Made by a program: the position numbers and the translations under genes
Source: a phage
Strand: one strand, 5' to 3'
Length of the DNA: 64,000 nucleotides
Sequence record: PZ338878.1
Part shown: positions 1 through 64,000 of the stretch, one piece after another
Position numbering within the stretch: the first letter of the stretch is position 1
Layout: each line of letters starts with the position of its first letter
The notes under the pieces: generated by a model
What the model was told of the DNA's origin: nothing
The model's database searches: none
The model's input: the letters and a program-made list of their open reading frames with translations, nothing else

Positions 1-1692
1 GAAGAAACTACCTGCTGCACCAGTCTCTGAGAACTCACGGTTCTTTAGAATGTAGCAATATGTGCGGTTACGTTCCATAGGATCTTCAGCTTGTTTATCA
101 CGCTCCAGCGCAATTGTGATACCAGCACCTTTAGCAAGGAAGCTACTACCCATTGCATCATCTTCTACAATATGTTCATTACTATTGTTAGAAGACTTTT
201 TAACGTGTGAAATTACAACAATGGTAATTGCGTACTCTTTCATAATGCGTTTGAGCCACGTCGCAAGTTCCTCTTGTTGTGACACGTCCATACCAGAAAG
301 CAAGTCAGAATAAGGGTCGATAACAAGAATGGTTACTCCGAAATAAATAATCATTTCCAGAACCTTCTCTTTAATCACATCTACGTTAGCTCCACGATCA
401 TCACAAACATAGAAACGTGGTGTTCCATCTTCTCGTTCGTAAAAATCACGAATCTTTTCTTCATTATCTTTTAAAATCTTTTCCTTCTCTTCTTTTGTTT
501 TACGGTGAAGAGGGATGTGCAAGAATGAAGACAGTAAGTTACGAGAATACTTCTTATACGTTGCCTCCAAAGATAAAATACCAAGAGTATGTTCTGGGTG
601 TGCAAGAATAATGTGCTTTGTAATCTCGTTAACCAACAGTGTTTTACCGATACTTGTTTTTGCAAGTATAACAGTAATTTCTTCTTCTACCAAGCCTCCA
701 CCTAACATATTAGAAGCAACACGCATGAATGGAGGAAGGGTGATCATTTTAGCTTCCAGGCATTCCAAGGCTGCTTCATACAGTACGTTAGAAGCATAAA
801 CACCAGCAGGTGTGTACAGTTTAGCTTTGAAAAAGCGATCAAGAAAGTGATCAATTTTTCCTTCTACTAGTGCCTGGTTAGGATCTTTAACATCCGTTAG
901 TTCCATCACGTAAACTTTATTACGTGGTAAGATTTTAACACATTTCTCAACTGCTGCACGTCCAGCTTCATCATTATCCATACACAGAACAATCTTTTTA
1001 AATTGATCTAAGAATTTATAACGATGTTGAAGCTGCTTATGCAGAGATGTTTCGCCACAAGTACCAGATACTACAGCAGGAACAGGGTATTTACCGCCCT
1101 TGTTATAGTCTTTTAGCATCTGTGTTGCAGCCAGCATATCGTGTTCACCACCAACGATTAGAATAGTACCGCTGTGGTTACGATATTTAAACTCACCAAA
1201 AAGATCACAATCCTTTCCTGTTTCACCAATAGGATGCGAAAAATCTTTTGGATCGATACGTTGTTTATACCCAGCAATATTGTAATCTTTAGTTGTAGGG
1301 TATAATGTTGAAATTACTTCGCCAGTAGCTTCATCGTACATATAGCGTACACCGAAAGGTTTAGAGATATCTTCACGAATACCGCGATAACCTTTTGGAT
1401 TAGTTCCAGTGCTGGCTTTTAGTTTATCATGTACTTCTGGATTAAACTCACTACCCAAGATATCCTCCTCTTCAATTTCTTCGCCGTGTGCATTTAACCA
1501 TTTTTGATCAGGGATAGTAAAGCCACAAGAAAAACAATGTGCGCCTCGATGGTCTTCATCGGCATCTAAGCCATATACCATCAAATTGTTTTGTGATCGA
1601 TCACGCCCTCCTTTCATACAACGAGGACACCCAGTATGTCCTTCTTGACTTAGATCAATGTTATACCCATATTTATTTACAACATAAGACAC
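1..1692 (-). CDS. Bifunctional DNA primase-helicase (T7 gp4-like), C-terminus beyond window edge
   Basis: Minus-strand frame open from GTG at 1692 (GGAG 6 nt upstream, in-frame stop just upstream) to position 1; N-terminal zinc ribbon GCPRC...CFSC, TOPRIM motif IVLCMDNDEAG (about 970-1000), Walker A GGGLVEEEITVILAKTSIGKT (about 640-700). Absent from ORF track because there is no stop inside the window. Confidence 0.75.
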   Translation of the reverse strand, partial: MSYVVNKYGYNIDLSQEGHTGCPRCMKGGRDRSQNNLMVYGLDADEDHRGAHCFSCGFTIPDQKWLNAHGEEIEEEDILGSEFNPEVHDKLKASTGTNPKGYRGIREDISKPFGVRYMYDEATGEVISTLYPTTKDYNIAGYKQRIDPKDFSHPIGETGKDCDLFGEFKYRNHSGTILIVGGEHDMLAATQMLKDYNKGGKYPVPAVVSGTCGETSLHKQLQHRYKFLDQFKKIVLCMDNDEAGRAAVEKCVKILPRNKVYVMELTDVKDPNQALVEGKIDHFLDRFFKAKLYTPAGVYASNVLYEAALECLEAKMITLPPFMRVASNMLGGGLVEEEITVILAKTSIGKTLLVNEITKHIILAHPEHTLGILSLEATYKKYSRNLLSSFLHIPLHRKTKEEKEKILKDNEEKIRDFYEREDGTPRFYVCDDRGANVDVIKEKVLEMIIYFGVTILVIDPYSDLLSGMDVSQQEELATWLKRIMKEYAITIVVISHVKKSSNNSNEHIVEDDAMGSSFLAKGAGITIALERDKQAEDPMERNRTYCYILKNREFSETGAAGSFF

Positions 1693-1704
1693 ATGATTCT
1701 CCTA

Positions 1705-1974
1705 CTAAAATGATTCGTTTGTCTCCATAATATATTGCATTTCCAAATCTTCCATATGTTTCTTAAATTGGTAAACAATTTCCGATGGGGAAATATCTAT
1801 ATCAAAAAGTTCTTTTGTACCAGAATAGAACCTAATACCATCAACAATAAGGCCACCATAATAATCCCAATCACTTTCTCGTGAGAAAGGATTAGGTTCT
1901 TCATAATAGTAATCTACTTCAACAATAATAGGTTCTTTATTATCTTGTTTATACTCAAAATCAAAAGTGTTCAT
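1705..1974 (-). CDS. hypothetical protein (89 aa, acidic)
   Basis: ORF track; tightly packed between neighbours; no recognisable motif. Confidence 0.45.
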   Translation of the reverse strand: MNTFDFEYKQDNKEPIIVEVDYYYEEPNPFSRESDWDYYGGLIVDGIRFYSGTKELFDIDISPSEIVYQFKKHMEDLEMQYIMETNESF

Positions 1975-2918
1975 TATAAATCCTCGATAAGCAGTCTGCG
2001 GGTTTCATTTAAATCATCAATATTGTAGTTATCTCTTACATACTTAGCAAGAGCCAATCCTTTCTCAATACAAACATCAGGAGATTCGATTAAGTATTCT
2101 ACAATATCTTTCCACTCTTTAACTGAATCAGCAAAGAAGATTAGATCTTTAAATTCTTCAGTATAGTAGTTCTCTCGTGGAGAACAAACGAGTGGCAAAC
2201 CTTTAGCACCAGCCTCAAGAATTTTTAAATTACTTTTGGCATTATTAAAATGATTATTTACTAACGGAGCTATGGAGATTTGATGACCATCGTATGCTTC
2301 CATATAACACTCATAAGGACGAATACCTTCATAAACACAATCTGGTTGAATATCTTCTTTAATTTGCAACCATTGAGCACTACTTAACTCTTCGTGATCT
2401 CTACGAAATCCACATAAAGTTAAATCTTTACCAAAAGTAGGAAGAATTGCTAAATCATGTTTATGGGTTTCACTTCCAGCCCAAACCAGTGGGCTTTTAG
2501 AATAACGATCTTTAGTAAGAACAAACTGTCCTTCATCAAAAGGTAGTCCGTTAGGCACAATATGTACATTATCATTGTATTGGCTTAATTCAACCTTTAA
2601 TGCTGGAGTTGTTGTAGTTACAAGATCGCTTCTTTCAAGGAACCATTTTAGGTCATCTCGGATTTGATTTTCAAATAATCCTTCCAGCATATGCCCTTCA
2701 GGAATAATTAAAGAATCATCCAAATCCATTACCAATTTAAACCCAAGCTGTTTAAGAGCCAGGAAACCTGGCTTTCCACGAGTTGGTACTCCATTGAATA
2801 CAAAAATATTATGCTTAGGATTAATAGTCAGTTTGCGTTTATATGGCAAAATGATTCTATGAAAGTCACATACACTATACCTTTCATGTCCACGTGTGTC
2901 AAGAATAATATTAGGCAT
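1974..2918 (-). CDS. glycosyltransferase, GT-B fold
   Basis: 314 aa; C-terminal NNAKSNLKILEAGAKGLPLVCS resembles the GT-B donor-binding loop (LEAMAxGxPVV; T4 alpha-glucosyltransferase LELGACGTIPVF); paralog of next gene. Confidence 0.5.
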   Translation of the reverse strand: MPNIILDTRGHERYSVCDFHRIILPYKRKLTINPKHNIFVFNGVPTRGKPGFLALKQLGFKLVMDLDDSLIIPEGHMLEGLFENQIRDDLKWFLERSDLVTTTTPALKVELSQYNDNVHIVPNGLPFDEGQFVLTKDRYSKSPLVWAGSETHKHDLAILPTFGKDLTLCGFRRDHEELSSAQWLQIKEDIQPDCVYEGIRPYECYMEAYDGHQISIAPLVNNHFNNAKSNLKILEAGAKGLPLVCSPRENYYTEEFKDLIFFADSVKEWKDIVEYLIESPDVCIEKGLALAKYVRDNYNIDDLNETRRLLIEDL

Positions 2919-2929
2919 ATGGCTCCTTG

Positions 2930-3904
2930 TTAAAGACTTTCAATAACTTGACGACGCAGTTCATTGGCATCTGCAAGATTATAATTAAGACGAACGTGCT
3001 CTGCAAGCATCATACCACGATCTTCTGTGTATCTAGGGTTCCTCATTAGCTTGACAACTTCATAATGCCAAGATGCTTTAGAGTCTGCATAAATAACAGC
3101 CTTTGCATCTACCGGATTGAAGTACGGCAGCACAGGAGAACAGATAATAGGAAGACCCTTTGCACCTGCTTCCAAAATCTTCAAATTGCTTTTACAGTTG
3201 TTGAAGTCATTATCTACCAGAGGAGCAATTGCAATACTGTGACCGTCATACACAGACATATACTCACCTAAATTTTTAATAGCTGGTTTATACTGTGCAT
3301 TTGGAATTTTACGTTTTACTTTAACCCACTCCGCAGTAGTTAGATACTGACTATTATTTCCAACAGGTGCAGAAGGATACACTTCATACCCTGCAATTGT
3401 CAATAGTGTATCATCAAATGTATTAGCTACAAGAGATAAATCAGGTTCATGGCTTGCTCCTCCAGCCCAAATAATAGGCGTGTCAGAATAACGGTCTTTT
3501 GTCAAAGTAAATTGACCTTCATCGTAAGGTAGTGCGTTTCTAATAACGACAACATTACGATTTAAATGACGAATTTTGTAAGCCAGATATTCTGTTGTTA
3601 CAGTAACAACATCTGCTAACTTAATCATCTCTACAATAGTCTTTGAGTGATTAGTAAACACGCCAGCCATATAATGTTCAGGATTAAGTGAATAAAAGTC
3701 ATCTAAATCAACAATAATCTTAACACCTTGTGCCTTCAGGCGTTTAACTTCGTCTGATCCACGAGAATACACTCTATTAAAAACTAAAACGTCTTTCTTA
3801 GGCTTAAACGTATTTCCCGCAAATGGCATTACAATACGATGGTAATCACAACCACTGCCTAACTTATTATCACACTTAAGTACAGGAGTATTAGGATTTA
3901 CCAT
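2930..3904 (-). CDS. glycosyltransferase, GT-B fold (paralog of 1974..2918)
   Basis: ORF track 2930..3943 trimmed in frame to ATG at 3904 (GAGGAGG upstream; N-terminus then aligns with the paralog: NTPVLKCDNKLGSGCDYHRIVMPF vs PNIILDTRGHERYSVCDFHRIILPY); shared C-terminal NNCKSNLKILEAGAKGLPIICS. Confidence 0.5.
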   Translation of the reverse strand: MVNPNTPVLKCDNKLGSGCDYHRIVMPFAGNTFKPKKDVLVFNRVYSRGSDEVKRLKAQGVKIIVDLDDFYSLNPEHYMAGVFTNHSKTIVEMIKLADVVTVTTEYLAYKIRHLNRNVVVIRNALPYDEGQFTLTKDRYSDTPIIWAGGASHEPDLSLVANTFDDTLLTIAGYEVYPSAPVGNNSQYLTTAEWVKVKRKIPNAQYKPAIKNLGEYMSVYDGHSIAIAPLVDNDFNNCKSNLKILEAGAKGLPIICSPVLPYFNPVDAKAVIYADSKASWHYEVVKLMRNPRYTEDRGMMLAEHVRLNYNLADANELRRQVIESL

Positions 3905-4577
3905 ATTTTTGAGCCTCCTCATAAGAGATAAAAGTTTTACCATTGCGAAGATCCTCCAGTGATTGTTTATATTGTTCCCAGTTTACACCAATCCCCTGTT
4001 CTTTCTCTTCTTTTGACAGATTCGCAAAAGGTAAAGGGTTGTCTCCAAACACATCATCAGGATGGATAAACGCCATAATTCGAATAGGACATGGTACGCC
4101 CTGAATACCTCGGTTCAAACCTGCCAGTGGAACGCGCTGAATCCACTCTGCATCTTCATATCCATAACCGTGGGTGTATGAGCGGAAATAGCCAGCTTTC
4201 TCAATAACTGCACGGGAATACATACCAAACTGGCACATACCTAGTTCCCAAATAACCACTTCACCTTCAATACCTTTTACTTTATCTTTAAAGTATTCAG
4301 GCATACCAAAGAAATCCCAGCCATTTTCCTTAGCCTGTTTTACAAAATATGTTTCCCAACCTGGCACAACCGGATAGCAATCATCATCAAAAATAAACCA
4401 GTAATCATACCCTTCATCATAAAACTTTTTCATCAGTTCATTACGGGCATATGCAACACCTTTTCGTTCCCGATCATACTGTACAACAAAAGTAGCATTA
4501 GGATCAGTCACAAGATAATCTTTAAGAGGACGCTTACCTACAGTAATAACACCAACACCAATTTTTGTATTTTCCAA
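3891..4577 (-). CDS. glycosyltransferase family 2-like (GT-A, DxD)
   Basis: 228 aa; GVAYARNELMKK followed by YWFIFDDDCYP matches the GT2 ARN plus DxD signature. Confidence 0.5.
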   Translation of the reverse strand: MENTKIGVGVITVGKRPLKDYLVTDPNATFVVQYDRERKGVAYARNELMKKFYDEGYDYWFIFDDDCYPVVPGWETYFVKQAKENGWDFFGMPEYFKDKVKGIEGEVVIWELGMCQFGMYSRAVIEKAGYFRSYTHGYGYEDAEWIQRVPLAGLNRGIQGVPCPIRIMAFIHPDDVFGDNPLPFANLSKEEKEQGIGVNWEQYKQSLEDLRNGKTFISYEEAQKYGKS

Positions 4578-4586
4578 AATAACTCC

Positions 4587-5150
4587 TTAAATAATTTTAT
4601 TCATGTCTTGACAATGTAAAAGGTGTGAAACAGCTTTTCTAGGATCATCGTTACCTAAACGGTATGTGTGAAATAAATATAACCCACGTAGTAAACCTAG
4701 CCTTTTATTGTTAGCGTGTAATGCTTTAGAGAAAATTATATCAAACTGTATTGATCTTTCCTCAAAAGGGATTTCATTCCACAGACTCTTACGAAAGAGA
4801 AGAAAGAATCCTGCTAAGATAGCATCTGTAGGTACTTCCTCTATTGAGTTTCCCCATTCTAGATGTGCTCTTTTTGCAATCTCAATGTGGTGTAATATAT
4901 TTGGATCTTCACTTCTTTCATTATTAAATAATTGATATGTTGATCCCAATCTATTACAAGATGCACCAAGAACATCAAAATCAGGATTTGAACGGACTAT
5001 TGATTCCAACCAAGCAGGTTGTTCTGGAAGAAGAAACATTGTATCAATGTCTCTTAGGCAAATCCAACTATCTTCTGGTAAGACACTTATTGTGTCATTG
5101 ATACCTTTTCCAATATCTCCAGAAAGATAGGGAGTTATGTGAAATATCAT
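4587..5150 (-). CDS. hypothetical protein, possibly nucleotide-sugar transferase-like
   Basis: 187 aa; SWICLRDIDTMF is a weak DxD-like stretch; call is tentative. Confidence 0.25.
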   Translation of the reverse strand: MIFHITPYLSGDIGKGINDTISVLPEDSWICLRDIDTMFLLPEQPAWLESIVRSNPDFDVLGASCNRLGSTYQLFNNERSEDPNILHHIEIAKRAHLEWGNSIEEVPTDAILAGFFLLFRKSLWNEIPFEERSIQFDIIFSKALHANNKRLGLLRGLYLFHTYRLGNDDPRKAVSHLLHCQDMNKII

Positions 5151-5207
5151 ACTCCCTCCGTATTATTACTTTAGCATTTTTAGACTAAAAAGTCCAAATG
5201 GTTTTAC

Positions 5208-5402
5208 CTATTGATTACGTTTTGCGAGTTCCATCTGGATAGCTAAACTGTGATCTCGTGCTTCCATATACTCTTTATATGTTTCATTAAGATGATCACG
5301 ACAAACATCACGCAGTTTAATCAGTTTATCTGTAGGGATACCACTAAGATCATCCCAAGACTTTACAACTTCACCAGTATCATTGATCCCAATGGTTTTC
5401 AT
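5208..5402 (-). CDS. hypothetical protein (64 aa)
   Basis: ORF track; no motif. Confidence 0.4.
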   Translation of the reverse strand: MKTIGINDTGEVVKSWDDLSGIPTDKLIKLRDVCRDHLNETYKEYMEARDHSLAIQMELAKRNQ

Positions 5403-5610
5403 CTACAACCTCCTTAATTGCTACAGCACAGTTTTTGCAGATACACTGCCCTTTACCTTTAGAAATCTGGATGTAAGGTTCATTTTCATTTTCGCCCTTA
5501 CGTGAGTCATATATTACAGAATTGAAGCACACAACGCAAATATTTTTTAAGATTGTATACTTATCAACTTTCTTTTTTGTTTTAAAGTTAACTTCAATAA
5601 CATCAGCCAT
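5380..5610 (-). CDS. hypothetical zinc-ribbon protein (76 aa)
   Basis: Two Cys pairs (CVVCF...CICKNC); track ORF 5380..5658 trimmed in frame to ATG at 5610 (MADVIEV), which abuts the upstream stop. Confidence 0.4.
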   Translation of the reverse strand: MADVIEVNFKTKKKVDKYTILKNICVVCFNSVIYDSRKGENENEPYIQISKGKGQCICKNCAVAIKEVVDENHWDQ

Positions 5611-5888
5611 CAGTGTAACACTCCCAGTATGTTGTTTTGTGACATAACCATAGAACATTCAACATTATCGTGACTACGTGAAAAACGTTCCCAAACATCT
5701 TCATCGACTCGTAAAGCTATACAAGGATAGACGTTATCATTGATCATTTCAATTGAATAAACATCCACATTGTCTTCGTCTTCGATGAACATCATTGCAA
5801 ACTGTTCTAAATGTTTCCTAATGTAATGTACATCCTCTTCTGTAAGACCAATAACAAGATAACTTGCAACGATAACGCCATCTTTCAT
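5610..5888 (-). CDS. hypothetical protein (92 aa)
   Basis: ORF track; no motif. Confidence 0.4.
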   Translation of the reverse strand: MKDGVIVASYLVIGLTEEDVHYIRKHLEQFAMMFIEDEDNVDVYSIEMINDNVYPCIALRVDEDVWERFSRSHDNVECSMVMSQNNILGVLH

Positions 5889-5898
5889 CTATATCTCC

Positions 5899-6408
5899 TT
5901 AGCGATAGAATTGATGTTCTTTGTAGCGGTACACTAGAACCATATCTTTTTCCCAGTGTGCTCTTATTGTAGATTTTTTAAAGTATAATGCTCCTTTTGT
6001 AATATCTAATGCAATTCGTAATTCTGGAAAATGGTTATCGAGATAAAGTAGACGTTCTGCTATAGCTTTAGCGTCTTTCCACTTATCGTGTTCCATAACG
6101 TTGAATGTCTTCGTGTAAGAGAATTGTCCTTTTTGAAACAAAACTTCTTTTATAGTATCAGGGAAATATGAATCTCTCGCCCTATTCAATACTACATTAC
6201 CAACAGCAGACATACCGCGCTTTCCTTGATTACGACTTTCTGCATAGATTGCACAAGCTAATAGATTTTCTTTACTATCACGCTTTGTACACTTGTGAAC
6301 TACTTTAGCAGTTTTTACGTTTGCAGCTTCGGCTTGCGCCACAACAGGTGTAAATGTAAAAGCAGTTAAGGATAGTAACGCAATTGCGACAAAGGTTTTT
6401 ATTGACAA
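5899..6408 (-). CDS. secreted cell-wall hydrolase, SleB/CwlJ-like; candidate endolysin
   Basis: 169 aa; signal-peptide-like N-terminus MSIKTFVAIALLSLTAFTFTPVVAQA; LACAIYAESRNQGKRGMSAVGNVVLNRA matches the SleB-type hydrolase motif. Confidence 0.55.
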   Translation of the reverse strand: MSIKTFVAIALLSLTAFTFTPVVAQAEAANVKTAKVVHKCTKRDSKENLLACAIYAESRNQGKRGMSAVGNVVLNRARDSYFPDTIKEVLFQKGQFSYTKTFNVMEHDKWKDAKAIAERLLYLDNHFPELRIALDITKGALYFKKSTIRAHWEKDMVLVYRYKEHQFYR

Positions 6409-6500
6409 ACTTGCCTCCTATTTTGTTAAACGAACTTTTATTGTAACACAGAAGAGGCTATTTTGCAAGTGGAGGGGGATAATCCCCCTCTTACACTCTG

Positions 6501-7103
6501 TTAGATATTGTAAACCTTTGTATGAGTTACTACACCATCTTCTACAAAATCAATACGTTCTTGATCCGTAACTAGTGCAGACAACACTTTAAATTTAATT
6601 TTTACACGTTCAAAAGCTGGTTGACCATCTTTAAGATAATTATGTTCAGTTGTCACTGTCTTGTTTACAAAATCAACTTTTGCTTTACCGTTCTCGCGTA
6701 AGTGGAATGTTTTTCCTGCTTTATACACAATTTCAACATTACCTTCGAGAGTAATTCCTTCAAAAAGTTCACCCTCTTCTTCATTTTCTTCACTTTTGAA
6801 CAGACGACGAAACTCTTCCATATCAAGATAAACAACATCTTCAGAATAACTATCAGTAAGATATGTCTTACCCTCCATTAACCCGAAATATTGCCAGATT
6901 GCCGAATAAACATCACTAGATGATCCAAGGGTTTCTCTGAGTTTAGTTCCACGGATTACTTCATAAACTTCAAAATTGAAACCAGACTGCAAAGCATCAA
7001 ACAGCACATCACTAACTTCTAAAGCATAATCTTCATTGTTGTCAATATCTACAAGAAAATTGCCGCTACGAATAAGTTTTTGACCTTCTAAAGTAATACT
7101 CAT
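6501..7103 (-). CDS. hypothetical protein (200 aa, acidic)
   Basis: ORF track; SD AAGAGGAG upstream; no motif. Confidence 0.45.
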   Translation of the reverse strand: MSITLEGQKLIRSGNFLVDIDNNEDYALEVSDVLFDALQSGFNFEVYEVIRGTKLRETLGSSSDVYSAIWQYFGLMEGKTYLTDSYSEDVVYLDMEEFRRLFKSEENEEEGELFEGITLEGNVEIVYKAGKTFHLRENGKAKVDFVNKTVTTEHNYLKDGQPAFERVKIKFKVLSALVTDQERIDFVEDGVVTHTKVYNI

Positions 7104-7120
7104 TGTTTTCTCCTCTTTTA

Positions 7121-7146
7121 TTTCAAATATGCGCCCCGAAGGGCGC
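7121..7146 (-). terminator. putative intrinsic terminator or attenuator after TerD gene
   Basis: GC hairpin gcgccc-cgaa-gggcgc followed on the minus strand by a U-rich stretch, then the SD of the next gene. Confidence 0.35.
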
Positions 7147-7167
7147 TATGATTTATTACTTGATGTA

Positions 7168-7764
7168 TTACTCGAACCAATCGTCGCCAGCGCCAAACGC
7201 TTTAACTACATCGTAAATGTCAAGCCCAGCTTTACCTACACCATATGCTTTCAGTTTCCATTCGCTATCTTCTCGCACCAGGGAGGCAACGTGGCAAATG
7301 GTGTTACCTGCAAGTTCTGGAGCCAAGAAGTCAAAGTCCAGCAGTTCAACATTACGTTCATCATCGAAGATTTTAAGGAAACCTTCGGTAGCGTGACCAA
7401 GGCGTTTCTTACCCGTTTCGTCATCAATAGTAATTACGAATGCAATTTCCTGTGCTTCAGCAGAGATATTATCCAGTGTAACATCAATCTGCTCCATCTG
7501 TCCTACACCATCACGAACATCTTCACCTGCAAAAGTAGAACGTTCAGGATCAAATTTCTGTGCGTAGCACACCAGGTGACGAGGAGACAACAGTTCCGGC
7601 AGACCAGATGCATTGTGTCGGCAAATCAGAGCACTAACATCCAGATCCAGTTTTTCGTTAGATTTCCAAGAGAATTCCAGACGAATGCGTTTCAGTGCTG
7701 GTGCGATCTTTTTCAGAGAAACTTTTTCGCTAGAACCTTTTTTCAGGGAAATTTTCTGAGTCAT
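7168..7764 (-). CDS. TerD-family protein
   Basis: 198 aa; DLDVSALICR, GEDVRDGVGQMEQIDVTL, ITIDDETGKK, LVREDSEWKLKAYGVG are canonical TerD-domain motifs; SD AAGGAG. Confidence 0.8.
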   Translation of the reverse strand: MTQKISLKKGSSEKVSLKKIAPALKRIRLEFSWKSNEKLDLDVSALICRHNASGLPELLSPRHLVCYAQKFDPERSTFAGEDVRDGVGQMEQIDVTLDNISAEAQEIAFVITIDDETGKKRLGHATEGFLKIFDDERNVELLDFDFLAPELAGNTICHVASLVREDSEWKLKAYGVGKAGLDIYDVVKAFGAGDDWFE

Positions 7765-7837
7765 AATTTATTATCTCCTTTGTTGTTAATTTACGTTGTC
7801 TATTTTACTAATCTTTTCTACAAAGTCAAGCGTTTTT

Positions 7838-8632
7838 TTACGCTTTTGCTCCGAATTTTTTAACCCACTCACCAAACTCTTCAGATAACAATTTATCGTA
7901 AAGTTCTTCATCAGACAAGGACAAATCTGCAATACCGATAAAATCAACATTATCGTACTCTTTTGCCAAGTCTTTCAGGAATTTAAAGTTTGCATTACCT
8001 ACACCAACCATAAACCAGTAAACAGGCGTATTGCGGTGTTTGTTCAGTAAGCTACGTACTGCTGAAGTATCCATGTTTTCCCCGTCAGTTTGGAAGAAAA
8101 TCATTGCAGGAGTACGATCAACTTGTGCATCAGTATCTACAACCTGTTCTACAACAGTACGTGTTACTTCTACAAGTTCTTTTTTACCAGTTAGTTTAGC
8201 AAGGAAACCCTTAGCTGGGACTTCTTCATACTCAACGACTTCGCGTGTAATATTTTTCATAGGTACACTACCGAAGTATGTATCATAGATCTCCTGCATT
8301 ACTGGAGCATAAGCAGTACCACCATTGATGCAAACATTAGACATGCAAGAGCCGACATAATCATCATACACATCAGCCGTTGCAGGAGGCAGTTCAAAAG
8401 AAGAACTATTGAAAGCCCACATGTCAATCTGTGCATTGTCATCAAACTTCATACCAAACGGCAGCAGTTTACCTACAAAATCACTAACAGTGCCATCACG
8501 ATACAGCTCACACATACTACCCGAAATATCTAAGGCGCTACCGACACGAAGAACAACATCGTTAATCTTTTTCTTACGCAGAGATACAGTAAGAGTTTCT
8601 TGACGTTTTTTAAGACTGATTTTATTGGACAT
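7838..8632 (-). CDS. von Willebrand factor A (vWA) domain protein, TerY/TerF-like
   Basis: 264 aa; MIDAS motif DISGSM, then GGT, FFQTDGE, MVGVG; N-terminus ISLKKRQETLTVSLRKK echoes the TerD N-terminus ISLKKGSSEKVSLKK. Confidence 0.6.
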   Translation of the reverse strand: MSNKISLKKRQETLTVSLRKKKINDVVLRVGSALDISGSMCELYRDGTVSDFVGKLLPFGMKFDDNAQIDMWAFNSSSFELPPATADVYDDYVGSCMSNVCINGGTAYAPVMQEIYDTYFGSVPMKNITREVVEYEEVPAKGFLAKLTGKKELVEVTRTVVEQVVDTDAQVDRTPAMIFFQTDGENMDTSAVRSLLNKHRNTPVYWFMVGVGNANFKFLKDLAKEYDNVDFIGIADLSLSDEELYDKLLSEEFGEWVKKFGAKA

Positions 8633-8633
8633 A

Positions 8634-8903
8634 TTATTTCTCCTTTCTGAGTGTAATGTTAGTAACTTCTAAATCCACTTCTACCATTTCTGTATCATAT
8701 GAAATACAGCTAAGTTGACCTCTTTGTGAACCGTTCAGACACATTGCTTGGTTTGTATTAACTTTAATAAACACTAAGTTTCTGAACGTATCTAAACCAG
8801 AATCTTGATACGCAACATAATATACGAATGTATCACCTGCGTCAAGTTCTCCAAAACATTTAGGTTCATCTGATTTATCGTCTTTGATATTAAATTTAAG
8901 CAC
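8634..8903 (-). CDS. hypothetical protein (89 aa)
   Basis: ORF track; no motif. Confidence 0.4.
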   Translation of the reverse strand: MLKFNIKDDKSDEPKCFGELDAGDTFVYYVAYQDSGLDTFRNLVFIKVNTNQAMCLNGSQRGQLSCISYDTEMVEVDLEVTNITLRKEK

Positions 8904-9459
8904 TGTCTTCTCCTTTACCTGCCCTCCAGCCTAAATAGAAAGCCTCTCTGGTGATCTTTTGCAACTCGTTTAAAGAGATAGTTACAACTAAATTATCTTC
9001 AATTTCTAGCTTTGAGTCTTCTTCTGTCTCAATGCAAGTATTATGCACTTTGTGGTAAGGATTGTCAACACGTTTAAATTTATTATTTTCAGTGCTGAAG
9101 AAGCAATCTGGATCTTCTTCTCCATCACCCCAACCCTGGTTAGGGTCTTCTTCAGATCTTTCTGTTGGGATCTCACCTGTAAAGTGCTCTTCTAATACCA
9201 TAGCGATACCATCTCCAAGATCGGAAGAGAACATCAAATTACAAACTTCTTCCCAAGGCATAGACCACTTAAATCTTTTACGATTACCATGTTTATCTTC
9301 TTCGTTAGAGAAAACACTACCATAGCTATCATAATTGCCATACATCTCTTCAACAACTTTACCACCTTTCAAAAGAAATAGGTAGCAAGGAGAACCATCG
9401 AAAGAGGTAGAAAGAGCAGCATTGCCAGACTCTTTGCACAAGAAACTAAAACACCCCAT
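8896..9459 (-). CDS. hypothetical protein (187 aa, acidic)
   Basis: ORF track; no motif. Confidence 0.4.
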   Translation of the reverse strand: MGCFSFLCKESGNAALSTSFDGSPCYLFLLKGGKVVEEMYGNYDSYGSVFSNEEDKHGNRKRFKWSMPWEEVCNLMFSSDLGDGIAMVLEEHFTGEIPTERSEEDPNQGWGDGEEDPDCFFSTENNKFKRVDNPYHKVHNTCIETEEDSKLEIEDNLVVTISLNELQKITREAFYLGWRAGKGEDSA

Positions 9460-9659
9460 TATACACCAGCCTTAAGATCAATTAAAGCCAAAGTTGTTTC
9501 AGAATGTGTTTGCTCGTCTACAGGTGCAGTCATATGATAATACAAAAAGTCTTCGGCATCATACCAATCTGATTCTTGACCTTGTTTCCAACCATCAATG
9601 AAAGCATCCTCCATAATGGTTTGTAATTCTTCACGAGTTAAGTGAATATCTTTATTCAT
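9459..9659 (-). CDS. hypothetical protein (66 aa)
   Basis: ORF track; no motif. Confidence 0.35.
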   Translation of the reverse strand: MNKDIHLTREELQTIMEDAFIDGWKQGQESDWYDAEDFLYYHMTAPVDEQTHSETTLALIDLKAGV

Positions 9660-9865
9660 TACACATTCTCCTCTTTTACCAATTCCATCGTTGAACTATC
9701 AAAACCATCTTTAGAAGAATAGGTATAGACAGAACGTAGTTCTCGCAGGACAGTAAATACATTAGGATCATCTAACCAAGCATCCTGGAGGAGAACATAA
9801 CGATCTTCATTGTCATACTGGACAGCAATCATAGAACCAGACAGTTTGTAAATTTTAATATTCAT
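9659..9865 (-). CDS. hypothetical protein (68 aa)
   Basis: Track ORF 9659..9892 trimmed in frame to ATG at 9865, preceded by AAGGAG. Confidence 0.4.
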   Translation of the reverse strand: MNIKIYKLSGSMIAVQYDNEDRYVLLQDAWLDDPNVFTVLRELRSVYTYSSKDGFDSSTMELVKEENV

Positions 9866-9878
9866 AATATATTTCTCC

Positions 9879-10982
9879 TTAAAGTAGACCACGTTTAACA
9901 GTTTGAATCATACCATCTTCAAGAGATTGCACTTCTTGAATGTAATCAATACGAGCAGCACGGGCTTCAGTGTTGATTCGGTTAGTTTCTTCCAACATTT
10001 TAACTAAGTTTTCTTGATCGCGACGTAATGTTTCAATATCCAATACTTGACGATTAGCAAGTTGCGTAGCTTCAATTTGGTTTTGTGCAGCCAGATCACT
10101 ACCCATTGCAATAGCAGCATTAAATTCATTCAGTACATTGTTCTGTGTATCGGCTGCTTTCTTCTGGCGTAGACTTTCAATATACATAGAAAAGTTTGCA
10201 GAGTAAGCAGGAATAACATTATTCACAATATTACGGGCTGATCGCATCAAACTTGCAGATACTTTCTGCATACTTTGTACACGTGGCCCCATCTGAACAC
10301 ACAGTAAACGCAAGGCTTTCAGGTCTGCAATACGAATTTCAAGCAGATCCATAGTATCACGAGTACGTTGACGCTCTTCTACTTCATTTTCAGGTAGTGT
10401 ATTAAGGCGAACTTCTTCTTTTTCATAAGTAGCTGTTAGAAGCTCTATATCCCTGTTTAAGCTAAGAGCATATTTTGCAATAGCCTCTTCTAAACGTTGC
10501 AGATATCGTAAAGAATCTTCTTCTTTTTTCAAGTCTGTTTGGAGTGTCTTTACCAAACCTTCAATACGATTATTGATGGTGTCAAATTCACCAAACAAAT
10601 CTTCTTTCATACCTAATACTTTCTTAACTAGTTTACCTAAGCCTTTAGATTGTTTAATAGAATTAGGATCAAGTTGCTTTGCTTGCTTAATAAGTGCAGT
10701 TAAACGCTCACTCATTTCATCTCCCTGAGATGAACGCTGGTGTTTAAGCACTTCCGCATTAAGGTTACGAAGAGTAAGTCCTGCATCAGCACCAACCTGT
10801 TCAATCTCTTCACGAGACATTGGAGGCAGCATTTGTACAGGTCGTGCAACAGCAGGGGCATATACAGGGCTTGCATCCATAGCAGTTGGAGCAAACAAAG
10901 ACTTACTTTTTTCTGTTGTTGCCGTGAATACACTCATTTCAGACGGTTTGCTTTTTACGGCACTGATAAAAGGACTGGACAT
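9879..10982 (-). CDS. TelA-like protein (toxic-anion-resistance / KlaA family)
   Basis: 367 aa; long helical coiled-coil body and N-terminal region resembling TelA; call rests on overall pattern rather than one motif; SD GGAGGA. Confidence 0.5.
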   Translation of the reverse strand: MSSPFISAVKSKPSEMSVFTATTEKSKSLFAPTAMDASPVYAPAVARPVQMLPPMSREEIEQVGADAGLTLRNLNAEVLKHQRSSQGDEMSERLTALIKQAKQLDPNSIKQSKGLGKLVKKVLGMKEDLFGEFDTINNRIEGLVKTLQTDLKKEEDSLRYLQRLEEAIAKYALSLNRDIELLTATYEKEEVRLNTLPENEVEERQRTRDTMDLLEIRIADLKALRLLCVQMGPRVQSMQKVSASLMRSARNIVNNVIPAYSANFSMYIESLRQKKAADTQNNVLNEFNAAIAMGSDLAAQNQIEATQLANRQVLDIETLRRDQENLVKMLEETNRINTEARAARIDYIQEVQSLEDGMIQTVKRGLL

Positions 10983-11050
10983 TCAATTTCCTCCATATTC
11001 TTTAGTAGATGGTGATACCTCTGTACCACCATCATAACACAAATTAAGTA

Positions 11051-11902
11051 TTAAACAAACATATCTAAATAATTTGTAGTAATAAATGCTCCATCTGCTT
11101 CCAGATTAACATAACCAGTAGCATTAGTGGTTAAGAAATCCAGATCGAAGGACTCTTTAACACCCCGTACCTCAACACGAGAGATATCGAATACAGGTAG
11201 TGTAACAGCCTCTTCGTGCAATACCGTACCTTTGTAGGTTGCCTTAATGATAAACTTGATATTACCCGTTCCCGCATCATACAAAACACTTTCAAAGCCT
11301 TTGAGAGTATACTTATCACCAGAGGTGAAGTGCAAAGTTGCTTTGTTTACAGTACGTTTTTTACGAGGAGTTCCTTTCACACGTTTATGATCACTACGTT
11401 TTTTGTATTTAGGAATGAATACAAACGATACACTCTCAAGAAAAGTATCAACATCAAGGATTTTAATATCCTCTGTTGCAGCAAATTTTGAAGTCGTTGC
11501 ATCAAAATGCTTTGCTCTGCGATCATACATAAAGATATCAAACCGATCTTCTAAATCAAACAAATTGTGTATCTTAATTTCAGAATGCTTGCACATTGCA
11601 GCAACCTTAAACTCTTCAAAACGTGGGTGTTCTACAAGCTCTTCAAGTTTTACACCAAAGACAGTATATTGTTTCGAAGTTTTTTCTGGCGTTGGCATTA
11701 CAGAAGCATAATCACCGATTGCGCTTTTAAAGCAAAATTGTTCTTGACCTGTATTTTTACCAACGAATTTACAGTATTCGTCATCGTGCATACTTTCTTT
11801 GGTAGTACCAACAAACTCAAAACCATCTTTATTCTTCTCAAGAATTTCTTGATTAAAGATCCAACCTTCCAGGCGATACACTTTACCAACTTCTAGTTTC
11901 AT
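11051..11902 (-). CDS. hypothetical protein (283 aa)
   Basis: ORF track; no motif. Confidence 0.4.
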   Translation of the reverse strand: MKLEVGKVYRLEGWIFNQEILEKNKDGFEFVGTTKESMHDDEYCKFVGKNTGQEQFCFKSAIGDYASVMPTPEKTSKQYTVFGVKLEELVEHPRFEEFKVAAMCKHSEIKIHNLFDLEDRFDIFMYDRRAKHFDATTSKFAATEDIKILDVDTFLESVSFVFIPKYKKRSDHKRVKGTPRKKRTVNKATLHFTSGDKYTLKGFESVLYDAGTGNIKFIIKATYKGTVLHEEAVTLPVFDISRVEVRGVKESFDLDFLTTNATGYVNLEADGAFITTNYLDMFV

Positions 11903-11937
11903 CTGTTTCTCCTTCTTATTTAATCTGTATTAAATTA

Positions 11938-12528
11938 TTAACGACGACGTGAGCTACTAAAACTACGTTTCGACGAAGAATAACTTTTCGAAGACTTACT
12001 ATAAGAGCTAATAGGGCTTGAGTAAGACTTACGAGCAGAGTAATCACTATTCACTTTTGTTGTTGATGGGCGTGAATACGTTTGTACACTTTGCTGCTTA
12101 ATTGTGTTTTGTTTAGTTGTTGTATATGTATTCCCTTGTTTATCATAAAAACTATGCTTTTGTGTTGTATATGATTTACTGTTAGTTGTAGGAGCAGCGT
12201 TGTTATTAATAATTGTTGTATTGCTACCGCCATCTCTATAACCACCACCGCCACTATTACCACTCAACATATGACCAAGAAGCATACCTGTAGCAAATTC
12301 ACCTACACCAGAAGAACCACTGCCGCCTCCTTGCACAACAACTGTTGAAGGCTGTGCAGGTGCTGCTTGAACAACTTGAGGTGCAGGTTGATTTACATAT
12401 TGTTCATCTACCATCTGATTTGGTGTCTGTTGGTAACGTTGGTTTTGTACATTTTCAGAATCATCACAACCTACCAGCAATGCACTACCTAAAACAACTG
12501 CAACAATAAAAGATTTAATGTTTTTCAT
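11938..12528 (-). CDS. lipoprotein with glycine zipper and low-complexity Ser/Tyr/Lys tail
   Basis: Trimmed in frame to ATG 12528 (MKNIKSF, AGAGGG upstream); lipobox LLVGC; GGGSGSSGVGEFATGMLLGHMLSG. Confidence 0.5.
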   Translation of the reverse strand: MKNIKSFIVAVVLGSALLVGCDDSENVQNQRYQQTPNQMVDEQYVNQPAPQVVQAAPAQPSTVVVQGGGSGSSGVGEFATGMLLGHMLSGNSGGGGYRDGGSNTTIINNNAAPTTNSKSYTTQKHSFYDKQGNTYTTTKQNTIKQQSVQTYSRPSTTKVNSDYSARKSYSSPISSYSKSSKSYSSSKRSFSSSRRR

Positions 12529-12721
12529 TTGTAACCCTCTCATTTAAAGTCTCGACACAATTTTTAAAATCTCTAGAGAAACAATACATCTGTTCTCCGT
12601 TCCTGTTGATAGTAATTGTATGGTTATCAACATATGTTGTCAAGATAAAAATCAAACAAAATAACCCTAAAGCAAAACAAATATTTTCAAACAGAATCCA
12701 AAGAACACGTAAAACCACCAT
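12515..12721 (-). CDS. small hydrophobic protein (68 aa)
   Basis: ORF track; predicted TM segment; weak. Confidence 0.3.
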   Translation of the reverse strand: MVVLRVLWILFENICFALGLFCLIFILTTYVDNHTITINRNGEQMYCFSRDFKNCVETLNERVTNEKH

Positions 12722-12730
12722 CAGATCACC

Positions 12731-12754
12731 TCAATAAAGCCCCCGAAGGGGCTT
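12731..12754 (-). terminator. putative intrinsic terminator after TerC gene
   Basis: GC hairpin aagcccc-cgaa-ggggctt followed by a short U-rich tract on the minus strand. Confidence 0.35.
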
Positions 12755-12760
12755 AATAAA

Positions 12761-13738
12761 TTAAGCAACAGACTGGTCTTCTTTTTCAGGGAAGATTAAA
12801 CTTGCAATAACACCCAGCCCCAGAGTACCTAACACAATATACATACTGATCGTCGGATCAATGTGTGCTGGCAGGAAACTCACTTTTGCGTGCAGAGTTT
12901 CTGCAAACGGGTGATACATCAGTTTTACACCCACAAATACCAGGACTACGATAACTGCTTTCTCCAGATGAACCAAATATTTCAGTGCAACACTAAGGAC
13001 AAAGAACAGAGCACGCAGACCTAAAATTGCACACAGCATTGAAGAAAATACAAGCAGAGGTTCTTGTGTCACTGCAATTACTGCTGGAACAGAGTCTACT
13101 GCAAAAATTACGTCAACCATTTCCATTACAAATACACAAACCAATGCAGGAGTTGCTACACGAACACCATTTTTGATTGTGAAGAACTTCTCACCATCCA
13201 TCTGATCAGATACAGGGAACAGCTTACGAACAATGCGAGTAGCCCAGTGCTTAGAGTAATCAACTTCTGCGTCATTATCTCCAGCAAATACCATTTTAGC
13301 TGCACAGAAAAGGATGACCGCACCGAAGAAGATATTAACATACCAACCCAAACTCAACAAGTAAGTGCCTACTGCTACAAACACACCTCGGAAGACAATC
13401 GCACCTGCAATACCCCAAAGTAGAATCTTGTGTTGCAAGTGTGTGCTTTTAATACCAAAACTTGCGAATACTGCCACAAATACTACTAAGTTATCTACAG
13501 AAAGAGATTTCTCCAACACATACCCACTCAAAAACAAGCTCGCAAAATCAGCACCGTGTTGGAAGTATACAAAACCATAGTAGGCTAACGATACCCCAAT
13601 CCAGAAAATTGACCAGCCAATTGCAGATTTAAATGAAATTTCTTTGTTTTCTCTGTGTCCAAAGAAATCAATACAAATCGACAAGACTAAAATACCCACT
13701 AAAACAACCACATCAATAATTGGGAAACCCAGTTGCAT
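12761..13738 (-). CDS. TerC-family integral membrane protein
   Basis: 325 aa, multi-pass hydrophobic; YVLEKSLSVDNLVVFVAVF is the TerC signature; SD AGAGGAG. Confidence 0.8.
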   Translation of the reverse strand: MQLGFPIIDVVVLVGILVLSICIDFFGHRENKEISFKSAIGWSIFWIGVSLAYYGFVYFQHGADFASLFLSGYVLEKSLSVDNLVVFVAVFASFGIKSTHLQHKILLWGIAGAIVFRGVFVAVGTYLLSLGWYVNIFFGAVILFCAAKMVFAGDNDAEVDYSKHWATRIVRKLFPVSDQMDGEKFFTIKNGVRVATPALVCVFVMEMVDVIFAVDSVPAVIAVTQEPLLVFSSMLCAILGLRALFFVLSVALKYLVHLEKAVIVVLVFVGVKLMYHPFAETLHAKVSFLPAHIDPTISMYIVLGTLGLGVIASLIFPEKEDQSVA

Positions 13739-13757
13739 TCTTTTCTCCTCTTTAATG

Positions 13758-13776
13758 CGGAGGACAATCCTCCGCT
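13758..13776 (-). promoter_or_regulatory. stem-loop in 5-prime UTR of TerC gene
   Basis: gcggagg-acaat-cctccgc perfect 7-bp stem, about 15 nt upstream of the TerC SD. Confidence 0.35.
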
Positions 13777-13815
13777 CTATGTCGTATACTATAAACTGTT
13801 TTTAAAGAAAGTCAA

Positions 13816-14064
13816 CTAGTTCAGTTCTGTAATTTTAAGTTTATCTTCTTTGTTAATGATAGGGAAAGCTACAGCATCACCTACATCATCAATAAAGCAA
13901 ACAGCAAGACCACCTTCCACTTTGCTAACCTGACCATTAAAGGCGTGATACGGGGCAGGAACAATATCTCCATCTTCAAGGAGAATAGCCTCATAAACCT
14001 TACCAATAGTACAATCACGAGTGTTTTTAAATTTTTCAAGCACTTCAACATTTACTTTACGCAT
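13816..14064 (-). CDS. hypothetical protein (82 aa)
   Basis: ORF track; no motif. Confidence 0.4.
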   Translation of the reverse strand: MRKVNVEVLEKFKNTRDCTIGKVYEAILLEDGDIVPAPYHAFNGQVSKVEGGLAVCFIDDVGDAVAFPIINKEDKLKITELN

Positions 14065-14078
14065 ATAAAGATCCTCTC

Positions 14079-14285
14079 TTATTTGTTAGATTGAAAGATA
14101 CCACGAAGTACCGCAAGAATGAACGTCACACAGACTACACTCCAAAACGTTACAGGAACATGATGCCAGTCTAAGCCGATAATGTCAATCATATAGTTGT
14201 ATGCTAAAAGCAGTAGCCAACTAGGGATTAACACAATCAAGAACACAACAATAAAACAACCTAATACTGCTAAAACACCTGCCAT
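14079..14285 (-). CDS. small membrane protein (68 aa)
   Basis: ORF track; two hydrophobic segments. Confidence 0.4.
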   Translation of the reverse strand: MAGVLAVLGCFIVVFLIVLIPSWLLLLAYNYMIDIIGLDWHHVPVTFWSVVCVTFILAVLRGIFQSNK

Positions 14286-14294
14286 ACTTTCTCC

Positions 14295-15011
14295 TTATTT
14301 CAGTTTGTAAACAATTACATTTAAACCTTTGTTCACTAGAGTTTCTTCGATCATAAGTTTTACAATATTCCAAGAACCTCCAGCCAAACCACAACCAAGC
14401 ATTGGTAAACCTACAATTTTACCGCCTGAAGATACAACATCGTCTCCCATACTATCTAACGCATTGTAGATAGCTTCATAATTCAGGTCACGCTTACCTT
14501 CCTCACGACGACTATAACCATATTGTCCATATAAATTATAAATTGTCAAATTGTTTTCTGTATACTTAGTAAACGTACCTAATTTTTTATAATCACCACG
14601 TTTAGTGGCACAATCTGCTTTAAACGCACCAGGCCACTTGCTTTTAATTTTTGGTGCAATACCACTACCCATAGTGCAAAAACAGTTACAGCAGTGTGCT
14701 ATAGCGTCTATATCGCCTCTCTCTGCTGCTGCTAAAAGATCACCGTATACCTCAATGATACCTGGTGGATAACTTGTTACAATTTCATCTTCCCAGTACA
14801 TTTGCTCTACACCACCGATCAGTGCAAAGTTTTGTGTGATGCGATCATCAATATAATTAAGACCTGAAACATACACAGCATATTCATCCTGTGCTGTAAT
14901 GCCTTGTACACGAATTCTTAAGACACCATCTTTATCTGTTGCTACACGCCCAAAATCTTTTTCTGTAATATTGGTGATAGGATCTCCGAAAGTCGTCACT
15001 TTATTAGACAT
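14295..15011 (-). CDS. macro-domain protein, TARG1/DarG-like (putative ADP-ribose hydrolase)
   Basis: Track TTG start replaced by in-frame ATG 15011 (AAGGGG upstream); AIAHCCNCFCTMGSGIAPKIKSKW and GLPMLGCGLAGGSWNIVKLMIEE parallel the TARG1 motifs as recalled (HC...C.MG.GIA and IGCGL...W..V); about 100-aa N-terminal extension of unknown function. Confidence 0.55.
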   Translation of the reverse strand: MSNKVTTFGDPITNITEKDFGRVATDKDGVLRIRVQGITAQDEYAVYVSGLNYIDDRITQNFALIGGVEQMYWEDEIVTSYPPGIIEVYGDLLAAAERGDIDAIAHCCNCFCTMGSGIAPKIKSKWPGAFKADCATKRGDYKKLGTFTKYTENNLTIYNLYGQYGYSRREEGKRDLNYEAIYNALDSMGDDVVSSGGKIVGLPMLGCGLAGGSWNIVKLMIEETLVNKGLNVIVYKLK

Positions 15012-15073
15012 AATAATCCCCTTTAACATTAGATTTGTTGATAATGTTGCTTTCAAAAAATTGACGCAGGAAA

Positions 15074-15862
15074 TCAAAGTTCTCTTTGTATTTTTTCAAT
15101 ATTATTGTAACCTTCTGCAAGGCAACCAAAGAACAGTTGTTCTACATAATACAAAGGAAGTTGTGAAAGTGCAATTTTAAAATCAACTTCGCTTTGACTC
15201 ATTAGATACTTAATAGGACGAACCAAACATTTAGCATCAGTTTCTTGCTTAATCATTTTAATAAAAGCTGCCAAGTTATTGATATAGTTGAAGTTAAGTG
15301 CAGCTTCGGTGTTGGCTTCTGTACCTTCATACTTTGCAAAGTACAGGAAAAACGTATCGTTTTCAACACCTTCTTTGTCTAAAATTTCAATAAGTTTTTC
15401 TTCGTGTGTTCCTGTAATATTAACATCATCAATGAAAATCAGAGTTTTATTACCCCAGAAATCACGATTGATAGAGAAAGTGTCACCATCGATCAAAGCC
15501 TTACGATCTTCTTTGCTAAGAAATCCATAATCATTGATATAACTCACTTTACGATGAACGATATCCCACTCTACTGCTTTACCTCCTTTGATAGAGATTA
15601 GGTAGTTGAGGTGATCTACAAAATGCTCAGATAACACTGTAGCTGCATTTTTCACATAGTTATATGGAGATGGAATAACAACAAAACTTTCATTTGCCAG
15701 TCGTTCTTCATACTTAGAAAAGAAACTTTCAGCCAAAATGCGCCCCATTCTTTTTGCTGCCTGGTTACTACCAAACTTTAGTTTGGAATAATCTGCAATA
15801 TTAAATTTTGCTTCCTTCAGGTTAGTAAAAGTATTAGCAAAATGTTGAATTTGATTACGCAT
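15074..15862 (-). CDS. phosphoribosyltransferase (type I PRTase) domain protein
   Basis: 262 aa; TLIFIDDVNITGTHEEKL is the PRPP-binding signature; SD AGAGGAA. Confidence 0.55.
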   Translation of the reverse strand: MRNQIQHFANTFTNLKEAKFNIADYSKLKFGSNQAAKRMGRILAESFFSKYEERLANESFVVIPSPYNYVKNAATVLSEHFVDHLNYLISIKGGKAVEWDIVHRKVSYINDYGFLSKEDRKALIDGDTFSINRDFWGNKTLIFIDDVNITGTHEEKLIEILDKEGVENDTFFLYFAKYEGTEANTEAALNFNYINNLAAFIKMIKQETDAKCLVRPIKYLMSQSEVDFKIALSQLPLYYVEQLFFGCLAEGYNNIEKIQREL

Positions 15863-16511
15863 TAATAAGTTCCTCTTTTTTAAGTTTAGCCAACAAGTCT
15901 TCTGGATTAATAATATGACAGAACTTCATCCCTATGTCAACAGCTTTTCCATCATAAATCAAACTATCTCCAACGTGTAAAATCTCCTCTGGTGCGAGAT
16001 CAAACGTTACCATTTCATCAAAAGAGAGTTTAAAAAACCTAGGATCTGGTTTACACAAGCAAAACTCATCAGAAAAATGCATAAAGTCAAATGGTAATTT
16101 TGTTAAGCCAGAATATACAGCTAAGAAACTACCTGGTACAAAATTAGTATTGCTCTTAATACTCAAAGAATAGATTGAACTCAGCTCTTCCAATTTCTTG
16201 CAAAGCTCAGGGTTCAATATTGGAGGATGTTTTATAAACATTGCTAAACAGTCTCTTTTTAACCCATCCACTTTATCAAGATCAATGTTCAAACGAGTAG
16301 AAAGTGTTTCCCAAGCATTCCTAGACGTTCCACAAATGCCTTTTTCTGCTTTTAAATCCAGGAGAGTTTTTACCTCTTTATATACGGTAGCTGCTTCTGC
16401 CTCAGAACAAGAGGCATACTCGGCAATAACCTTGTTGCGTTCTTCTGCATACAAAGGATTAGCAGTAATAAGAGTATTCCATACATCAAAAGAAATATGC
16501 TTAACAGTCAT
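15855..16511 (-). CDS. HAD-superfamily hydrolase (haloacid dehalogenase-like)
   Basis: Trimmed in frame to ATG 16511 (MTVKH, GGAGGA upstream); motif I ISFDVWNTL near the N-terminus, C-terminal GDSLIYDGKAVD. Confidence 0.5.
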   Translation of the reverse strand: MTVKHISFDVWNTLITANPLYAEERNKVIAEYASCSEAEAATVYKEVKTLLDLKAEKGICGTSRNAWETLSTRLNIDLDKVDGLKRDCLAMFIKHPPILNPELCKKLEELSSIYSLSIKSNTNFVPGSFLAVYSGLTKLPFDFMHFSDEFCLCKPDPRFFKLSFDEMVTFDLAPEEILHVGDSLIYDGKAVDIGMKFCHIINPEDLLAKLKKEELINA

Positions 16512-16513
16512 TT

Positions 16514-16669
16514 TTAATCCTCCGTCCAAAAGAATATCATCTGCTTAATTTTATTGATCTCTTGATGTAGTAACTTTCCAGCATGTGATTGATCTTTAAT
16601 ATTGACAGCAAGAATTTCAAGCTCCGTTAGTTTTTCCTGAATAGCTTTATATTCATCATCTGTAAGCAT
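16514..16669 (-). CDS. hypothetical small protein (51 aa)
   Basis: Manual translation MLTDDEYKAIQEKLTELEILAVNIKDQ...; AGGGGAAG upstream; its stop overlaps the SD of the HAD gene. Confidence 0.3.
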   Translation of the reverse strand: MLTDDEYKAIQEKLTELEILAVNIKDQSHAGKLLHQEINKIKQMIFFWTED

Positions 16670-16680
16670 TTTCTTCCCCT

Positions 16681-16872
16681 TTAGAATGGTAATCTTTGTA
16701 TGTCACTTATCCCCACACCCAGAAGTCTAGCAATATCCTTATCTAAAAGCAACTCTTTTTGTTCTAAAATGTTAATCAAATCTCCTAATACTTCTTTAAT
16801 GTCACGATCATTTTTAGCAACGTGACCACCTGCGGTATCAACTTTATCTTTAAAAACAAAATAATGATCCAT
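16681..16872 (-). CDS. hypothetical protein (63 aa), possible helix-turn-helix
   Basis: Trimmed to ATG 16872 (MDHYF, GGAGGG upstream); the first track ATG sits immediately after a terminator. Confidence 0.35.
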   Translation of the reverse strand: MDHYFVFKDKVDTAGGHVAKNDRDIKEVLGDLINILEQKELLLDKDIARLLGVGISDIQRLPF

Positions 16873-16884
16873 AATACCCTCCAT

Positions 16885-16909
16885 ATAAATAAAGGAGGCT
16901 TTCGCCTCC
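16885..16909 (-). terminator. intrinsic terminator after ATPase gene
   Basis: ggaggc-tttc-gcctcc hairpin followed by UUUAUUU on the minus strand. Confidence 0.55.
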
Positions 16910-16918
16910 TTTTATCAC

Positions 16919-18079
16919 TTAGTAAGAACGACCACCAAACACATACTCTGTGTAGTTTTTACGTTCTTTGTTTTTAATAACAACTTCAATGTTGTTACCT
17001 TTATCATCGGTGAACATAAAGTGATAACCGTCACCACCCATTGTACGAATGTGTTTTTCATCATACGTTAGCAAGATACGGTCTACACCCCAGTAGTAGT
17101 CACCTTCTTCATCTTTATCTTCTACGGTAACAATCCCTTCCATTTCAGGAAGATGCTCTTCTCCTGACTTATGATCTACAGCTACAACATAACGATTACC
17201 GCTAAACAAACCTTGTGCTGTCATACCGTCAATATCGGTATCTGACGAAACATCTGCTGTACGATCTACACCATTAACTTTCAGAAGTTTAACTTCTTTT
17301 GCAGCATAGCGGTGTTCAGTAATACTGATACCCATTAATGCAAGTGCATCAGAGAATTTGTCATTAGGATAACGGTTAAGTTCTTCTACTAATGATTGAA
17401 CAATATCAAAGTTCAAATCCACGGAGAGATTATAAAGCGTTTCAAAATCTGGTAAGAAGGCTTTGTTCTCCAGATTTTTAGCCAGATAATCATCCATAGT
17501 AGCTTTAGGTAGTTTCTTATAGCTAAAACTGTAGAAAATACGGCTAGGACGATTACGCAAAAATTCTGATACATAACCATCATTTTTAGTCAATACAAAC
17601 AGCTTGTCATAACCACCAACACCATCCAGCAGGGTAAGCAAACCATCTTGTGCATCTTTTTCAGCATACAGTTTATCAAATTCATCGATCATAATCATCA
17701 CAGGTTGTGTGATTTTAGACATAAAGTTGATAAAGCCTTCACCATTAAAAGCACTACCGATAGAAATAGTAGGAATACCCATTTCACGAAGAGCAGAAGA
17801 CAGCATTTTAGCTTGCAAAGTTTTACCGCTACCTTTCGTACCCTCAAGGAGAACACCTGTGTTTTTACCTTTGCGGCTAAGGAACGTCTTGATAATACGT
17901 TCTGATTTATCATCAGTATCACCGTATGTTACTGAAGGTACTTCCATATCATTTTTAGGATACAGGAAGAACTCACCACTTTGAGTAACACCTACACCAA
18001 AAGTTCCTGCTGGAATTTCTTCAATATCTGTACCAGACTTCTGACGCAGGAAGATTTGATTGCCGAATACTGTAAACAT
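16919..18079 (-). CDS. P-loop ATPase (AAA-like), paralog of 33096..34223
   Basis: 386 aa; Walker A GTKGSGKT, Walker B VMIMIDEFDK, LLTLLDG; roughly half the residues identical to the plus-strand paralog over the first 250 aa (by eye). Confidence 0.6.
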   Translation of the reverse strand: MFTVFGNQIFLRQKSGTDIEEIPAGTFGVGVTQSGEFFLYPKNDMEVPSVTYGDTDDKSERIIKTFLSRKGKNTGVLLEGTKGSGKTLQAKMLSSALREMGIPTISIGSAFNGEGFINFMSKITQPVMIMIDEFDKLYAEKDAQDGLLTLLDGVGGYDKLFVLTKNDGYVSEFLRNRPSRIFYSFSYKKLPKATMDDYLAKNLENKAFLPDFETLYNLSVDLNFDIVQSLVEELNRYPNDKFSDALALMGISITEHRYAAKEVKLLKVNGVDRTADVSSDTDIDGMTAQGLFSGNRYVVAVDHKSGEEHLPEMEGIVTVEDKDEEGDYYWGVDRILLTYDEKHIRTMGGDGYHFMFTDDKGNNIEVVIKNKERKNYTEYVFGGRSY

Positions 18080-18099
18080 AGTTTTCTCCTCTATTTAAT

Positions 18100-18570
18100 T
18101 TAGTCAGATTCCCAAATGTTGTCTTTCTTAACCCACATTCGTTGATTATCTGAACCTCTATAACGTTTCGTTGTTGGTTGATTCATATCATACTTACCAT
18201 CTATCACTATGTCAACCAGTTTTTTAATTTTTTCTGGAATTTCTTCAAAAAGATATCCTGTATATAAGACAATATCTTTTTTGTTTCCAAAACAATCTCT
18301 TACCTTCTCAAGAACATACTCTACAGTGTCAATGTTCTCTTTGTCAAGAGGTTCACCACCTAAAACTGTTAATCCTTTAATGAAAGGTCGAGATAAATCT
18401 TCCAAGATAAGATCTAATGTTTCAACAGTGAACTCTTGTCCGTAATTATACGACCAGGCTTTCTGGTTAAAGCAGCCACGGCAACCGTGGCTACAACCGC
18501 TCACCCACAAAGAGCATCTTACACCGTCACCGTTGAGCATGTCAACAGGTTCATATCCGGCGTAATTCAA
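18100..18570 (-). CDS. nrdG: anaerobic ribonucleotide reductase activating protein (radical SAM)
   Basis: 156 aa; CSHGCRGC is a CxxxCxxC cluster; 4-nt overlap with nrdD. Confidence 0.85.
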   Translation of the reverse strand: MNYAGYEPVDMLNGDGVRCSLWVSGCSHGCRGCFNQKAWSYNYGQEFTVETLDLILEDLSRPFIKGLTVLGGEPLDKENIDTVEYVLEKVRDCFGNKKDIVLYTGYLFEEIPEKIKKLVDIVIDGKYDMNQPTTKRYRGSDNQRMWVKKDNIWESD

Positions 18571-20366
18571 AAATGTTTCTCCCTTTCTAGTACCTCTTGC
18601 ATTTTACCTTTGTTATAAGGGCGAGAGTTAGGGGCAGAAAGGTATCCTGACACTCTTCTGATCACAGATATGGATTCTTCTTCATGATTACCGCAACTTG
18701 GACACTCGAAGCCTTTAGCCGTTGCTTTAAATTCACCATGAAAACCACATTTGAAACACTGATCTACAGGTTGGTTCACGCCAAAATAAGGAATTTTATT
18801 GTAGGCATAATCTACAAGAGTTTCCAGTGCTTGCAAGTTATTTTTAAGGTTTGGTGTTTCTACATAACCTATGTTCCCACCATTACTAATTTGTGCAAAA
18901 CCTTCCTCATAATCCCATTTTTGGAACGGGGTAGTGTGCATCCATACAGGTTGATGGAAAGAGTTTGTCAAGTAGTCACGATCAATAGAACCAGGATAGC
19001 GATCATTTAATGCTTTGGCAAATTTATAGCACAAGGATTCTGCTGGTGTTCCATACAAACTAAAAGCTAAACCAGAACGTTCTTTAAATGTGCAACAGAT
19101 ATCCTTCATATATTGAAGGATGTTTTTACCCATTGCTTTTGGATTGGTGTTATTTGGGTATAAAATCTCCATAGCTTCTGCTAAACCTACATAACCGATA
19201 CTAATAGAGGCATAGCCACCTTCAAATAGTTTACCAATCTCTTCATTAGCTTCTAATCGAGCTAAAGCCCCTTCCATAAACAATGTAGGGTTTTGAGATG
19301 CTTTGGTATGTCTAATACGGTTAACACGTAGCATATGTGCCTTATACGCCATCTCCATATGTTGTTCCAACAGTTCAGTAAATAAGATGCCCTTTTCACG
19401 GGACTCTGCTGCAATGATAGGTAAGTTTAAAGAAACTACGCCTAAGTTGAAACGACCATCATATTTTTCACCTTGCTCTGTTGCATAGTATGACAAGAAA
19501 CTACGGCAACCCATGCTTGTGACGCGACCATCTGAAGATCCTGTAACTTCTTTGTTTAAAGGTACAGAGATAAAATCAGGATAAATGCGTTCAGCACAAC
19601 ACTCCATTGCCAGTTGCTTCAAATCATAGTTTGGATCACCAGCTTTCATGTTAACACCATCTTCCAAGAAGAAGATAACTTTAGGAAACACAGGAGTTAC
19701 CCTATCTTTTCCTAATCCTTGTTTGTGCACCATTAGGTAGTTTTTAGTGATCATTCTACCAAAAGCAGAGGTATCCAAACCTAAACTAATTGTTATAAAA
19801 GGTGACTGACCATTTACACTCATTAGGGTGTTCACCTGGTAGATTAAAGTTTGCATTGCATCATAGACCTGTTTATCTACCATACGCATAGCAATATCAT
19901 AATCGCCAACATCGGCATATATTTTATTAAAACTTGCTTTAACGTATTGACTAAGCCCAGTATCAATATGTGCACAAGTTTGTCCACCATATTGGCTAGA
20001 AGCTACTGCTTGAATAATTTGAGTTAGAACAGTAGTTGCTACACCGATAGATTTTGGTTTTTCAATATGTGCATTACCAATACGGAAACCGTTCTCAAGC
20101 ATATCTTGGTAATTTACCAGGCAACAATTAGTTAAAGGTGAGAGTAAATAATCTAAATCGTGAATGTGACCATACCCGCTTTTATGCCATTCTGCTAGAT
20201 CTTCCGGTAAAATATGGGTCATTGCCATGTGCTTGCTCAGGATACCTGCTAGTAAGTCTCGGTGAGTATTAACAATCATTGCAGGTTTGTTTGCATTTTC
20301 ACGAGTAAATTCTTCGGATGTTTGTTCGAGGAATCCGATTACATCCTCATATAGTTTTTGGGTCAT
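18567..20366 (-). CDS. nrdD: anaerobic ribonucleoside-triphosphate reductase (class III)
   Basis: Trimmed in frame to ATG 20366 (GGAGGA upstream); C-terminal zinc ribbon CFKCG...CPSCG and glycyl-radical motif RVSGY. Confidence 0.85.
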   Translation of the reverse strand: MTQKLYEDVIGFLEQTSEEFTRENANKPAMIVNTHRDLLAGILSKHMAMTHILPEDLAEWHKSGYGHIHDLDYLLSPLTNCCLVNYQDMLENGFRIGNAHIEKPKSIGVATTVLTQIIQAVASSQYGGQTCAHIDTGLSQYVKASFNKIYADVGDYDIAMRMVDKQVYDAMQTLIYQVNTLMSVNGQSPFITISLGLDTSAFGRMITKNYLMVHKQGLGKDRVTPVFPKVIFFLEDGVNMKAGDPNYDLKQLAMECCAERIYPDFISVPLNKEVTGSSDGRVTSMGCRSFLSYYATEQGEKYDGRFNLGVVSLNLPIIAAESREKGILFTELLEQHMEMAYKAHMLRVNRIRHTKASQNPTLFMEGALARLEANEEIGKLFEGGYASISIGYVGLAEAMEILYPNNTNPKAMGKNILQYMKDICCTFKERSGLAFSLYGTPAESLCYKFAKALNDRYPGSIDRDYLTNSFHQPVWMHTTPFQKWDYEEGFAQISNGGNIGYVETPNLKNNLQALETLVDYAYNKIPYFGVNQPVDQCFKCGFHGEFKATAKGFECPSCGNHEEESISVIRRVSGYLSAPNSRPYNKGKMQEVLEREKHF

Positions 20367-20379
20367 TAATCCTCCGTGG

Positions 20380-20406
20380 AAAATAAAAGCCAGCATTAAG
20401 CTGGCT
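20380..20406 (-). terminator. intrinsic terminator upstream of nrdD
   Basis: agccagc-attaa-gctggct hairpin followed by UUUUAUUU on the minus strand. Confidence 0.55.
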
Positions 20407-20455
20407 TTAGGGTGGATCTTTATTTTAAATCTTTTTCGTAAGATTGTCCTTGATC

Positions 20456-21406
20456 TTAGTCAAGGTTTTTGGTAATACGTGTACAACCATCAGAAGTCAA
20501 ACCGTCAACTTGAGTTTCCCAAGTACCATGAATATTTCGGAACAATGTTGTTACACCTTTTGGTTCATTAATAATGATTGCCATAACAAGTTTAGGATCG
20601 ATAACAGACATAATCTTTTCCTCAATACCCTCTGTAATAACATTATTGCGCACAATATTAATTGCATCTTCTTGTACAGTAAGAACACTTACGTTCTTAA
20701 GAGTATATACCTGCTGTGTAGTGTAAATGATACGAACATAACTTACAGAACGAGTAGGCACAGGTTTACGCGGTCGGCGAAAACGTGGTTTTGGTGAAGA
20801 TTCAGTTTTACTTTCATCTTTTGAATAATACTCCTCAAACAGTTTAGTAAATGTTTTTACATCAACTACAAACCGATCTTTCCGATATGGAGAATTCTTA
20901 TGTGCACCATTAATACCACTGTTTTCATCGAAGAAAGTAATGTTTTCTTCAGTTGAATACATTAGATAATGATCTGCATTTTTCCAATGTGGTTGTGGAC
21001 AACGAGGATTACAAACTGAAAGCAGATAACTAATATCTTCTTCCGTGGCATCAGTATCCAGGAAACACGTATTATGCACAGTCAGTTGTACTTTTTCAGC
21101 CATATCTTTTTCTTTATCCTCATTAGCAAGATATTCAGTACGAATAATTTCCAGAAAACCTTCAGGTGTTACTTCCATAAATGTATATTCAGGATGAAGT
21201 TCCATATATTCAAATCCACAACCATCTAACTGCTGTAGAAAGTTAGGGTAGAAGAACAAATCATTAACACTGTGAATCAGATCATTGATTTCTGCTTCAG
21301 TTGTGTAGCCAAAACTCTTGTGAATTGCTTCGTTAAGAATATGCAGGATACCCATCTCTTCTGCTGCTTTTTTAACTTCCAGTTTATTAGCGTAAAATGC
21401 AATCAT
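20456..21406 (-). CDS. hypothetical protein (316 aa)
   Basis: ORF track; no motif. Confidence 0.45.
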   Translation of the reverse strand: MIAFYANKLEVKKAAEEMGILHILNEAIHKSFGYTTEAEINDLIHSVNDLFFYPNFLQQLDGCGFEYMELHPEYTFMEVTPEGFLEIIRTEYLANEDKEKDMAEKVQLTVHNTCFLDTDATEEDISYLLSVCNPRCPQPHWKNADHYLMYSTEENITFFDENSGINGAHKNSPYRKDRFVVDVKTFTKLFEEYYSKDESKTESSPKPRFRRPRKPVPTRSVSYVRIIYTTQQVYTLKNVSVLTVQEDAINIVRNNVITEGIEEKIMSVIDPKLVMAIIINEPKGVTTLFRNIHGTWETQVDGLTSDGCTRITKNLD

Positions 21407-21423
21407 TATGTTCTCCTTCTAAA

Positions 21424-21858
21424 TTAGTTTAAAATTTCTTTTGCAATGGTAGAAGCAAGTTTTCCATCATATTGATTCGGATACTCTGCTTTAAGGTGTT
21501 TCATCATATCTGGCATTTTCTTGCCTGTCAAGGCAAATTCTTCAGCAATAGCTCGAAGATCATCTTCAGATAGCATTTCTGGTAAATATTTTTCCAGAGT
21601 GGTGATATCACGCATAGCTCGCTCACACTTGCTAAGGGAAGCATTAACTTTCTTAAGTGAGTCTAGTTCCTCTTTAGCGTGTGCAATACCAATCTTAACA
21701 ATGTTAATCATAATATCGTCTTCTGATTTGTTTAGATTTGCCTTTTGAGTACGAGCAAGGTCAAACTCACCAATAATATTAGTTAACAAAGCAAAAGCAC
21801 CCTTATCGGTTGTACGTGCTAAGATACGATCTGCTTTCATTTGTGTCACAATAGACAT
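21424..21858 (-). CDS. GatB/YqeY-domain protein
   Basis: 144 aa; LEKYLPEMLSEDDLRAIAEEF...MPDMMKHLKAEYPNQYDGKLASTIAKEIL matches the YqeY C-terminal helices. Confidence 0.55.
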   Translation of the reverse strand: MSIVTQMKADRILARTTDKGAFALLTNIIGEFDLARTQKANLNKSEDDIMINIVKIGIAHAKEELDSLKKVNASLSKCERAMRDITTLEKYLPEMLSEDDLRAIAEEFALTGKKMPDMMKHLKAEYPNQYDGKLASTIAKEILN

Positions 21859-21870
21859 TCTATTCTCCTC

Positions 21871-22443
21871 TTATTTGCTAATGCTTTGAATTTTATTTAC
21901 AACACGGTTTATTGCCAGTGAAGCCCTAGGCTCTGCAATACCTGTTGCATAGATATAAGGATGACCTTTTGGAGACTCCCTCATACCGAATGAACCTAAT
22001 TCTAAACCATATTCATCCTCTACGTCAACCCCAATATTAGTGGGTACTAAATATGTTTTAACTCCATAATAAGTAGAGAAGAAACAGCGCATAGCGTTAG
22101 CATACTCTTCAATTGTAGCATCAGGGTAGAACTCAATCAACTCCAATTTCAAGAAAATATTAAAATGAGTATCATCTAAATTTTCTTCTGTACGGTAACA
22201 TGGTGTTAGTGCCATATACGGATTACCTGCTGCAAATTCAAAACCATCCTTCTCCATTTGCAGGAAAGATTGTTCTGCACTAGCTACATAGTATTTACCG
22301 TTAGGATGCCCTAATGGGCGATCCTCTTTATTTTCTGGTAATGTGTACGCCAGTATATCAGCATCCACGAGATATGGAACTTCTAACATTTGTGCAAATC
22401 GACCATAGTAATCAATAGCTTGAGCTATTACTGCAACATTCAT
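21871..22443 (-). CDS. hypothetical protein with class II aminoacyl-tRNA-synthetase-like motif 2 (tentative)
   Basis: 190 aa; CYRTEENLDDTHFNIFLKLELIEFY resembles class II motif 2; too short for a complete synthetase core. Confidence 0.25.
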   Translation of the reverse strand: MNVAVIAQAIDYYGRFAQMLEVPYLVDADILAYTLPENKEDRPLGHPNGKYYVASAEQSFLQMEKDGFEFAAGNPYMALTPCYRTEENLDDTHFNIFLKLELIEFYPDATIEEYANAMRCFFSTYYGVKTYLVPTNIGVDVEDEYGLELGSFGMRESPKGHPYIYATGIAEPRASLAINRVVNKIQSISK

Positions 22444-22691
22444 GATCGACCTCCGCTGCGGAATGCACGTTTAGTAATGTTTGACATAGTGATCAAATCT
22501 TGAAGCGTCATATCAGGAAAATGCTGTTCAAGAACACCTTCAACAGCGCCTACAATATCTGATAACTCAATAAGTTGCATCAGCTTGCAATCTTGATCAA
22601 TAGCATCTTGAAGTTCATAAAGCTCTTCTTGAATCTTAGCAACAGAACCATATTCCTCTTTACTAATCTCCTTCAAATGATACCCTGCCAC
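22440..22691 (-). CDS. MazG-like nucleotide pyrophosphohydrolase (small)
   Basis: 83 aa; IQEELYELQDAI and ELSDIVGAVEGVLEQ acidic helix pair. Confidence 0.45.
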   Translation of the reverse strand: MAGYHLKEISKEEYGSVAKIQEELYELQDAIDQDCKLMQLIELSDIVGAVEGVLEQHFPDMTLQDLITMSNITKRAFRSGGRS

Positions 22692-22701
22692 TTTAACCCC
22701 C

Positions 22702-25476
22702 TTAGTTTACCAGTTTATTTATGTCTGGTAAAAGATTTATTTCACCTAAAAAATCACCTTCACCTTCCTCTAGCCAACTCTCATATGCTTGTGCATGATT
22801 ATAGTTACCATCAAAAGAATCTGCAACAAATTTTTCTACAGTTTTTCGAGATGTGCCAGCGCCAAATACACCAAGTTTAATACCATTGATCGGTAAAGTA
22901 GGGCTTGTTGGTACTTTCTCTGTTGCAACACGGTTGATATCTATAATCTCTTGTACAGTTGTATTCCATTGTAAGCATTTAACACAACGGGTATGCGCTA
23001 CATACAGTAAGTTTCGCTCTGCCTCTTCTAGTCCTACCCATTCACCAGTCTTTTTATCATAGTTGGAAGGAAAATCATTAGCAACAATAACCTGATCCCA
23101 CTCCAAACCTTTAGACTTATGTGCTGTAGTCAGTGTGACTTTTGCTGTAGGAGAATTTCTATGCGTTCTAAGTGTATGTGCTATAGTGTTTGCCTTGCCA
23201 GAAACTACGATGTTTAACAAGCGTTTAGCATCTGGATCAGCCTCTGCACACTCAACAAATTCATTCCAGTCTGCGTAAGGTAATACAGTTTCATGTTTTA
23301 CTTTCTCAATATCCCCTCTCCGAAGAGCATTAACACTATCCACCATAGAGATAAAATCCCTGGTATCTACGTTAATAATAATTTCTTCCCCATCTGCAAT
23401 ACGATCCATTGCCTCCATAAGCAAGGTTAAATTCTTGCGAAAGATGATAGTGTAAGGTTTTGTATAGTCTACAACATCTGATTTGTAGCTACCTACTACA
23501 GTATCAAAGCCTTTACCAACCAAAGGATGACGCAAAGGTTCTTTATCACTTAAAATCATATTCGCAATGTTTGCCACTTTGGGGCCAAAACGGAAGCAAG
23601 CAGTTAATGGAAGCTCTGCCCCATACTTAGCTGTTTCAATCATCATATTAGAGCTACCTCTAAATTGATAAATGCAGTTGTGGCTAAGAATTTCATTGCC
23701 AAAAAAGTTAGCAGTATCTTCTACTTCAATATCATAATAGATACCCTCACTATCTACAATGTCCACAATCTCTTCTGCCGTTACAGTATCACCATCTTTT
23801 ACTAACACAGACATGCCTTTAAACAAACCCGCTGCCGGAATTAAATTATATTTGGGAGTGTTCACAGAGGACATGCATTCTTTTAAAGATGCAAACGGAA
23901 CTATTTCAAGGATCTTTTGTGCAAAACTCAATGCTTCACGATAAGAATTGAAATATTTACGTACACGGTAACGACCTTCCAATTTAGCAACACTTACGCT
24001 TACACCTGCTTCAATGAGTGAGGCATAGATTGGCATTTCACTTTCTGTCCACTCAAAGCTAACTTGTGTTCCTTTACAACCTTGTGCTCGCAAAGTCACT
24101 GTTAACATTTTTCTTGCATCTACTGCACAATTGATGCTGTGCCAATGTGGATAAGCAAAATGATAGTCTTTATCCTCTAAAAGTTTAAAACCATTTTGTC
24201 CGAATTGTTCAAAGATATTGTTGATCCTTTCTTGATTAATACCGCGTGAACTTGCTTCAAATACACAAGTAGGAATGCCATATTGTAAACTGTATGCCAT
24301 TTCTTTTTCCATAGCAGCTTCACGGTTTTCAACAATATCCAACACCCACAACTTCTGTGCTTTTTCAGAACGTGTACGTTGCCCCAGTTTAGAAAAACCT
24401 TCTTTATCATCGAATTTGTTAGTGATCCCTACTCGGAAACCTAAATCTTTTCTCCACATTAGGTATACCACCATCTGATCATCTTTCAGAACATAAGGTG
24501 AAGCCCAAATACGATGGTTATGTGTCATATCTAAAGTCTTACCTTTAGCAGTAATAATATTCCTACCTTTTGTACGTGTAGATAAAGTCTTATTTGTTAC
24601 TTTTCTAAATGTAACTTTACCGTTAGAATAAGACTCTACCTTATCACCGATTTGCAGGTCTTTCATTGTAACCTGACCATTTTCGGTATTAAGTACCGTG
24701 TTTTCTGACACACATTGGAATTCATCACCAACTACCACAATTTGTTTGGCAGATTTAGCATTCCGCAGAATAGACAAGAATGCAGGGTTAACATCCTGGA
24801 ATTCATCCCCAAAAATAATGTCATAACCAAGATCAGCACCAGACAATTCAAACAATTTTACATAGGTGTCATGCGTCATCAAAGTATCTGTGTTAGGATC
24901 AATGCGCTCTCGCCACAATTGTTTTGCATACTTAACTACTTCTGTAATTAGTTTGTGTTCGTTAATACCTTTTCTTTTAATATCTGCAAGATGTACACCA
25001 GGAAAATGTTTACGGCTGATAAAAGGATCATCCGAAAATTCAAACTTACCTACGGTTTGCTTGATCATTAAACCAATCATAGCACGAGTTAAAAGTGTTT
25101 TCCCTCGTTTATCAATAAGATTATTAATCTTAAATTTCTTTGCTATCTCACTACCTGTACCTGCAACGTTAACATACTGTCCTTCTGGTCGTGACAGTTT
25201 TGCACGTAAACGATGATCCAGGAATTGATAGCAAATGGAATGCAATGTACGGCATTCTACATTTGGTGGCATCTTACGCCGTGCTTCTTCTGCCATGCTT
25301 TTATTGAAAGCTAAGTAAAGAATGCGATCTTCTGTACTGTTAGCCAGCAAATAAAGTGTTGACGTTTTTCCTGATCCAGATTTAGCTTGGATAGTTAAAA
25401 ACCGATGATCTGGAAAAGCCTCCTTAATAGCTGTTTGCTCTTCTGTTGGAGTAAAACTCAACTCTTTCTTAGCCAT
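22702..25476 (-). CDS. UvrD/Rep-like superfamily 1 DNA helicase interrupted by an intein
   Basis: Trimmed in frame to ATG 25476 (GAGAGG upstream, abuts upstream stop); Walker A AKSGSGKT, motif II FGDEFQD, motif III split as VVVGDEFQ / intein / CIYQFRGS. Confidence 0.7.
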   Translation of the reverse strand: MAKKELSFTPTEEQTAIKEAFPDHRFLTIQAKSGSGKTSTLYLLANSTEDRILYLAFNKSMAEEARRKMPPNVECRTLHSICYQFLDHRLRAKLSRPEGQYVNVAGTGSEIAKKFKINNLIDKRGKTLLTRAMIGLMIKQTVGKFEFSDDPFISRKHFPGVHLADIKRKGINEHKLITEVVKYAKQLWRERIDPNTDTLMTHDTYVKLFELSGADLGYDIIFGDEFQDVNPAFLSILRNAKSAKQIVVVGDEFQCVSENTVLNTENGQVTMKDLQIGDKVESYSNGKVTFRKVTNKTLSTRTKGRNIITAKGKTLDMTHNHRIWASPYVLKDDQMVVYLMWRKDLGFRVGITNKFDDKEGFSKLGQRTRSEKAQKLWVLDIVENREAAMEKEMAYSLQYGIPTCVFEASSRGINQERINNIFEQFGQNGFKLLEDKDYHFAYPHWHSINCAVDARKMLTVTLRAQGCKGTQVSFEWTESEMPIYASLIEAGVSVSVAKLEGRYRVRKYFNSYREALSFAQKILEIVPFASLKECMSSVNTPKYNLIPAAGLFKGMSVLVKDGDTVTAEEIVDIVDSEGIYYDIEVEDTANFFGNEILSHNCIYQFRGSSNMMIETAKYGAELPLTACFRFGPKVANIANMILSDKEPLRHPLVGKGFDTVVGSYKSDVVDYTKPYTIIFRKNLTLLMEAMDRIADGEEIIINVDTRDFISMVDSVNALRRGDIEKVKHETVLPYADWNEFVECAEADPDAKRLLNIVVSGKANTIAHTLRTHRNSPTAKVTLTTAHKSKGLEWDQVIVANDFPSNYDKKTGEWVGLEEAERNLLYVAHTRCVKCLQWNTTVQEIIDINRVATEKVPTSPTLPINGIKLGVFGAGTSRKTVEKFVADSFDGNYNHAQAYESWLEEGEGDFLGEINLLPDINKLVN
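23677..24714 (-). mobile_element. intein (about 346 aa) inserted in helicase motif III
   Basis: Insert begins CVSENTVLNT (Cys1) and ends FFGNEILSHN followed by extein Cys; removal restores VGDEFQ-CIYQFRG; coordinates from residue counting, good to a few nt. Confidence 0.6.
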
Positions 25477-25477
25477 T

Positions 25478-25954
25478 TCAACCTCTCTTAATTTGTTTAA
25501 CAAGCATAGGAACAAAATCTCGTTTTAAAATTTGTTCAATAATATGATCAGGTAGCTGTTGGAAATTATAATTAAATGCTACTGTCTCACCTTTAGGTGT
25601 TTCTACCCGCACATATAGCATGTTACGAAGTTTATCCACTTGTGCTGTATATTCTAAACCACGTAATTGATGCATTGCAAACATCAAATCATCAGTTTCA
25701 GTTTGGAATCTATCCCTTGTTTGCATCAAGGATAAGGCAAAAGGTAGATTTTCCCTAAGAGCCACCTTCTTAGGCACTAATGAAGGGAAATACTCCCCAA
25801 TAACTTCCTGTGTAAGCTGAATACACTCTTTTTCAAGCTGGTTTTGTTCCTTGAGTTCACAAACACTTTTTTGTAAAGTGTTAACCTCTTTTTGCAAAGC
25901 TGCTAGTTGAGTATTTAACTTTCTTTTTTGATTACGACCAAAACGTTTAGACAT
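25478..25954 (-). CDS. hypothetical protein (158 aa)
   Basis: ORF track; no motif. Confidence 0.45.
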   Translation of the reverse strand: MSKRFGRNQKRKLNTQLAALQKEVNTLQKSVCELKEQNQLEKECIQLTQEVIGEYFPSLVPKKVALRENLPFALSLMQTRDRFQTETDDLMFAMHQLRGLEYTAQVDKLRNMLYVRVETPKGETVAFNYNFQQLPDHIIEQILKRDFVPMLVKQIKRG

Positions 25955-25962
25955 ATCTCCCC

Positions 25963-26478
25963 CTAGTAAAACCCCTTAACAATTTGTATTAACTCGGCAC
26001 AACGGTTGACCAACTTTTCATCGTACAATACACGTTGTGGCATATGTTGTATAATATACTCCATTTGCTCATGCCATGTCCACTTTTCTTTTTTGTCTGG
26101 GATAACATCACTAGCACGAGAATTATCTTTTAATGTTTGTATAATCCAATTGCTTGGAAAGTGCTCTCCACCTTTCTTAAATGGTTTATAGTGGCCTAGA
26201 GTGAATTGAGAATCCCCTGTTAGAGCACCCAATTTATTTAGATGGATAATCAAACTACGAAACACGTAGTATTCATAGATGTTATCCACCGTATAGCAAG
26301 CATAATATTTCAAGATGCCCTTATCTCGCGGATACTTACCAACATCCAGATTACACCAGTTGACATTTTCTGGATCATAGTTGTGTTCCTTAAGCCATAT
26401 TTCTCTTTCATCAAAGTCTGGGTATATTACCGCCCTGCTTACAGAGTCAACAAGTGGAGATTGAGCATCAAAAAACAT
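25963..26478 (-). CDS. hypothetical protein (171 aa)
   Basis: ORF track; no motif. Confidence 0.45.
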   Translation of the reverse strand: MFFDAQSPLVDSVSRAVIYPDFDEREIWLKEHNYDPENVNWCNLDVGKYPRDKGILKYYACYTVDNIYEYYVFRSLIIHLNKLGALTGDSQFTLGHYKPFKKGGEHFPSNWIIQTLKDNSRASDVIPDKKEKWTWHEQMEYIIQHMPQRVLYDEKLVNRCAELIQIVKGFY

Positions 26479-26499
26479 TATATTTTCCTTATTGGTTTA

Positions 26500-26865
26500 T
26501 TAAACGTTTTCTAAATCTTTTAAGGCATTACCCAACGTTAGAACAATAACATCGTTTGCTGCCTCTTCCCCATTGATATTGGTGAAATTTGGTGTGACAA
26601 AAGTAACCATATAAAACTCGTCCACCTGGAAGACAGCAATAACACCGTCCATCTTAACATCTTGACGAAAGGAAAAACCAATCATCTTCTCTTGCAAAGG
26701 CATATCCCCTTCCTTCATTACTGCCAGGGAGTTTTCAGGAATGTTATATTTATCTGCTCCGATGTAGATGTACGTAATGTTATCTTTATCGTGATGATAC
26801 AGGGTTGCTTTTTCCATATCTAAACCTGACAGATCAAATACGTTAATTTCTTGTGTAGTCTTCAT
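26500..26865 (-). CDS. hypothetical protein (121 aa)
   Basis: Trimmed in frame to ATG 26865 (MKTTQEIN, GGGAGGA upstream). Confidence 0.4.
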   Translation of the reverse strand: MKTTQEINVFDLSGLDMEKATLYHHDKDNITYIYIGADKYNIPENSLAVMKEGDMPLQEKMIGFSFRQDVKMDGVIAVFQVDEFYMVTFVTPNFTNINGEEAANDVIVLTLGNALKDLENV

Positions 26866-27229
26866 AAATATCCTCCCAAATCCAATAATCATCTGTGTAA
26901 GTAGGATGCCTTTTATCCCACTCTGTTCTAGCCCAAGCAACCGCTGCTACCAACACATCACCATGACAAGGTTGAGGTGAGCAGAAGCAAACTAAGTCTT
27001 TCCCTTCTAATTCTAACAAATCTTCAAGAGTGATTTTACCACAACGAATTTGTTCCCACAACCACTCTTTATATCTTTGTATAGTTGATCCTCGTGGTTC
27101 ATCATCCTTTAACTTAAAAGGATTTGCAAACTTTGAGGCTTTTAACCCCATATGAGGCATAGCTCTGCCAATGTACACTGCACCTTCAGGTATTACTTTA
27201 CCTAAATGGTAGAAATTTAATACTTTCAT
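26843..27229 (-). CDS. DUF4326-family protein
   Basis: Trimmed to ATG 27229 (MKVLNF); NPFKL, RYKEWLW, GKDLVCFCSPQPCHGDVL pattern typical of DUF4326. Confidence 0.5.
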   Translation of the reverse strand: MKVLNFYHLGKVIPEGAVYIGRAMPHMGLKASKFANPFKLKDDEPRGSTIQRYKEWLWEQIRCGKITLEDLLELEGKDLVCFCSPQPCHGDVLVAAVAWARTEWDKRHPTYTDDYWIWEDIYEDYTRN

Positions 27230-27230
27230 A

Positions 27231-27581
27231 TTAACCCAAACACATCTGTGCAATCAAGCCCTGTATAAATTTATTAGCTTCTTTACTGTCGTAATCAGTT
27301 TCTTCTGGATATCCATCTTCATCGTACACAACTGTACCTTCAATATACCCTGCCTCAATTAAGGCACGGATCATATCAAATTGCCAGCATGAGTTACCAA
27401 ATGGACGTTTACCATTAAAACACTCTTCTTCTCTCCATAACGTAGAGAGTAGTTGTCGGAAATATTCCCGTACAGTGACAGTACCAAGATCTGAATCCTC
27501 AAACATAACATCCAGGGCATCAGGATTGCTTTTCTCTACATAAGGAATATATTTAACACCATTAATAGTTACATCAAGCAT
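27231..27581 (-). CDS. hypothetical protein (116 aa)
   Basis: ORF track; no motif. Confidence 0.4.
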   Translation of the reverse strand: MLDVTINGVKYIPYVEKSNPDALDVMFEDSDLGTVTVREYFRQLLSTLWREEECFNGKRPFGNSCWQFDMIRALIEAGYIEGTVVYDEDGYPEETDYDSKEANKFIQGLIAQMCLG

Positions 27582-27944
27582 TTATTTCTCCTTATCATCA
27601 TATTCTAGGAACATATCTGCACGATATGCTTTACGCTCTTCAAACTTAGCAGGATCTACAACAATAAGCAATACAAGGTTAACATCTAAATACTTCTTAA
27701 CAAATAGAAATAAATCTTTTCCACAGTTAAAACCTACACCAGTATAGGCATCCCCATATTGATCTACTGATTTAATCTTCTTACTAACCGTACATTCTAT
27801 GCTATTCTTTTCTTCTTGGTATAAGGCTTTCCCACCCCAATATGTAAAGAATTTAGTACCGTCAGCACCAAGTTTAAAACCTTCTGTTGCATGTCCAGCA
27901 AATGAAAGTAAACATAACCAAGTGATCATCAGGTACTTTAGCAT
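27582..27944 (-). CDS. secreted or periplasmic protein (signal peptide)
   Basis: Trimmed in frame to ATG 27944; N-terminus MLKYLMITWLCLLSFAGHA. Confidence 0.4.
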   Translation of the reverse strand: MLKYLMITWLCLLSFAGHATEGFKLGADGTKFFTYWGGKALYQEEKNSIECTVSKKIKSVDQYGDAYTGVGFNCGKDLFLFVKKYLDVNLVLLIVVDPAKFEERKAYRADMFLEYDDKEK

Positions 27945-27945
27945 T

Positions 27946-28428
27946 TTAACCACCCAATTGCAAATGTTTAGAAAGAACAATATCCCACTGATCACCACAA
28001 CCGTTATCTATGCGGAACATAATGTACGTATCATCTTCTTCTACAACATATAACACCTCATAGGAATTACAACAGCCTTCCCAATTTTTAACAGCCTCTG
28101 GTGTATCATGTGTAAAAATTTCATTACCATCATACGACCAAAACAAAGGGGTGAGGTTTTCGAAGGTCAGTGAAGTAGGGTTCACTTCATCTTTAACTGC
28201 TTCCTCATACTCCTTATGCGTTTGTACTGCTTTAGTTAGTGTACTCATGTCTATCTCCTTTTCTCCTTCTTGACTATGGAGGATAGCGAACTCTCTAAAC
28301 TCCACTTCACGCCATGTTTTTAAGTAGTGCTTTATAATTTTATCAACATCTGCCTGTTCAACATTACTTTTCAAGCAATAGTAATCATGGTCTTCGCCCA
28401 TTCTACCCCATATGCTATACCTTGTCAT
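27946..28428 (-). CDS. hypothetical protein (160 aa)
   Basis: ORF track; no motif. Confidence 0.4.
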   Translation of the reverse strand: MTRYSIWGRMGEDHDYYCLKSNVEQADVDKIIKHYLKTWREVEFREFAILHSQEGEKEIDMSTLTKAVQTHKEYEEAVKDEVNPTSLTFENLTPLFWSYDGNEIFTHDTPEAVKNWEGCCNSYEVLYVVEEDDTYIMFRIDNGCGDQWDIVLSKHLQLGG

Positions 28429-28696
28429 CTGATTGATCCTTTACATTGCTCTTGGTATACACAGGAATAACATCGTCGTGATCTTTATTACTTTCATCTG
28501 TTAAAGCCCAAAACAACTTACCTGCTGGATGTTTAAAGATGTAGGCAATAGGTTCCTCTTCCTGTGCTTCTTTGCTACGGATACCATCCCGCCAGGCAAG
28601 CCAAGTGTAGATCATCACTTCTTGACGTTCTTCTTCGTTAGGCCACATATGTGGTGGGAAGGTTTTATCAAACCATTGCTTAAATTCTTCGGTCAT
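28415..28696 (-). CDS. hypothetical protein (93 aa)
   Basis: ORF track; SD GGAG. Confidence 0.4.
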   Translation of the reverse strand: MTEEFKQWFDKTFPPHMWPNEEERQEVMIYTWLAWRDGIRSKEAQEEEPIAYIFKHPAGKLFWALTDESNKDHDDVIPVYTKSNVKDQSDDKV

Positions 28697-28706
28697 AATC
28701 TACTCC

Positions 28707-28871
28707 TTAACGTACAAAGTTAACCTCTGCTTCTTTCAGCTTTGACACTTCTACATAACCACCATGATCATCTTTAATCCATTCTTTTCCTTTACGGATG
28801 ATAACAGGGTATGTAGAGTGAGTAAGTTTAGGTACAGATCTTTTTGTTTTAGTGATAGAAATGTTTTGCAT
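28707..28871 (-). CDS. hypothetical small protein (54 aa)
   Basis: Manual translation MQNISITKTKRSVPKLTHSTYPVIIRKGKEW...; GGAGAC upstream; below the track length cutoff. Confidence 0.3.
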   Translation of the reverse strand: MQNISITKTKRSVPKLTHSTYPVIIRKGKEWIKDDHGGYVEVSKLKEAEVNFVR

Positions 28872-28931
28872 AGTAGTCTCCTTAGTAAATTTTACATAGA
28901 GTCTAGATTATTTAGTAGATAGAGTCAATAA

Positions 28932-29198
28932 CTAATTACTGTTAGATCTGTATTCTGTCTTCCATTCACAATGGTAAACTTCAACAGGTTCTAACTTCCA
29001 GTGTTCAGGAACTAATTCAGGGCAATATCTACAAAAGAGAAATAGATAGATAATTAAGACAGGTATTAAATAGTAAAATGGTATACGATCATAACCATAC
29101 TTACGAGATAACATGTAGACATATAGATAGGGTATAACAATTAATCCTATAACTATAAGTAAGAAGAGAAGTATAAACCTTAGTGTAGTAACATCCAT
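28932..29198 (-). CDS. membrane protein (88 aa)
   Basis: ORF track; two hydrophobic helices. Confidence 0.4.
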   Translation of the reverse strand: MDVTTLRFILLFLLIVIGLIVIPYLYVYMLSRKYGYDRIPFYYLIPVLIIYLFLFCRYCPELVPEHWKLEPVEVYHCEWKTEYRSNSN

Positions 29199-29269
29199 AG
29201 TATTCTCCTATACAGTAATATACTCTGTTCCTGCCCCTCCATGAGTGGCAGGAACAATATCTATAGAGA

Positions 29270-29330
29270 ATACTAACTCGCTTCGCTCGTCACCTTTCAG
29301 GTTTAGGGTAGCATGTTTTTCTGAAAAAGT
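29270..29330 (+). repeat. copy A of a dispersed conserved element (core TTAGGGTAGCATGTTTTT)
   Basis: Identical 18-mer at 29303-29320 and 56465-56483, with similar flanks (ctcgcttcgctcg ... gaaaaagtcaa). Confidence 0.5.
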
Positions 29331-29362
29331 CAATACTCTCCACAAAACTTTACAAAATACTT

Positions 29363-29635
29363 TTACATAGGTACAACAGAGTCTGTTTTGAAGTCGTACA
29401 TATGATTTACACCTGTGATTTTTGACATAGAGATTGCACGTTTAACACCTGCAATTACCTGGTCTGTCTTCTTAATCTCTTCACGGAACTTACGTACAGT
29501 TAGAGAGAAGAAACGATGATCCATCCATTGACGGTTAACACGATCACGTTTGAAGTGACGGAAATCTTCAATCTGTCTGTTACGCAAACGGCGCAGTACA
29601 TATAATAATTCATAGTAAGGGTGTTTATTTTTCAT
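29363..29635 (-). CDS. hypothetical basic protein (90 aa)
   Basis: ORF track; no motif. Confidence 0.4.
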   Translation of the reverse strand: MKNKHPYYELLYVLRRLRNRQIEDFRHFKRDRVNRQWMDHRFFSLTVRKFREEIKKTDQVIAGVKRAISMSKITGVNHMYDFKTDSVVPM

Positions 29636-29638
29636 AAT

Positions 29639-30067
29639 TTATTCTCCAAATCGAAAATCGTCAATATCATCAAACCATACACAATGGCGAGTCCTTTCTT
29701 TTTCTGTTGCAGACATTGTTTCAACAGCTTTAGGACTAAGCACAACAGGAATGTAACGAACAGGTCGTTCATAATAGTAGCCATACTTTTCTGTATTAGC
29801 TGCCTCAAAGACTTTACGGCGTTCTTCAAGATCTTCTATGGTGAATCCTACCATATAACCATCATGTTTGCTACCCCATCCTTCCTCACTTTCAACAATC
29901 GGGATATAAAAGCCGTTACGCGTCCCTGACGCTGGTTTTTCTTGAGCCTGAAGGCAAGCCTCCCATCCTGCTTTAAAGACGTTATAGAGCGATTTACGCA
30001 CGTTATGAGTGCCGCTTTCGCTTGCTGGATAGATTTCATTAAACTTGTCTTGGATTTGTTGTGTCAT
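29639..30067 (-). CDS. hypothetical protein (142 aa)
   Basis: ORF track; AAGGGGCGGG upstream. Confidence 0.4.
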   Translation of the reverse strand: MTQQIQDKFNEIYPASESGTHNVRKSLYNVFKAGWEACLQAQEKPASGTRNGFYIPIVESEEGWGSKHDGYMVGFTIEDLEERRKVFEAANTEKYGYYYERPVRYIPVVLSPKAVETMSATEKERTRHCVWFDDIDDFRFGE

Positions 30068-30210
30068 ACCCGCCCCTTAGTGATTATTTGACCAGCTAAA
30101 CAAATAGCTTGTAGTACAATAAAGAAGTAGCCTAATTTTACACTACCCAATACCCAGAATGCAATGTTTGCAAACAAACAAAAAGCAATATTAAGTCTAA
30201 AGAATAACAT
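30064..30210 (-). CDS. small membrane protein (48 aa)
   Basis: Manual translation MLFFRLNIAFCLFANIAFWVLGSVKLGYFF...; stop overlaps the downstream ATG. Confidence 0.3.
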   Translation of the reverse strand: MLFFRLNIAFCLFANIAFWVLGSVKLGYFFIVLQAICLAGQIITKGRV

Positions 30211-30411
30211 TTAATCCCCTTCATATTTAGGTAAAGGCATATATGCCACAATAGGAGGGTAATCAAAGTGAAAATGATGGTTCACCACAATAATCTTACC
30301 AGACATACTTTTATGCACTTCACAATACCCTTTTCCACCATCTTCCATTACCACCACATACTCACCTAGTGGGATATCGTATGGATCTTCTACTTTTACC
30401 CATTCTGTCAT
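30211..30411 (-). CDS. hypothetical protein (66 aa)
   Basis: Trimmed in frame to ATG 30411 (MTEWVKV), preceded by GAGGAG. Confidence 0.4.
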   Translation of the reverse strand: MTEWVKVEDPYDIPLGEYVVVMEDGGKGYCEVHKSMSGKIIVVNHHFHFDYPPIVAYMPLPKYEGD

Positions 30412-30575
30412 TTTGTAAACTCCTCGTAGTAAGGTAAAGCCTTGATCAGTTGTTCTGAAGTGCCATTTTGCACCCACGTAACACCATTGTCAACAGAAAC
30501 ATACCCTTTTTTGTCAATAAATTTACGCAGACAGCCAGTGAACTTATTTTTGTAGATAACCATCTTTACTCCTTG

Positions 30576-30929
30576 TTACATCCACAGGTTATGAAAATAC
30601 TTAGCAAATAAAATGCGACCTTCTAAACGATCTTGCCGCTGTTTTTCATTAACTTCTTCTGGTGGAGTTGAGTCCTTAAAAGAAGACTCCATTTTTTCAA
30701 GAATTTCTAACCAGTGTTCTGCTGCTCGTTCTTCCATATAAGGTAGATAGTCACCTTTAGCGTGTGGGTACATCCGACGAAGTAACCCACTAGGAATTTT
30801 AACATTGTTTGTGGCTATCACTTTTGCACGATACGCAGAAAGTGCATTGTAGATCAGTTTACTTAGTGTCACATCCAGATCAAGAAGATCACTCTCTTCA
30901 AATTGAATTTCATCGTGTACAATTTTCAT
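30576..30929 (-). CDS. hypothetical protein (117 aa)
   Basis: ORF track; no motif. Confidence 0.4.
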   Translation of the reverse strand: MKIVHDEIQFEESDLLDLDVTLSKLIYNALSAYRAKVIATNNVKIPSGLLRRMYPHAKGDYLPYMEERAAEHWLEILEKMESSFKDSTPPEEVNEKQRQDRLEGRILFAKYFHNLWM

Positions 30930-31213
30930 CGTGCCTTCTCCCGATCTGCATCTAATTTCAACAAGAAAGCTGTATACTCTTCCGAACCTTGGTGTAAAAA
31001 CATGTGATAAGAGCTTACCAGTTTCTTCGTTGTCGTATAACGTTCCATTTCCCCAACAACACCTCCACCTAGTGTGTAGAGCACAATACCTTCAACTCCA
31101 ACATAGTTTACTACTTCAACCAAGTCTGTGTTATCCCAATAGTAGTTAGGTGACACAATAAGATCGCCCACTGCCAGTTTAATGTTTGCTACTTCGTCTT
31201 GTGAATAATACAT
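30926..31213 (-). CDS. hypothetical protein (95 aa)
   Basis: ORF track; no motif. Confidence 0.4.
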   Translation of the reverse strand: MYYSQDEVANIKLAVGDLIVSPNYYWDNTDLVEVVNYVGVEGIVLYTLGGGVVGEMERYTTTKKLVSSYHMFLHQGSEEYTAFLLKLDADREKAR

Positions 31214-31225
31214 TTGGTTCTCCTC

Positions 31226-31519
31226 TCACATTAAGACACGTTTTGTGTTGATGGGTGCATTATCAAACATGTTAAGAACATTATCAAGCAGTTTTACTAA
31301 TTCATTTGTAATTTGTTCCCTTGAACGGGAGGAAGTGAGCACTTTGCTTTCACCAACAATATGCATAACTTTTATAGGAGCGTCTAAAATGATGTTGTGC
31401 TGATGATCCTCTTCAAAAGAAGCCAACCATTTCTCATTGTTACCGTGCAAGGCTACAATCACACCAAAACCGTTAATTGTTTCAGAAATATTCTTAGTTG
31501 CTAAAGTAATGTTCATCAT
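31226..31519 (-). CDS. hypothetical protein (97 aa)
   Basis: ORF track; first gene of the leftward operon. Confidence 0.4.
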   Translation of the reverse strand: MMNITLATKNISETINGFGVIVALHGNNEKWLASFEEDHQHNIILDAPIKVMHIVGESKVLTSSRSREQITNELVKLLDNVLNMFDNAPINTKRVLM

Positions 31520-31575
31520 CTACCTCTTTTGTTACGATACACACAGAGTACCAGAAACTAATTTCAGATCAAGTA

Positions 31576-31603
31576 TTGACATACTGTTTTATTGTGCTAA
31601 TCT
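31576..31603 (+). promoter_or_regulatory. sigma70-like promoter for rightward operon
   Basis: TTGACA, about 16 nt spacer, TAATCT, about 30 nt before the SD of the gene at 31636; sits in the divergent intergenic region. Confidence 0.45.
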
Positions 31604-31635
31604 TAATGCATACACAAATGAGAGGAGATAAACGA

Positions 31636-32187
31636 ATGCAAAACACCGATCTGACTTGGGTAGAAGCCAAAGAAGCAATGTTAAAAGGCAAACGTGTTAA
31701 ACATAAATACTTTTGCGAAGGGGAATGGTTTGAAATGCGTAACCGATCCCTTGTAGACGAAAAAGGAAATAACATGGAACAATGGTTCAAAAATGAAATT
31801 TGGCAGGGAACAGGTTGGTCTATAGTTGAAGATCAGCCTAGCTCAAGCGCACTGTTTAGCCCTATTATGTATCGCGTCATCGGTGCTTTAGTTGTTGATC
31901 ACGGAATTGCAGTGGAAAAAGAATGCTGGGAAGAGGTATCTTTTTTCAACCTGGCTTCTTATGCAAAAAGCCATATGCACTTGTTTGAAGAAGGTGATGA
32001 ATTTGTTCTTCGTATGCGATATGGCAAAGAATTCAGATTACCACTTGATAATGATGTAGACACTGTTGTAAAATGGTTAGCAGAGCATTATGCTTACGAT
32101 GCAATTTGTGGTCGCAGCTTCGGCAACGAACGCTGGGACATGATTTGTGAAAAATATGATTTTGAGCCGGAATACGGAGTTTTATAA
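31636..32187 (+). CDS. hypothetical protein (183 aa)
   Basis: Trimmed in frame to ATG 31636 (MQNTDL, GAGAGGAG upstream). Confidence 0.45.
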   Translation: MQNTDLTWVEAKEAMLKGKRVKHKYFCEGEWFEMRNRSLVDEKGNNMEQWFKNEIWQGTGWSIVEDQPSSSALFSPIMYRVIGALVVDHGIAVEKECWEEVSFFNLASYAKSHMHLFEEGDEFVLRMRYGKEFRLPLDNDVDTVVKWLAEHYAYDAICGRSFGNERWDMICEKYDFEPEYGVL

Positions 32188-32438
32188 TGTTAAGTATCAA
32201 ACCTAAAATGATAACAGCAGATGAAGCAGACTTTATTTTCAAATGTGGACGTGTATGGAGAGAATTCACAAAAGGGAATGAAGTGGTTGTTGTTGTCGAA
32301 CACAAGATATCTATCCAGGATCTGTTTGGACAATATGTTGATGTTATTAAATTAGGTATTGACAAGGGTTTAGTTGAGGTGTTAACATTAGATCAAGTTG
32401 AAGCAGAGCACCTCGATAAAGTGGTGGTTGAATTTTAA
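32187..32438 (+). CDS. hypothetical protein (83 aa)
   Basis: ORF track; no motif. Confidence 0.4.
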   Translation: MLSIKPKMITADEADFIFKCGRVWREFTKGNEVVVVVEHKISIQDLFGQYVDVIKLGIDKGLVEVLTLDQVEAEHLDKVVVEF

Positions 32439-32458
32439 AATACAGACGGGAGAAAGGT

Positions 32459-32632
32459 ATGAGTTTCTTTGTTACAGTATTTATGGCTATCTGGATTGTA
32501 GTCTCACTCGTTCTTTTCCTGGTGGGTTGTCTGGAAGAGATTAAGAAAGCGGTTATTTGCGGTTTCTTTGGTTTTATTATCTCTCCTGCCTGGATGTGGT
32601 TCTTCATTATGATTGGTTTCCTTAAAAGGTAA
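32459..32632 (+). CDS. small membrane protein (57 aa)
   Basis: Manual translation MSFFVTVFMAIWIVVSLVLFLVGCLEE...; GGGAGAAAGG upstream. Confidence 0.35.
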   Translation: MSFFVTVFMAIWIVVSLVLFLVGCLEEIKKAVICGFFGFIISPAWMWFFIMIGFLKR

Positions 32633-32646
32633 GTGAGGAATAAAGA

Positions 32647-33084
32647 ATGAGTAAAACAAACGCAATCGCAGATAAAGCAACGGATGTACTTCTGAACATG
32701 GTTAACGTCACTATTCAAACAATGAGTGATGTTGTGGAGTTTGGAAAACAACAAATTCCAGAAGTAATCCATCAATTATTAGTGTGGAAAGCAGTATCCG
32801 CAGGTTTATGGCAACTTTTTAGTATTTGCTTTATGCTTATTACTTTTATTGCTGTGCGGAACATCGTAAAAGCAATTAAAGATAAAGAATGCCTGTGGTC
32901 ACGAGATCGTTATGGTGAAGTATCTGCTTTACCTATTGTTGGTCTTGTTGTCTGTGCTTTCTTTTTCTTTTTAGGGTTTGTTATTTTCTTTTCGAATTTT
33001 GATTGGCTAAAAATCATTATTGCACCAAAAGTGTATCTGATTGAATTTGCTGCTGATTTAATTCGTTCATCTCAACAAAAATAA
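32647..33084 (+). CDS. membrane protein (145 aa)
   Basis: ORF track; several hydrophobic segments. Confidence 0.45.
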   Translation: MSKTNAIADKATDVLLNMVNVTIQTMSDVVEFGKQQIPEVIHQLLVWKAVSAGLWQLFSICFMLITFIAVRNIVKAIKDKECLWSRDRYGEVSALPIVGLVVCAFFFFLGFVIFFSNFDWLKIIIAPKVYLIEFAADLIRSSQQK

Positions 33085-33095
33085 AAGGGGTTAAA

Positions 33096-34223
33096 ATGAA
33101 ATACACGATTTATGGTGATATTGTAAGTGTAAATAAAGATATGGGCGTGGAATCTAACTACCTTCCACCTGGATTCTATACTGTTAGTCGTGATCCCCTT
33201 GGCAATTACTTTTTAAGCCGTGGTAATCTAACAGGTGTACCGGATGTTCTGTATGGTGAAACAGAAAAACGAGCAAATCACGTTATTCGTACATTCCATC
33301 GCCGTAGTGCACAAGGTAAAAACACAGGCTTGCTTCTGACAGGAACTAAGGGCAGTGGTAAAACTATGTTAGCCAAACTCATTAGTCGTGACCTTGTAGA
33401 AGAAGGTATTCCAACTATTATGGTTACTCAAGCCTACAGCGATGCTAATTTCATTGAACTTATTAGCAAGATCACCGACAAAGCAGTGATTATTTTTGAC
33501 GAGTTTGATAAAGTGTATGAGAAGAAACAAGATCAAGAAGCACTTCTCACTTTGTTAGATGGTACTGGCAGTGGTAATAAACTGTTTATTCTGACTAAAA
33601 ACAGTGGTTTTATCTCTGAATTCTTTTTAAATCGTCCTAGTCGTGTGTTTTATAATTTTAATTATGATAAAATCTCACTAGAAACTATGATTGACTACTT
33701 AGATAAAAACCTGGATAACAAAGCACACTTTGATAATTTCCAAAGACTTTGGGATGTAAGTTTAGAGTTGTCCTTTGATGTGATCCAAGGTATAGTAGAA
33801 GAACTTAATTTCTACCCTGATTTATCCTTTAAAGAATGCATCTCTATGATGGGCGTTTCTTTAGGTGGTGGTAATAAATGGGATATCAGCAGCGTTGTTA
33901 TTAATGGAAAACTTCAGAAAGTTAGCTGGGTATCTAGTTGGCATAACTTCACACCTGCAATCTTTTTAGGTGGTTCGTGCACACTAGACGTGTACTTGTC
34001 ATCTCCAAGTGATGCAGACTCTAAAGAAGCCCTTGCTAATAGCTCTTACGTGGTTTTTGATGATGAAGGAGATGCTCGAATTCCATTGAATGCGACAAAA
34101 ATGAAAGCAGATCTTATTACAGGCGGTAAAATCGTTGTGTTTAGTGACGATCCAGAAGATTCTTTCCGTATTGTTCTGGAACCAACTATCACCAATGGTG
34201 CAACTTTGGCAAGTGTGTTTTAA
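33096..34223 (+). CDS. P-loop ATPase (AAA-like), paralog of 16919..18079
   Basis: 375 aa; Walker A GTKGSGKT, Walker B VIIFDEFDK, LLTLLDG. Confidence 0.6.
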   Translation: MKYTIYGDIVSVNKDMGVESNYLPPGFYTVSRDPLGNYFLSRGNLTGVPDVLYGETEKRANHVIRTFHRRSAQGKNTGLLLTGTKGSGKTMLAKLISRDLVEEGIPTIMVTQAYSDANFIELISKITDKAVIIFDEFDKVYEKKQDQEALLTLLDGTGSGNKLFILTKNSGFISEFFLNRPSRVFYNFNYDKISLETMIDYLDKNLDNKAHFDNFQRLWDVSLELSFDVIQGIVEELNFYPDLSFKECISMMGVSLGGGNKWDISSVVINGKLQKVSWVSSWHNFTPAIFLGGSCTLDVYLSSPSDADSKEALANSSYVVFDDEGDARIPLNATKMKADLITGGKIVVFSDDPEDSFRIVLEPTITNGATLASVF

Positions 34224-34240
34224 GTAAGCTAGCAAATAAA

Positions 34241-34264
34241 AACCCGCTCCGGCGGGTTTTCTTG
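34241..34264 (+). terminator. intrinsic terminator
   Basis: acccgc-tccg-gcgggt hairpin followed by TTTTCTTG; near-identical copy at 60040-60066. Confidence 0.65.
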
Positions 34265-34297
34265 TATTGATGCCAGATTTAATAAGAGGAGTAATAG

Positions 34298-35695
34298 ATG
34301 ACAGCACCAAAATCATGGGAACAATATAAAGAAGAATTAACACCCCTTGCTAAAAATCACAATATTCAAATCCTGGGTTATGTTGGGGAATGGAAAGGGA
34401 GCAAGACTAAACTTAAACTATCTTGCCCTGATCATGGAGAGTGGGAAAGTACCGTAATCACTAACTTTAAAACTAGAGGCGGTAAATGTTGCCCCGATTG
34501 CAATGGTCATAGAAAAGTAACAGAAGAAAAGGAATGTATTTCCCTTGTTGATGTTGCTAAAGAAAGAGGGTTTACTTTTATAGGTCTTGCCGAGGAGTGG
34601 CGAGGTGTACGAACAAAAATTCGCATAATTTGCCCTAAACATGGAGAGTGGAACACCACAAATATTATTAGTTTTAGGAATGGACATGGTTGTCCGACAT
34701 GTGCAAGTAATAAGCCGTTAACATGGGAAACAGAATTACCGATCTTGGAAGAGATAGCACAGAAGAAGGGGTATCAAGTGTTAGGGTACGTTGGAGAATG
34801 GAAAAGAAATAAAACAAAACTTGATTTGTTGTGTCATTGTGGTTATAAATGGGATACTACAAGTATTAACAGTTTTAAACGTGGTAGTGGTTGTCCTTTA
34901 TGTGGGTATAAGAATACAGGTAAGTCACAAACAATATCCGACGATCAACATATTGCAGATTTCTTTTCTACTGGTGTCTTCCCTGAAGGCACTATCTTCA
35001 CTAACACAGGAGCACGGGGGAAAGGATGTGGGCATATTATCTGGATGGTTGAATGTCCTGTTTGCTCTCATGATGAATATGTTCAAGCAGGTGTTTGCAA
35101 TGGTAAATTTTACTCTAAAGGATATAACCTTAAACGAGGACACATGCCGTGTCGTTGTGGAAACTATCATTATACAGAAGACCAGATCACCTACAAAGTG
35201 AGAAAGGAAGTAGAGAGTAAAGGGTATATTTGGGTAGGATGGATCAGTAAACCTAGTGCAAAAGGCAAGTTTAAATATTGGTGCAATAAACACGGGGAAC
35301 AAATTGGAAATGCTGATAGTTTGATACATAGGGGAGCTGGGTGTCCACAGTGTGCTGGTCATAGTCAACAGCAATTATATATTAATATTGTTAAAGATAA
35401 TGATATTATAGTTGCTCTTAAGTTTGGTATAGCTAAAGATAGCGATAGACGATTAAACCGTCAAAATAACCATAATATGTTTTTTATGGAGCGTATTTGT
35501 TTATATGATTTTAGCACAGTGAAACAATGTAAGGCTGCTGAAAGAGCTATAAAGAAAAAATTAAAAACTGGTATTTTAACGGAAAGAGAGTTGAAAGACG
35601 GTTATACAGAAACAGTAAGTGTTTCTGATTTGGAAAATCTTCAAAAAATTATTACACAATATGGTGGCAAGTTAGTATACAGTAAGGAGGTGTAA
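34298..35695 (+). CDS. multi-zinc-ribbon protein with C-terminal GIY-YIG/T5orf172-like region (putative nuclease-like)
   Basis: 465 aa; at least four tandem modules of the form GEW...CP.HGEW..T.I..F..G.GCP.C; C-terminal LYINIVKDNDIIVALKFGIAKDSDRRLNRQNNH. Confidence 0.4.
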   Translation: MTAPKSWEQYKEELTPLAKNHNIQILGYVGEWKGSKTKLKLSCPDHGEWESTVITNFKTRGGKCCPDCNGHRKVTEEKECISLVDVAKERGFTFIGLAEEWRGVRTKIRIICPKHGEWNTTNIISFRNGHGCPTCASNKPLTWETELPILEEIAQKKGYQVLGYVGEWKRNKTKLDLLCHCGYKWDTTSINSFKRGSGCPLCGYKNTGKSQTISDDQHIADFFSTGVFPEGTIFTNTGARGKGCGHIIWMVECPVCSHDEYVQAGVCNGKFYSKGYNLKRGHMPCRCGNYHYTEDQITYKVRKEVESKGYIWVGWISKPSAKGKFKYWCNKHGEQIGNADSLIHRGAGCPQCAGHSQQQLYINIVKDNDIIVALKFGIAKDSDRRLNRQNNHNMFFMERICLYDFSTVKQCKAAERAIKKKLKTGILTERELKDGYTETVSVSDLENLQKIITQYGGKLVYSKEV

Positions 35696-36247
35696 ATGCG
35701 GATTACTGATAAGTATGTGTTCTTCTTCTCGGCAAAAGATGAATTTAGCAACTGGTATCTATCATCTTTTATTGAACCTTTAGCTCCCAAGTATAATAAT
35801 TCTATTACAAGTTCTGTTGAATTTACTTGTGTGGAACAATATATGATGTGGAGAAAAGCATGTTTGTTTTATGATTACAACATTGCATCTTCTATTTTAA
35901 CCGGAGATCTAAGATATACAGGAGAAAAAGAACAGGCATATTATAAGCGACTAGGTAGATTAGTTAAAGATTACGATGAAGCTACTTGGACTTCTTTACG
36001 GGAGAAGATTGTCAAGCGTGGTTTGTATCTTAAATACACACAAAATGAAGATCTCAAAAATAAACTTATCGCTTACGCAGATAAGGAGTTCGTAGAGGCA
36101 AGCCCTTATGATTCTATTTATGGTATCAAAATGGGGATGTGGGATCGTGATGTTGAAAACAAGGATCGTTGGAAAGGACAAAATCTTTTAGGAAAATGGC
36201 ATACAGACCTTGCTGTTTATCTAAAAACACAATCTGATATTTCCTGA
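35696..36247 (+). CDS. NADAR (YbiA-like) domain protein
   Basis: 183 aa; FFFSAKDEFSNWYLSSF, EQYMMWRKA, VEASPYDSIYGIKMG, WKGQNLLGKW follow the NADAR/YbiA motif order. Confidence 0.7.
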   Translation: MRITDKYVFFFSAKDEFSNWYLSSFIEPLAPKYNNSITSSVEFTCVEQYMMWRKACLFYDYNIASSILTGDLRYTGEKEQAYYKRLGRLVKDYDEATWTSLREKIVKRGLYLKYTQNEDLKNKLIAYADKEFVEASPYDSIYGIKMGMWDRDVENKDRWKGQNLLGKWHTDLAVYLKTQSDIS

Positions 36248-36465
36248 TATTTTGAAAATTTTTATTTTTATAAAAAGGGGTGTGGGTTTCATGTACGGAA
36301 ATCCACCCTCTGAATAATATATCCAGAGTAAATATTATTCTGTACTCTGTTAATAAAGTATTTAATTTGTTTGTTGGACTATGGTATCTGATCTTTAAAA
36401 GACATACTATCTCTTAACTACTACTTATAACAGAACAGTAAAATCATTTTTATAAAAAGGACAAA

Positions 36466-36665
36466 ATTATTTAAAGTTTTTACAGATTTTTGGCTACAAA
36501 TTTTGAAAATGAAAAGTTCAAGTTTGGTCAAAATTATTTAAAGTTTTTGTATGTATTTCTATCCAGATTTTGAAAATGAAAACTTCAATTTTTTAAAAAT
36601 TCCCCAGTTTATTTAAAGTTTTTTTGCCTTTTTCCGTAGAAAAATCAAAAATGAAAAGTTCAATT
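36466..36665 (+). repeat. three tandem direct repeats of about 67-73 bp
   Basis: Each unit has ATTATTTAAAGTTTTT ... TTTGAAAATGAAAAGTTCAA; units start near 36466, 36533 and 36605. Confidence 0.7.
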
Positions 36666-36686
36666 TCGTGTTTTTATAGGTGTGTT

Positions 36687-36799
36687 AATGAGAATCATTT
36701 TCGTTTGTAAATGAGAATCATTATCATTTAACTATGTAAGTGATAATCATTCTCAGTAAGAGAATGAGAATCATTAGCAAATGAGAATTTTTCTCATTT
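36687..36799 (+). promoter_or_regulatory. cluster of five Fur-box-like palindromes (AATGAGAATCATT core)
   Basis: Copies at 36687-36699, 36710-36722, about 36741-36755 (GTGATAATCATTCTC), 36763-36775, and AATGAGAAtttTTCTCATT at 36779-36799. Confidence 0.5.
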
Positions 36800-37039
36800 A
36801 CAGAATAACGCGCAGGGGCGGTGTTTGTCTCGCGCTCCCGTGTCCCCTCGCCATACAATAAGAATAGCATAACCAACAACAAAAGCAAGCGATTATTTTT
36901 ATCTTTACATTTCTTTACAAATTTATTTTAGACGAGCTACCGGCGATCAACCTTCCAACCAGGGCCGCCTGGTATGTTAGCCCCGCCTTTACGCCGTGGG
37001 GGTGGCGTTTCCTCTTCTGTATGTAAAACAGTATAAGCC

Positions 37040-37085
37040 CGATCCCTGGGCTTGTCAATATTATTTTTTGTTTTCTTGCCAGGAT
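37040..37085 (+). terminator. possible bidirectional terminator-like hairpin
   Basis: aagccc-gatccct-gggctt followed by a T-rich run; lies just past the stop of the minus-strand ORF 37061..37327. Confidence 0.3.
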
Positions 37086-37327
37086 AGGACACCTAACCAA
37101 AAATACATGTCGCCCCGCGCCCCTGGCGGGATCTTGCTTTCCCCGCCGCCACTGCAAGCCCATAAATAACCGTCAGCGAACGGATCAAAGTGATCTATCT
37201 CTTCCACCTTATGATCGCCCAGGTTGAGAACGGTTTCAACCTTTAAGCCCGTTGCGCTTGCTACCTGGTGCACCGTGCCGCCTTGCCAGCCCAATGATTG
37301 CATGAGATGTAAAGGAGTATTTGTCAT
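37061..37327 (-). CDS. hypothetical protein (88 aa) in GC-rich island
   Basis: ORF track; SD GAAAGGG; GC-rich codons (CTG, GGC, CAG) unlike the rest of the window. Confidence 0.35.
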   Translation of the reverse strand: MTNTPLHLMQSLGWQGGTVHQVASATGLKVETVLNLGDHKVEEIDHFDPFADGYLWACSGGGESKIPPGARGDMYFWLGVLSWQENKK

Positions 37328-37438
37328 GGTATCGCCCTTTCTTTGATGTGCGCCCTGGTTGGCGCGGTAGAAAGATAATAGCCGTTTCTTTTATAGATAG
37401 CAAGCAAAAAAGAAATGAAAAAAAGATTAAAAAAACGG

Positions 37439-37499
37439 TTGACGTTCCTCACCTGGTAGCGTAGTATTCATCTTGTCGAGGGGCGGCAATAGTGCCGCT
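37439..37499 (+). promoter_or_regulatory. sigma70-like promoter + 5-prime UTR stem-loop (variant)
   Basis: TTGACG, 17 nt, TAGTAT, then hairpin gcggca-at-ag-tgccgc at about 37482-37499, then SD and ATG at 37523. Confidence 0.5.
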
Positions 37500-37522
37500 C
37501 ATAACAGAAGAGAGAAATAATC

Positions 37523-37795
37523 ATGGCATCATATAGCGCATCAATGATCGTAATGGGTATCACTGGTAAACCTATGCGCGGTGGCGGATCTTTCGCTAAC
37601 ATCAACATTGACGGGCGTTTATCCCTGGACGCAGCGATCACAGTGGCACGGGAAACATTTAAAAAAGAATGTAATTTCAATAAACAAGATTATCTCGGTT
37701 TTGCTATTGAAAAAACCGCGCGCTTTGTGGATTATAAAAGCCCGAAAATGATCGACACTACACTAAAAGCGCAAGATGTAGCGTTTTTGCTTTAA
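37523..37795 (+). CDS. hypothetical protein (90 aa)
   Basis: ORF track; promoter and hairpin upstream. Confidence 0.5.
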   Translation: MASYSASMIVMGITGKPMRGGGSFANINIDGRLSLDAAITVARETFKKECNFNKQDYLGFAIEKTARFVDYKSPKMIDTTLKAQDVAFLL

Positions 37796-37798
37796 GGT

Positions 37799-37860
37799 TT
37801 GACACTGAAAAATAATTGGGTAATATATACGACATAAGGCGGGGAAATGGTTTCCCCGCC
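37799..37860 (+). promoter_or_regulatory. sigma70-like promoter + conserved 5-prime UTR stem-loop
   Basis: TTGACA, 17 nt, AATATA, then GGCGGGGAAA-tgg-TTTCCCCGCC (10-bp stem) at 37838-37860. Confidence 0.6.
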
Positions 37861-37882
37861 AAATCAAAGAAAGGGTAATGCA

Positions 37883-38245
37883 ATGAGCAAGCAAATCAAT
37901 ACTATCATGTTTAATCTGGTATCTTTCCGCGATGACGTGAAAAATCTTTCGCGTGATGCAGTGGATGCACGGATCGAAAGCTATCGCACACAGATCGCAA
38001 CGTTACCGCTGAAACGTGATCAACATGCCGCTAATATGATGCTTGATGCTATGATTAAAAAGATGATTCAATGTGATCTTACCCTGGCTTATGAATATGC
38101 TGGCGATCTCTTTGTAACATACAGCAAGCCCGTACCAGGCATGAGCACCACGGAAGAATTGCATGCCTTAAATCTGCGACAAGATGCATGGGATAACATG
38201 CGCCGTGTTATGGTATGGGTAGAAAGCGGTAAAATTTACGAATAA
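37883..38245 (+). CDS. hypothetical protein (120 aa)
   Basis: Trimmed in frame to ATG 37883 (MSKQIN); the track start lies inside the hairpin loop. Confidence 0.5.
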   Translation: MSKQINTIMFNLVSFRDDVKNLSRDAVDARIESYRTQIATLPLKRDQHAANMMLDAMIKKMIQCDLTLAYEYAGDLFVTYSKPVPGMSTTEELHALNLRQDAWDNMRRVMVWVESGKIYE

Positions 38246-38251
38246 AAACGG

Positions 38252-38305
38252 TTGACATTGCACTAAAACCTGATAAGCTATCTTAAAGCGGGAATTGTTC
38301 CCGCT
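38252..38305 (+). promoter_or_regulatory. sigma70-like promoter + 5-prime UTR stem-loop
   Basis: TTGACA, 16 nt, TAAGCT, then agcggga-attgt-tcccgct at 38287-38305. Confidence 0.55.
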
Positions 38306-38323
38306 TATATAGGATAAAACTTT

Positions 38324-38470
38324 ATGAAACAATATGTAATGAGTATTCATACCAAAAACGGCGCTACTGTTACGACTCCGGCACGGTTTGCACTTGTAAA
38401 CCGTTGCAAGAGACTAAAACGAGAGCTAAAAAATAACCGTGCAACGGGCTTTAAACGCTGGGGAGGATAA
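38324..38470 (+). CDS. small basic protein (48 aa)
   Basis: Manual translation MKQYVMSIHTKNGATVTTPARFALVNRCKRLKRELKNNR... Confidence 0.35.
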   Translation: MKQYVMSIHTKNGATVTTPARFALVNRCKRLKRELKNNRATGFKRWGG

Positions 38471-38472
38471 TC

Positions 38473-38733
38473 TTGTTTTTTCTAAAAGTTTTTGATAATG
38501 TGATCGCTTTTGAACATGCTACAACGTTCGACCTGGCGAGATACGCTATCAGGTTTAAAGATAATGTTTATCCCCGTGCTGGCGGCGGTTACACTATTTT
38601 TAATCATCGCAACGCGCAACTGACTGATGTAACTAATCCAGATCCTGGAGTGTATCGGATAGGCTGGCTACCGTCAAAAGACGCTGCAAGCATGTTTAAG
38701 GTATGTAAACTACTAACAGAAGAGGCGAACTAA
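38473..38733 (+). CDS. hypothetical protein (86 aa), TTG start
   Basis: ORF track; GGGAGGA 5 nt upstream of the TTG. Confidence 0.4.
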   Translation: MFFLKVFDNVIAFEHATTFDLARYAIRFKDNVYPRAGGGYTIFNHRNAQLTDVTNPDPGVYRIGWLPSKDAASMFKVCKLLTEEAN

Positions 38734-38734
38734 C

Positions 38735-39289
38735 ATGGGGCGTGAATATGTGATCCAGTCCTGGGTAAAGCATGATGTAAATGATCCGCGCATAATACCA
38801 GATGACATGATCGATCACATGGTAGGGTATAGCGGGGAGCAGATAGGAAATCGAGCGGCAAAGAGCAACGGCAACACCAGGACGCGATCCGTTCGCCCTG
38901 GATGGCTGGCGAATGGTAACGCTGACATTGCAAGCGCCGCAGATCCAAGCGATGACGCTAAAAATAATCCCTTATACAACATTGATCCGGCTTTTAAGGT
39001 ATTGGAAGAGTATCCCGCTAAATTAGCCGCACTAGATAAGGCATACGAAGAAAAGCGCATGGCCTGGACTGTATACAACACCGCTAAAATGGTGCTAGAT
39101 GCAAAACTAATTAAAGCCCAGGAGAAGATCAATAAACTTGTTACCATAGCGCAAGAGGAAGACCAGGGCGACCAGGAGGAAGAGGAAGAAATCATGCCTA
39201 CTCTGGAAGAGGAAGAGATCCAGCCATACATGCCGACGGAAGAGGAAAAAAGACAAGCCTTAAAAAATTATGAAAATTGCATTGTGTAA
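38735..39289 (+). CDS. hypothetical protein (184 aa) with acidic Glu-rich tail
   Basis: ORF track; SD AGAAGAGG. Confidence 0.5.
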   Translation: MGREYVIQSWVKHDVNDPRIIPDDMIDHMVGYSGEQIGNRAAKSNGNTRTRSVRPGWLANGNADIASAADPSDDAKNNPLYNIDPAFKVLEEYPAKLAALDKAYEEKRMAWTVYNTAKMVLDAKLIKAQEKINKLVTIAQEEDQGDQEEEEEIMPTLEEEEIQPYMPTEEEKRQALKNYENCIV

Positions 39290-39292
39290 GGG

Positions 39293-39321
39293 TTGACATA
39301 TGCAAACAAGCCCCGTAATAT
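39293..39321 (+). promoter_or_regulatory. sigma70-like promoter
   Basis: TTGACA, 17 nt, TAATAT. Confidence 0.45.
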
Positions 39322-39369
39322 GTACCACATAGAGCGGGGCAACTTCTCAAAGGTGAAATAAAAAATCAG

Positions 39370-39397
39370 TTGACACCTGAAATCAGTAAGCTATAAT
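39370..39397 (+). promoter_or_regulatory. sigma70-like promoter (near-consensus)
   Basis: TTGACA, 16 nt, TATAAT, upstream of the ATG at 39435. Confidence 0.6.
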
Positions 39398-39434
39398 GCT
39401 TATATAGATTGAAACATTACTAAGGAATAAAAGC

Positions 39435-39614
39435 ATGGCTATTATTGCAAAAACTGAGATCGTAGGTTTAGATTCTATCCTCCTGGCATATGAGGAAGCT
39501 ATAGAAATGTATGTGGTTTCCTATGGTGATTATATCCGTGAATATAATTCTATTGATCTAGCTTTTGAATGCTATATTCGCCAGGTAAATAAAGCATACG
39601 ATGATTATCGTTAA
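39435..39614 (+). CDS. hypothetical protein (59 aa)
   Basis: Manual translation MAIIAKTEIVGLDSILLAYEEAIEMYVVSYGDYIREYNS...; SD AAGGAA. Confidence 0.4.
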   Translation: MAIIAKTEIVGLDSILLAYEEAIEMYVVSYGDYIREYNSIDLAFECYIRQVNKAYDDYR

Positions 39615-39633
39615 AAGTTTTAGTCTTGTGCTA

Positions 39634-39663
39634 TTGACAACGAACGATAGTACAAGCATAATA
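39634..39663 (+). promoter_or_regulatory. sigma70-like promoter
   Basis: TTGACA, 17 nt, CATAAT; no GC hairpin downstream. Confidence 0.45.
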
Positions 39664-39709
39664 ACTTTTATCGGGAACACTCCTAACTAATCAAAAGAGA
39701 TTAAAGATT

Positions 39710-40075
39710 ATGGCTAAAAATATCAATGTTTCTGCTTATGCTACCCTGGCTAACACTGCTAAAATTGAACTATCCAGCATTGAAGCGGTACATATTAGCG
39801 CCCGTCGCTGGTTTCAAAAGTCTTATGGTAATACTTATTTCTCTTTGATCGTTGACGTTGAGATCGGCGGTAAACTGATTGAAGTCGTTAACGTTCCGTT
39901 TCAATATGGTTATGGTGATCATTTTGATACCGTTGCCCTGGAAGAGTTTAGCAAGGTTATCAACCTGGAAGGTAAAGAGTTTTCAAATTATGCCTACCTT
40001 TCCCGTTTTTGCCGTGATAATGGGATCGCTGTATACAGTCATGCAAGCGATGTTAAACGCAAAAAAGATTTATAA
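39710..40075 (+). CDS. hypothetical protein (121 aa)
   Basis: ORF track. Confidence 0.5.
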   Translation: MAKNINVSAYATLANTAKIELSSIEAVHISARRWFQKSYGNTYFSLIVDVEIGGKLIEVVNVPFQYGYGDHFDTVALEEFSKVINLEGKEFSNYAYLSRFCRDNGIAVYSHASDVKRKKDL

Positions 40076-40080
40076 AAGTA

Positions 40081-40142
40081 TTGACAGCACGAATAAAAAG
40101 AGTAAAATGTTTCATATCAGGACGGGGGAATGGTTCCCCGCC
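40081..40142 (+). promoter_or_regulatory. sigma70-like promoter + 5-prime UTR stem-loop
   Basis: TTGACA, 16 nt, TAAAAT, then gacgggggaa-tgg-ttccccgcc at 40121-40142. Confidence 0.55.
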
Positions 40143-40161
40143 TATAACTAGGTATAATAAA

Positions 40162-40392
40162 ATGGCTAATATGTATATGACCGAAGTTAAAACCGTAAAA
40201 GATACTACTACCAATAAAACTACTTACTTACAGCGGATCTGCGGTGTATGGCAACGTATTAGTAAAGCAAAGTATTATAAATTAACATCATATGCTAATC
40301 GTTCGGATTCATTCCGTACTGAAATAAAAGGTAATAAAGTACACCAATACGGCACTTATTATTATTATAGCCTAGACGCGATTGCAATCTAA
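40162..40392 (+). CDS. hypothetical protein (76 aa)
   Basis: Trimmed in frame to ATG 40162 (MANMYMTEVK); the track start lies upstream of the promoter -10. Confidence 0.45.
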   Translation: MANMYMTEVKTVKDTTTNKTTYLQRICGVWQRISKAKYYKLTSYANRSDSFRTEIKGNKVHQYGTYYYYSLDAIAI

Positions 40393-40411
40393 GCATATTT
40401 TTAAAAAGCAC

Positions 40412-40470
40412 TTGCAAACTAGGTTTAAAGGCGTATAATGTTTTGCATAGAGAGCGGGAATAGTTCCCGC
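40412..40470 (+). promoter_or_regulatory. sigma70-like promoter + 5-prime UTR stem-loop
   Basis: TTGCAA, 16 nt, TATAAT, then gcgggaa-tag-ttcccgc at 40454-40470. Confidence 0.6.
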
Positions 40471-40494
40471 CTCACTGAAAAAGAGATTAACATC

Positions 40495-40734
40495 ATGGCT
40501 AAATCTAAAATGTACAACGGTCACAAAAACAAAACTCATTGGAATGTAAGCCTTTGGATTAATAACGATCCAGGTTTTTATAATATGGCAAAAGAATTTA
40601 TAGCCGTGAACAACAATAAAGATAACGCCGCGCGTGAAATGATGGCACTACTTAACGAAATGGGCCAAAATACTACGCCAGATGGCTATAAATTCAGTAA
40701 AACCAGTATCCGCGCCGCTATGGTAGGAATGTAA
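40495..40734 (+). CDS. hypothetical protein (79 aa)
   Basis: Trimmed in frame to ATG 40495 (MAKSKMYNG). Confidence 0.45.
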   Translation: MAKSKMYNGHKNKTHWNVSLWINNDPGFYNMAKEFIAVNNNKDNAAREMMALLNEMGQNTTPDGYKFSKTSIRAAMVGM

Positions 40735-40743
40735 TAAAAACAG

Positions 40744-40803
40744 TTGACAACGTTTTTTAATCTGATAAGATGTATCACATAGGGCGGGAAATGGTTTCCC
40801 GCC
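40744..40803 (+). promoter_or_regulatory. sigma70-like promoter + conserved 5-prime UTR stem-loop
   Basis: TTGACA, 16 nt, TAAGAT, then GGCGGGAAA-tgg-TTTCCCGCC at 40783-40803. Confidence 0.6.
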
Positions 40804-40825
40804 AAATCAAAGAAAGGTTAACATT

Positions 40826-41053
40826 ATGGCTATCGTTATTGTTCGCGTATCCGGAACGGTTGGAATCTCCCAGGTAGTAGCAGTTATCACAGAAAAGAAA
40901 GGGGATGATCTTCACTCCTCCTTGAATAGCTGGGCGGTCGCTAACTTTGGGCAATGGTCGAGCGTTGAGTACATCGAATCCTACCAGGTGCCAACGATTA
41001 GCCTAACCGATCTAAATGTTGATCGCTTGTTGTGCCTGGATCAATTAAACTAA
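40826..41053 (+). CDS. hypothetical protein (75 aa)
   Basis: ORF track; UTR between hairpin and ATG nearly identical to that of the gene at 37883. Confidence 0.45.
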   Translation: MAIVIVRVSGTVGISQVVAVITEKKGDDLHSSLNSWAVANFGQWSSVEYIESYQVPTISLTDLNVDRLLCLDQLN

Positions 41054-41061
41054 AAATAATA

Positions 41062-41119
41062 TTGACAAGATAACTAAAATCAGTAAAATGTAATGCATAG
41101 GGCGGCAATAGTGCCGCCC
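41062..41119 (+). promoter_or_regulatory. sigma70-like promoter + 5-prime UTR stem-loop
   Basis: TTGACA, 16 nt, TAAAAT, then gggcggca-atag-tgccgccc at 41100-41119. Confidence 0.6.
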
Positions 41120-41140
41120 CTAGTGAGAGAGATTATCAAA

Positions 41141-41356
41141 ATGGCTAATATCCGCACACTGTTAAAAAATGCAAGTCAAGTTTTATTTTCAGATGACGAG
41201 TATTTCAACAAAGACATTACAGGCGTGAAAAATTTAAAAGACGTGAAGGATGTTATCGGTATCCGTGGATCTTTACGTAAAGGTGACATATACGGTAACA
41301 AGGTGCAATATAAATTGTCAAAAGATTATGATTTTACTTTGACAATTATTTCATAA
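41141..41356 (+). CDS. hypothetical protein (71 aa)
   Basis: Trimmed in frame to ATG 41141 (MANIRTLL). Confidence 0.45.
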   Translation: MANIRTLLKNASQVLFSDDEYFNKDITGVKNLKDVKDVIGIRGSLRKGDIYGNKVQYKLSKDYDFTLTIIS

Positions 41357-41362
41357 AACTAC

Positions 41363-41423
41363 TTGCAAACCTGGTAAAATAAAGTAAACTATATTCATTA
41401 AGGCGGTGGAATAGCCCACCGCC
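41363..41423 (+). promoter_or_regulatory. sigma70-like promoter + 5-prime UTR stem-loop
   Basis: TTGCAA, 16 nt, TAAACT, then ggcggtgg-aatag-cccaccgcc at 41402-41423. Confidence 0.55.
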
Positions 41424-41446
41424 TAACAAAGAGAAGAGGAAACATC

Positions 41447-41617
41447 ATGATCACTTTCGCCACCCGTGAAGCCGCTCGCAACGTTGCACGTAAAGTTAAC
41501 GCCGCCAACCTGGGCGCTACGCTTAAAGCCCCGGTAAAAGATGAATCAGGAAAATGGATCTTTCCTGGTCTGCGTCACGCTGATAAGCTGGGAACATTAA
41601 CGTTAAAAAACAAATAA
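41447..41617 (+). CDS. hypothetical protein (56 aa)
   Basis: Manual translation MITFATREAARNVARKVNAANLGATLKAPVKDESGKW...; SD AGAGGAAA. Confidence 0.4.
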   Translation: MITFATREAARNVARKVNAANLGATLKAPVKDESGKWIFPGLRHADKLGTLTLKNK

Positions 41618-41623
41618 TATCCG

Positions 41624-41682
41624 TTGACAGTAGCATCATTTATAAGTAAAGTAACAACAACGGCGGGAAATGGTTTCCCGCC
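41624..41682 (+). promoter_or_regulatory. sigma70-like promoter + conserved 5-prime UTR stem-loop
   Basis: TTGACA, 17 nt, TAAAGT, then GGCGGGAAA-tgg-TTTCCCGCC at 41662-41682. Confidence 0.55.
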
Positions 41683-41702
41683 ATCAATAAAGAGATAAGA
41701 TT

Positions 41703-42062
41703 ATGAAATCAGTAAAAGCAATTAAAACTTACATTGTGTCGGCTATTTCTTTTGATGGTACTACAACCGAAAAAGAAAAGATCACCGAACTGATGCGCCG
41801 TTTTAACTCTGAATACTGGTATCCCGATAATCAAAAACGTTACAATCATAACATGACCAAGGCGATAGCCTCATGGTTACAAGGTTTACCGTCAGAAGTC
41901 AATATTGCTTTTGATTATAATGAGATCGATCACTTGTTAATTGAATGGAAGTGCATAAAAGAAACAAGCAAAGAAACAACCGTTACCCGTGAGCGGGAAA
42001 ATTATTGGTTATATATTGCAAGCATGATCGTAATCCTGGCAAAACAGCATAACGTGGCGTAA
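41703..42062 (+). CDS. hypothetical protein (119 aa)
   Basis: ORF track. Confidence 0.5.
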   Translation: MKSVKAIKTYIVSAISFDGTTTEKEKITELMRRFNSEYWYPDNQKRYNHNMTKAIASWLQGLPSEVNIAFDYNEIDHLLIEWKCIKETSKETTVTRERENYWLYIASMIVILAKQHNVA

Positions 42063-42076
42063 TTAAGAGGAAAAAC

Positions 42077-42214
42077 ATGAACGCATCACAGCAGATCGAA
42101 AAATTCAACCGCAGCAAGGCGCGTAAAAATTGGAACGAAGAGATCACCAAAAAAGGCGATAAGCGGAACAAAACAAAAAGAGATCGCAGTACAAAAAGAC
42201 ACTGGAACGAATAA
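42077..42214 (+). CDS. small basic protein (45 aa)
   Basis: Manual translation MNASQQIEKFNRSKARKNWNEEITKKGDKRNKTKRDR...; SD AAGAGGAAAAA. Confidence 0.35.
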   Translation: MNASQQIEKFNRSKARKNWNEEITKKGDKRNKTKRDRSTKRHWNE

Positions 42215-42218
42215 CAAA

Positions 42219-42243
42219 AAGGGCGCAATAAGCGCCCTTTTAG
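42219..42243 (+). terminator. intrinsic terminator
   Basis: agggcgc-aataa-gcgccct hairpin followed by TTTTA. Confidence 0.55.
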
Positions 42244-42332
42244 CTTATATAGAGGCTTGTTACCCATAGGCAATGGTAACGCCAGGGCAAGCCTATAAAT
42301 CAACGTTAGACAGCTTTACAGGAGCTTTAAAA

Positions 42333-42515
42333 ATGAAATTAAACGAAATAAGCAAGGCACTAGCCCAGGGTCAAAGGTTATGCGCCCGATATCGTGATCA
42401 ATATGGCTTCATGACTAGCGGCGTGATCCTGGGGATTGAAGGTAATAAAATTTTTATTGACACGTTGAAAAACGTTGTATATAGTGACAATATAATCTCA
42501 ATAAAACATATATGA
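42333..42515 (+). CDS. hypothetical protein (60 aa)
   Basis: Trimmed in frame to ATG 42333 (MKLNEISK, AGGAG upstream). Confidence 0.4.
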   Translation: MKLNEISKALAQGQRLCARYRDQYGFMTSGVILGIEGNKIFIDTLKNVVYSDNIISIKHI

Positions 42516-42523
42516 GGCAAGAA

Positions 42524-42925
42524 ATGAAAAAATTATTGATCGCTGGTTTAATCTCTTTTGGCATGGTTGGAACATCTAGCGCGGCGATATCCTCCACAGT
42601 AGCAGAATTAAGCGCCGTTGATGCAATGGAAAACGTCATGATCATTAATAACGCGATCCCCGATGAAATCATGGAGGATTCTCACATGATCGCTTATGGT
42701 GCTGTTACACAATTAACGGCAAAAATAGATAAATCTATTGTTAATGGCTTAAATGAAGATGTACCATGTGAAATTATTACCAGTGTGCTAACGACTCAAA
42801 ATTTTACGCCGTGGCTAAAAAGTATTCAAAAGGTACACAGCACCGCCGCAGATCGTAGCAATGAAAAACTAGTGTCAGCACTTGCAACGTATACCCTAGC
42901 AAAATGCACCGAAATAAAAGATTGA
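42524..42925 (+). CDS. secreted protein (signal peptide)
   Basis: Trimmed in frame to ATG 42524 (MKKLLIAGLISFGMVGTSSAA; GAGG 6 nt upstream). Confidence 0.45.
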   Translation: MKKLLIAGLISFGMVGTSSAAISSTVAELSAVDAMENVMIINNAIPDEIMEDSHMIAYGAVTQLTAKIDKSIVNGLNEDVPCEIITSVLTTQNFTPWLKSIQKVHSTAADRSNEKLVSALATYTLAKCTEIKD

Positions 42926-42972
42926 CAACATAGAAAGCACGTTATAAGATACACACAACAAAGGAGAACTAC

Positions 42973-43275
42973 ATGAACGGCATAGCTAAAACGTTTTTTC
43001 TTTTTTCTGGTGTAAATGATCCATCAATAAAAGTCGATAGCGTAAAAGAAAACAATACTATCACCGCTAAATTGTTTCAAGATGAAACAAATAACGTGCT
43101 AATCATTAATCTTAAAGAAATAACGAAAGGTTATTATACTATTGCTTACCATGCGATCTATCATGCTGGTACTAGCGAGGAAGTGCAAACAAGCAACAAC
43201 GAAAGCGCGGCGCTACCTGGTGATCTGGTGCTGGGCGTTATCAGTTTAATTGTCAATGATTTTTTTAAGGAGTAA
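42973..43275 (+). CDS. hypothetical protein (100 aa)
   Basis: ORF track; SD AAGGAG. Confidence 0.45.
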   Translation: MNGIAKTFFLFSGVNDPSIKVDSVKENNTITAKLFQDETNNVLIINLKEITKGYYTIAYHAIYHAGTSEEVQTSNNESAALPGDLVLGVISLIVNDFFKE

Positions 43276-43279
43276 AACC

Positions 43280-43375
43280 ATGCCCTATTTACATTTATTT
43301 TTCGGGATCTTATTGTCAGGATCTTTTTTCTTCTGTATACTTGTTTCTATTGTAAACCACGTTTTAAGACATTAA
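43280..43375 (+). CDS. small hydrophobic peptide (31 aa)
   Basis: Manual translation MPYLHLFFGILLSGSFFFCILVSIVNHVLRH; AAGGAG upstream. Confidence 0.25.
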   Translation: MPYLHLFFGILLSGSFFFCILVSIVNHVLRH

Positions 43376-43384
43376 GGAAACAGC

Positions 43385-43504
43385 ATGAAAATTATTCCCG
43401 TACAGTATAGCGTAATAAATCCAGCATATGAGGAAGGAAGGAAAACAAGCATGGCTTTATGTTGTATTACTACTATAGCCATGTTATTATATATTGTGTT
43501 TTAA
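43385..43504 (+). CDS. small membrane peptide (39 aa)
   Basis: Manual translation MKIIPVQYSVINPAYEEGRKTSMALCCITTIAMLLYIVF; AAGGAAA upstream. Confidence 0.25.
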   Translation: MKIIPVQYSVINPAYEEGRKTSMALCCITTIAMLLYIVF

Positions 43505-43533
43505 TAGGTTTTATAGTTGTACGCTTTAAAGGC

Positions 43534-43561
43534 TTTACAATTTTTTGTTATGCTTTAAAAT
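43534..43561 (+). promoter_or_regulatory. sigma70-like promoter
   Basis: TTTACA, about 16 nt, TAAAAT, upstream of the gene at 43605. Confidence 0.4.
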
Positions 43562-43604
43562 ATATCTTGAAAACGGCAAAGGCCGCAAACAAAAGGGTAA
43601 AATT

Positions 43605-43928
43605 ATGAAATCTGTGATCGGTGTTTATTTGGATAACTCTGATTTTTTCTATCATCGTGCGCGTTTCCTTGATGCGATTGAAATGATAGAATCAGGCTTT
43701 AAAGAGTATCGCCTTGCACATGATGACCTGGAAGCATTACAGGGTAATAGTGTTTTTACATTGCAAGCTAAAGCACTATGCAAAAGCCGGATCGACATTG
43801 CAAGCAAAAAGATAGAACGCGGCATGTCCTGGTTGCGCACCGCAGAAATCAACATGGGGCAATGGTACGGCGAAAACTTAGAAAATAAACTCACTTTTGT
43901 AAATGTAGAAAATATTAAAGATTATTGA
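43605..43928 (+). CDS. hypothetical protein (107 aa)
   Basis: Trimmed in frame to ATG 43605 (MKSVIGVY). Confidence 0.45.
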   Translation: MKSVIGVYLDNSDFFYHRARFLDAIEMIESGFKEYRLAHDDLEALQGNSVFTLQAKALCKSRIDIASKKIERGMSWLRTAEINMGQWYGENLENKLTFVNVENIKDY

Positions 43929-43990
43929 TTGACAGCACACCTGATAAGTAATATATTGTATCTCATAGAGCGGGGAAATGGTTTCCCCGC
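43929..43990 (+). promoter_or_regulatory. sigma70-like promoter + conserved 5-prime UTR stem-loop
   Basis: TTGACA, 17 nt, TATATT, then GCGGGGAAA-tgg-TTTCCCCGC at 43970-43990. Confidence 0.6.
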
Positions 43991-44010
43991 CTTAACAGAA
44001 GAGATAAGAT

Positions 44011-44295
44011 ATGAAAATCACAAAAGCACTTTTCAACTATGCAGCACGTCGCGGATTATGCTTATCCGTTGAAAATTTAGGAAAAGAAGATTTTTTGTGC
44101 TTTTGGGAGCTTGAGAATGATAATGAGTGGATCTTCTCTTATTCTATCTGCAAAGATCAAAACGGTTGCTTGTTAACCTGGCGCGGTAATATCTATTTGC
44201 CGGAAGAAATAAAACAAGAATTACCAGGCACGATCATGACTGAGAAACAGCTTAAGGAAGTGATCAATTTTGTAGGGCAAAACATTAAAAAATAA
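44011..44295 (+). CDS. hypothetical protein (94 aa)
   Basis: ORF track. Confidence 0.45.
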   Translation: MKITKALFNYAARRGLCLSVENLGKEDFLCFWELENDNEWIFSYSICKDQNGCLLTWRGNIYLPEEIKQELPGTIMTEKQLKEVINFVGQNIKK

Positions 44296-44296
44296 T

Positions 44297-44357
44297 TTGA
44301 CAGTAGGCAAACAACGTAGTAAAGTTTATCACATAGGGCGGGAAATGGTTTCCCGCT
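44297..44357 (+). promoter_or_regulatory. sigma70-like promoter + conserved 5-prime UTR stem-loop
   Basis: TTGACA, 17 nt, TAAAGT, then GGGCGGGAAA-tgg-TTTCCCGC at about 44336-44357. Confidence 0.55.
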
Positions 44358-44379
44358 CACAGCAGAAGAGAAACAAATC

Positions 44380-44550
44380 ATGATCCCGACTATGTTTTAC
44401 GTATCGCGCAAAGGTCACAATATTTTTTGGTCTGAAGATTTAAATGAAGCCATGACGTTTGCCCGTGATCGTGTTGCTATCGGTGGCGTTAATATTACCG
44501 TAACCGATGAAAACGGCATTGAATACTATAACGGCGACGATGAAGAGTAA
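44380..44550 (+). CDS. hypothetical protein (56 aa)
   Basis: Manual translation MIPTMFYVSRKGHNIFWSEDLNEAMTFARDRVAIGG... Confidence 0.4.
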   Translation: MIPTMFYVSRKGHNIFWSEDLNEAMTFARDRVAIGGVNITVTDENGIEYYNGDDEE

Positions 44551-44557
44551 TTAATAA

Positions 44558-44579
44558 GGCGGGGGGAGTATTCCCCGCC
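44558..44579 (+). promoter_or_regulatory. 5-prime UTR stem-loop (variant) without obvious promoter
   Basis: ggcgggg-ggagtat-tccccgcc directly after the preceding stop and before the gene at 44609. Confidence 0.45.
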
Positions 44580-44608
44580 ATCAATTCACAACTAAAAGAG
44601 AAATCATC

Positions 44609-44803
44609 ATGGCGCTTAAAAAACTAACAAGCAATACTCGTTGGGATGAAATTGACGGGGAAGTATACATTTTCGCCCGTAAACCAGGTGATCAAAAATG
44701 GTCAAAGGCTTTTACTTGTCACCCTGCAACAATAGATCTAATAAAAAGTAAAGGTTTACGTGAAGCAGTAGCGAGAAGTTTACTGATCCCTTGTAAAAAA
44801 TAG
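44609..44803 (+). CDS. hypothetical protein (64 aa)
   Basis: ORF track. Confidence 0.45.
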   Translation: MALKKLTSNTRWDEIDGEVYIFARKPGDQKWSKAFTCHPATIDLIKSKGLREAVARSLLIPCKK

Positions 44804-44804
44804 T

Positions 44805-44864
44805 TTGACAATATGCGGTTATCTGGTAATATATACCACGTAGGGCGGGAAATGGTTTCCCGCC
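44805..44864 (+). promoter_or_regulatory. sigma70-like promoter + conserved 5-prime UTR stem-loop
   Basis: TTGACA, 16 nt, TAATAT, then GGCGGGAAA-tgg-TTTCCCGCC at 44844-44864. Confidence 0.6.
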
Positions 44865-44882
44865 AGAATAGAGAGAACTAAA

Positions 44883-44987
44883 ATGATTATTCTTACCATG
44901 ATGTGCGCGGCGGTTATTATTCCTTTGATAACGCTTATTGTTTCTGAGATCGATGATCTTCTCTTTGAAAGAAGTTTAAAAAAGTGA
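44883..44987 (+). CDS. small membrane peptide (34 aa)
   Basis: Manual translation MIILTMMCAAVIIPLITLIVSEIDDLLFERSLKK. Confidence 0.3.
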   Translation: MIILTMMCAAVIIPLITLIVSEIDDLLFERSLKK

Positions 44988-45049
44988 TTGACAACGGCTA
45001 ATAAGCTGATAATATGTATCACATAGGGCGGGGCAATAAGGCAACGCCC
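44988..45049 (+). promoter_or_regulatory. sigma70-like promoter + 5-prime UTR stem-loop (variant)
   Basis: TTGACA, 16 nt, TAATAT, then gggcg-gggcaataaggcaa-cgccc at 45026-45049. Confidence 0.5.
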
Positions 45050-45067
45050 ACTAATGAGGGTAGCATC

Positions 45068-45172
45068 ATGTTAGAGAAAATTTTCACGGTTGTAATAGTG
45101 GGCCTGGCGTTATCGGTTGGAGTGATTGCAACTATGGCTAACATGATTCTATCTTCCCACGGTATCGGCTAA
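45068..45172 (+). CDS. small membrane peptide (34 aa)
   Basis: Manual translation MLEKIFTVVIVGLALSVGVIATMANMILSSHGIG. Confidence 0.3.
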   Translation: MLEKIFTVVIVGLALSVGVIATMANMILSSHGIG

Positions 45173-45173
45173 G

Positions 45174-45398
45174 GTGAAACAAGTGATCACGAATAAGACA
45201 GGTAAAACAGAATTTTTACGTAACTTGCAGATCGGCAAGCCTGAGATCTGGTATTGCACTAAAACACCACGTGACGAAATGAAAGATTTTACCGCTACTT
45301 TACAACGTGTTAAAATATCTATCACACAGAAAAAAGCCTTGATAGTTGCAGAAAACGAGATCCCGCAAACTATTATCATTGTTGAGCGTACAGCATGA
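45174..45398 (+). CDS. hypothetical protein (74 aa), GTG start
   Basis: ORF track; alternative GTG at 45183 has AAGGTGA upstream. Confidence 0.35.
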   Translation: MKQVITNKTGKTEFLRNLQIGKPEIWYCTKTPRDEMKDFTATLQRVKISITQKKALIVAENEIPQTIIIVERTA

Positions 45399-45781
45399 AA
45401 ACAGAAAACATTAACGAAATGATCAACGGCTATAAAGAAGCCTTTATTTTTGCCGAACCAGCGACGGATCACAATGGGGAATATATTGAGAATCTAGACG
45501 ATTATGATTTTTCTTCTAGCGCCCTGGAACGTATTACCAGCGATGTGACCGCCTTTTGTAGTGCCAATGTTGCCGCTATCTCTGAGGCAATGAGCGACGG
45601 CGCTACAGCAAACCAGATCGGGAATGATTTACATTTCACCCGCAACGGGCACGGCGTAGGCTTTTGGGATCGCCCTGAAATATACACCACTAACACGGCG
45701 AACCGCCTAACAAATGCCGCTAAATTAATGCCATCGGTGCATGCTTACATTGGTGAAGATAATTTGATTTATATTGAATAA
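45395..45781 (+). CDS. hypothetical protein (128 aa)
   Basis: ORF track; ATGA overlap with upstream gene. Confidence 0.45.
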   Translation: MKTENINEMINGYKEAFIFAEPATDHNGEYIENLDDYDFSSSALERITSDVTAFCSANVAAISEAMSDGATANQIGNDLHFTRNGHGVGFWDRPEIYTTNTANRLTNAAKLMPSVHAYIGEDNLIYIE

Positions 45782-45787
45782 AAAGTA

Positions 45788-45846
45788 TTGACACCGATCC
45801 CCAATATGGTATTATTTACCACGTAGGCGGGAAATGGTTTCCCGCC
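45788..45846 (+). promoter_or_regulatory. sigma70-like promoter + conserved 5-prime UTR stem-loop
   Basis: TTGACA, 17 nt, ATTATT, then GGCGGGAAA-tgg-TTTCCCGCC at 45826-45846. Confidence 0.6.
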
Positions 45847-45869
45847 AGGTAATCAAAAAGGTAAATACT

Positions 45870-46259
45870 ATGCGCAACCTGGTTTCTGTTTCTAACGTTG
45901 AAAAATTCCAATCCTTGCAGGGTATCGTTAACAACGTAGCGCCTTTTTTAGTCAATGGCTTGATTGCAAAGATGAAGAATAAGCATCATGCGGCATGGTC
46001 TGCTTACTGCTTTGATAATGATGAAAAAGCGGCTGAAATGATGTTAGATATGCTGTTAGACAGTGTTGAATCATCTTTACCGGAAAACATCGCAGAAGAG
46101 ATCACCTATCGTTATAATATGGCGATCACTTACCAGGAGGTTGCGCAATTTAATATGATGGACGATGACGAACAACAGGATCAAGAAATGTTTTGGGAGT
46201 ATGCTGATCGTCAATCGGCTTTTGATGAAAAATTAGCGATGTATTATAACGAATATTAA
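45870..46259 (+). CDS. hypothetical acidic protein (129 aa)
   Basis: Trimmed in frame to ATG 45870 (MRNLVSV); the track start lies inside the hairpin. Confidence 0.5.
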   Translation: MRNLVSVSNVEKFQSLQGIVNNVAPFLVNGLIAKMKNKHHAAWSAYCFDNDEKAAEMMLDMLLDSVESSLPENIAEEITYRYNMAITYQEVAQFNMMDDDEQQDQEMFWEYADRQSAFDEKLAMYYNEY

Positions 46260-46273
46260 TACACGGTAAAAGA

Positions 46274-46300
46274 AAGGGGCGCACTAAGCGCCCTTTTTTG
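46274..46300 (+). terminator. intrinsic terminator
   Basis: gggcgc-actaa-gcgccc hairpin followed by TTTTTTG. Confidence 0.65.
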
Positions 46301-46644
46301 TATTCTTTTTTCACGATGGAAACAACACGTAAAGAATAGGCGTAAAGGTGGCGTAAAACCAGCTAAAACCGATTGTAACCGTTTAAACAAGGTAGGGATG
46401 ATTAATCACCTTACCAGGATGAAAAAGCCGTTATAAAGCTATTTAGAGCGTTTAAAGCACACAGGAAATAATTTGCTTTTTATCTTGCCTTTTATTCTGC
46501 TTTTGATTATTATTATGGAACGGGCGGCACCTGGGGACAGGGGAAGATAATCACCGGACGACCCCGCTATATATTGATAGCTAATAACTATCAAACAACA
46601 AAACATCAAAGGAATAAACTATCAAATCTTTACAATTCTACCTA

Positions 46645-46673
46645 TTGACCGATAAATCATAACAGTTTAATAT
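46645..46673 (+). promoter_or_regulatory. sigma70-like promoter
   Basis: TTGACC, 17 nt, TAATAT, upstream of the gene at 46722. Confidence 0.45.
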
Positions 46674-46721
46674 TGTTTTTAGAGGGTAGAACATACCCAA
46701 AACGAAAACAGGAAAAAGAAG

Positions 46722-46958
46722 ATGAAAGAAGTCATGATCCTCAAAAAATCACCTATTTTACGTGGTGGCTTTATCGCTTACTCTGATGATCTGTTAATTG
46801 CAACGGTTGCAAAAATACTAAAATCAGAAGAGGATAGTAAAAACGGCGTTTATCGTATCTGTTTCACCCGTGGAAAATTACAAGGCAAGATCGCTTATGC
46901 TTTTGATTTACAAGATGTAAATGATAAAATCTGCGCTGTTATTGATTATGCAAAATAA
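46722..46958 (+). CDS. hypothetical protein (78 aa)
   Basis: ORF track. Confidence 0.45.
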   Translation: MKEVMILKKSPILRGGFIAYSDDLLIATVAKILKSEEDSKNGVYRICFTRGKLQGKIAYAFDLQDVNDKICAVIDYAK

Positions 46959-46970
46959 TTAACTTTCTTA

Positions 46971-46999
46971 TTGACACCGGATCACGCTTACATTATTAT
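46971..46999 (+). promoter_or_regulatory. sigma70-like promoter
   Basis: TTGACA, 17 nt, TATTAT; no GC hairpin downstream. Confidence 0.5.
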
Positions 47000-47045
47000 T
47001 TATCACGTAGGGCAAATCATTTTAAACGGTAAACGAGGAAACACC

Positions 47046-47429
47046 ATGAGCAATATCATCAACCTGGCGGCTACTGTAAACGGCAAAGACTTTAACGGCG
47101 CTGTAGACCGTGATCCTATGTGGTGCTTATCAGTGTTCAAAGGTGACTTGGTTGAAGTTAGAACAACCGAAGGTTATAGCGACGATTATAAATGCGAGAT
47201 CCATTTACATAACTGGTACACGGGTAAAACTTATGCGCTGAATCACGCGTTTATCGGGAAAATTGAATATCGCGAAATGATCGACGAAGAAACGGGGCAA
47301 GATTTTAGCGATTATGTTTATATTCGTTCCGAAACATTAGCCGAACGGTTGATCGAGAAAATGAAAGCAAAAAATAAAATTAATTTAGCTCATTGGCTTG
47401 ATATAACAAACGATCCAGCTTATAAGTAA
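47046..47429 (+). CDS. hypothetical protein (127 aa)
   Basis: Trimmed in frame to ATG 47046 (MSNIINLAA, GAGGAA upstream); the track start overlaps the promoter. Confidence 0.5.
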   Translation: MSNIINLAATVNGKDFNGAVDRDPMWCLSVFKGDLVEVRTTEGYSDDYKCEIHLHNWYTGKTYALNHAFIGKIEYREMIDEETGQDFSDYVYIRSETLAERLIEKMKAKNKINLAHWLDITNDPAYK

Positions 47430-47443
47430 ATAACATTTCACAC

Positions 47444-47472
47444 CAGGGCGCACAAAGCGCCCTTTCTTTTTA
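47444..47472 (+). terminator. intrinsic terminator ending the small-gene array
   Basis: agggcgc-acaaa-gcgccct hairpin followed by TTCTTTTT. Confidence 0.65.
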
Positions 47473-47676
47473 CCTAAATAAAGATGATAGCTTTTACCTA
47501 TCAAAAACGTTCACCGAAAAAAGTGAATAGATCGCGGTATCGAGCTAATCAAGGAGCAGATGAACAACCATACCATGAAGATCATAAGGCGTTTACAACG
47601 TGTTTTAGACCGCTTATTTTTAATTTCTCCATGTAACTATCTGGCAAAAACAGCCTTTTTCTTGTCTTTCCTCTTA

Positions 47677-47751
47677 AATGATAATCATTCTTATTTATAG
47701 CTGATTATTTATGCAATAAACTGCATAATGCAATAATGATAATCATTCTTA
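47677..47751 (+). promoter_or_regulatory. two copies of the palindrome AATGATAATCATT (Fur-box-like core) with identical flanks
   Basis: AATGATAATCATTCTTA at 47677-47693 and 47735-47751. Confidence 0.5.
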
Positions 47752-48110
47752 ACTTATGACCATCTAACCTATAAAATAATAAGCTATCTAACTAAATTAA
47801 AACTAATTATCTCACCTTTATTTATAATTTACTGTTATTATCTCATTGATAACCTTATATTAAACAACAATAACTAATATAAATCATTACTAAGCTAAAT
47901 ATAATCTATCTAACCTTTAAAACTATAACTATAATCTATCGAATTGTTGCACAAAGTAACTATTAAATTGTTAGTAACATTACTAAATAATTAATATCCT
48001 ATCTATTTATGATCTAATCTTTACCTTACTATCTATTACCTAAATAATCATTTCATACCGTAATAATTTCATATAATAATTATAACAAGAAATATAATTA
48101 GCAAGCGTAT

Positions 48111-48290
48111 CATTAGCAGCCTATGCCGGACACATAGGCGGCTAATAATAACGCAACTACACACCTCACATAATAACTATCACCGATAGTTATTATCTGT
48201 GCTTATGTAGCTTGCAACAATTGCAAGCGCAACAATATACATGGTATATTGTATTCCCTTACATTGTTGCGGTGCGTTATTATTAGCTAA
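48111..48290 (+). repeat. nested inverted repeats / palindromes in AT-rich non-coding region
   Basis: Perfect 15-bp arms GCTAATAATAACGCA (48141-48155) and TGCGTTATTATTAGC (48273-48287); palindromes ttagcagcctatg...cataggcggctaa, ataactatc-acc-gatagttat, cttgcaa-caa-ttgcaag. Confidence 0.6.
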
Positions 48291-48662
48291 TGTTTGGAAC
48301 ATTGGCTATAATATAAGCTACCCAATAATAAGTTATGCAATAATAAACATAGTGAATAATTACCCTGATGATCATAATGCGCCACCTTCCAGGGGCGCTA
48401 TGTGAACACAAAGAAATCTTTCTTGTCAAGAAAAATATTACCATTATTGCGCAAAATTATTTATATATGAATAGACGGTTTTTCATACTATTGCCCCCCC
48501 CAAATTATGCCCCTTTTGTTGGGTACAACTATCCCTATTTGTTGCAATGTATACCTTATTTGTTGAGCATAGTTATAGCCTATTTGTTGAGCCTACTTTC
48601 TTAAAAGCGCAATAAATTAGAATTATCTTGATTTTTAGGGCGTTTTATAGTATAGAAAATAT

Positions 48663-48681
48663 GCAAATGATAATCATTATC
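48663..48681 (+). promoter_or_regulatory. Fur-box-like site (17 of 19 matches to GATAATGATAATCATTATC as recalled)
   Basis: gcAAATGATAATCATTATC read directly; further degenerate copies at about 48848-48878. Confidence 0.5.
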
Positions 48682-48933
48682 AGCTATCTTCCACGGGTAG
48701 CACTATTTCACGCAGGATCATTTCATTTGGCAAGGTGTATATAGATGTTTAGAAATGCCAAGCCATTGATTTGCTTAGAATTTATCTGTTTTGTTGGGAA
48801 TAGTGCCTTTATTGTCCAGAAAATAATCAAAAGTCTTATAAGTCATTGAATGATAATGCAAATGATAATAATTCTCATTGATATTTGAGGGGGACGGTCG
48901 GCAGAAATCGGGGGGCGCTGAAAATCGCGTTAA

Positions 48934-49000
48934 NNNNNNNNNNNNNNNNNNNNNNNNNNNNNNNNNNNNNNNNNNNNNNNNNNNNNNNNNNNNNNNNNNN
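48934..49000. other. 67-nt run of N (assembly gap or masked sequence)
   Basis: Literal n characters; flanks are GC-rich (gggggacggtcggcag / agggggtgtgtcg) unlike the surrounding AT-rich DNA. Confidence 0.95.
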
Positions 49001-49318
49001 AGGGGGTGTGTCGAAATAAATCGGGTATACCGGAAAATTTTTGTGGCATAGATATTTATTTGTCTATATTATGTACAAAGGGGTGTGTTAAAAATAATAG
49101 GTATATATAGAATAATTGATAGGGAAATCCTATACTAAATCCTTCATTAATGATGTTTCTATGTGGCTGTCCTTGTAACAGATGAAAAGACGCTGTATGA
49201 TGTGTGAAAGACAGAATCAAAGATGCAAATAATACTTGCATTGAATAGAAATGTCTGTACACTGTGTTCCATATAATATGCAATACCGCGCATAACAAAC
49301 TACTAATGAGAGGTGTAA

Positions 49319-49777
49319 ATGAAAACTGTATCTTTGTATCTTGCTAACACGGAGCGTGTACATAATCTGGTAAAAGAATGCGGTGTGAGTGTTCAATTTA
49401 ACACAGGAAAGCCTTCCGTGGTGACAGGCAGCGAGATGTGTGTTATTGATTTCATCAATGAATATTTTCGTGGAAAACCTATCGCTCGGCACTTCATTCA
49501 AGAAATGCGAGATGTAGAGCAGGATTATGAATTCTACCCAGAAATTTGTGAACGTTATGAAACAATTCTTAGTTCTGTAGAAGATCCAGATACTAGTGAA
49601 ACAGGTGCTTCCCACTTACTGTGGATGTTGAGTGAAATTCAGGATGGGTGTAATGGTATGTCTGAAACCAAACGCCATCGTTGGTTAGGCTATATTCAGG
49701 GTGTTATGGTTATGAAAAACCTTATTACAGTGAACGATGAACGTAATGCTACACGCCCCGTCTTTAATGGAGCATAA
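49319..49777 (+). CDS. hypothetical protein (152 aa)
   Basis: ORF track; SD GAGAGGTG. Confidence 0.45.
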   Translation: MKTVSLYLANTERVHNLVKECGVSVQFNTGKPSVVTGSEMCVIDFINEYFRGKPIARHFIQEMRDVEQDYEFYPEICERYETILSSVEDPDTSETGASHLLWMLSEIQDGCNGMSETKRHRWLGYIQGVMVMKNLITVNDERNATRPVFNGA

Positions 49778-49778
49778 C

Positions 49779-49994
49779 ATGAAAAGCATTAGGGTGTGTA
49801 TTGAAAATAATTGTGGCTATCTGGGGTTGACACACGTCACTTTCCCTCTTATATTAGATGCCGATATAGCTTACAGCGGAGTTGCTTATGTGTCATTCAA
49901 GACAATGAGCCAAGTACCTGGCTGGAATTGGGAAGTGGTTGATGTTGTTGAAGGAGAAGATTATGTTTTCCTTCCACACGAATATACTGTTTAA
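49779..49994 (+). CDS. hypothetical protein (71 aa)
   Basis: Trimmed in frame to ATG 49779 (MKSIRV, GGAG upstream). Confidence 0.4.
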   Translation: MKSIRVCIENNCGYLGLTHVTFPLILDADIAYSGVAYVSFKTMSQVPGWNWEVVDVVEGEDYVFLPHEYTV

Positions 49995-50008
49995 AAGAGG
50001 AAAAGAAT

Positions 50009-50185
50009 ATGGATAAACAAACTACTGTGTACTTAGTAACAAAGAATACCCCAGGCTGGAGCCAATGCAGCACTGTTCCTTACAAGATCTGTGCAACACT
50101 CGAACTAGCACAACGTGCAGAAGCAGAAGTGAATGCCATGCAATACAGCTATGGTGAGATCATTCCTTTTACTCTTGAACAATAA
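50009..50185 (+). CDS. hypothetical protein (58 aa)
   Basis: Manual translation MDKQTTVYLVTKNTPGWSQCSTVPYKICATLELAQRAE... Confidence 0.35.
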   Translation: MDKQTTVYLVTKNTPGWSQCSTVPYKICATLELAQRAEAEVNAMQYSYGEIIPFTLEQ

Positions 50186-50196
50186 GGAGTTGTGTA

Positions 50197-50649
50197 ATGT
50201 TTGAAATTGGTAAAGTGTATCGTTTTAAAAACGCATCTTATATCCGTAAGTTTGGTAATGTGTCTGAGTGCAATAGCAAGATTGCTTTTTTCTTAGGTGA
50301 TTCCTGTTTTCGTGTATTAGATGTGGATGACTGGTATGGTGTCACTTCTTTGCAATCCTTAGCAGGAGAACAAGAAATTATCACTCAAAACGAAGGCGAT
50401 TTTCGTCAGTGTTACACATTGCTTGCAAAAAGTGAGTTTGAATACTTTGTAGAAGTAGTAGAGGAAGCACCAAAAAGTAAACATGAAGAGAAATACCTGC
50501 TCGTAGTGGACGGAGTTCCAATCATGGAAACCATCTACCGTGAGGAAGTTGAAAAAGAGGCAAAACGTTACAAGCTGGATCGTACACAGAGTGTAGTTGA
50601 AGTATATTCTCTTATTGGTGTTGCAGATATTCATGTAAACATTGTATAA
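50197..50649 (+). CDS. hypothetical protein (150 aa)
   Basis: ORF track; SD AAGGAG. Confidence 0.45.
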   Translation: MFEIGKVYRFKNASYIRKFGNVSECNSKIAFFLGDSCFRVLDVDDWYGVTSLQSLAGEQEIITQNEGDFRQCYTLLAKSEFEYFVEVVEEAPKSKHEEKYLLVVDGVPIMETIYREEVEKEAKRYKLDRTQSVVEVYSLIGVADIHVNIV

Positions 50650-50650
50650 T

Positions 50651-50863
50651 ATGTGTAATGATAGATACATTCTTCGTGTATCTGATAAGTCTCCAATGTT
50701 TGACTGGCGGGGCTGGTGGCTACTGGCTCCGATGCAAGGTCTGACAGACGTGGAAAAGGAGGCTTATGTGTATACAAAAGAAGAGATAGAAGATAGCCTT
50801 TATTTGACAGATAACATTAAGAATGGTATCTTTGAGTGTAAATTGAAAGGAGAGGAAGAATGA
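50651..50863 (+). CDS. hypothetical protein (about 70 aa)
   Basis: Track ORF begins with TTG at 50642; first ATG at 50651; no clear SD. Confidence 0.3.
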   Translation: MCNDRYILRVSDKSPMFDWRGWWLLAPMQGLTDVEKEAYVYTKEEIEDSLYLTDNIKNGIFECKLKGEEE

Positions 50864-51159
50864 CTGTTACAGAAAAACTGCGCTGTATTGCAAAGCAAAG
50901 TGGAGAAGGCTTGTGGTTTCCTATTGATGAAGTTATTCAGGATTGTTATGATCAGGCAAAAACTGGCAAATACTCCAAGGCATTTAAACCATCTGTTTTC
51001 GGTTTGGATGACTATCCGACAAATGAACAAGCAAGGAAACGCCAAGTGGATTTGATTGATCTTGCTATGGAAGCACTGCGAGAGCGTGGACTTAGTAAGG
51101 TGTATGCTTTAAACACCAAAGAGGGTTTTGTAGATTCAGTGATCGTAGACTGGCATTAA
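50860..51159 (+). CDS. hypothetical protein (99 aa)
   Basis: ORF track; SD AAAGGAGAGG. Confidence 0.45.
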   Translation: MTVTEKLRCIAKQSGEGLWFPIDEVIQDCYDQAKTGKYSKAFKPSVFGLDDYPTNEQARKRQVDLIDLAMEALRERGLSKVYALNTKEGFVDSVIVDWH

Positions 51160-51168
51160 GGATAGATC

Positions 51169-51537
51169 ATGCAAGAGAATAATAAAGTGTGTAACATGAA
51201 AAGCAGCCCCTATTTGCTACAATTTTATGAGTGGTGGTTAGAACAAGAAGATACAAACTTTAGCAAAAAGCATTATGGTCTTTGCACGTGTCTCGTAGAC
51301 TTCTTATACAATATTGCTTGGATAAAAGACGTTGAGAATGTAGCAAACCTTCAAGCCTCTGTACGAGAGGAAATGAAGGAACAGTTTAAGAAAGCGGGTT
51401 TGAACCATTTACACCCATTTAATACAGATTTCTCACACTACTTTACGGAAACAGAGTTAGGCATTGCACACCTTAACAAAGAACGTGTACAATGGGTGAT
51501 TGATCGTATTCGTGATATGGAGGAATACAATGGTTAA
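51169..51537 (+). CDS. hypothetical protein (122 aa), paralog of 52447..53031
   Basis: Shares LLQFYEWW, LHPFN, HLNKERVQWV with the 52447 product (LLQFYVYY, LHPFN, HLNEKRIEWV). Confidence 0.45.
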   Translation: MQENNKVCNMKSSPYLLQFYEWWLEQEDTNFSKKHYGLCTCLVDFLYNIAWIKDVENVANLQASVREEMKEQFKKAGLNHLHPFNTDFSHYFTETELGIAHLNKERVQWVIDRIRDMEEYNG

Positions 51538-51739
51538 GTTTAAAACTTTCTGTGCAATCTCTGTTTGTCTTATTCTTGCATACGTGTTATTCTCTGGTAT
51601 CATTCGTTTAGGTGAGTATATGGCAAGAGAAGCTCGTGAAAGTGAAGCTAAAAAAGAACAGTGTATTGTGTTCAAGCATCAAAGAGATACTGAAAAATTT
51701 CTTGAACAGGATTGTGGGCGCTATGTGAATTATAATTAG
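51530..51739 (+). CDS. small membrane-anchored protein (69 aa), paralog of 55887..56111
   Basis: Trimmed to ATG 51530 (MVKFKTF, GGAGGAA upstream); shared C.I.KH...E.FL...C..YV.Y pattern. Confidence 0.4.
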   Translation: MVKFKTFCAISVCLILAYVLFSGIIRLGEYMAREARESEAKKEQCIVFKHQRDTEKFLEQDCGRYVNYN

Positions 51740-51748
51740 GAGGGAAGT

Positions 51749-51997
51749 ATGTTAGATATTTTTACCTTTGATCGTGTTGGTACACCGATTACCGAAGAAG
51801 AACGTACCAAAATTGAACAAGAATTGGATGCTTTACGTGCGTCTCTTACAGACACAGCCTCACTACAACGTGAAGCTGCACATCTCACAGAGATCACTGG
51901 TATTCAGTGGAGCACGGAGTGGGTTGTAATTACAATTGAAGCGGATATTTGGGGACATGAAGAGACGCTACGTACCGGAGTAGTAACGGTTTGGTGA
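51749..51997 (+). CDS. hypothetical protein (82 aa)
   Basis: ORF track; SD AGGAGGGA. Confidence 0.4.
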   Translation: MLDIFTFDRVGTPITEEERTKIEQELDALRASLTDTASLQREAAHLTEITGIQWSTEWVVITIEADIWGHEETLRTGVVTVW

Positions 51998-52043
51998 TAG
52001 ATGTTATTCTTTTGTGTTTCTTGATATATAAATAGGAGGGTTT

Positions 52044-52268
52044 ATGGTAAAACGTCTGGAATGGGATGCGTGTACTGCTCACGCTTGTCACTGTGATATT
52101 GTGGAAGATCCTAATGGAGAAATGGTGTATTATGAAGATTACGAAGCATTGCACAATGCTGTGATTGCTTTGCTGGATGATATTAGCTCACGCTACCCAG
52201 GACAACAATTCACGTGTCCACATATTCAACTGTTAGCCAAACTTACGGAGTATCCAAGTGTTCCATAA
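52044..52268 (+). CDS. hypothetical protein (74 aa), paralog of 56772..57035
   Basis: ORF track; shared CDIV.DP.G...Y.DY N-terminal pattern. Confidence 0.4.
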   Translation: MVKRLEWDACTAHACHCDIVEDPNGEMVYYEDYEALHNAVIALLDDISSRYPGQQFTCPHIQLLAKLTEYPSVP

Positions 52269-52269
52269 T

Positions 52270-52437
52270 ATGGGCGTCCCTGAACAACTACTCTTTATTG
52301 TAGGATTAGTAGGCTTATTGGCGGCTGGAGCTAAAGCCGCTTCTCACACGCATCACATAATGTTAAGATTTCTATTCCTGCTCCCTTCTATCCTCGTACT
52401 ACTAGTCATACTGATCGATAACATTTTTCACAATTAA
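52270..52437 (+). CDS. small membrane protein (55 aa)
   Basis: Manual translation MGVPEQLLFIVGLVGLLAAGAKAASHTHH...; no SD, so only translational coupling would support it. Confidence 0.25.
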   Translation: MGVPEQLLFIVGLVGLLAAGAKAASHTHHIMLRFLFLLPSILVLLVILIDNIFHN

Positions 52438-52446
52438 GGAGAGGTC

Positions 52447-53031
52447 ATGAGTAAAATTATACCAAGCAGTTATGAATTATTGCAGTTTTATGTATATTAT
52501 ATAGACTGGGTTACTAGATCGAATGTTAAAGACAATGCGATGTTTAGTAAAAGCATCTGTTTAACAGAAAGTATCTTCCGTTATTGGCACACAGGCAGAA
52601 AGTGTACACACAGTGAAGCTATGCGCATTGTAGGTGAATACCTGGAGCAATTGCAAAAAGCAGAACTTCCTGTCCTTCACCCATTCAACGAATCTAAAGA
52701 AGAATTAGAACAAGAGTGCAGGGAAGGTAAGTGCCATTTGAATGAAAAACGTATTGAATGGGTAAGGCAACGTTTAGCCGATGCAGGAAAGCCTCCTAGT
52801 AACTCTGACTACACGTGGTACGATGTAGAGGGTTTAGTTCAGGGTTTTGAGGCTTGTGCTATAGATAATACCAATTTTGCCAAAGTTTTATGTGAGGCTT
52901 ATGATCTGGCAGATAAAATCCGAAAGCAAGGATGGAAACAAGAGCACAAAGAATCATATGAACGTCTTGACAAGATTTTCAAACAGATCTATTCTAACCA
53001 CAAAGAGATGTTCCAAATGGAGGATGTGTAA
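52447..53031 (+). CDS. hypothetical protein (194 aa), paralog of 51169..51537
   Basis: ORF track; SD AAGGAGAGG. Confidence 0.45.
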   Translation: MSKIIPSSYELLQFYVYYIDWVTRSNVKDNAMFSKSICLTESIFRYWHTGRKCTHSEAMRIVGEYLEQLQKAELPVLHPFNESKEELEQECREGKCHLNEKRIEWVRQRLADAGKPPSNSDYTWYDVEGLVQGFEACAIDNTNFAKVLCEAYDLADKIRKQGWKQEHKESYERLDKIFKQIYSNHKEMFQMEDV

Positions 53032-53086
53032 TGAAAGAGATTATGTTTTATTGAATTGCTAAAACACGTTAAATAAGGAGAGTGAT

Positions 53087-53491
53087 ATGTGGTCTGTTAA
53101 AATCAAATATAATGCTCAGTATTATGGTGGAAAACCTTACGAAGTTGTTATTTGTGATTGTATCTCTGAAGAAGTTGCACAGCTTTGTGGCGCTGGTGTT
53201 AGTGAAGCTATGAACAAAATGCATAATTCTACTGTGCGTTTCCTGGATCGGGATATTCCAGAAGATGTAAATGACTATGGTTACGAAGTTATTTACAGTG
53301 AAGGTAAGAAGCTCTCTATTGAAGATGCACTTAAAGCACTACCTGCTATGTGCAACCCGACACCAGAAGCAGTTAAAGAGATTTTACCAGAATCCAACCC
53401 CGATGAATATGCTTCTATGGTTGCTTCAGATATGTGGAATCTCTGTCGAGAAACTATGATTAAAAATCTTGTGGAAATGGCACATGAGTAA
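53087..53491 (+). CDS. hypothetical protein (134 aa)
   Basis: ORF track; SD AAGGAGAG. Confidence 0.45.
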   Translation: MWSVKIKYNAQYYGGKPYEVVICDCISEEVAQLCGAGVSEAMNKMHNSTVRFLDRDIPEDVNDYGYEVIYSEGKKLSIEDALKALPAMCNPTPEAVKEILPESNPDEYASMVASDMWNLCRETMIKNLVEMAHE

Positions 53492-53702
53492 AACGCACTT
53501 TATACATCCGTTTGATCCAAAGAACAAGGCGGTTATACACCGCCGTTGGACTGAAACGCGCATTACAAAATGTCCTGTGCCAGCAGCACAGGAATATAAC
53601 AAAACATATAAAGCAGAATTTGTGGAGTACACCTTTGTGAATAACAAAGGGAAGGAGGTTTATGTTCCAGAATACTGCCTTTGGATAAAATGGGAGGAAT
53701 AA
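53484..53702 (+). CDS. hypothetical protein (72 aa)
   Basis: Trimmed in frame to ATG 53484 (MSKTHF); the track start is TTG. Confidence 0.35.
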   Translation: MSKTHFIHPFDPKNKAVIHRRWTETRITKCPVPAAQEYNKTYKAEFVEYTFVNNKGKEVYVPEYCLWIKWEE

Positions 53703-53869
53703 TGCAAACATTTTTTATCGACAAGTTCAACAAAAATATGAACACGTGGATGGCAACATTCACTATGCAATTTGCGTCATTTAAAGAGGCTCAAGAATGG
53801 TGCGATCAACACAAGGATTTTGATTTTTACTATCAAATTAATACAAATCTTTCTCCAAAGGATAAATAA
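53702..53869 (+). CDS. hypothetical protein (55 aa)
   Basis: Trimmed in frame to ATG 53702 (MQTFFIDKF, GGGAGGAA upstream). Confidence 0.35.
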   Translation: MQTFFIDKFNKNMNTWMATFTMQFASFKEAQEWCDQHKDFDFYYQINTNLSPKDK

Positions 53870-53870
53870 T

Positions 53871-54215
53871 ATGTTGGCTGATATTGAAATCCTTATGTAC
53901 CGACAAGGTATGATCAAAATGTGGCTGGATTCTTTTAGCAACATATACTGCACAGTGCGATCAGCAGAGGAGCGTAAAACGCTTATTTTATCTGCTATTG
54001 TTGATAAACAACGTTTCTTCAAAGAAGTTTTGCAAACAGGCTTCTCCGATGCAGGAGTAGAGATTGCAACTCTTAGTCTTGGGGTGCTGTCTTACTTGGA
54101 GTCCGTTGTTTTATATGTCTTCTCTTTAGAAGAAGACTTGCAATTTGAAGCATTAAAACTTATCTTAGATGCTGCAATTGACATAGAACAAAATCGAATT
54201 GATTCTTTTGAATAA
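53871..54215 (+). CDS. hypothetical protein (114 aa)
   Basis: Trimmed in frame to ATG 53871 (MLADIEIL) directly after the upstream stop. Confidence 0.4.
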   Translation: MLADIEILMYRQGMIKMWLDSFSNIYCTVRSAEERKTLILSAIVDKQRFFKEVLQTGFSDAGVEIATLSLGVLSYLESVVLYVFSLEEDLQFEALKLILDAAIDIEQNRIDSFE

Positions 54216-54231
54216 AAATAAGGAGAAAACT

Positions 54232-54690
54232 ATGCAAGAGGTTAAACATTATCCACATGGTCGTAGTTTTGTAGCTGTATGGCATGTTCCTGCTCGTAAT
54301 GAACTATTTTGTGCATCTTTTCATTACAAAGATGGACAATATTTCACCTATGACGAGACGATGGATGATTTTATCCCAGAGTGCGATCATGGGTATACAC
54401 CAATGTTCTTTAAACGTATGAAAGCTCGTTTCTTCGTTACAGATGTTGATGGTGAACCTACTTGGCACATCGAAGAAGATTGGCAAGATTCTGTAGATAT
54501 TAAAGAAGCCCCAGAATGGGCTACACTGCTGGTACACGTCAAAACCCCTACCCTTGACGTTATGGCGTGGGTTAATCATGATGATACCCATTTCCAATAC
54601 ATAAATAGTAGCACAGAAATTTCTGGCGAGATTATTGGTCGTTGGAAGCCTACGAATCAGGTTGCTATTGTCGGGTATAAGACTGTATAA
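54232..54690 (+). CDS. hypothetical protein (152 aa)
   Basis: Trimmed in frame to ATG 54232 (MQEVKHY, AAGGAGAAAA upstream). Confidence 0.45.
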   Translation: MQEVKHYPHGRSFVAVWHVPARNELFCASFHYKDGQYFTYDETMDDFIPECDHGYTPMFFKRMKARFFVTDVDGEPTWHIEEDWQDSVDIKEAPEWATLLVHVKTPTLDVMAWVNHDDTHFQYINSSTEISGEIIGRWKPTNQVAIVGYKTV

Positions 54691-54691
54691 T

Positions 54692-54886
54692 ATGAAAAAT
54701 AGCGTAGATTGGGATGATTTATCCGATTTTGAAAAATGGTTCTTAGGCAGTGGTTGTTATGCAGATGGGGATCTCGAAAGAGATCCTTCTGGAAACTACA
54801 TTATGCCATTAACCCAAGGTTTTTATGAGTGCTGGTGCGCAGCACAAAACAACGTACTGAATAAGGAGACAACACAATGCAATTAA
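54692..54886 (+). CDS. hypothetical protein (64 aa)
   Basis: Trimmed in frame to ATG 54692 (MKNSVDWDD). Confidence 0.4.
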   Translation: MKNSVDWDDLSDFEKWFLGSGCYADGDLERDPSGNYIMPLTQGFYECWCAAQNNVLNKETTQCN

Positions 54887-55116
54887 ACATCGGACAACCA
54901 ATTTTTGATGAAGATACTGGTCAATATGCAGTGATTGTTGCTCGTATGAGTGGTGATGACTTTATTGTTTCAGAACTACTCGGATCAGATCCGCAACTGC
55001 GCGTAGTTTGTGACCTATATCTTCGAGACGAAAGTGATCGCATTGCACTGAAAGAAGATGGTATGCTCTACTACACCTGGACTAGAGATCCTGGGGTAAC
55101 GGAGGTAGAGGTATAA
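54877..55116 (+). CDS. hypothetical protein (79 aa)
   Basis: ORF track; SD AAGGAGAC. Confidence 0.4.
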   Translation: MQLNIGQPIFDEDTGQYAVIVARMSGDDFIVSELLGSDPQLRVVCDLYLRDESDRIALKEDGMLYYTWTRDPGVTEVEV

Positions 55117-55415
55117 TGGTAAGGAACAGGGGTTTACATAAAAGAAGACACCTTACTTACTGGCATCGTAAAGTACATGAACCTGTATCAAAGAAAGAAT
55201 GGCAATACCTGCCTTATGGAAAGGAGCGAAGAAAGTATTTGTTAGCTCATTTAAGGGTACATGGTTCGCTTCCTGTTAACAGTAAGTGGCAATTGCAAAC
55301 AGCTTATGACGAAGATATGAAATATTTGTTAAAGAGAGGTATTATTTGCCTTGTTAAGATAGGGCGATGGAAATCTCGTCAATCTTATATCGTACTTAAA
55401 CAGGAGAAACGATGA
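55116..55415 (+). CDS. hypothetical basic protein (99 aa)
   Basis: ORF track; SD GGAGG. Confidence 0.4.
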   Translation: MVRNRGLHKRRHLTYWHRKVHEPVSKKEWQYLPYGKERRKYLLAHLRVHGSLPVNSKWQLQTAYDEDMKYLLKRGIICLVKIGRWKSRQSYIVLKQEKR

Positions 55416-55663
55416 ATATCAAAGATGTTGTAGCCTACGTAGAAGATGAAGTTAAAAACCATACAAGTTTACTGAAAGTAATGGTTGTGGTTAAAAATGG
55501 TGTTGGACAAGTAAACGTACAACATGTCTTATCTGACACTGTATATAATGTGTTTGAATGTAAAGAAACACCTCATGGAGTACGTGTGGTTTATATTGAT
55601 AACAATTTCAAAGAATGTGTGAGACATACTTTAGAAAATGAACTAAGGATCACAATCCTATGA
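55412..55663 (+). CDS. hypothetical protein (83 aa)
   Basis: ORF track; SD CAGGAGAAA. Confidence 0.4.
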   Translation: MNIKDVVAYVEDEVKNHTSLLKVMVVVKNGVGQVNVQHVLSDTVYNVFECKETPHGVRVVYIDNNFKECVRHTLENELRITIL

Positions 55664-55833
55664 GTTATTATGTTGTACCTTATGCCAATAAGTGGAGAGT
55701 AAGAGAAACTTGTTTTCTATTCTCCTGGTGGGCTACATTCGGAGATGGTTGTGGAAATGATACAGGAAAGCCTGTAGAGTATGACACAAAAGAAGAATGT
55801 GAACAGTGGATAAAATTAACACAAAGATGTTGA
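55660..55833 (+). CDS. hypothetical protein (57 aa)
   Basis: Manual translation MSYYVVPYANKWRVRETCFLFSWWATFGDGCGND...; ATGA overlap with upstream stop. Confidence 0.3.
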   Translation: MSYYVVPYANKWRVRETCFLFSWWATFGDGCGNDTGKPVEYDTKEECEQWIKLTQRC

Positions 55834-55886
55834 CACGATCTTAACTTCTTGTTAGTATCAATGTGTACTAACGATAAGGAGGGTTC

Positions 55887-56111
55887 ATGAAGTTTGTAAA
55901 CAAGTTGCAACAATTTTTGTTATCAACAGCAATCTTTTTGCTTTTGTTAATTGGTATTCTGTATGGTGCAGCTAACTTATACAAGCTACACAACAATGTA
56001 GAACATAATATAGAGAAGTGCACCATTCTAAAACACAATAAACAAGCAGAAGATTTCTTAAAGAATAAGTGTTACAATTACGTTGATTATGAGGAGACAA
56101 ACAATGATTAA
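55887..56111 (+). CDS. small membrane-anchored protein (74 aa), paralog of 51530..51739
   Basis: ORF track; SD AAGGAGGG. Confidence 0.4.
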   Translation: MKFVNKLQQFLLSTAIFLLLLIGILYGAANLYKLHNNVEHNIEKCTILKHNKQAEDFLKNKCYNYVDYEETNND

Positions 56112-56346
56112 AGAATTAGGCATGCGAGTATACAGTGAGTGGACTCCAAGCAATGGCCCAGGAATTGTTGCAGCTAAGTGTATCAATGGTCGTATTGAGT
56201 ACCTGGAAGGTTATGAAGATAATGAAGAGTTAGTAGATTATGCTAAATCTTTTATTGAAGATGATACAGACTTTATTGTATTATATGATACAGGAGAGTT
56301 AGAGTATGGATATGATGGAGATGGGGATATCTTTGAACTTCAATAA
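56104..56346 (+). CDS. hypothetical protein (80 aa)
   Basis: Trimmed in frame to ATG 56104 (MIKELGMRVY, GAGGAG upstream). Confidence 0.4.
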   Translation: MIKELGMRVYSEWTPSNGPGIVAAKCINGRIEYLEGYEDNEELVDYAKSFIEDDTDFIVLYDTGELEYGYDGDGDIFELQ

Positions 56347-56439
56347 GAGTAGTAAGTAAGATATAAAGAGTATATAGTTAGTTATAGAGTTAGTAACATT
56401 ACATATACTCTTTCCATGTATAACATGGAATATTCTCTA

Positions 56440-56495
56440 CCTCGCTATCGCTCGGTATATAAGATTAGGGTAGCATGTTTTTTACGAAAAGTAAA
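56440..56495 (+). repeat. copy B of dispersed conserved element (core TTAGGGTAGCATGTTTTT)
   Basis: Identical 18-mer to 29303-29320, with similar upstream ctcgctatcgctcgg. Confidence 0.5.
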
Positions 56496-56553
56496 ACTGT
56501 TTGTACCGATTGATAGCAGGTTTTTAATAGATTTCATCTATGAGGAGTAGAAA

Positions 56554-56772
56554 GTGTACAAATTATATAAAGCAAAAGATAAGTTTACGGGTAATACATC
56601 TGGTTTCTATGTAACACCTCGTGGTGTTGCTGTGTTCGATTGGATCTCTGGTACTCCAGATCGTGAAATGATCTCTCTTGTAAAACTGTCGGAACAAGAG
56701 TACACTTACGGTGACATTACAACATTCTATTCTCGTGCAGAAAATCCAAAACTGATCGCGGAGTGGGAATAA
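56554..56772 (+). CDS. hypothetical protein (72 aa), GTG start
   Basis: ORF track; GAGGAG 7 nt upstream of the GTG. Confidence 0.4.
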   Translation: MYKLYKAKDKFTGNTSGFYVTPRGVAVFDWISGTPDREMISLVKLSEQEYTYGDITTFYSRAENPKLIAEWE

Positions 56773-57035
56773 TGGTTACACGATATGGCTTAGAGGTGTA
56801 CAGCCAAGGTGCTGCTGGTCAATGTGATATTGTACCAGATCCAGAAGGGGATTATGTTCTTCTTGCTGATTACAATAAGCTAGAAGAAAGACTTCTGGCT
56901 GTGTATGCTAAAGAGAACAAAACAATCTGCCCTTATTGCAGTGGAATGGGTTGGGTGGTTGCAGATGTTGGACAAATGTACGAATGTGTGCCTTGTAAAA
57001 CCACAGGATTTATTGAAAAGGATACTGACAAATGA
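56772..57035 (+). CDS. hypothetical protein (87 aa), paralog of 52044..52268
   Basis: Trimmed in frame to ATG 56772 (MVTRYGLEVY); Cys-rich C-terminus CPYCSG...CVPCKT. Confidence 0.4.
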   Translation: MVTRYGLEVYSQGAAGQCDIVPDPEGDYVLLADYNKLEERLLAVYAKENKTICPYCSGMGWVVADVGQMYECVPCKTTGFIEKDTDK

Positions 57036-57280
57036 CTGTAGCAGATAAAATGAGAGAACTAGCAGAAAACGCAGAACTTAACAAAGCAAAGGATAGTCTA
57101 CAAAGTATCTACTCGTATATTGAGAGAGCAGCTAAAGATGGAGACAGAGAAGTTGCTATATACACGCTTTATCCAACTTTTGTAAAAGTTAACTTGGATG
57201 CTGAAGGTTTTTCAACTTTTATTGATACAGAAACATCTCATTACGACGAAAACTTTACTCGAATAGTTATTCGATGGTAA
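57032..57280 (+). CDS. hypothetical protein (82 aa)
   Basis: ORF track. Confidence 0.4.
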   Translation: MTVADKMRELAENAELNKAKDSLQSIYSYIERAAKDGDREVAIYTLYPTFVKVNLDAEGFSTFIDTETSHYDENFTRIVIRW

Positions 57281-57385
57281 ATTTCTGATATTTATGCGCC
57301 CTGGCTACCTGGGCGTAATAAATTCAGCTTATATTTGATCCGCGCCTTCGGCGCTTAGGCAAAGCCACGCCACACAGGAGGGTTT

Positions 57386-57796
57386 ATGTTCAAATGGTTA
57401 AAAGGGTTTCTAACATCTTTGGCAGAACCTAAGCAAGATGTTATTAAAAGCTCTATCACAGGAAAACCGCTTGTTATAGTTACAGGCGGCTTTGGTCATG
57501 GGTTTTCTCTTAAACAAACAGATATAGGTTTACAGGGGTGTCTGATTAGCTTTAGAATCACTCAATTAGGAGATAATAGACAAACAATATTAGATCTTTT
57601 CAATGGGGAGTTTGATGATTATTTATCTAAGAGTGATAAAGAACGTCTGATCGAGCATATAAAACACCGCTATGAGCGTGGTGGTTACTATTTAGAGACA
57701 AAACGTAATTCACAAGGTGATCTTGACATAGTTAGCATAGCGTGGGATAATGAATTTAAAACTAAACTTGGTAAACTTCTGGAGGAGTTATGGTAA
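57386..57796 (+). CDS. hypothetical protein (136 aa)
   Basis: ORF track; SD AGGAGGG. Confidence 0.45.
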   Translation: MFKWLKGFLTSLAEPKQDVIKSSITGKPLVIVTGGFGHGFSLKQTDIGLQGCLISFRITQLGDNRQTILDLFNGEFDDYLSKSDKERLIEHIKHRYERGGYYLETKRNSQGDLDIVSIAWDNEFKTKLGKLLEELW

Positions 57797-57972
57797 ATAT
57801 TAAAACAGGTGATATTGTACGTCTTGCCAGCGAAGAAATGTTAATGACTGTAATGGTATCTACTTACGATACTTGCGAAGTGGTGTGGTTTGATGTTAAT
57901 GAGCAACTACAGAAAGCTACATTTGATAAACGTATGCTTCGTAAAGTTGAAGAAGTGAAGGAGGAAGAATAA
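57790..57972 (+). CDS. hypothetical protein (60 aa)
   Basis: ORF track; SD GGAGGAG. Confidence 0.4.
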   Translation: MVNIKTGDIVRLASEEMLMTVMVSTYDTCEVVWFDVNEQLQKATFDKRMLRKVEEVKEEE

Positions 57973-57973
57973 T

Positions 57974-58186
57974 ATGGGAATGTTGCTTCGTGTTTTTGTG
58001 TTTCTTATGTTCTGGATTATCGTTGGTAACGGTATTGTATTTTTGATTTTTCCTGAAGTGATGACAGGTAATGAAAATAAGGCAGTGCCTTACATTATGC
58101 TTATCGGTTACGGTATTGGTACACTTGGACTACTGTTTGCTGATTGGTTAATCAATACTTTGTTCTCTAAGTACAGGAACAACTAA
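57974..58186 (+). CDS. small membrane protein (70 aa)
   Basis: ORF track; hydrophobic; SD GGAGGAAGAA. Confidence 0.4.
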   Translation: MGMLLRVFVFLMFWIIVGNGIVFLIFPEVMTGNENKAVPYIMLIGYGIGTLGLLFADWLINTLFSKYRNN

Positions 58187-58187
58187 T

Positions 58188-58460
58188 ATGTCGGAAAACT
58201 TACCTAATGTTTTCTTTTGTTTTGTAGATTGTGTTACACAAGAAATTATAGTTGACGAAGAAGGTATGTTTACTTATTTTGCATCTGAAGAAGAGGCAAA
58301 ACTATCAGCTATGAAATGTATAAGCCAAATGTCAGTACCTGCTGTCAACAGGTTCGGTATTGCCCAGGTGTATAAAACAGTAACAGAGTTTACACCAGAT
58401 CGAAAACTAACTTTTCTTAACGTTCACTTTGTTTGTAAGTTTAGTGAACTACGACATTAA
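58188..58460 (+). CDS. hypothetical protein (90 aa)
   Basis: ORF track. Confidence 0.4.
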   Translation: MSENLPNVFFCFVDCVTQEIIVDEEGMFTYFASEEEAKLSAMKCISQMSVPAVNRFGIAQVYKTVTEFTPDRKLTFLNVHFVCKFSELRH

Positions 58461-58474
58461 AAGCAGGAGTAAAA

Positions 58475-59074
58475 ATGAAAGAATATTGGAGTGGTGAGAA
58501 GGGCTTGCTAAAGCCAGGGATGCTTTTGCGAGTAAAGAACATGTTGATCACACAAGATTACATAATGCCTAATCCTGGAGCATTAGTAGAATTCCTTACT
58601 GCGCGAGATCAACCTGGGGTTGGTGAAATGTGGATTGTAACGTGGATATCTCTCGATAGTAAATTGCGCGTTGCTCCTATTGACCCAAAACACTTGGAAT
58701 CTCCTTACGCCAGCGTTGATTCTCGGATCATAGATTTGGCTAGAGTTTATAAGGCTAGGACTGGTGTAGAATTAGATGTAGAAATTTTAAATCAATGTAT
58801 TGACTTCTTACCTGAAAAAGTGCATAATGCACAACAAGAAGATAGCGGTTTAGAAGTTATTCTTCTGAATGATGGGATGTTCTCTGGTCTGGCATCTGTA
58901 GATTTTCCAATAACATTAAGATTGTTACCTGGGGAATACGTACTGGATGAAGATACTATTGCTATATCCTCTAAAATTTTAGAACTCATTCCAGGTGCAA
59001 GGTGTGTTGGTGATACATCTTCCTTGCTGTTTACTCTGAATGAAGAAGCCATTATAGTTAAAAAGGAGAAGTAA
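58475..59074 (+). CDS. hypothetical protein (199 aa)
   Basis: ORF track; SD CAGGAG. Confidence 0.45.
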   Translation: MKEYWSGEKGLLKPGMLLRVKNMLITQDYIMPNPGALVEFLTARDQPGVGEMWIVTWISLDSKLRVAPIDPKHLESPYASVDSRIIDLARVYKARTGVELDVEILNQCIDFLPEKVHNAQQEDSGLEVILLNDGMFSGLASVDFPITLRLLPGEYVLDEDTIAISSKILELIPGARCVGDTSSLLFTLNEEAIIVKKEK

Positions 59075-59180
59075 ATGATGACGTTTATTGTTGGTGTTGT
59101 TGTTGGTTATTTTGGTCACAAGTATCAAGATGTTATCATCGCTAAAGTTGACGAAGTAATCGAAAAATTTAAACACTAAT
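59075..59180 (+). CDS. small membrane peptide (34 aa)
   Basis: Manual translation MMTFIVGVVVGYFGHKYQDVIIAKVDEVIEKFKH; AAGGAGAAG upstream. Confidence 0.25.
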
Positions 59181-59230
59181 TTTCTAAAAGGCTGTACTAT
59201 TGTGCAGCCTATCTTTCAAAGGAGAGTAAA

Positions 59231-59404
59231 ATGTTCAAAGATACCAATTATAAATGTGTACATTGTGGTAAATCTTTTGGTGATCACCAAGCTAAGACGT
59301 TCAATTGTCCACGAAAAGGGCGAGGTAGCTTTAAAGGTTTTAATCCATCCCACGTTTATTCTCCCAACTACGAGAAACCAGAAGAAGAAAAATTTGTAAT
59401 CTGA
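59231..59404 (+). CDS. small zinc-ribbon protein (57 aa)
   Basis: Manual translation MFKDTNYKCVHCGKSFGDHQAKTFNCPRKGRGSF...; SD AAAGGAGAG. Confidence 0.35.
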   Translation: MFKDTNYKCVHCGKSFGDHQAKTFNCPRKGRGSFKGFNPSHVYSPNYEKPEEEKFVI

Positions 59405-59413
59405 GGAGGCAAT

Positions 59414-59701
59414 ATGGAACTAGTACAAGAAGTTTATGAAAAACTAAAAGAAGAGAATCTTGATTGGCCTGAACATGCTCTTATTGTCGTCAAAGATACT
59501 AATGGTGAAATAAAATTCTCAAGTGTAAGTGAAGATGATGTTGTTTTAAGTCCTACAGGATATTATATGAGAGGTGTTACGTGTCTATTCAACACCAAAG
59601 TGTATCCTGAAGTTAAACTTAGTTGCGGTGAACCTGATCATCCAGAAATCGTTACACGTAATGAATATGAAAATTATTATTTTGCTCGTGAAAGCAAATA
59701 A
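59414..59701 (+). CDS. hypothetical protein (95 aa)
   Basis: ORF track; SD GAGGAGG. Confidence 0.4.
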   Translation: MELVQEVYEKLKEENLDWPEHALIVVKDTNGEIKFSSVSEDDVVLSPTGYYMRGVTCLFNTKVYPEVKLSCGEPDHPEIVTRNEYENYYFARESK

Positions 59702-59709
59702 GGAAAACT

Positions 59710-60033
59710 ATGCAAAAAATAAACACCGGTTCTCGTCCTAAACAGAAGCAAACAAAAGCAAGGGTATCTTATGTTGATAACTCTTGTTATAATTTCAAAA
59801 ATGTTAAAGAAGTTATCATTGACGAAAAAGAAGGTTTGATTCACATTTCATCTGAACGTTTGAAAGGTAGTGTTACTATTCGTGAGAATGTATCTGTACC
59901 TATGAAAGTCGTGGCTACACTCTGTGTTGATAAACCAGATGTTGTTAACTACTATGTGTTCCGTGATAACTGTATTGCATTACATAATAAGATTTTTAAA
60001 TCTTCGCACGTTAAAACAAAACACATTGTATAA
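59710..60033 (+). CDS. hypothetical protein (107 aa)
   Basis: ORF track; SD AAGGAAAA. Confidence 0.4.
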   Translation: MQKINTGSRPKQKQTKARVSYVDNSCYNFKNVKEVIIDEKEGLIHISSERLKGSVTIRENVSVPMKVVATLCVDKPDVVNYYVFRDNCIALHNKIFKSSHVKTKHIV

Positions 60034-60039
60034 CACATA

Positions 60040-60066
60040 AACCCGCTTCGGCGGGTTTTCTTGTAT
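60040..60066 (+). terminator. intrinsic terminator (duplicate of 34241-34264)
   Basis: acccgc-ttcg-gcgggt hairpin followed by TTTTCTTG. Confidence 0.65.
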
Positions 60067-60118
60067 ATACGCTCTTTATCTGTTATAAACACTTTTACCA
60101 TAAACAATAGGAGGTATT

Positions 60119-60340
60119 ATGTCTGTAGTTGTAGAAGGTAGTATTGGTTTCTTAGTAGATAACCCTCACCCTTTCGTGGTTAAGGTTCATATTCAAGAAA
60201 AGGTAAGCAACAATACGTGGCTGTGCTTGTTAGATAGTAAGATACACTCTTATACAGAGGTTTATCTTCACACTTGGCAAATTGGTACAATAACAGCAGA
60301 GGATGAATTGATAATTGAACTATATGAACGAGATCTATAG
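60119..60340 (+). CDS. hypothetical protein (73 aa)
   Basis: ORF track; SD AGGAGGT. Confidence 0.4.
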   Translation: MSVVVEGSIGFLVDNPHPFVVKVHIQEKVSNNTWLCLLDSKIHSYTEVYLHTWQIGTITAEDELIIELYERDL

Positions 60341-60415
60341 ATGACTTTACTAGAGAGTATTGTAGTGTTAATCATCTTTATCATTATTGTCATAGGATAT
60401 TTTACAGAAGACTAA
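60341..60415 (+). CDS. micro-ORF, hydrophobic peptide (24 aa)
   Basis: Manual translation MTLLESIVVLIIFIIIVIGYFTED; start abuts the upstream stop. Confidence 0.2.
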   Translation: MTLLESIVVLIIFIIIVIGYFTED

Positions 60416-60420
60416 AATAA

Positions 60421-60455
60421 AGCCCCTAGAATCGCTTCTAGGGGCTTTTGTTTGC
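60421..60455 (+). terminator. intrinsic terminator at end of rightward operon
   Basis: gcccctag-aatcgctt-ctaggggc hairpin followed by TTTTGTTT. Confidence 0.6.
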
Positions 60456-60515
60456 ATTAGGTAGGGAAACGTATTACTAAAATAAAAAGTGCGTTAGAAT
60501 GCGTTACAGGAGGTT

Positions 60516-60773
60516 TTAGGAATGCATAAAATCTTCTTCAGGGCAGGTTGAGAGATAAGAGATGCACGTTGGGACAACAACAACATTGTCTTTAAGGTTT
60601 TCAACCAAGCCTTTTGTAATCCCAGCCACTGCCCCGTTAATATCTGCTTGACGGATACCAAAGCCTTGTTGTGCGGATAGGTAACAAAATCCCTCGCCTT
60701 TCTGTTGATTGTTATTGAAGTAATAAACGTAGTGCATCATAAAATGGTCTTTAACGATTTGTTCTGTGGTCAT
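60516..60773 (-). CDS. hypothetical protein (85 aa)
   Basis: ORF track; SD AGGAG. Confidence 0.4.
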   Translation of the reverse strand: MTTEQIVKDHFMMHYVYYFNNNQQKGEGFCYLSAQQGFGIRQADINGAVAGITKGLVENLKDNVVVVPTCISYLSTCPEEDFMHS

Positions 60774-60782
60774 AATATTCTC

Positions 60783-60809
60783 CTATAAGAAAAGGGGCTT
60801 TCGCCCCCT
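60783..60809 (-). terminator. putative intrinsic terminator after Sir2 gene
   Basis: aagggggc-gaaa-gcccctt hairpin followed by a weak U-run on the minus strand. Confidence 0.4.
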
Positions 60810-60817
60810 TGGTTAAG

Positions 60818-61630
60818 TTATTTAGTCAAATGATCTTCTATCATTTTTATGAAAGCAGGATTGCTAAAAGCATCTGCGGCTTTTTCTCGATAAACAAAGA
60901 CTCCTCTATCTTCGTAAAGAAGAGTTTCTTCGTAATTAATTCCTGGGTTAACAACAATCATTTTTGTACCCATATTAAGTGCAGGGAATAATTCCCAATT
61001 AAAATTGATAACTTGGTTTGAACATCCTACTACAACAACCAAATCTTGCATGGTCAAAGTATCAAACAAGTGAGCCATATCTGCATACAAAGGTGCAGCC
61101 TCACCAAAAAATACAACATTAGGCTTCACCCAGTTATAATCATCTATGTTTATGCTGTTGTAACCAATATCTACCAGTGTTTTGTAATCTCCAGGATGCA
61201 TACGGTAAACTACTTCAGGAAGATATCCGTGCACGTGAATAACCGAATCTCTGTCTACACCTGCTCGCTCTAGTAGATCATCAACGTTTGTTGTCAAGTT
61301 TACTACTTGGTTAGGATATTCCTTAAACCACTTTGCTATTTGAATATGTGCAGCATTAGGTTGTACATCTTTAAGCTCAACACGTCTTTTGTTATAAAAT
61401 TCGTGTGTTTTGGCATACAAATCCATACCGTTTTCGTCTACACCACCAACCACTGGAAGATCTGGAGATGTTCTCACACGATAACCTGCTTGGAAAGCTC
61501 CAATATTGCAGACCTCTTCTAAATCATATTCTTCCCATAAAGCACGACCACTATCTGTGTCTGTTCGGAATGTTCGAATCCCACTGTCTGCACTTAAACC
61601 AGCTCCACTAACAAAAATTACTCTTCGCAT
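60818..61630 (-). CDS. Sir2-family protein (sirtuin-like; NAD-dependent deacylase, ADP-ribosyltransferase or NADase)
   Basis: 270 aa; GAGLSADSGIRTFR, TTNVDDL, catalytic VIHVHGYL, VVVGCS; lacks the CxxC zinc-ribbon pairs of canonical sirtuins; SD GAGGA. Confidence 0.75.
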   Translation of the reverse strand: MRRVIFVSGAGLSADSGIRTFRTDTDSGRALWEEYDLEEVCNIGAFQAGYRVRTSPDLPVVGGVDENGMDLYAKTHEFYNKRRVELKDVQPNAAHIQIAKWFKEYPNQVVNLTTNVDDLLERAGVDRDSVIHVHGYLPEVVYRMHPGDYKTLVDIGYNSINIDDYNWVKPNVVFFGEAAPLYADMAHLFDTLTMQDLVVVVGCSNQVINFNWELFPALNMGTKMIVVNPGINYEETLLYEDRGVFVYREKAADAFSNPAFIKMIEDHLTK

Positions 61631-62172
61631 TCAATATCCTCTTCGTAATCATCATACCAAGAAGATGCGTCGTAACGCTCTTCCTCTTCGAAATCCCAAT
61701 TAATTTCTACTCCAAAATCTAAAAACAATTTAACAATGTTTTCTGTAGAATAGTATTTATCATAAGCGTTAGCTAGTTCCCAATACTTATCACTCAATTT
61801 TTTATAATTAGGATCATTGTAATCATGAGCTACTTTATCACCATAATCATACATCTCTTCTTCAGCTTTAAGCATAGCTTCTGGTGTAAGAAGATTAGGG
61901 AACGGACGATTTCTTTCTTTTAACTTAGAAGCAATCCAGTTTGCAACATTCGCCACTTCACCATCTCGATTATCACCTAAACAACTTGCATAATCTCCAT
62001 CTTCGTAAGTGCCTAAATCCCCACTGACTTCATGTACAATAGATGAATACGATCCACACGTTTCACAATCTGAAAAAGTGTCTACTGTTGTAATATCAAT
62101 AGATAAAACTGGTAAAGCCATAGCTTCTTTCACACAAGCCTCCTCATATAATAACATATCATCAAAACCCAT
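61618..62172 (-). CDS. hypothetical acidic protein (184 aa)
   Basis: Track TTG start trimmed in frame to ATG 62172 (MGFDDMLLY, GGAGGA upstream). Confidence 0.4.
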   Translation of the reverse strand: MGFDDMLLYEEACVKEAMALPVLSIDITTVDTFSDCETCGSYSSIVHEVSGDLGTYEDGDYASCLGDNRDGEVANVANWIASKLKERNRPFPNLLTPEAMLKAEEEMYDYGDKVAHDYNDPNYKKLSDKYWELANAYDKYYSTENIVKLFLDFGVEINWDFEEEERYDASSWYDDYEEDIECEE

Positions 62173-62183
62173 ATATCCTCCAG

Positions 62184-62209
62184 ACAAATAAAGCCCCTGG
62201 TTGGGGCTT
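62184..62209 (-). terminator. intrinsic terminator
   Basis: aagcccc-tggtt-ggggctt hairpin followed by UAUUUGU on the minus strand. Confidence 0.5.
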
Positions 62210-62226
62210 TGGTTAAGTTTTACAGA

Positions 62227-62838
62227 TTATACCAGACTTTTAAGGTAGTTGTCAAGTGCTTCTTGATCACCTTGACAAACATAGCAACGGAAGTCTTGAG
62301 CAGAAGGTTCTTTGTCCTCTTCCCAATCCCAATAGACAGTACCTTTATAGCGTGAACCTGGAAACTCGAAGTATGCTACGTGGGTAATATGGTGTGGGCC
62401 ACCCCAAAACTCTGTAAAAGTAAATTGAGGATACGCTGCTTTAACTGTATTTTCAAACCAAGTTTTACGATCTAATGCTTCGTTTATAAAATAAGCATGG
62501 CGTTCCATTTCATCCCAATCTTTCCAAACGCATTTTTCATCCAGAGAAAAAACAAAATTCTCACTGTTAAAATCGTCTGTATCTGATTCCAAAATATCAT
62601 AATCATGTGCGCTAGGTATCCACCATCCAGCTTCTAATAGTGCTTTCGCAGGTACAAAACCTTTTTCAGCGTATTGATCAAATTCTTTTACTCTACGTAC
62701 AGTGCAGTATTCATCTTCACCACCAATGTCCAGCATACAAGCGCCTTTGCGTCTTGCTGCAAGACCATGTGTATCAAAAACTACAACACTACCTTCACCA
62801 TCTTCACGATCTACTTGATATGCCACTTTTTGAGTCAT
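62227..62838 (-). CDS. hypothetical protein (203 aa)
   Basis: ORF track. Confidence 0.45.
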   Translation of the reverse strand: MTQKVAYQVDREDGEGSVVVFDTHGLAARRKGACMLDIGGEDEYCTVRRVKEFDQYAEKGFVPAKALLEAGWWIPSAHDYDILESDTDDFNSENFVFSLDEKCVWKDWDEMERHAYFINEALDRKTWFENTVKAAYPQFTFTEFWGGPHHITHVAYFEFPGSRYKGTVYWDWEEDKEPSAQDFRCYVCQGDQEALDNYLKSLV

Positions 62839-62839
62839 A

Positions 62840-62962
62840 TTACCCCCAATGTATATGGGAAATTAACCAAAAGATAAATTCCCAAAAACACCAACCAAGA
62901 AAAGTTAATGGAATTATAAAAGCTATCAGAGCAGTCTTCCAGCCTTTCCACAATGTTTCCAT
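62840..62962 (-). CDS. small membrane protein (40 aa)
   Basis: Manual translation METLWKGWKTALIAFIIPLTFLGWCFWEFIFWLISHIHWG; start overlaps the methyltransferase stop. Confidence 0.3.
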   Translation of the reverse strand: METLWKGWKTALIAFIIPLTFLGWCFWEFIFWLISHIHWG

Positions 62963-63951
62963 CATTCCTCCATACACTTAAGAATATGTGCAATGACAGG
63001 TATAGTCCAACCATTACCTAACATCTTATATGCTTGTGTGTTACTACTCACTTTAAAGTAATCATCTGGAACACCTTGTAAGCGGCAACACTCTTTAACC
63101 GTTAACTTTCTATAATGCACACCTTCACTCAATTTTTCAAAGGCATCCAGATATCTTCCAGGTGGAATGTAAGCTAATAGTACGTCTTTCGGCACAGTCG
63201 TGAGGCAACGAGTTTTTTCACTGTCCTGAACTTCCAAGCAATGTACCAAACGATCAGTTTTAGATGTACTACGTTTGCCATTTTCATTAATTCTACGCCC
63301 ATATATTGCTGCTGGATAAAAAACCAGTTGTCTGCGACTCTTTTCAAAATACTGTTCTATATTACCACCTTTGGCATAATTTGCATCTATGCAATACGCC
63401 TTGTCCCTGTCTACAATACTATCATCTTCAATAATATCTTGCAACACTTCATTGGTAATATCCCAAGGCTTTATTTCCCAATTGCACCAGTATAAACGTT
63501 GTCTATTCTGTGCCGTGAAATCTGCGGAGTTAATGAATACGGGATCAACACCTAAGTAACTTGTGATCACGTTTTCCCACTCTACCTTCATCTTAACGTT
63601 TTCAAGCATGAACTTAACATTAGGGTTAAACTTTTTAATATGTTCAAGAATTTCAACATATTCAAAGAACAGTTTAGATCGCGGATCTTGAAAGTTCAAA
63701 CCCTTACCAGAAGAAGAGAAGCCTTGGCACGGGCTACCACCTAACAAAAGATCAATTTCTCCCCACGGGATATCCCATTCTCTCCATTTTGTAACATCCC
63801 CTAATTGAATAATGTCTGGAAAATTGGCTTGGCTTTCAGCTATGGCAAATTTGTCCAATTCTGAGGCATAATATTTATCTACTTCAATACCTGCACTTTT
63901 TAGTGCAAGCATTCCTCCTGACATACCATCAAAAAGACTTAAAACTTTCAT
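62962..63951 (-). CDS. DNA (cytosine-5)-methyltransferase
   Basis: 329 aa; motif I LSLFDGMSGG, motif IV GGSPCQGFS, ENV, AQNRQRLYW, MLGNGW; SD AAGGAG. Confidence 0.85.
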   Translation of the reverse strand: MKVLSLFDGMSGGMLALKSAGIEVDKYYASELDKFAIAESQANFPDIIQLGDVTKWREWDIPWGEIDLLLGGSPCQGFSSSGKGLNFQDPRSKLFFEYVEILEHIKKFNPNVKFMLENVKMKVEWENVITSYLGVDPVFINSADFTAQNRQRLYWCNWEIKPWDITNEVLQDIIEDDSIVDRDKAYCIDANYAKGGNIEQYFEKSRRQLVFYPAAIYGRRINENGKRSTSKTDRLVHCLEVQDSEKTRCLTTVPKDVLLAYIPPGRYLDAFEKLSEGVHYRKLTVKECCRLQGVPDDYFKVSSNTQAYKMLGNGWTIPVIAHILKCMEE

Positions 63952-64000
63952 TATTGCTTCTTCTCCTTAACACTAGCTGGTAATTCTGCCTTAAGGCAGA
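63951..64000 (-). CDS. C-terminal fragment of an upstream minus-strand gene (partial)
   Basis: Open frame ...CLKAELPASVKEKKQ ending in TAA that overlaps the methyltransferase ATG; N-terminus beyond window. Confidence 0.3.
   Translation of the reverse strand, partial: CLKAELPASVKEKKQ

Follow-up and report, generated by a model that had tools for sequence, protein, structure and literature searches.

The glycosyltransferase cluster and its surroundings

We analyzed a 64,000-nucleotide stretch of phage DNA (sequence record PZ338878.1, referred to here as the window) with a focus on four consecutive genes near its start. The phage is a phi92-like coliphage (Justusliebigvirus), a lytic myovirus with a 146-kb genome and a Gram-negative host, and the window is 98–99% identical to published phages in which all four genes already carry a public annotation as glycosyltransferases. 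The genes and a small adjoining open reading frame (ORF) are as follows, GT1 to GT4 being the genes and "GT4-like" and "GT2-like" denoting enzyme groups:

1705–1974, minus strand: acidic ORF with no assigned function (89 aa; phrog_4240, E = 8e-35; pI 4.1)
1974–2918, minus strand: GT1, GT-B glycosyltransferase (GT4-like, retaining-type fold; 314 aa), lineage-specific duplicate of GT2
2930–3904, minus strand: GT2, GT-B glycosyltransferase (GT4-like), ancestral copy of the pair; longest ORF to 3943 (337 aa)
3891–4577, minus strand: GT3, GT2-like GT-A glycosyltransferase (228 aa, TTG start)
4587–5150, minus strand: GT4, minimal GT-A glycosyltransferase (187 aa), first gene of the cluster

The four transferase ORFs are thus present where the original prediction had placed them, and its description of their location between a primase-helicase and a Ter-like module also held: Pfam identified a Toprim/DnaB primase-helicase on the flank at the start of the window, and TerD, vWA-TerF, TelA and TerC downstream on the other. 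The Ter-like module, which also includes Macro, ComF-like PRTase and HAD genes, lies ~2 kb from the cluster and is separated from it by six unrelated ORFs (5208–7103). The same neighborhood recurs in a diverged relative, the metagenomic contig L015.

The cluster is packed in an operon-like manner, with gaps of 9–11 nt or short overlaps between genes. A promoter and terminator scan found no terminator-like sites between the cluster genes and promoter-like sites at chance level (29 found versus 26 ± 4.6 expected), with no sub-structure in the cluster. The 89-aa acidic ORF and GT1 share a single base, where the start of the former meets the stop of the latter, and a small ORF also occupies this position, between a GT-B gene and the primase-helicase, in SKA64, Klebsiella phage phi1_175008 and L015; the 89-aa ORF may be an accessory to the transferase module. 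None of the four transferases is hydrophobic overall (GRAVY −0.16 to −0.53), three are acidic (pI 5.1–5.6), and the two cluster proteins that were modeled are compact and confidently folded. NCBIfam and PADLOC gave no matches for any of the four proteins, and searches of PDB sequences with GT1, GT3 and GT4, both as single sequences and as profiles, returned nothing useful, the GT1 profile weakly matching MshA and TreT.

Two GT-B and two GT-A enzymes

GT1 and GT2 each have two Rossmann-like domains, constituting a GT-B fold, and belong to the GT4-like group of the Pfam Glyco_trans_1 clan. GT1 scored 26.8 bits against PF13524 (cut-off 25), the Pfam scores of GT2 were below threshold (18.1 and 14.7 bits), and both proteins matched phrog_7162 (~E = 1e-145; E = 3.7e-149 for GT2). 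The C-terminal donor-binding residues K228, S229, K232 and E235 are invariant in 41 family members, both paralogs included, and the first Glu of the canonical EX7E motif is absent, as read from the sequence. The prediction of two paralogous GT-B enzymes is upheld. In related phages with reduced clusters, the single GT-B enzyme has 46–66% identity to GT2 versus 38–41% to GT1, which indicates that GT2 is the ancestral copy and GT1 a lineage-specific duplicate. The predicted start of GT2, the ATG at 3904, is likely to be correct since it is preceded by a GAGGAGG ribosome-binding site and agrees with the lengths of homologs.

Structural matches to GT1 included enzymes with lipid-linked or lipid acceptors (PglH/WlaC, PglA, PimA, WbnH, WaaG and WaaB) and, among the top matches, sucrose-phosphate synthase, BshA and TreT, which are transferases for small molecules. 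B736L of a chlorovirus and the mimivirus proteins R655 and R699 were also among the structural matches to the cluster. As the acceptors of the closest GT1 matches range over sugars, lipids, lipid-linked glycans, small thiols and proteins, the acceptor cannot be told from the fold.

GT3 matches phrog_2456 (E = 2e-79), and its motifs FDDD (63–66) and YGxED (138–142) are invariant. The residues F63-D64-D65-D66 are present without exception in an alignment of 18 close relatives, and in 75 distant relatives D66 never varies, whereas D64 and D65 are conserved in at least 90%. A profile search of a representative library returned 1475 GT3 relatives; PF00535 was matched by 38 and PF02709 by 33 of 75 GT3-profile relatives, GT3 itself having no PF00535 match. 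The invariant FDDD and the Pfam GT2 matches of these 38 extended-family members support the prediction of a GT2-like DxD enzyme. The only phage relatives of GT3 outside its subfamily are mycobacteriophage transferases, mostly of Cheoctovirus/cluster F, such as Boomer gp102, plus Myrna gp234. GT3 resembles the GT-A domain at the N-terminus of these transferases, and 341 Mycobacterium phage records match it. Boomer gp102 aligns with GT3 over ~180 residues at 27% identity, with E-values of 7e-13 (small local database) and 7e-8 (tblastn), a relationship at the superfamily level.

GT4, originally the weaker fourth candidate, can now be considered a transferase, as GT-A glycosyltransferases, including the wall-teichoic-acid transferases RmlT, TarP and TarS, are the only structural matches to its high-confidence model. 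Its invariant residues are D34-x-D36, N66, R67, H161 and H176, and the model assigns it a GT-A fold with a DxD motif. The possibility that GT3 and GT4 are paralogs was rejected because profile–profile comparison gave no significant relationship.

Putative rhamnose supply and the contexts of remote homologs

A complete dTDP-L-rhamnose pathway, rmlBACD, was identified in phage EmilieFrey, a relative 98% identical over the cluster that served as the source of the rml genes and for scans of the rest of the genome. The rml genes lie ~70 kb from the cluster, outside the window, and had Pfam scores of 254 (RmlA), 274 (RmlB), 237 (RmlC) and 243 bits (RmlD). Records of RmlC are about as numerous as those of the transferases (~55 in Justusliebigvirus and ~77 in Phapecoctavirus), and Klebsiella phage phi1_175008 has RmlC and a reduced transferase cluster. 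We infer that some or all of the sugar donor used by the four transferases would come from this pathway.

Remote homologs of the cluster genes in small phages are often located inside terminase–portal–capsid modules, beside sugar-tailoring enzymes. In L025, a pair of genes resembling GT3 and GT2 immediately precedes those for small terminase, portal, protease and capsid, and in L024 and L012 homologs of GT4 lie between terminase and portal with O-methyltransferase-type, deacetylase and other transferase genes. In L022 the GT1/GT2 homolog precedes the small terminase by ~4 kb, and directly before the homolog come two genes, one of the GT2 family and one of hexapeptide-repeat (acetyltransferase) type. 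In addition, gp39 of Cellulophaga phage phi18:2 is between minor capsid and prohead protease genes, gp4–gp5 of Streptomyces phage Zuko adjoin the terminase, and the homologs in L011, L013 and L015 are accompanied by DegT aminotransferase, epimerase/dehydratase and methyltransferase genes. Tailoring of this sort is characteristic of protein or surface glycans. In small phages, genes for DNA modification are also often found beside the terminase.

Evidence against DNA as the acceptor

The original prediction favored glycosylation of the phage's genomic DNA by these transferases to evade restriction, possibly as a multi-sugar or branched modification. A multi-sugar product is reasonable for four transferases; genomic DNA as the substrate is very unlikely based on several lines of evidence. 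The prediction had noted that no hydroxymethylase was visible in the window, and Pfam scans of non-structural ORFs of at least 100 aa, in the window and, as the recommended search elsewhere in the genome, in EmilieFrey (five large genes with good annotation set aside), identified neither a hydroxymethylase nor a TET/JBP protein nor any other recognizable enzyme that would make an acceptor. The sole thymidylate synthase is ThyX-type (PF02511) and was rejected as a disguised hydroxymethylase for that reason. A Dcm-like C5 methylase is encoded at 62962–63951, and the phage also has a Dam-like methylase; EcoRI and EcoRV sites are present in its DNA.

The GT-B donor-binding loop had been likened to that of T4 alpha-glucosyltransferase (AGT); this likeness proved generic, no closer than to many GT-B enzymes, as AGT was outranked by seventeen unrelated GT-B enzymes among the structural matches, none of the top 50 viral structural matches was a T4 transferase, and no cluster enzyme had a family-level sequence match to AGT or BGT. 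In contrast to T4, no hydroxymethylcytosine pathway was recognized in the scanned genes. TAGT (PF20691) and the beta-glucosyl-HMC alpha-glucosyltransferase of T2/T6 (phrog_842) are, like GT3, DxD-containing GT-A enzymes, and their GT3 matches are weak and partial. That to TAGT reached 23.3 bits, below the 27.5 cut-off, and is confined to the nucleotide-binding third of the protein (residues 16–75). A similar weak match to TAGT was common to 11 of 75 GT3 relatives versus 38 of 75 for generic GT2, and as the extended family is mostly generic GT2, identity of GT3 as a TAGT was rejected.

The DNA of these phages also appears to be readily cleaved. The phi92-like phages were described as "exceptionally susceptible" to restriction-modification systems (Maffei 2021, PMC8594841), and the phages in question, Bas60–62, are ~98% identical to the window. 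Six-base palindromes are strongly avoided: 12 of 46 are absent or nearly so in the window versus 4 of 3358 other hexamers, and in the whole genome of a relative the counts are 17 of 54 versus 18 of 3824. Avoided sites span the G/C-only GGCGCC and the A/T-rich AAGCTT, the latter having 0 occurrences genome-wide versus 45 expected. This avoidance implies that the DNA is cleavable and has long been exposed, unprotected, to type II enzymes. Several earlier papers on such phages have speculatively proposed a "rhamnose modification" of DNA, an assumption that conflicts with the site avoidance and the missing acceptor-making enzyme. Less probable still is a new kind of nucleic-acid glycosylation by the cluster and the rhamnose pathway, one that needs no hydroxymethylase and is too sparse or site-specific to block common restriction enzymes, for example at a few genomic positions, DNA ends or phage tRNAs; it would have been missed so far because the DNA sequences and cuts normally.

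Candidate acceptors and related systems

The prediction's fallback, glycosylation of protein or LPS, is a better reading than DNA, and we tentatively favor glycosylation of the phage's own virion proteins. The cluster would then represent a cytoplasmic glycan-assembly module in which two retaining-type GT-B and two DxD-type GT-A enzymes add sugars sequentially to a non-DNA acceptor, with a donor coming at least in part from the phage's own dTDP-L-rhamnose pathway. The acceptor would be one or more virion proteins, which would come to carry a short rhamnose-containing surface glycan, and the process would resemble the way in which virus-encoded enzymes glycosylate the capsids of mycobacteriophages and the capsids and fibrils of giant viruses. 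The donor sugar, order of transfer and acceptor are all putative. No glycan has been reported on phi92-type virions in the searchable literature, where only speculation was found on DNA or virion glycosylation in these phages. The position of the cluster with replication rather than structural genes, in this phage and its large relatives, weighs against a virion acceptor.

Two other kinds of acceptor have to be weighed against virion proteins. Remodeling of the host envelope, which we consider rather unlikely, would have the enzymes, supplied with dTDP-rhamnose, modify undecaprenyl-linked intermediates or LPS core on the cytoplasmic side of the inner membrane, so that LPS, ECA or another surface glycan of the infected cell is altered and, for example, superinfection or the sticking of progeny to debris is blocked. 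The lipid acceptors of several GT1 matches and the teichoic-acid transferases matched by GT4 are consistent with such a role, and rhamnose often occurs in enterobacterial O-antigens. These phages also recognize surface glycans, and LPS core glucose has been proposed as the terminal receptor of phi92-like phages (PMC8594841). However, the cluster contains no flippase, GtrA/GtrB-like or membrane-anchored component, and an envelope target does not readily account for the remote homologs found within head-morphogenesis modules of small phages. The phage is, moreover, strictly lytic, and the old surface glycan persists during a short infection.

Slightly less probable is a cytoplasmic target apart from the virion, such as a host protein, phage or host RNA (e.g., tRNA) or a small molecule. 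The location of the cluster among early/middle replication genes close to the Ter-like module, the retention of this neighborhood in L015 and the small-molecule transferases among the GT1 matches could all be explained in this way. One variant involves the nucleoside-like product proposed for the neighboring Ter/PRTase/HAD module; production of a nucleoside-like metabolite by Ter-associated PRTase/HAD modules was reportedly proposed by Anantharaman et al. in 2012. A host-protein variant would be comparable to T4 ADP-ribosylation. Against this, the adjacency to Ter genes, with six ORFs intervening, is ordinary synteny in one subfamily, the small-phage homologs have no Ter genes nearby, and a full phage rhamnose pathway suggests that sugar is needed in quantity and not for a catalytic or signaling use.

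Several known systems invite comparison with the cluster. Where it cites Freeman et al. 2023, PMC11256854 reports that cluster F1 mycobacteriophages glycosylate their capsids, with Che8 and Rita as F1 phages having virion glycosylation. That system likewise depends on cytoplasmic phage-encoded transferases whose genes are outside the structural module. In contrast, the phage analyzed here is a lytic 146-kb myovirus of a Gram-negative host with four transferases and a full rhamnose pathway, the similarity to the mycobacteriophage enzymes is only 25–27% identity, of the kind shared across the GT2 superfamily in general, and no conserved Ser/Thr-rich acceptor tail was found. The transferase systems of the giant chloroviruses and mimiviruses, which glycosylate virion surfaces, similarly combine a rhamnose nucleotide-sugar pathway with several soluble transferases; their hosts are eukaryotic and there is no close sequence relationship, so that the analogy is one of logic and not of system homology. 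GtrABC-type O-antigen modification is another case of phage-encoded glycosylation of a non-DNA target. Gtr systems, which are found in temperate phages, consist of a membrane flippase, a bactoprenol transferase and a membrane-embedded serotype-specific transferase, whereas the cluster belongs to a lytic phage and its four proteins are not hydrophobic overall; no Gtr-like ORF was identified in it from the ORF list or Pfam.

The conserved four transferases and four rhamnose-pathway genes represent a sizeable investment in phages (phi92-like and phAPEC8-like) that are among the coliphages of broadest host range and are in development for therapy. If their virions are glycosylated, this would be, to our knowledge, without precedent among phages of Gram-negative bacteria, with a direct bearing on antibody recognition, mucus interaction and the pharmacokinetics of therapeutic phages. 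A host envelope or cytoplasmic target would, if true, represent a new takeover mechanism.

One specific acceptor, the Ser/Thr/Asn-rich C-terminal tail of the Justusliebigvirus tail sheath, was considered and dropped, as this tail is absent in Citrobacter phage Tr1 and in Phapecoctavirus, yet the latter carries all four transferase genes.

Composition of the transferase cluster

All four tandem transferase ORFs of the original prediction are present, and its enzyme calls, a GT-B pair, a GT2-like DxD enzyme and a fourth transferase, proved correct. Together with the ORF that follows them, they are arranged as follows:

1974-2918, minus strand, GT1 (GT-B)
2930-3904, minus strand, GT2 (GT-B)
3891-4577, minus strand, GT3 (GT-A)
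4587-5150, minus strand, GT4 (GT-A)
directly after GT1 (1-base overlap with the GT1 stop), minus strand, 89-aa ORF, then the Toprim/DnaB primase-helicase

The genes are spaced by 9-11 nt gaps or short overlaps. No terminator-like sites were found inside the four-gene run and promoter-like hexamers occur in it at the frequency of chance, which is consistent with the cluster and the replication genes forming one transcription unit. The longest ORF for GT2 begins at 3943; the originally proposed start, the ATG at 3904, is preceded by the ribosome-binding site GAGGAGG and yields a protein as long as homologs usually are. The stretch 1700-5400 is 98-99% identical across its full length to >50 published Justusliebigvirus phages (phi92-like, Stephanstirmvirinae), among them pEC-M2929-1AR.1, W22, PHB05 and the BASEL phage EmilieFrey (Bas61). 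Several of these records already label the four genes "glycosyltransferase (x4)", and the curated EmilieFrey record has "putative disaccharide synthase (x2)" and "putative glycosyltransferase (x2)". Neither the four genes nor the idea of DNA glycosylation is thus new, both having been published before.

GT1 and GT2 are paralogues, as predicted (41% identity, E = 1e-82), both of which match phrog_7162 end to end, and GT1 scores above the cut-off for Pfam Glyco_trans_1_2. In an alignment of 41 sequences K228, S229, K232 and E235 of the C-terminal domain are invariant, at the usual place of GT4-type donor-binding residues. A donor loop resembling that of T4 alpha-glucosyltransferase had also been proposed, but no specific kinship emerged: the nearest structural neighbors of the GT-B enzymes in a predicted viral structure library are uncharacterized transferases that uncultured phages or giant viruses encode, with no T4 enzymes among the best 50 matches. 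The lone GT-B of reduced or diverged clusters is 46-66% identical to GT2 versus 38-41% to GT1, and GT1 is therefore a duplicate specific to this lineage.

The FDDD and YGxED motifs of GT3 are invariant in its alignment, and its profile, run against 1.8 billion representative proteins, identified 1475 relatives, 75 of which were scanned with Pfam. Generic GT2 was matched by 38 of the 75 and Glyco_transf_7C by 33, in keeping with GT3 probably being an ordinary GT2-like enzyme with a DxD motif, as first proposed. Its assignment as a TET-associated glycosyltransferase (TAGT) was rejected, as the match is below the cut-off and covers residues 16-75 only, and weak TAGT matches were found in only 11 of the 75 relatives. 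GT4, the weaker fourth candidate of the prediction, had no sequence matches in Pfam, NCBIfam or PDB and no detectable relationship to GT3, but it has an invariant D34-x-D36.

Acceptor of the transferases

The most probable role of the cluster is a rhamnose-containing glycan, which the four transferases would assemble on an acceptor other than DNA. Olsen et al. 2020 noted a complete dTDP-rhamnose pathway in phi92-like and Phapecoctavirus genomes and speculated on DNA glycosylation (PMC7552041). The EmilieFrey genes rmlB, A, C and D map to 116-119 kb, a region outside the window that is separated from the transferases by ~70 kb, and all four products have strong Pfam scores. GT1, GT3, GT4 and RmlC were each found by tblastn in similar numbers of records (~55 Justusliebigvirus and ~75 Phapecoctavirus), and Klebsiella phage phi1_175008 keeps RmlC with a cluster reduced to GT4 and one GT-B. 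A functional link would agree with this co-occurrence but is not proved by it, because all are core genes of one subfamily.

Glycosylation of the phage's genomic DNA by the four enzymes, which the original prediction preferred and which had been speculated on in print, is in our estimation very improbable. To our knowledge, all DNA glycosylations require an acceptor-making step. The prediction had seen no hydroxymethylase in the window, and Pfam scans of ORFs of at least 100 aa in the window and in the remaining non-structural EmilieFrey genome, apart from five long genes with good annotation, revealed neither a ThyA-type hydroxymethylase nor a TET/JBP, a transglycosylase or the like. Dam-like and Dcm-like methylases did turn up. 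The annotated "thymidylate synthase" was rejected as a hydroxymethylase of this type, since it carries the ThyX motif and matches PF02511. In addition, the four transferases have no particular kinship to DNA glycosyltransferases. Maffei et al. 2021 found the tested phages Bas60-62 "exceptionally susceptible" to restriction-modification "despite ... a putative dTDP glycosylation machinery" (PMC8594841), and the same point is made in PMC10844046.

Strong avoidance of six-base palindromes also argues against DNA as the acceptor. Of the 46 palindromes expected at least 5 times in the window, 12 are missing or all but missing, whereas among non-palindromic hexamers this is so for 4 of 3358; in the EmilieFrey genome the values are 17 of 54 versus 18 of 3824 (Mann-Whitney p ~4e-19). 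Genome-wide observed versus expected counts are 0 versus 45.5 for AAGCTT, 0 versus 32 for CTGCAG, 0 versus 21.9 for GGTACC and 0 versus 19.7 for GGATCC, and in the window these four words, CGATCG, AGTACT, CAGCTG, CCATGG and others have 0 occurrences with 5-17 expected. GAATTC and GATATC (EcoRI, EcoRV), GATC and CCWGG are not avoided in the window. A few words without palindromic symmetry are likewise absent, namely GATGAG/CTCATC and GACATC/GATGTC from the window and GGTCTC/GAGACC from the whole genome; type IIS or type III enzymes may recognize them. As the avoided palindromes include both G/C-only and A/T-rich words, no single base appears shielded. Phages with blanket hypermodification have no need of restriction-site avoidance, and the pattern indicates a DNA that restriction enzymes would be able to cut. 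A nucleic-acid modification that is sparse or of an unconventional kind is conceivable but improbable.

Genomic context suggests virion proteins as the acceptor, a tentative reading on circumstantial evidence that we nevertheless consider the leading single candidate. In large relatives the cluster stays next to the primase-helicase and DNA polymerase genes; a nucleotide-sugar epimerase/dehydratase is inserted in it in one compared locus (L015), and radical-SAM and DegT aminotransferase genes accompany it in another (L011). In small phage genomes homologs repeatedly lie within or head the packaging/head-morphogenesis module. In locus L025 a GT3-like and GT2-like pair immediately precedes a run of small terminase, portal, MuF, protease and capsid genes, and GT4 homologs lie between terminase and portal in L024 and L012, where Methyltransf_24 genes, further transferases and a polysaccharide deacetylase accompany them. 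In L022 a GT1/2 homolog is ~4 kb upstream of the small terminase, and immediately before it come a gene of the GT2 family and one with hexapeptide repeats (acetyltransferase-type). Likewise, gp39 of Cellulophaga phage phi18:2 lies between minor capsid and prohead protease genes, and an epimerase-transferase pair adjoins the terminase in Streptomyces phage Zuko. Phage relatives of GT3 outside Stephanstirmvirinae comprise 341 Mycobacterium phage records, mostly Cheoctovirus/cluster F (e.g., Boomer gp102), and Myrna gp234. The cluster F1 phages Che8 and Rita reportedly have capsid-protein glycans made by right-end phage transferases (PMC11256854, citing Freeman 2023).

These head-module contexts, the mycobacteriophage relatives and the phage's own sugar supply make virion-protein glycosylation the most natural reading, and the four-gene cluster may be likened to the systems that glycosylate virion proteins in mycobacteriophages and giant viruses, although similarity is at the superfamily level. 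The case is weakened by the cluster sitting among replication genes here. Moreover, DNA-modifying genes of small phages occupy terminase-adjacent positions as well. The literature searched gave no published reports of glycosylated phi92-type virions.

One specific acceptor was rejected. The tail sheath of Justusliebigvirus and Klebsiella phage phi1_175008 has a Ser/Thr/Asn-rich end (…TNRTANSQNSNSSTVSS; EmilieFrey sheath, L003:10170-11576), but this tail is not conserved where transferase genes are present: it is absent from the sheath of Phapecoctavirus, which carries all four genes, and also from those of Citrobacter phage Tr1 and rV5 (L018-L021 compared).

Two other acceptors have to be weighed against virion proteins, both of which we regard as unlikely. 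Remodeling of the host envelope would fit the structural neighbors PglH, PglA, PimA and WaaG, which use lipid-linked acceptors, and the glycan-centered biology of these phages, but all four proteins are predicted to be soluble, the lifestyle is lytic and homologs are placed in head modules. Slightly less probable still is another cytoplasmic target, a host protein, RNA or a small molecule tied to the adjacent Ter/PRTase/HAD module, for which synteny is the sole argument. The Ter-like module (7168-16529, minus strand) near the cluster includes:

7168-7764, minus strand, TerD
7838-8632, minus strand, vWA-TerF
9879-10982, minus strand, TelA
12761-13738, minus strand, TerC
14295-15077, minus strand, Macro domain
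15074-15862, minus strand, ComF-like PRTase_3
15855-16529, minus strand, HAD hydrolase

It resembles the Ter-associated "nucleoside-like metabolite" systems that Anantharaman et al. reportedly proposed in 2012.

Other features

A 201-aa ORF in the Ter-like region (11938-12543, minus strand) combines a signal of the lipoprotein type (…LVGC) with a C-terminal tail that is long, of low complexity and rich in Ser/Thr/Tyr; glycosylation of this protein is conceivable. Two Pfam-negative ORFs lie between a Dcm-like C5 cytosine methyltransferase (62962-63951, minus strand) and a Sir2-family protein (60818-61630, minus strand); no TET/JBP partner turned up in the scans.

The UvrD/Rep-type helicase ORF (22702-25515, minus strand, 937 aa) contains an intein/Hint insertion (Intein_splicing, Hint). 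EmilieFrey and Nernie have an orthologue of just 1737 bp, so the isolate of the window has an intein absent from these close relatives. A 465-aa ORF (34298-35695, plus strand) with five CapR-homology repeats precedes the gene of a NADAR-domain (YbiA-like) protein (35696-36247, plus strand); the gene that EmilieFrey has in place of this ORF measures only 978 bp.

Much bigger glycan clusters surround the transferase homologs in the metagenomic phage contigs L013 and L011, with genes for GT-D-like, TOD1_MUCI70, DegT aminotransferase, epimerase/dehydratase, radical-SAM/SPASM and Methyltransf_24 proteins. Phage-encoded synthesis of complex glycans may be more widespread than usually assumed.

Follow-up and report, generated by a model that had tools for sequence, protein, structure and literature searches.

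What does a run of Ter (tellurite resistance-type) genes do in a virulent phage, and do the macrodomain, phosphoribosyltransferase (PRTase) and HAD hydrolase genes beside it belong to the same system? To our knowledge, tellurite, colicin and phage resistance phenotypes are known for the plasmid ter operon only. The stretch of DNA analysed here (the window; 64,000 nucleotides of record PZ338878.1) belongs to a phi92-like virulent Escherichia coli myophage (Justusliebigvirus) and is 99.6% identical to deposited genomes. Its initial annotation, made from the sequence alone, had described a Ter-like module joined to a macro/PRTase/HAD trio, called this unusual in a lytic phage and suggested that it may serve membrane stress responses or signalling, or else make a modified nucleotide or metabolite.

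Composition and Possible Boundaries of the Block

The Ter cluster forms a single co-oriented block of ~9.7 kb on the minus strand (~7,130 to ~16,890) that encodes TerD, a TerF-type vWA protein, TelA, TerC, a macrodomain protein, a PRTase_3 protein and a HAD enzyme, all seven reaching the curated Pfam thresholds (Table 1). The eight genes named by the initial annotation are all present where it had placed them, all on the minus strand, and profile-HMM searches with Pfam support every one of its domain assignments. Four Ter-family proteins and a Ter-linked PRTase family lie inside 9.4 kb, each with E <1e-27, which is far beyond chance. In phage PaulScherrer, which is 97.6% identical to the window and provides the annotation of the neighbouring genes, one flank of the block holds DNA polymerase, primase/helicase and four glycosyltransferase genes, bearing out the proximity to replication and glycosyltransferase genes noted at the outset, and the opposite flank holds NrdD/NrdG. 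Hairpins lie on both flanks, and a terminator scan found no strong terminator-like site inside the block. The hairpin just 3' of the AAA-ATPase gene, a consensus match only, is a possible upstream boundary of the transcription unit, and the GC-rich one, 21 nt past the TerD stop codon, a possible downstream boundary; in promoter and terminator scans, sites were no more frequent than in shuffled sequence.

Table 1. Features of the Ter block and its edges, in order of position in the window.
Position	Strand	Feature	Evidence
6501-7103	-	200-aa protein	30%-identical homologue at the same position in contig type L012
7131-7146	-	GC-rich hairpin, possible downstream boundary	GCGCCC-TTCG-GGGCGC on the coding strand
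7168-7764	-	TerD-domain protein	Pfam TerD E 5e-28; PDB 2kxt E 8.6e-15
7838-8632	-	TerF-type vWA protein	Pfam vWA-TerF-like E 1.2e-38
8634-8903	-	Small ORF	Overlaps upstream 8896-9459; ends 1 nt before the vWA start; ESCO13 64%
8896-9459	-	187-aa protein	Widespread unannotated phage family
9459-9892	-	Two small ORFs (9659-9892 and 9459-9659)	No Pfam match
9879-10982	-	TelA-like protein, full length	Pfam TelA E 5e-34, profile positions 13-330 of 332
11051-11902	-	283-aa protein	phrog_27504; partial ESCO13 match
11938-12543	-	Predicted lipoprotein	Signal peptide; lipobox LVGC at residues 23-26; phrog_21570
12515-12721	-	Small protein, one predicted membrane span	ESCO13 homologue
12761-13738	-	TerC-family integral membrane protein	Pfam TerC E 1.2e-38
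13816-14064	-	Small ORF	No Pfam match
14079-14285	-	Small protein, two predicted membrane spans	Hydropathy; 60% identical homologue in ESCO13
14295-15077	-	Macrodomain protein, SCO6735/BT1257/TARG1/DarG (ALC1-like) class	Pfam Macro E 3e-7
15074-15862	-	ComF-like type I PRTase	Pfam PRTase_3 ("PRTase ComF-like") E 1.6e-38
15855-16529	-	HAD-superfamily hydrolase	Pfam Hydrolase E 9e-6, 26.6 bits vs cut-off 26.4
16891-16912	-	Terminator-like hairpin, possible upstream boundary	AAAGGAGGC-GAAA-GCCTCCTTT, then ATTTAT

The Ter-Family Proteins and Their Small Neighbours

The TerD, vWA, TelA and TerC calls of the initial annotation all stand. The phage TerD can be aligned with Klebsiella TerD; its Ca2+-binding motif is partly degenerate, with DLD retained but GDNRTGEGDGDDE reading GED-VRDGVGQME. 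The MIDAS motif of the vWA protein (D35-x-S-x-S39) is intact, and the echo of TerD that had been seen at its N-terminus is real but small (11/20 positions between vWA residues 1-20 and TerD residues 1-19; pairwise E 0.011). TelA, covered by Pfam over nearly the whole profile, corresponds to phrog_5890 ("tellurite resistance") and is 78% identical to its Phapecoctavirus counterpart. TerC scores above the cut-off of NCBIfam TIGR03718 (TerC/Alx; 322.8 bits vs 246.4) and is closer in amino acid identity to the TerC of plasmid ter operons (46-47% over 98-99% of the length) than to the host protein Alx (37% for E. coli K-12 Alx); a riboswitch sought for TerC was not found.

From TelA through vWA, the genes are linked by a chain of start/stop codon overlaps, in which the two small ORFs at 9459-9892 overlap TelA and the next gene; the 187-aa protein within the block belongs to a family that elsewhere is not Ter-specific. 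The lipoprotein call is borne out by the signal peptide and lipobox, and the mature region is of low complexity, rich in Gly, Ser, Thr and Gln. The protein with two predicted spans is kept beside TerC in both genera of the subfamily; the 283-aa protein is partly conserved between them and has no significant Pfam, NCBIfam or PADLOC match, a Cas12g hit being at chance level (E 0.003-0.005). The 200-aa protein, included in the range first described, is absent from Phapecoctavirus, where TerD is directly followed by the cell-wall hydrolase, and therefore probably lies outside the conserved unit.

The HAD-PRTase_3 Pair

Pfam places the two enzymes, as initially assigned, in the PRTase_3 (15074-15862) and Hydrolase families. 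The PRTase has an intact PRPP loop (IFIDDVNITGTHEE), invariant across 61 homologues, and an additional helical region at its C-terminus. Its nearest solved relative is ComFC of Helicobacter pylori (PDB 7p0h), onto which only 143 of 262 residues can be superposed (13% identity). The phage protein has a distinct C-terminal helical region, and ComFC is partnered by the helicase ComFA rather than by a HAD enzyme and acts in DNA uptake rather than in nucleotide synthesis. The HAD ORF reaches a TTG at 16529, the ATG at 16511 chosen initially being an equally possible start, and its NCBIfam matches (HAD-IA, REG-2-like, dehalogenase-type) are all under cut-off. Motif I (D-V-W-N-T) has the nucleophile Asp and an invariant Trp at Asp+2, and D15, V16, W17, T19, S126, N127, K160, D188 and D193 are invariant across six phage homologues. 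The FDVWNTL motif recurs in PDB 2om6, and bacterial HAD partners of the PRTase share the Trp motif (FDVWNTL in Rhizobium, LDLWGTL in Hymenobacter). Canonical phosphatases carry a general acid at Asp+2; this enzyme does not, and a dephosphorylating step that yields a nucleoside is therefore not securely assigned to it.

HAD and PRTase_3 constitute an invariant two-gene cassette: the HAD gene is immediately upstream of PRTase_3 in ~20 of the ~20 distinct loci examined, plasmids included. A link between Ter genes and a PRTase-HAD module, cited in the initial annotation, holds here too, as the PRTase falls in PRTase_3 and the pair adjoins Ter genes on a Hymenobacter plasmid and in several phage contigs unrelated to one another.

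The Macrodomain Protein

The macrodomain gene, whose ORF reaches a TTG at 15077 with the ATG at 15011 (the start initially chosen) equally possible, lies between PRTase and TerC, and the TARG1-like domain reported there matches the TARG1/DarG/SCO6735 class. The protein is matched by PADLOC DarG (E 1.3e-13) and, under cut-off, by NCBIfam DarG (48.6 bits vs 250), and in the PDB by 5e3b, 2fg1 and 2afc (~E 6e-15) and TARG1 (E 5e-10); an N-terminal extension of ~85-100 residues is seen in Justusliebigvirus only. SCO6735 and AdfM (PhiKZ gp104) take DarT2-made ADP-ribose off thymidine in DNA, and the SCO6735 mechanism uses Gln85; the phage protein has a Gln at this position, in the sequence YGQYG, followed by a long basic loop. 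It differs from TARG1 and DarG in having no catalytic Lys, from TARG1 also in having no Asp, and from DarG in having no DarT-binding C-terminal domain, while AdfM is just 24% identical (pairwise E 0.003). The enzyme would be a DarT2-type eraser of the SCO6735 class, stripping ADP-ribose from DNA or protein.

Does it form a trio with PRTase and HAD, as had been proposed? Phage records with a macrodomain homologue number 2,969 and those with a PRTase homologue 157, and the macrodomain gene adjoins the pair in Stephanstirmvirinae only; elsewhere a macro gene is near the pair in just 2 of ~15 sampled lineage types, 7-8 kb off, which is about chance level. The trio is not supported, and given the class of DNA/protein ADP-ribose erasers to which the protein is assigned, the simplest reading is that of a separate gene, most likely an independent counter-defence gene for a predicted ADP-ribose eraser.

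Conservation and Distribution

The block is co-conserved and syntenic across both genera of Stephanstirmvirinae (phi92/phAPEC8-like virulent myophages). ESCO13 and members of three IMG/VR clades share the order HAD-PRT-Macro-TerC-TelA-vWA-TerD, with protein identities of 48-81% (TerC up to 94% in L024). Megablast matched 122 records, of which 55 span 80% or more of the block and 54 show 95-99% identity; ~77 further records carry diverged TerD, TelA and PRTase.

Outside the subfamily, Ter genes lie within 7 kb of the pair in several contig types, arranged as TerC-x-TerD-x-vWA-HAD-PRT (L007/L020), TelA-vWA..HAD-PRT-TerD (L014), TerC-vWA-TerD-TerD-HAD-PRT (L017) and TerD-TerD-HAD-PRT (L023), and on the Hymenobacter plasmid three TerD and two vWA genes, PP2C, a kinase and DUF475 are divergent from HAD-PRT. 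No Ter neighbour was found within 10 kb of the pair in Rhizobium, Caulobacter and Brevundimonas phages, L015/L016/L018/L019 or pRL10; Caulobacter, Brevundimonas and XaC1 phages have both the pair and a TerD gene, widely separated (~28 kb in the Caulobacter phages examined). Ter components are also found singly in many phages: TelA is present in rak2-like jumbo phages. TerC is present in genomes of podophage size (~75 kb) and in Proteus/Pectobacterium phages of ~90 kb, and the sampled TelA, TerD and PRTase matches include none of these TerC carriers.

Relation to Known Ter Systems

Phage Ter systems with PRTase and HAD have been described by Iyer, Anantharaman, Krishnan, Burroughs and Aravind (2021; Viruses 13:63, PMC7824862), who proposed superinfection exclusion. 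In their account, the version in Acinetobacter phage vB_AbaM_ME3, which includes PRTase and HAD, is "relatively complete", Caulobacter jumbo phages have shortened operons of TerD/TerC/TerF/TelA, and what was observed also applies to "certain other related smaller tailed phages". The families are those found here (TerD, TerC, TerF-type vWA, TelA, PRTase and HAD) in virulent tailed phages, the likeness to ME3 resting on its description; the present carriers are a ~148-kb non-jumbo E. coli phage subfamily not named individually there. Deposited near-identical genomes also name these genes already (tellurite resistance, TerC, phosphoribosyltransferase, HAD and macrodomain). The phage Ter cluster is thus already annotated and discussed in print, and with such genes in many phage lineages and throughout Stephanstirmvirinae the association is not unusual, contrary to the initial view. 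Both functional ideas first put forward, the membrane and the metabolite one, are published hypotheses (PMC7824862, PMC5512222). The virulent Pseudomonas myophage phiPsa374 (bioRxiv 10.1101/2022.06.10.495718) likewise has several ter genes in a row (terC/terD/terF/telA), whose role in infection its authors give as unknown; its TelA is a distant homologue (22% identity), and no phiPsa374-like record is among the best 50 of the 157 records matched by PRTase_3 in tblastn. A literature search found no experiment on any phage Ter cluster.

By comparison with plasmid ter loci (terZABCDEF, IncHI2-type) and the bacterial network of Anantharaman, Iyer and Aravind (2012), the block has a single TerD-domain protein instead of the TerA/TerZ/TerE paralogue set; the Pfam search found in it no TerB, TerA/Z, ATP-grasp or C-C lyase members, and the TerY-phosphatase-kinase genes are also missing.

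One System or Several?

On balance, the block is probably the phage counterpart of the Ter stress/phage-inhibition network of bacteria and plasmids, present in all phi92/phAPEC8-like virulent myophages. Points against this reading are the partly degenerate TerD motif, the missing network members listed above, Ter components that occur singly, loci in which the pair has no nearby Ter gene, the Asp+2 acid missing from the HAD enzyme, the DNA-uptake role of ComFC and promoter and terminator scans giving no more sites than shuffled sequence. It is supported by the domain identities, the synteny across both genera, the invariant PRPP loop, the greater similarity of TerC to plasmid TerC than to Alx, the flanking hairpins with no strong terminator-like site between them, and the recurrence of the HAD-PRTase_3 pair beside Ter genes, in differing orders, in four or more unrelated types of phage contig and on a Bacteroidota plasmid, a classic signature of functional coupling that speaks, together with the overlapping codons from TelA to vWA, against the notion of independent auxiliary genes sharing a neighbourhood. 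There, TerC alone would be a metal-ion (Mn2+/Ca2+-type) exporter tuning the cell's ion balance during infection, TelA, TerD and vWA separate stress proteins and HAD-PRTase a separate metabolic pair, brought together by shared early/middle expression and inheritance inside one phage subfamily. This is unlikely, while deserving attention: the parts are distributed separately, with different host spectra (TelA in 246, TerC in 177, TerD in 148 and PRTase in 157 phage records), the interspersed genes vary between the two genera, TerC falls in the TerC/Alx metal-homeostasis subfamily, and in some Phapecoctavirus it is 93-95% identical while PRTase (66%) and TelA (78%) have diverged; judged by these identities, TerC has been exchanged separately from both.

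More doubtful still is a module for counter-defence or salvage, centred on nucleotides or ADP-ribose and separate from Ter, in which the pair might restore or break down a nucleotide that host immunity targets or uses, and the macrodomain, if it takes part, would supply or remove ADP-ribose. Phage NAD+-reconstitution pathways are a known theme, the three genes are contiguous in this subfamily, the pair is one small ORF from an NMN adenylyltransferase/Nudix gene in Rhizobium phage TM61, and in XaC1 and L008 it sits amid RNA ligase, Nudix, tRNA nucleotidyltransferase and macro genes. Yet the PRTase is ComF-like type I rather than of the nicotinamide/nicotinate type, a subsequent phosphatase-like step would reverse salvage, the macrodomain is ~20x more widespread than the pair and near it elsewhere at about the chance rate, and the TerD/vWA linkage is left without explanation. 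That PRTase and HAD make a precursor for modification of phage DNA or surface glycans is very improbable. The four glycosyltransferase/disaccharide-synthase genes and the replication genes do lie on the same strand, ~1.4-4.5 kb beyond TerD, but a hairpin, an unknown ORF, the cell-wall hydrolase and three small ORFs intervene, the pair also occurs on bacterial plasmids and in phages devoid of these glycosyltransferases, and the Pfam search found no nucleotide kinase, hydroxymethylase or base-exchange enzyme in the block.

In the favoured reading, that of a phage Ter network, and after the proposal of Anantharaman, Iyer and Aravind, the PRTase would couple PRPP to a base-like acceptor and the HAD enzyme would convert the resulting ribonucleotide into a nucleoside-like product. 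This product and/or Ca2+ may be sensed by TerD and the vWA protein. These two would act with TelA, located under the membrane, and with TerC, the lipoprotein and the small membrane proteins inside it to alter the infected cell's envelope or its ion properties. The likeliest purpose would be the exclusion of superinfecting phages or colicins, or the stability of the envelope until lysis.

Gene content of the Ter-type block

Every ORF of the block, a gene cluster at ~7.1-16.9 kb, lies on the minus strand, and seven score above curated Pfam thresholds (see the table below). These assignments, together with the lipobox, the hydrophobic spans, the MIDAS motif of the vWA protein (DxSxS, present as DISGS at residues 35-39) and the start of that protein, where 11 of the first 20 positions match TerD, confirm in all particulars what the initial annotation had observed, from the ORFs and their domains to the vWA N-terminus that echoes TerD. 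TerC, with its multiple hydrophobic spans, is flanked by two small proteins with one and two such spans by hydropathy, and from TelA to the vWA gene every ORF overlaps or abuts its successor. In the annotation of the BASEL phage PaulScherrer, a related virulent myophage (~150 kb) that infects E. coli K-12 (Stephanstirmvirinae, Justusliebigvirus), NrdD/NrdG are found upstream of the HAD gene, and the region downstream of TerD holds a DNA polymerase, a primase/helicase and four glycosyltransferase genes.

Principal features of the block, with the evidence for each
Feature	Coordinates	Strand	Evidence
TerD-domain protein	7168-7764	minus	Pfam PF02342, E 5e-28, 98 bits vs cut-off 25
TerF-type vWA protein	7838-8632	minus	Pfam PF10138, E 1.2e-38
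TelA	9879-10982	minus	Pfam PF05816, E 5e-34, profile positions 13-330 of 332
Lipoprotein ORF, 201 aa	11938-12543	minus	signal peptide and lipobox LVGC
TerC integral membrane protein	12761-13738	minus	Pfam, E 1.2e-38
Macro	14295-15077	minus	Pfam, E 3e-7
PRTase_3 ("PRTase ComF-like")	15074-15862	minus	Pfam PF15610, E 1.6e-38
HAD ("Hydrolase")	15855-16529	minus	Pfam PF00702, E 9e-6, barely over cut-off

Two further genes stand at the margins. Between NrdG and the block sits a 386-aa AAA-type ATPase (16919-18079, minus; Pfam AAA, E 1e-6), which is present at the block edge in Justusliebigvirus and in the IMG/VR clades L011 and L012; ESCO13, representing the genus Phapecoctavirus, lacks it, and another 201-aa ORF occupies the site. 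Just outside the block lies a SleB-type cell-wall hydrolase with an N-terminal signal-like sequence (5899-6408, minus; Pfam Hydrolase_2, E 7e-20), a homologue of which is labelled endolysin in ESCO13, while another follows HAD-PRTase in contig L017.

The TerD-domain protein aligns with Klebsiella TerD (2kxt, E 8.6e-15). The canonical Ca2+-binding acidic motifs of TerD are DxD and GDN(R/L)TG(E/A)GDGDDE; judged from sequence alone, the phage protein keeps the former as DLD, and the long motif reads GED-VRDGVGQME, three acidic positions being replaced by V, Q and M. TerC exceeds the cut-off of the NCBIfam TerC/Alx subfamily TIGR03718 (322.8 bits vs 246.4) and is 46-47% identical to TerC of plasmid ter operons as against 37% to Alx of E. 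coli K-12, and a captured host alx was rejected on these figures. Riboswitch control of TerC, of the yybP-ykoY type found at host alx, was also discarded: across the whole window no Rfam family, yybP-ykoY included, reaches its gathering threshold, and the only sub-threshold match in the 6-19 kb region is an unrelated chance one.

In comparison with the classical terZABCDEF operon, which is associated with resistance to tellurite, colicins and phages, the block contains only TerC, one TerD-domain protein and the TerF-like vWA protein of that set, and TerB is absent. Pfam finds no additional TerD paralogues in the block, and neither Pfam nor PADLOC detects TerB, ATP-grasp, C-C lyase or TerY-phosphatase-kinase genes among the ORFs scanned, those of the block other than the three small ones at 12515-12721, 16514-16669 and 16681-16884. 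Among the PADLOC defence models, the macro gene matches DarG; beyond this there is just a non-significant PRTase_III-A hit, and no TerY-P. A 187-aa ORF (8896-9459) was considered as a hidden Ter component and rejected, its family being found in non-Ter contexts; its confident predicted model has no structural relative. The block is an abbreviated Ter set and not a terZABCDEF operon.

Conservation and transcription

Escherichia phage EC.P2 shares 99.6% identity with the 10-kb interval, and about 55 deposited genomes of phi92-like phages share 97-99%; their records already carry the names "tellurite resistance", "TerC", "putative (orotate) phosphoribosyltransferase", "phosphatase/HAD-like" and "putative macrodomain protein"; gp172, gp173 and gp178 of phi92 were listed as TerD/tellurite-resistance genes in a 2015 metagenome paper. 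Four unannotated "Campylobacter phage" records (MG065639, MG065645, MG065656 and MG065689; host given as C. jejuni) are 98% identical to the block, and their host attribution looks doubtful.

The gene order of ESCO13 (NrdG, HAD, PRTase, macro, TerC, TelA, vWA, TerD, cell-wall hydrolase) agrees with that of the window, with protein identities of 81% for TerD, 78% for TelA, 71% for TerC, 67% for vWA, 66% for PRTase, 49% for macro and 48% for HAD; the small ORFs between these genes differ. Identical block order recurs in three more IMG/VR clades (L011, L012 and L024). As a separate observation, TerC of the window has counterparts at 93-95% identity in some Phapecoctavirus genomes, although PRTase (66%) and TelA (78%) are diverged there, and in others TerC stands at 71%; this apparent mosaic between genera suggests recombinational exchange of TerC alone.

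Stable hairpins mark both ends of the block, at 16912-16891 and 7146-7131, with GAAA and UUCG tetraloops, respectively, on the coding strand, and a scan found none of comparable quality inside it. Because a promoter/terminator scan yielded no excess of sites over shuffled sequence, it was rejected as operon evidence; a single transcription unit is therefore something we only infer, and the flanking hairpins are read at the same strength.

The enzyme pair: ComF-like PRTase and atypical HAD protein

The block PRTase has a PRTase fold and a PRPP-binding loop in which T-G-T/H comes after an acidic pair; this loop, IFIDDVNITGTHEE, is the same in all 61 homologues. A sequence search of the PDB gave no meaningful match and no close solved relative, and a fold search was therefore used. 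The AlphaFold model is confident (pLDDT 91.7) and includes an extra C-terminal helical region; together with the invariant loop, it identifies the protein as a predicted type I, ComF-like PRTase.

The HAD protein keeps the nucleophilic Asp and motifs II-IV, with D15, S126/N127, K160, D188 and D193 invariant among phage homologues. Its motif I is D-V-W-N-T and departs from the canonical DxDx(T/V) in having Trp at Asp+2, a residue that the phage homologues, the bacterial partners and the structural-genomics protein 2om6 share without exception. The Asp at Asp+2 is the general acid/base of canonical HAD phosphatases; with Trp in its place, "dephosphorylation to a nucleoside" is to be taken as no more than a putative step. 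The D-x-W HADs appear to form a distinct subfamily, with a chemistry perhaps unlike that of ordinary phosphatases. Wherever the HAD partner of PRTase_3 was compared (the window, contigs L002-L006, L027 and the Hymenobacter plasmid locus L028), motif I reads D-V/L-W-N/G/K-T; the D-x-W motif is also common to this partner and to 2om6, an uncharacterised P. horikoshii protein.

Linkage of the HAD-PRTase_3 pair to Ter genes

Homologues of the PRTase occur in 157 phage records and 308 protein clusters. The HAD gene lies directly upstream of the PRTase gene in all loci examined, namely Xanthomonas jumbo phage XaC1, Rhizobium phage TM61, Caulobacter CcrColossus, Brevundimonas Kikimora, the metagenomic contigs L007-L009 and L014-L023, the Rhizobium plasmid pRL10 and one Hymenobacter plasmid. 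The nearest detected homologues of the cassette are mostly on phage-size or phage-like contigs.

In five contigs of unrelated types, Ter genes stand within 7 kb of the pair in varied arrangements: TerC-x-TerD-x-vWA-HAD-PRT (L007 and L020), TelA-vWA...HAD-PRT-TerD (L014), TerC-vWA-TerD-TerD-HAD-PRT (L017) and TerD-TerD-HAD-PRT (L023). A plasmid of Hymenobacter monticola (NZ_CP094537.1, 65169-83825) joins HAD-PRTase_3 to a TerY-P-like set in divergent orientation; the set comprises three genes for TerD and two for vWA proteins, together with a PP2C phosphatase, an InaA-type kinase and a DUF475 membrane protein. The linked PRTase and HAD genes beside Ter genes that the initial annotation had proposed are thus confirmed, by PF15610, by PF00702 and by adjacency in these five contigs and the plasmid. 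As the linkage recurs in shuffled order, it supports the prediction of Aravind's group that HAD-PRTase_3 is functionally coupled to TerD and vWA proteins.

At the level of gene adjacency this link is not obligatory. TerD is located elsewhere in the genome in the Caulobacter, Brevundimonas and XaC1 phages, and no Ter neighbour was found within 10 kb of the pair in Rhizobium phages, several metagenomic contigs and pRL10. In T4-like/jumbo contigs, the pair adjoins a DUF2828/DUF7788 protein of 467-531 aa, encoded directly after the PRTase in L002 (10941-12527) and L008 (10967-12562) and ~0.8 kb upstream of HAD in L009 (7152-8555); its vWA similarity is weak (VWA_CoxE, E 0.025), and it may take the place of the TerF-type vWA partner. 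What stays constant is the HAD(D-x-W)-PRTase_3 pair.

The macrodomain protein

The macro protein matches the solved macrodomains of SCO6735 and BT1257 and that of human TARG1, with E ~6e-15 for the PDB entries 5e3b, 2fg1 and 2afc and a weaker E of 5e-10 for TARG1; in the PDB comparison, its YGQYGYSRREEGKR aligns with IGQHGMKTGSKG, and an extended basic loop is also present. Unlike TARG1 and DarG, it has Gln, in "YGQYG", at the position of the catalytic Lys (TARG1-K84) and Ala for the TARG1 Asp. This configuration, with Gln at the TARG1-K84 position, is shared with SCO6735 and places the protein in the SCO6735/BT1257 subclass of ALC1-like macrodomains. SCO6735 itself strips thymidine in DNA of the ADP-ribose that DarT attaches, and cannot do without its Gln85 (PMC9411070). 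An identity as the DarG antitoxin of DarTG2 was rejected: the similarity to DarG (PADLOC, E 1.3e-13; NCBIfam, E 7e-13) amounts to 48.6 bits against an equivalog cut-off of 250 for NF048014, covers model positions 4-147 of 338 only and comes with Gln for Lys and no C-terminal DarT-binding domain. The phage macrodomain AdfM of PhiKZ counters DarTG2 (PMC13309987); the block protein is only its distant relative.

Macro homologues are spread over 2,969 phage records of many families, the N-terminal extension occurring in 69 only, and beyond the subfamily just two lineages have a macro gene in the vicinity of the pair, 7-8 kb away. This wide distribution and rare proximity, with no conserved linkage outside the subfamily, speak against the enzyme "trio" of the initial annotation; the macro protein is therefore treated as a putative independent ADP-ribose eraser, and the trio is better read as the pair plus an unrelated eraser.

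Possible function of the block

With the parts list, its conservation and its neighbourhood links established, a composite model can be drawn after PMC7824862 and PMC5512222. PRTase and HAD would produce a nucleoside-like compound; TerD and the vWA protein would sense that compound and/or Ca2+; and TelA beneath the membrane, with TerC, the lipoprotein and the small membrane proteins, would change the envelope or the ion fluxes of the infected cell. All this would most plausibly serve to exclude rival phages or colicins, or to stabilise the cell until lysis. This chain, from pair product through TerD/vWA sensing and TelA/TerC envelope change to exclusion or stabilisation, is on balance probable. 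A more specific version, phage-encoded small-molecule signalling in which the ComF-like PRTase and the atypical HAD make a non-canonical nucleoside-like compound, sensed by TerD/vWA, and TelA/TerC-dependent envelope remodelling excludes rival phages or colicins, is tentative and rather doubtful.

That the block would be a collection of independently acting auxiliary genes and not one system appears unlikely, the recurrent linkage speaking against it. A nucleotide or ADP-ribose counter-defence module, independent of Ter, is distinctly improbable; it leaves the linkage to TerD and vWA genes without explanation. That the genes would supply precursors for modifying DNA or glycans, next to the replication and glycosyltransferase genes, is very improbable indeed.

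Significance

A 2012 paper by Anantharaman, cited here through Iyer 2021, reportedly described the Ter network. To our knowledge, the role of Ter systems has been a puzzle since the 1990s, and no one has yet identified the nucleoside-like product predicted for them. Phage-borne Ter systems, versions with PRTase and HAD among them, were described and interpreted in 2021 (PMC7824862), and a 2022 paper points out Ter genes in a virulent phage of Pseudomonas, calling their function unknown; with these papers and the GenBank annotation in the same phage group, the cluster does not count as "unusual" in a lytic phage. It was correctly recognised, is already known and is no new kind of system. Full-text literature searches turned up no experiments on a phage Ter cluster or on PRTase_3.

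The residual value is practical. The block is a compact, apparently complete Ter version in easily grown phages of E. coli K-12, with phi92 relatives, including the BASEL phages PaulScherrer, EmilieFrey and JohannJBalmer, as tractable carriers, so that what Ter systems make and do becomes testable there. The target is sharpened to the HAD(D-x-W)-PRTase_3 pair, leaving the macrodomain as a separate question, that of a candidate anti-DarT-type eraser. If the small-molecule signalling version were true, the HAD-PRTase_3 cassette would be the conserved "writer" of a messenger common to bacterial Ter systems.

Follow-up and report, generated by a model that had tools for sequence, protein, structure and literature searches.

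Among the genes of a large lytic phage, a macrodomain gene that lies next to genes for a phosphoribosyltransferase (PRTase) and a phosphatase, and that carries an additional N-terminal domain, raises the question of whether its product serves the neighbouring enzymes or reverses ADP-ribosylation imposed by host defences, and what the additional domain contributes. We examined such a locus in a stretch of phage DNA of 64,000 nucleotides (PZ338878.1), referred to below as "the window". We describe the gene as a variant form of a phage defence-evasion family explained only recently, fused to an uncharacterised phage domain.

The minus-strand open reading frame begins with an ATG at 15011 and ends at 14295, giving a protein of 238 aa (Table 1). 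The start codon is identical in the annotations of phi92 and ECGD1, and the phi92 record places a ribosome-binding site at the position equivalent to AAAGGGGA. Across positions 13700-16600 the DNA is 98-99.4% identical to that of phi92-like E. coli myophages, with ECGD1 nearest (99.4%) and phi92 at 98.6%. Judged by its sequence, the window is from a phi92-like Justusliebigvirus (Stephanstirmvirinae). Phi92_gp185 is annotated as a "phosphatase" and as "potential Tk.4-like", and other records name a "putative macrodomain protein". We use "N-dom" for the N-terminal domain of the protein; neither a further macro domain nor a further copy of N-dom was found when the window was searched.

Table 1. 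Features of the macro gene, its neighbours in the window, and the C-terminal partners of N-dom in other phage proteins.
Feature	Position or protein	Strand	Remarks
Whole gene, 238 aa + stop	14295..15011	(-)	orthologue of Phi92_gp185 / ECGD1_gp194; from ORF list and sequence
Ribosome-binding site AAAGGGGA	15017..15024	(-)	GGGG at 15018-15021, 6 nt upstream of ATG; read off sequence
N-dom, aa 1-84, core ~10-80	14760..15011	(-)	family-invariant D19, G21, R22, A24, M71, W73
Macro domain, aa 85-238	14298..14759	(-)	ALC1-like (TARG1/DarG/SCO6735) class; profile, structure, PHROG 335
Motif HCCNCFCTMGSGIA, aa 106-119	14655..14696	(-)	invariant N109 and first glycine-rich, phosphate-binding loop
Gln163 codon	14523..14525	(-)	site of TARG1 catalytic Lys84, DarG Lys80, SCO6735 Gln85
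Motif GLPMLGCGLAGGSW, aa 201-214	14370..14411	(-)	second glycine-rich loop, contains Ala210
PRTase_3 (ComF-like phosphoribosyltransferase), 262 aa here	15074..15862	(-)	upstream neighbour; Pfam PF15610, E 1.6e-38
HAD-family phosphatase gene	15855..16529	(-)	Pfam PF00702, NCBIfam HAD-IA; overlaps PRTase by 8 nt
TerC	12761-13738		window neighbour of HAD, PRTase_3
TelA	9879-10982		window neighbour of HAD, PRTase_3
N-dom partner: MazG-like pyrophosphatase, phrog_1247	P0124, P0132		PHROGs
N-dom partner: phrog_15930-type C-terminus	P0123, P0125, P0127, P0131, P0133		paralogue of window ORF 20456-21406
N-dom partner: phrog_27504-like C-terminus	P0128		resembles window ORF 11051-11902

Residues from about 85 to 238 very probably form an ADP-ribosyl hydrolase of the TARG1/DarG/SCO6735 class. 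The Pfam Macro family (PF01661) matches aa 106-217 with 31.1 bits (cut-off 22, E 2.4e-7). When the single protein was compared with PDB sequences by phmmer, it retrieved SCO6735 (4.8e-15), BT1257 (5e-15), TARG1 (4e-10) and DarG (1e-3); a profile of 76 family members retrieved BT1257 (2.7e-23), TARG1 (7e-21), SCO6735 (4e-20) and DarG (8e-12). AlphaFold2 models aa 85-238 with pLDDT above 90, and the best Foldseek matches of the model are TARG1 (TM 0.88), BT1257 (0.85), DarG (0.80) and SCO6735 (0.80), among 229 PDB matches at E ≤ 0.001 of which the top 50 are all macrodomains. The nearest relatives in sequence and in structure all belong to this ALC1-like class. DarG is the only match in NCBIfam (E 5.5e-13) and the only match in PADLOC (E 1.1e-13), with the macro part only. 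The preliminary description had assigned the gene to a TARG1/DarG-like macro subfamily on two motifs, both of which are present, and had suggested structure prediction with comparison to TARG1 and DarG as a check; the predicted macro fold, with TARG1 as its top match, agrees. At the level of class, that assignment is upheld by Pfam, the PDB profile search, AlphaFold2 and Foldseek, but it does not extend to the catalytic residues.

As read from the alignments, the active site is of the SCO6735 type and not of the TARG1/DarG type. The sequence of TARG1 was checked against the PDB before alignment by BLASTP, which sets Gln163 opposite Lys84 and Ala210 (in GCGLAGG) opposite Asp125. In the HMMER alignment to SCO6735 (5E3B, renumbered for a 20-residue tag), Gln163 is opposite Gln85, Asn109 opposite Asn27 and Cys107 opposite Val25. 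The site of the catalytic lysine (TARG1 K84, DarG K80) is thus occupied by a glutamine and that of the dyad aspartate by an alanine, and because of these replacements the covalent lysine mechanism of TARG1 cannot apply. Found in their place are the marks of the SCO6735/BT1257 subclass, a glutamine at the catalytic site and an extended loop: GQYG aligns with GQHG of SCO6735, and the gap-free loop that follows Gln163 bears R166, R167, K171 and R172. Gln163, N109, G117, A119, K143, G145, N159, Y161, G206 and L209 are invariant in 76/76 aligned family members. By its position in the shared motif, N109 would correspond to N22 of T. aquaticus DarG and to N23 of PhiKZ AdfM, in which the N23A substitution reduced activity (PMC13309987). 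In SCO6735, Gln85 takes the structural place of Lys84 in TARG1 and Lys80 in DarG, and the Q85A mutant is inactive; the enzyme efficiently strips DNA thymidines of the ADP-ribose that DarT attaches, and it rescues cells from the toxin (PMC9411070). The explicit assignment of the phage macro family to the glutamine type, made here by alignment, is a new element.

The macro part is widespread among phages, with tblastn matches in 2991 of 50,697 phage records, including T-even Tk.4, Felixounavirus, Pakpunavirus and Vi1-like phages. T4 Tk.4 aligns by BLASTP across the whole macro domain with 34% identity (E 1e-20), and both proteins fall in phrog_335. So low an identity speaks against an anti-DarT2 reading of the protein. 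On DarTG2 hosts tk.4 was the sole T4 gene to be depleted, and a clean T4 tk.4 knockout was sensitised to DarTG2, a genetic phenotype; the gene was named adfM (preprint, bioRxiv 10.1101/2025.11.20.689424). This T4 homologue gives a direct precedent for the suggestion in the preliminary description that the protein undoes ADP-ribosylation by host defences. Independently, the PhiKZ macrodomain AdfM takes DarT2-made ADP-ribose off DNA (PMC13309987). Mainly because of these T4 and PhiKZ precedents, we favour, with moderate confidence, the reading that the protein is an AdfM/Tk.4-family macrodomain with SCO6735-type chemistry, most likely an orphan, antitoxin-like DNA de-ADP-ribosylase directed against DarT2. 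Neither a darT-like gene nor a DarG C-terminal domain occurs at the locus, where the macro gene is flanked by the PRTase gene and by a gene for a 68-aa membrane protein. The protein is therefore an orphan of the phage AdfM type, with neither a cognate toxin gene nor the toxin-binding domain of DarG; it departs from the stand-alone architecture of that type (~150-160 aa) in its fused N-terminal domain. No paper connecting DarTG to Stephanstirmvirinae turned up in a literature search.

As an "orphan antitoxin", the protein would act early in infection. A host toxin of the DarT2 type would ADP-ribosylate thymidines of single-stranded phage DNA, and the macrodomain would hold the ADP-ribose via its two glycine-rich loops and Asn109. 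The bond between ribose and thymine would then be cut by an SCO6735-type mechanism in which Gln163 positions the distal ribose, with participation of neither Lys nor Asp. ADP-ribose would be freed, and replication of the phage DNA could resume.

Macrodomains of the TARG1/DarG/SCO6735 class also act on protein-Glu-ADP-ribose and O-acetyl-ADP-ribose, so that the sequence alone does not reveal the substrate. The enzyme might reverse ADP-ribosylation of protein or RNA, whether placed by host toxin or defence ADP-ribosyltransferases, or tune the phage's own, an alternative that we regard as unlikely. TARG1 and SCO6735 both hydrolyse protein-linked mono-ADP-ribose besides DNA-linked ADP-ribose (PMC9411070), their fold and binding loops are those seen here, and an acidic N-terminal barrel, as predicted below, suits protein binding better than nucleic-acid binding. 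However, those phage homologues whose role has been tested all counter DarT2 modification of DNA, and no ADP-ribosyltransferase gene is seen among the genes that adjoin the macro gene.

The genes around the macro gene form a phage-borne Ter cluster of the sort that Iyer et al. reported from large phages (PMC7824862); in the window its members are HAD and PRTase_3, then TerC and TelA. NARP3 was considered as an account of the neighbouring genes and rejected, since NARP3 consists of PnuC and NadR. In 15/15 IMG/VR loci HAD is the gene immediately upstream of PRTase, and by gene order the pair is a conserved two-gene module. The "overlapping boundaries" reported for this region in the preliminary description hold for HAD and PRTase, which share 8 nt, but not for PRTase and macro in the window. 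Alignment with phi92 shows that an extra A in the run at 15091-15096 truncates the window PRTase, whose reading frame stops at 15074, leaving a gap of 62 nt before the macro ATG. Read in the phi92 frame, the PRTase would end only at the TAA at 15004-15006, beyond the macro start; in phi92 and ECGD1 the PRTase gene is 858 nt long and shares 8 nt with the start of the macro gene.

A scan for promoters and terminators gave counts equal to those of shuffled sequence, so operon structure is only suggested; the scan showed no terminator-like site between HAD-PRTase and the macro gene. The macro gene appears to be co-transcribed with HAD-PRTase and, in phi92, translationally coupled to the PRTase gene. 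Apparent co-transcription and the phi92 coupling leave room for a function shared with HAD-PRTase, and to that extent count against the anti-DarT2 reading.

In such a shared function the macro protein would work with HAD-PRTase, itself the "signal biosynthesis" arm of the Ter system that the phage carries, and would hydrolyse or trim a ribose- or ADP-ribose-containing small molecule that HAD-PRTase makes or consumes, or recycle ADP-ribose for nucleotide or NAD metabolism. The gene overlap in phi92 and ECGD1 and the lack of a terminator-like site between the PRTase and macro genes are consistent with such a role, as is the gene order kept across Stephanstirmvirinae, in which HAD-PRTase-(N-dom-X)-macro leads on to genes for small membrane proteins and TerC. 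Sister phages have a MazG-like nucleotide pyrophosphatase at the equivalent spot, and in Pakpunavirus PsIn the genes before the macro homologue have the annotations ribose-phosphate pyrophosphokinase-family and nicotinamide PRTase. For Ter systems, Aravind's group has predicted a nucleoside-like signal as the joint product of PRTase and HAD (PMC7824862). The distribution of the genes argues the other way. HAD-PRTase is a self-contained pair, and a macro gene lies within 6 kb of it in only five IMG/VR loci, all with a PRTase at least 66% identical. No macro gene was found within 4-6 kb of HAD-PRTase in any of 10 distant IMG/VR loci or in two distant phages (Rhizobium RHph_Y65 and Xanthomonas XaC1), and on the 153-kb contig Ga0439438_000010 the macro gene and HAD-PRTase are about 10 kb apart. 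Co-occurrence of macro with the Ter-associated HAD-PRTase was thus confined to close relatives. The PRTase occurs in 157 phage records, whereas the macro family occurs in about 2991, and in T4, 7-11 and Felixounavirus the macro gene stands in unrelated contexts. The products of PRTases, moreover, are N-ribosyl 5'-phosphates and not ADP-ribose conjugates. Because distant HAD-PRTase loci have no macro gene nearby, we consider a shared pathway quite improbable, and the earlier proposal that the enzyme hydrolyses a metabolite of the adjacent PRTase/HAD module finds little support. The linkage looks like inherited synteny within one subfamily.

A housekeeping role as a "phosphatase" or deacetylase for free ADP-ribose-1''-phosphate or O-acetyl-ADP-ribose is very improbable: the ADP-ribose-1''-phosphatase Poa1p of yeast can be recognised as a relative (E 8e-12 with the family profile, Foldseek TM ~0.74) and database names ("phosphatase", "Poa1p-like", "O-acetyl-ADP-ribose deacetylase") point that way, TARG1 itself having been deposited as "O-acetyl-ADP-ribose deacetylase 1", but such names are transferred annotations and not tests, Poa1p scores far below BT1257, TARG1 and SCO6735 with the family profile, no RNA-repair gene of the tRNA-splicing or 2'-phosphotransferase type is seen nearby, and such a role would explain neither why phages retain the family so strongly nor the DarTG2 phenotype that T4 delta-tk.4 shows.

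The N-terminal extension had been described as an extra domain of 100 aa with no recognisable motif. That it is a domain distinct from the macro fold is borne out by profile search and by AlphaFold2; the boundary shifts, since the macro domain begins at about aa 85 and not at aa 100. N-dom has no Pfam match, yet it is a conserved, mobile phage domain with a predicted beta-barrel fold. With an alignment dominated by macro sequences, AlphaFold2 gave N-dom a pLDDT of 30-60; modelled on its own alignment, the segment from about aa 10 to 80 is predicted to be a separately folding, acidic, SH3-like beta-barrel. Nearly all homologues of the protein are stand-alone and about 150 aa long, and among the 120 homologues listed only P0001, which is the protein's own cluster, and P0003, which is 53% identical to the protein, share the N-terminal extension. 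Word-indexed searches with N-dom alone and with a 12-sequence profile returned fragments only, and an exhaustive profile search found N-dom in about 10 other phage proteins with unrelated C-termini. Pfam gave no credible matches on these N-dom-carrying proteins; the MazG-like and phrog_15930 partners were identified by PHROGs. N-dom probably binds proteins or acts in targeting.

Comparison of gene orders suggests how the fusion came about. The order is HAD - PRTase - [N-dom-MazG] - macro in Klebsiella phage KP13-26, Citrobacter phage Tr1 relatives and contigs L014 and L015, HAD - PRTase - [N-dom-macro] in phi92-like phages and the divergent contig L004, and HAD - PRTase - macro in Phapecoctavirus. 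The N-dom-MazG proteins of the sister phages (P0124, P0132) thus have N-dom in common with the window, encoded directly after the PRTase gene, but differ in the MazG-like partner and in that macro is a separate gene immediately downstream. The nearest sister lineages retain N-dom-MazG, and their PRTase is about 80% identical to that of the window. The fusion probably arose in the phi92 lineage when the MazG half was deleted along with the opening residues of the macro protein. A fusion of the macrodomain with a mobile, uncharacterised domain, specific to this lineage, is a new element. In both fused lineages the frame and the invariant residues of N-dom are preserved. Amino acid identity to the L004 orthologue is 35% in N-dom and 64% in the macro part, indicating that N-dom diverges faster. 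For dN/dS, dS was saturated relative to L004, and the differences from phi92 and ECGD1 were too few.

More speculatively, and in our estimation doubtfully, N-dom might be an undescribed mobile adaptor that docks various nucleotide or ADP-ribose hydrolases (macro, MazG-like) and further modules onto a common partner, for example a host toxin like DarT or PRTase-HAD/Ter, in which case the protein would be a two-module antitoxin mimic. Enzymatic reversal and binding would then be combined as in full-length DarG, in an arrangement assembled independently from unrelated parts.

If the anti-DarT2 role is correct, phi92-like phages bear a DarT2 counter-defence. Phages of this kind are used in E. coli phage-therapy collections, and such a counter-defence would therefore help to predict host range on DarTG2-bearing strains. 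The active-site assignment also ties the large phage "Tk.4/phosphatase" family to the glutamine-type mechanism of SCO6735 and not to the lysine mechanism of DarG and TARG1, and N-dom draws attention to a small uncharacterised mobile phage domain joined to several different enzymes. These results extend current understanding and do not overturn it, the mechanism having been published in 2025-2026.

The protein differs in some respect from each of the known systems that it resembles. Human TARG1/OARD1 (PDB 4J5Q-S) is the best structural match (Foldseek E 2e-12), with 30% identity and common binding loops, but it uses the Lys84/Asp125 dyad where Gln163 and Ala210 stand here. DarG of DarTG2 (PDB 5M31, 5M3E, 5M3I; NCBIfam NF048014) has the macro fold and the logic of an antitoxin, which the phage protein would follow as an orphan; in DarG the catalytic position is Lys80, and the phage protein, with Gln, has no C-terminal DarT-binding domain and no adjacent darT, and reaches only 48.9 bits against the equivalog cut-off of 250, over HMM positions 4-147 of 338. 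PhiKZ gp104 AdfM is likewise an orphan phage macrodomain with the conserved asparagine (N23, presumed by motif position to equal N109), but its lysine is still of the DarG type (K78), and the protein is taken up into the phage nucleus (PMC13309987). SCO6735 (PDB 5E3B), the best PDB sequence match of the single protein, likewise has Gln at the site of the catalytic Lys, Ala where TARG1 has Asp125, and a loop of equal length with basic residues after the Gln; it differs in being a single-domain product of a bacterial (Streptomyces coelicolor) chromosomal gene with a proposed role in genome protection, at about 30% identity, and in having Val25, whose proposed role is via the backbone, at the position of Cys107. 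T4 Tk.4, like the window protein, is the product of an orphan gene of a lytic E. coli myophage and has the motifs HxCNCF...MGSG and GCG(L/I)AGG and the catalytic-site Gln (LYTQY in Tk.4, LYGQY here). In contrast to the protein described here, with its fused N-terminal domain of 84 aa, Tk.4 is a stand-alone macrodomain of 159 aa with 6 fewer residues in the loop that follows the Gln, and its gene lies between vs and tk, with neither PRTase nor HAD nearby.

A phage-borne Ter-type gene cluster lies on the minus strand of the window at 9879-16529, and its members are listed in the table below. Farther along in phi92 a gene is annotated as a "putative stress protein". The HAD-PRTase pair of the cluster is kept in 157 phage records, which include jumbo phages of Rhizobium, Xanthomonas, Brevundimonas and Caulobacter.

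Members of the Ter-type cluster in the window
Feature	Coordinates	Strand	Assignment
TelA	9879-10982	-	Ter-type cluster member
TerC	12761-13738	-	Ter-type cluster member
PRTase_3 and HAD pair	within 9879-16529	-	"signal biosynthesis" part of the Ter-type cluster

The reading frame of the PRTase gene (15074-15862) differs from that in phi92. Alignment with phi92 revealed a run of six A residues at 15091-15096 (minus strand) in the window versus five in phi92, and because the extra A shifts the frame, the predicted protein is cut to 262 aa. The PRTases of phi92 and of the phi92-like phage ECGD1 are 285 aa long and overlap the start of the macro gene by 8 nt. Most relatives match the window PRTase only up to residue 257. 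Either the sixth A is a sequencing error in the homopolymer, or the C-terminus of the protein is genuinely truncated. A second difference from phi92 concerns nrdD, which in the window is a single unbroken ORF of 609 aa (18567-20396); in phi92 (10867-12945 of the locus compared) it is annotated as two joined pieces around a segment of ~246 nt, a "spliced variant". This insertion appears to be missing from the window's phage. This E. coli phage region shares 98% identity with four GenBank records (MG065639, MG065645, MG065656 and MG065689) that are labelled "Campylobacter phage"; the host they name, Campylobacter jejuni, looks doubtful.

Three ORFs of the window, at 20456-21406, 11051-11902 and 13816-14064 (all on the minus strand), seem to be part of a pool of small phage modules that have been shuffled. 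ORF 20456-21406 belongs to phrog_15930, which is also matched by phage proteins that carry the N-terminal domain of the macro protein on unrelated C-termini (P0127 type), and another such carrier, P0128, gave a weak match to phrog_27504, the family of ORF 11051-11902. By eye, the P0127-type proteins and the phrog_15930 ORF have in common a basic linker, KPRFxKPRKKPP, followed by a beta-rich C-terminus, and ORF 13816-14064 (82 aa) looks similar to the N-terminal parts of P0128 and P0130. The name "ribonucleotide reductase" given to the family of ORF 20456-21406 seems to be wrong.

The macro-family member of Felixounavirus IME338 (3977-4762 of its locus, 261 aa) has an additional C-terminal region of ~100 aa, and the macro family has therefore acquired extra domains more than once. 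In Citrobacter phage Tr1 (locus positions 3983-4590) the gene joining the N-terminal domain to a MazG-like domain is split into ORFs of 142 and 60 aa; the near-identical metagenomic protein P0124 is intact at 202 aa, and the split is probably a frameshift or a sequencing error in the Tr1 record.

In Rhizobium phage RHph_Y65 (locus positions 3340-5676) a 62-aa ORF separates the HAD-PRTase genes from a downstream gene annotated "bifunctional NMN adenylyltransferase/NUDIX hydrolase". This gene order is a hint of a possible link between the module and NAD or nucleotide metabolism. In Pseudomonas phage PsIn (locus positions 1-3462) a macro homologue (45% identity) lies directly downstream of a gene annotated "ribose-phosphate pyrophosphokinase family" and one annotated "nicotinamide phosphoribosyltransferase", a pair that resembles the NARP1 pathway of NAD reconstitution. 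The NARP1 pathway consumes ADP-ribose, and it may be no coincidence that a macro protein predicted to release ADP-ribose adjoins a NARP1-like pair in PsIn.
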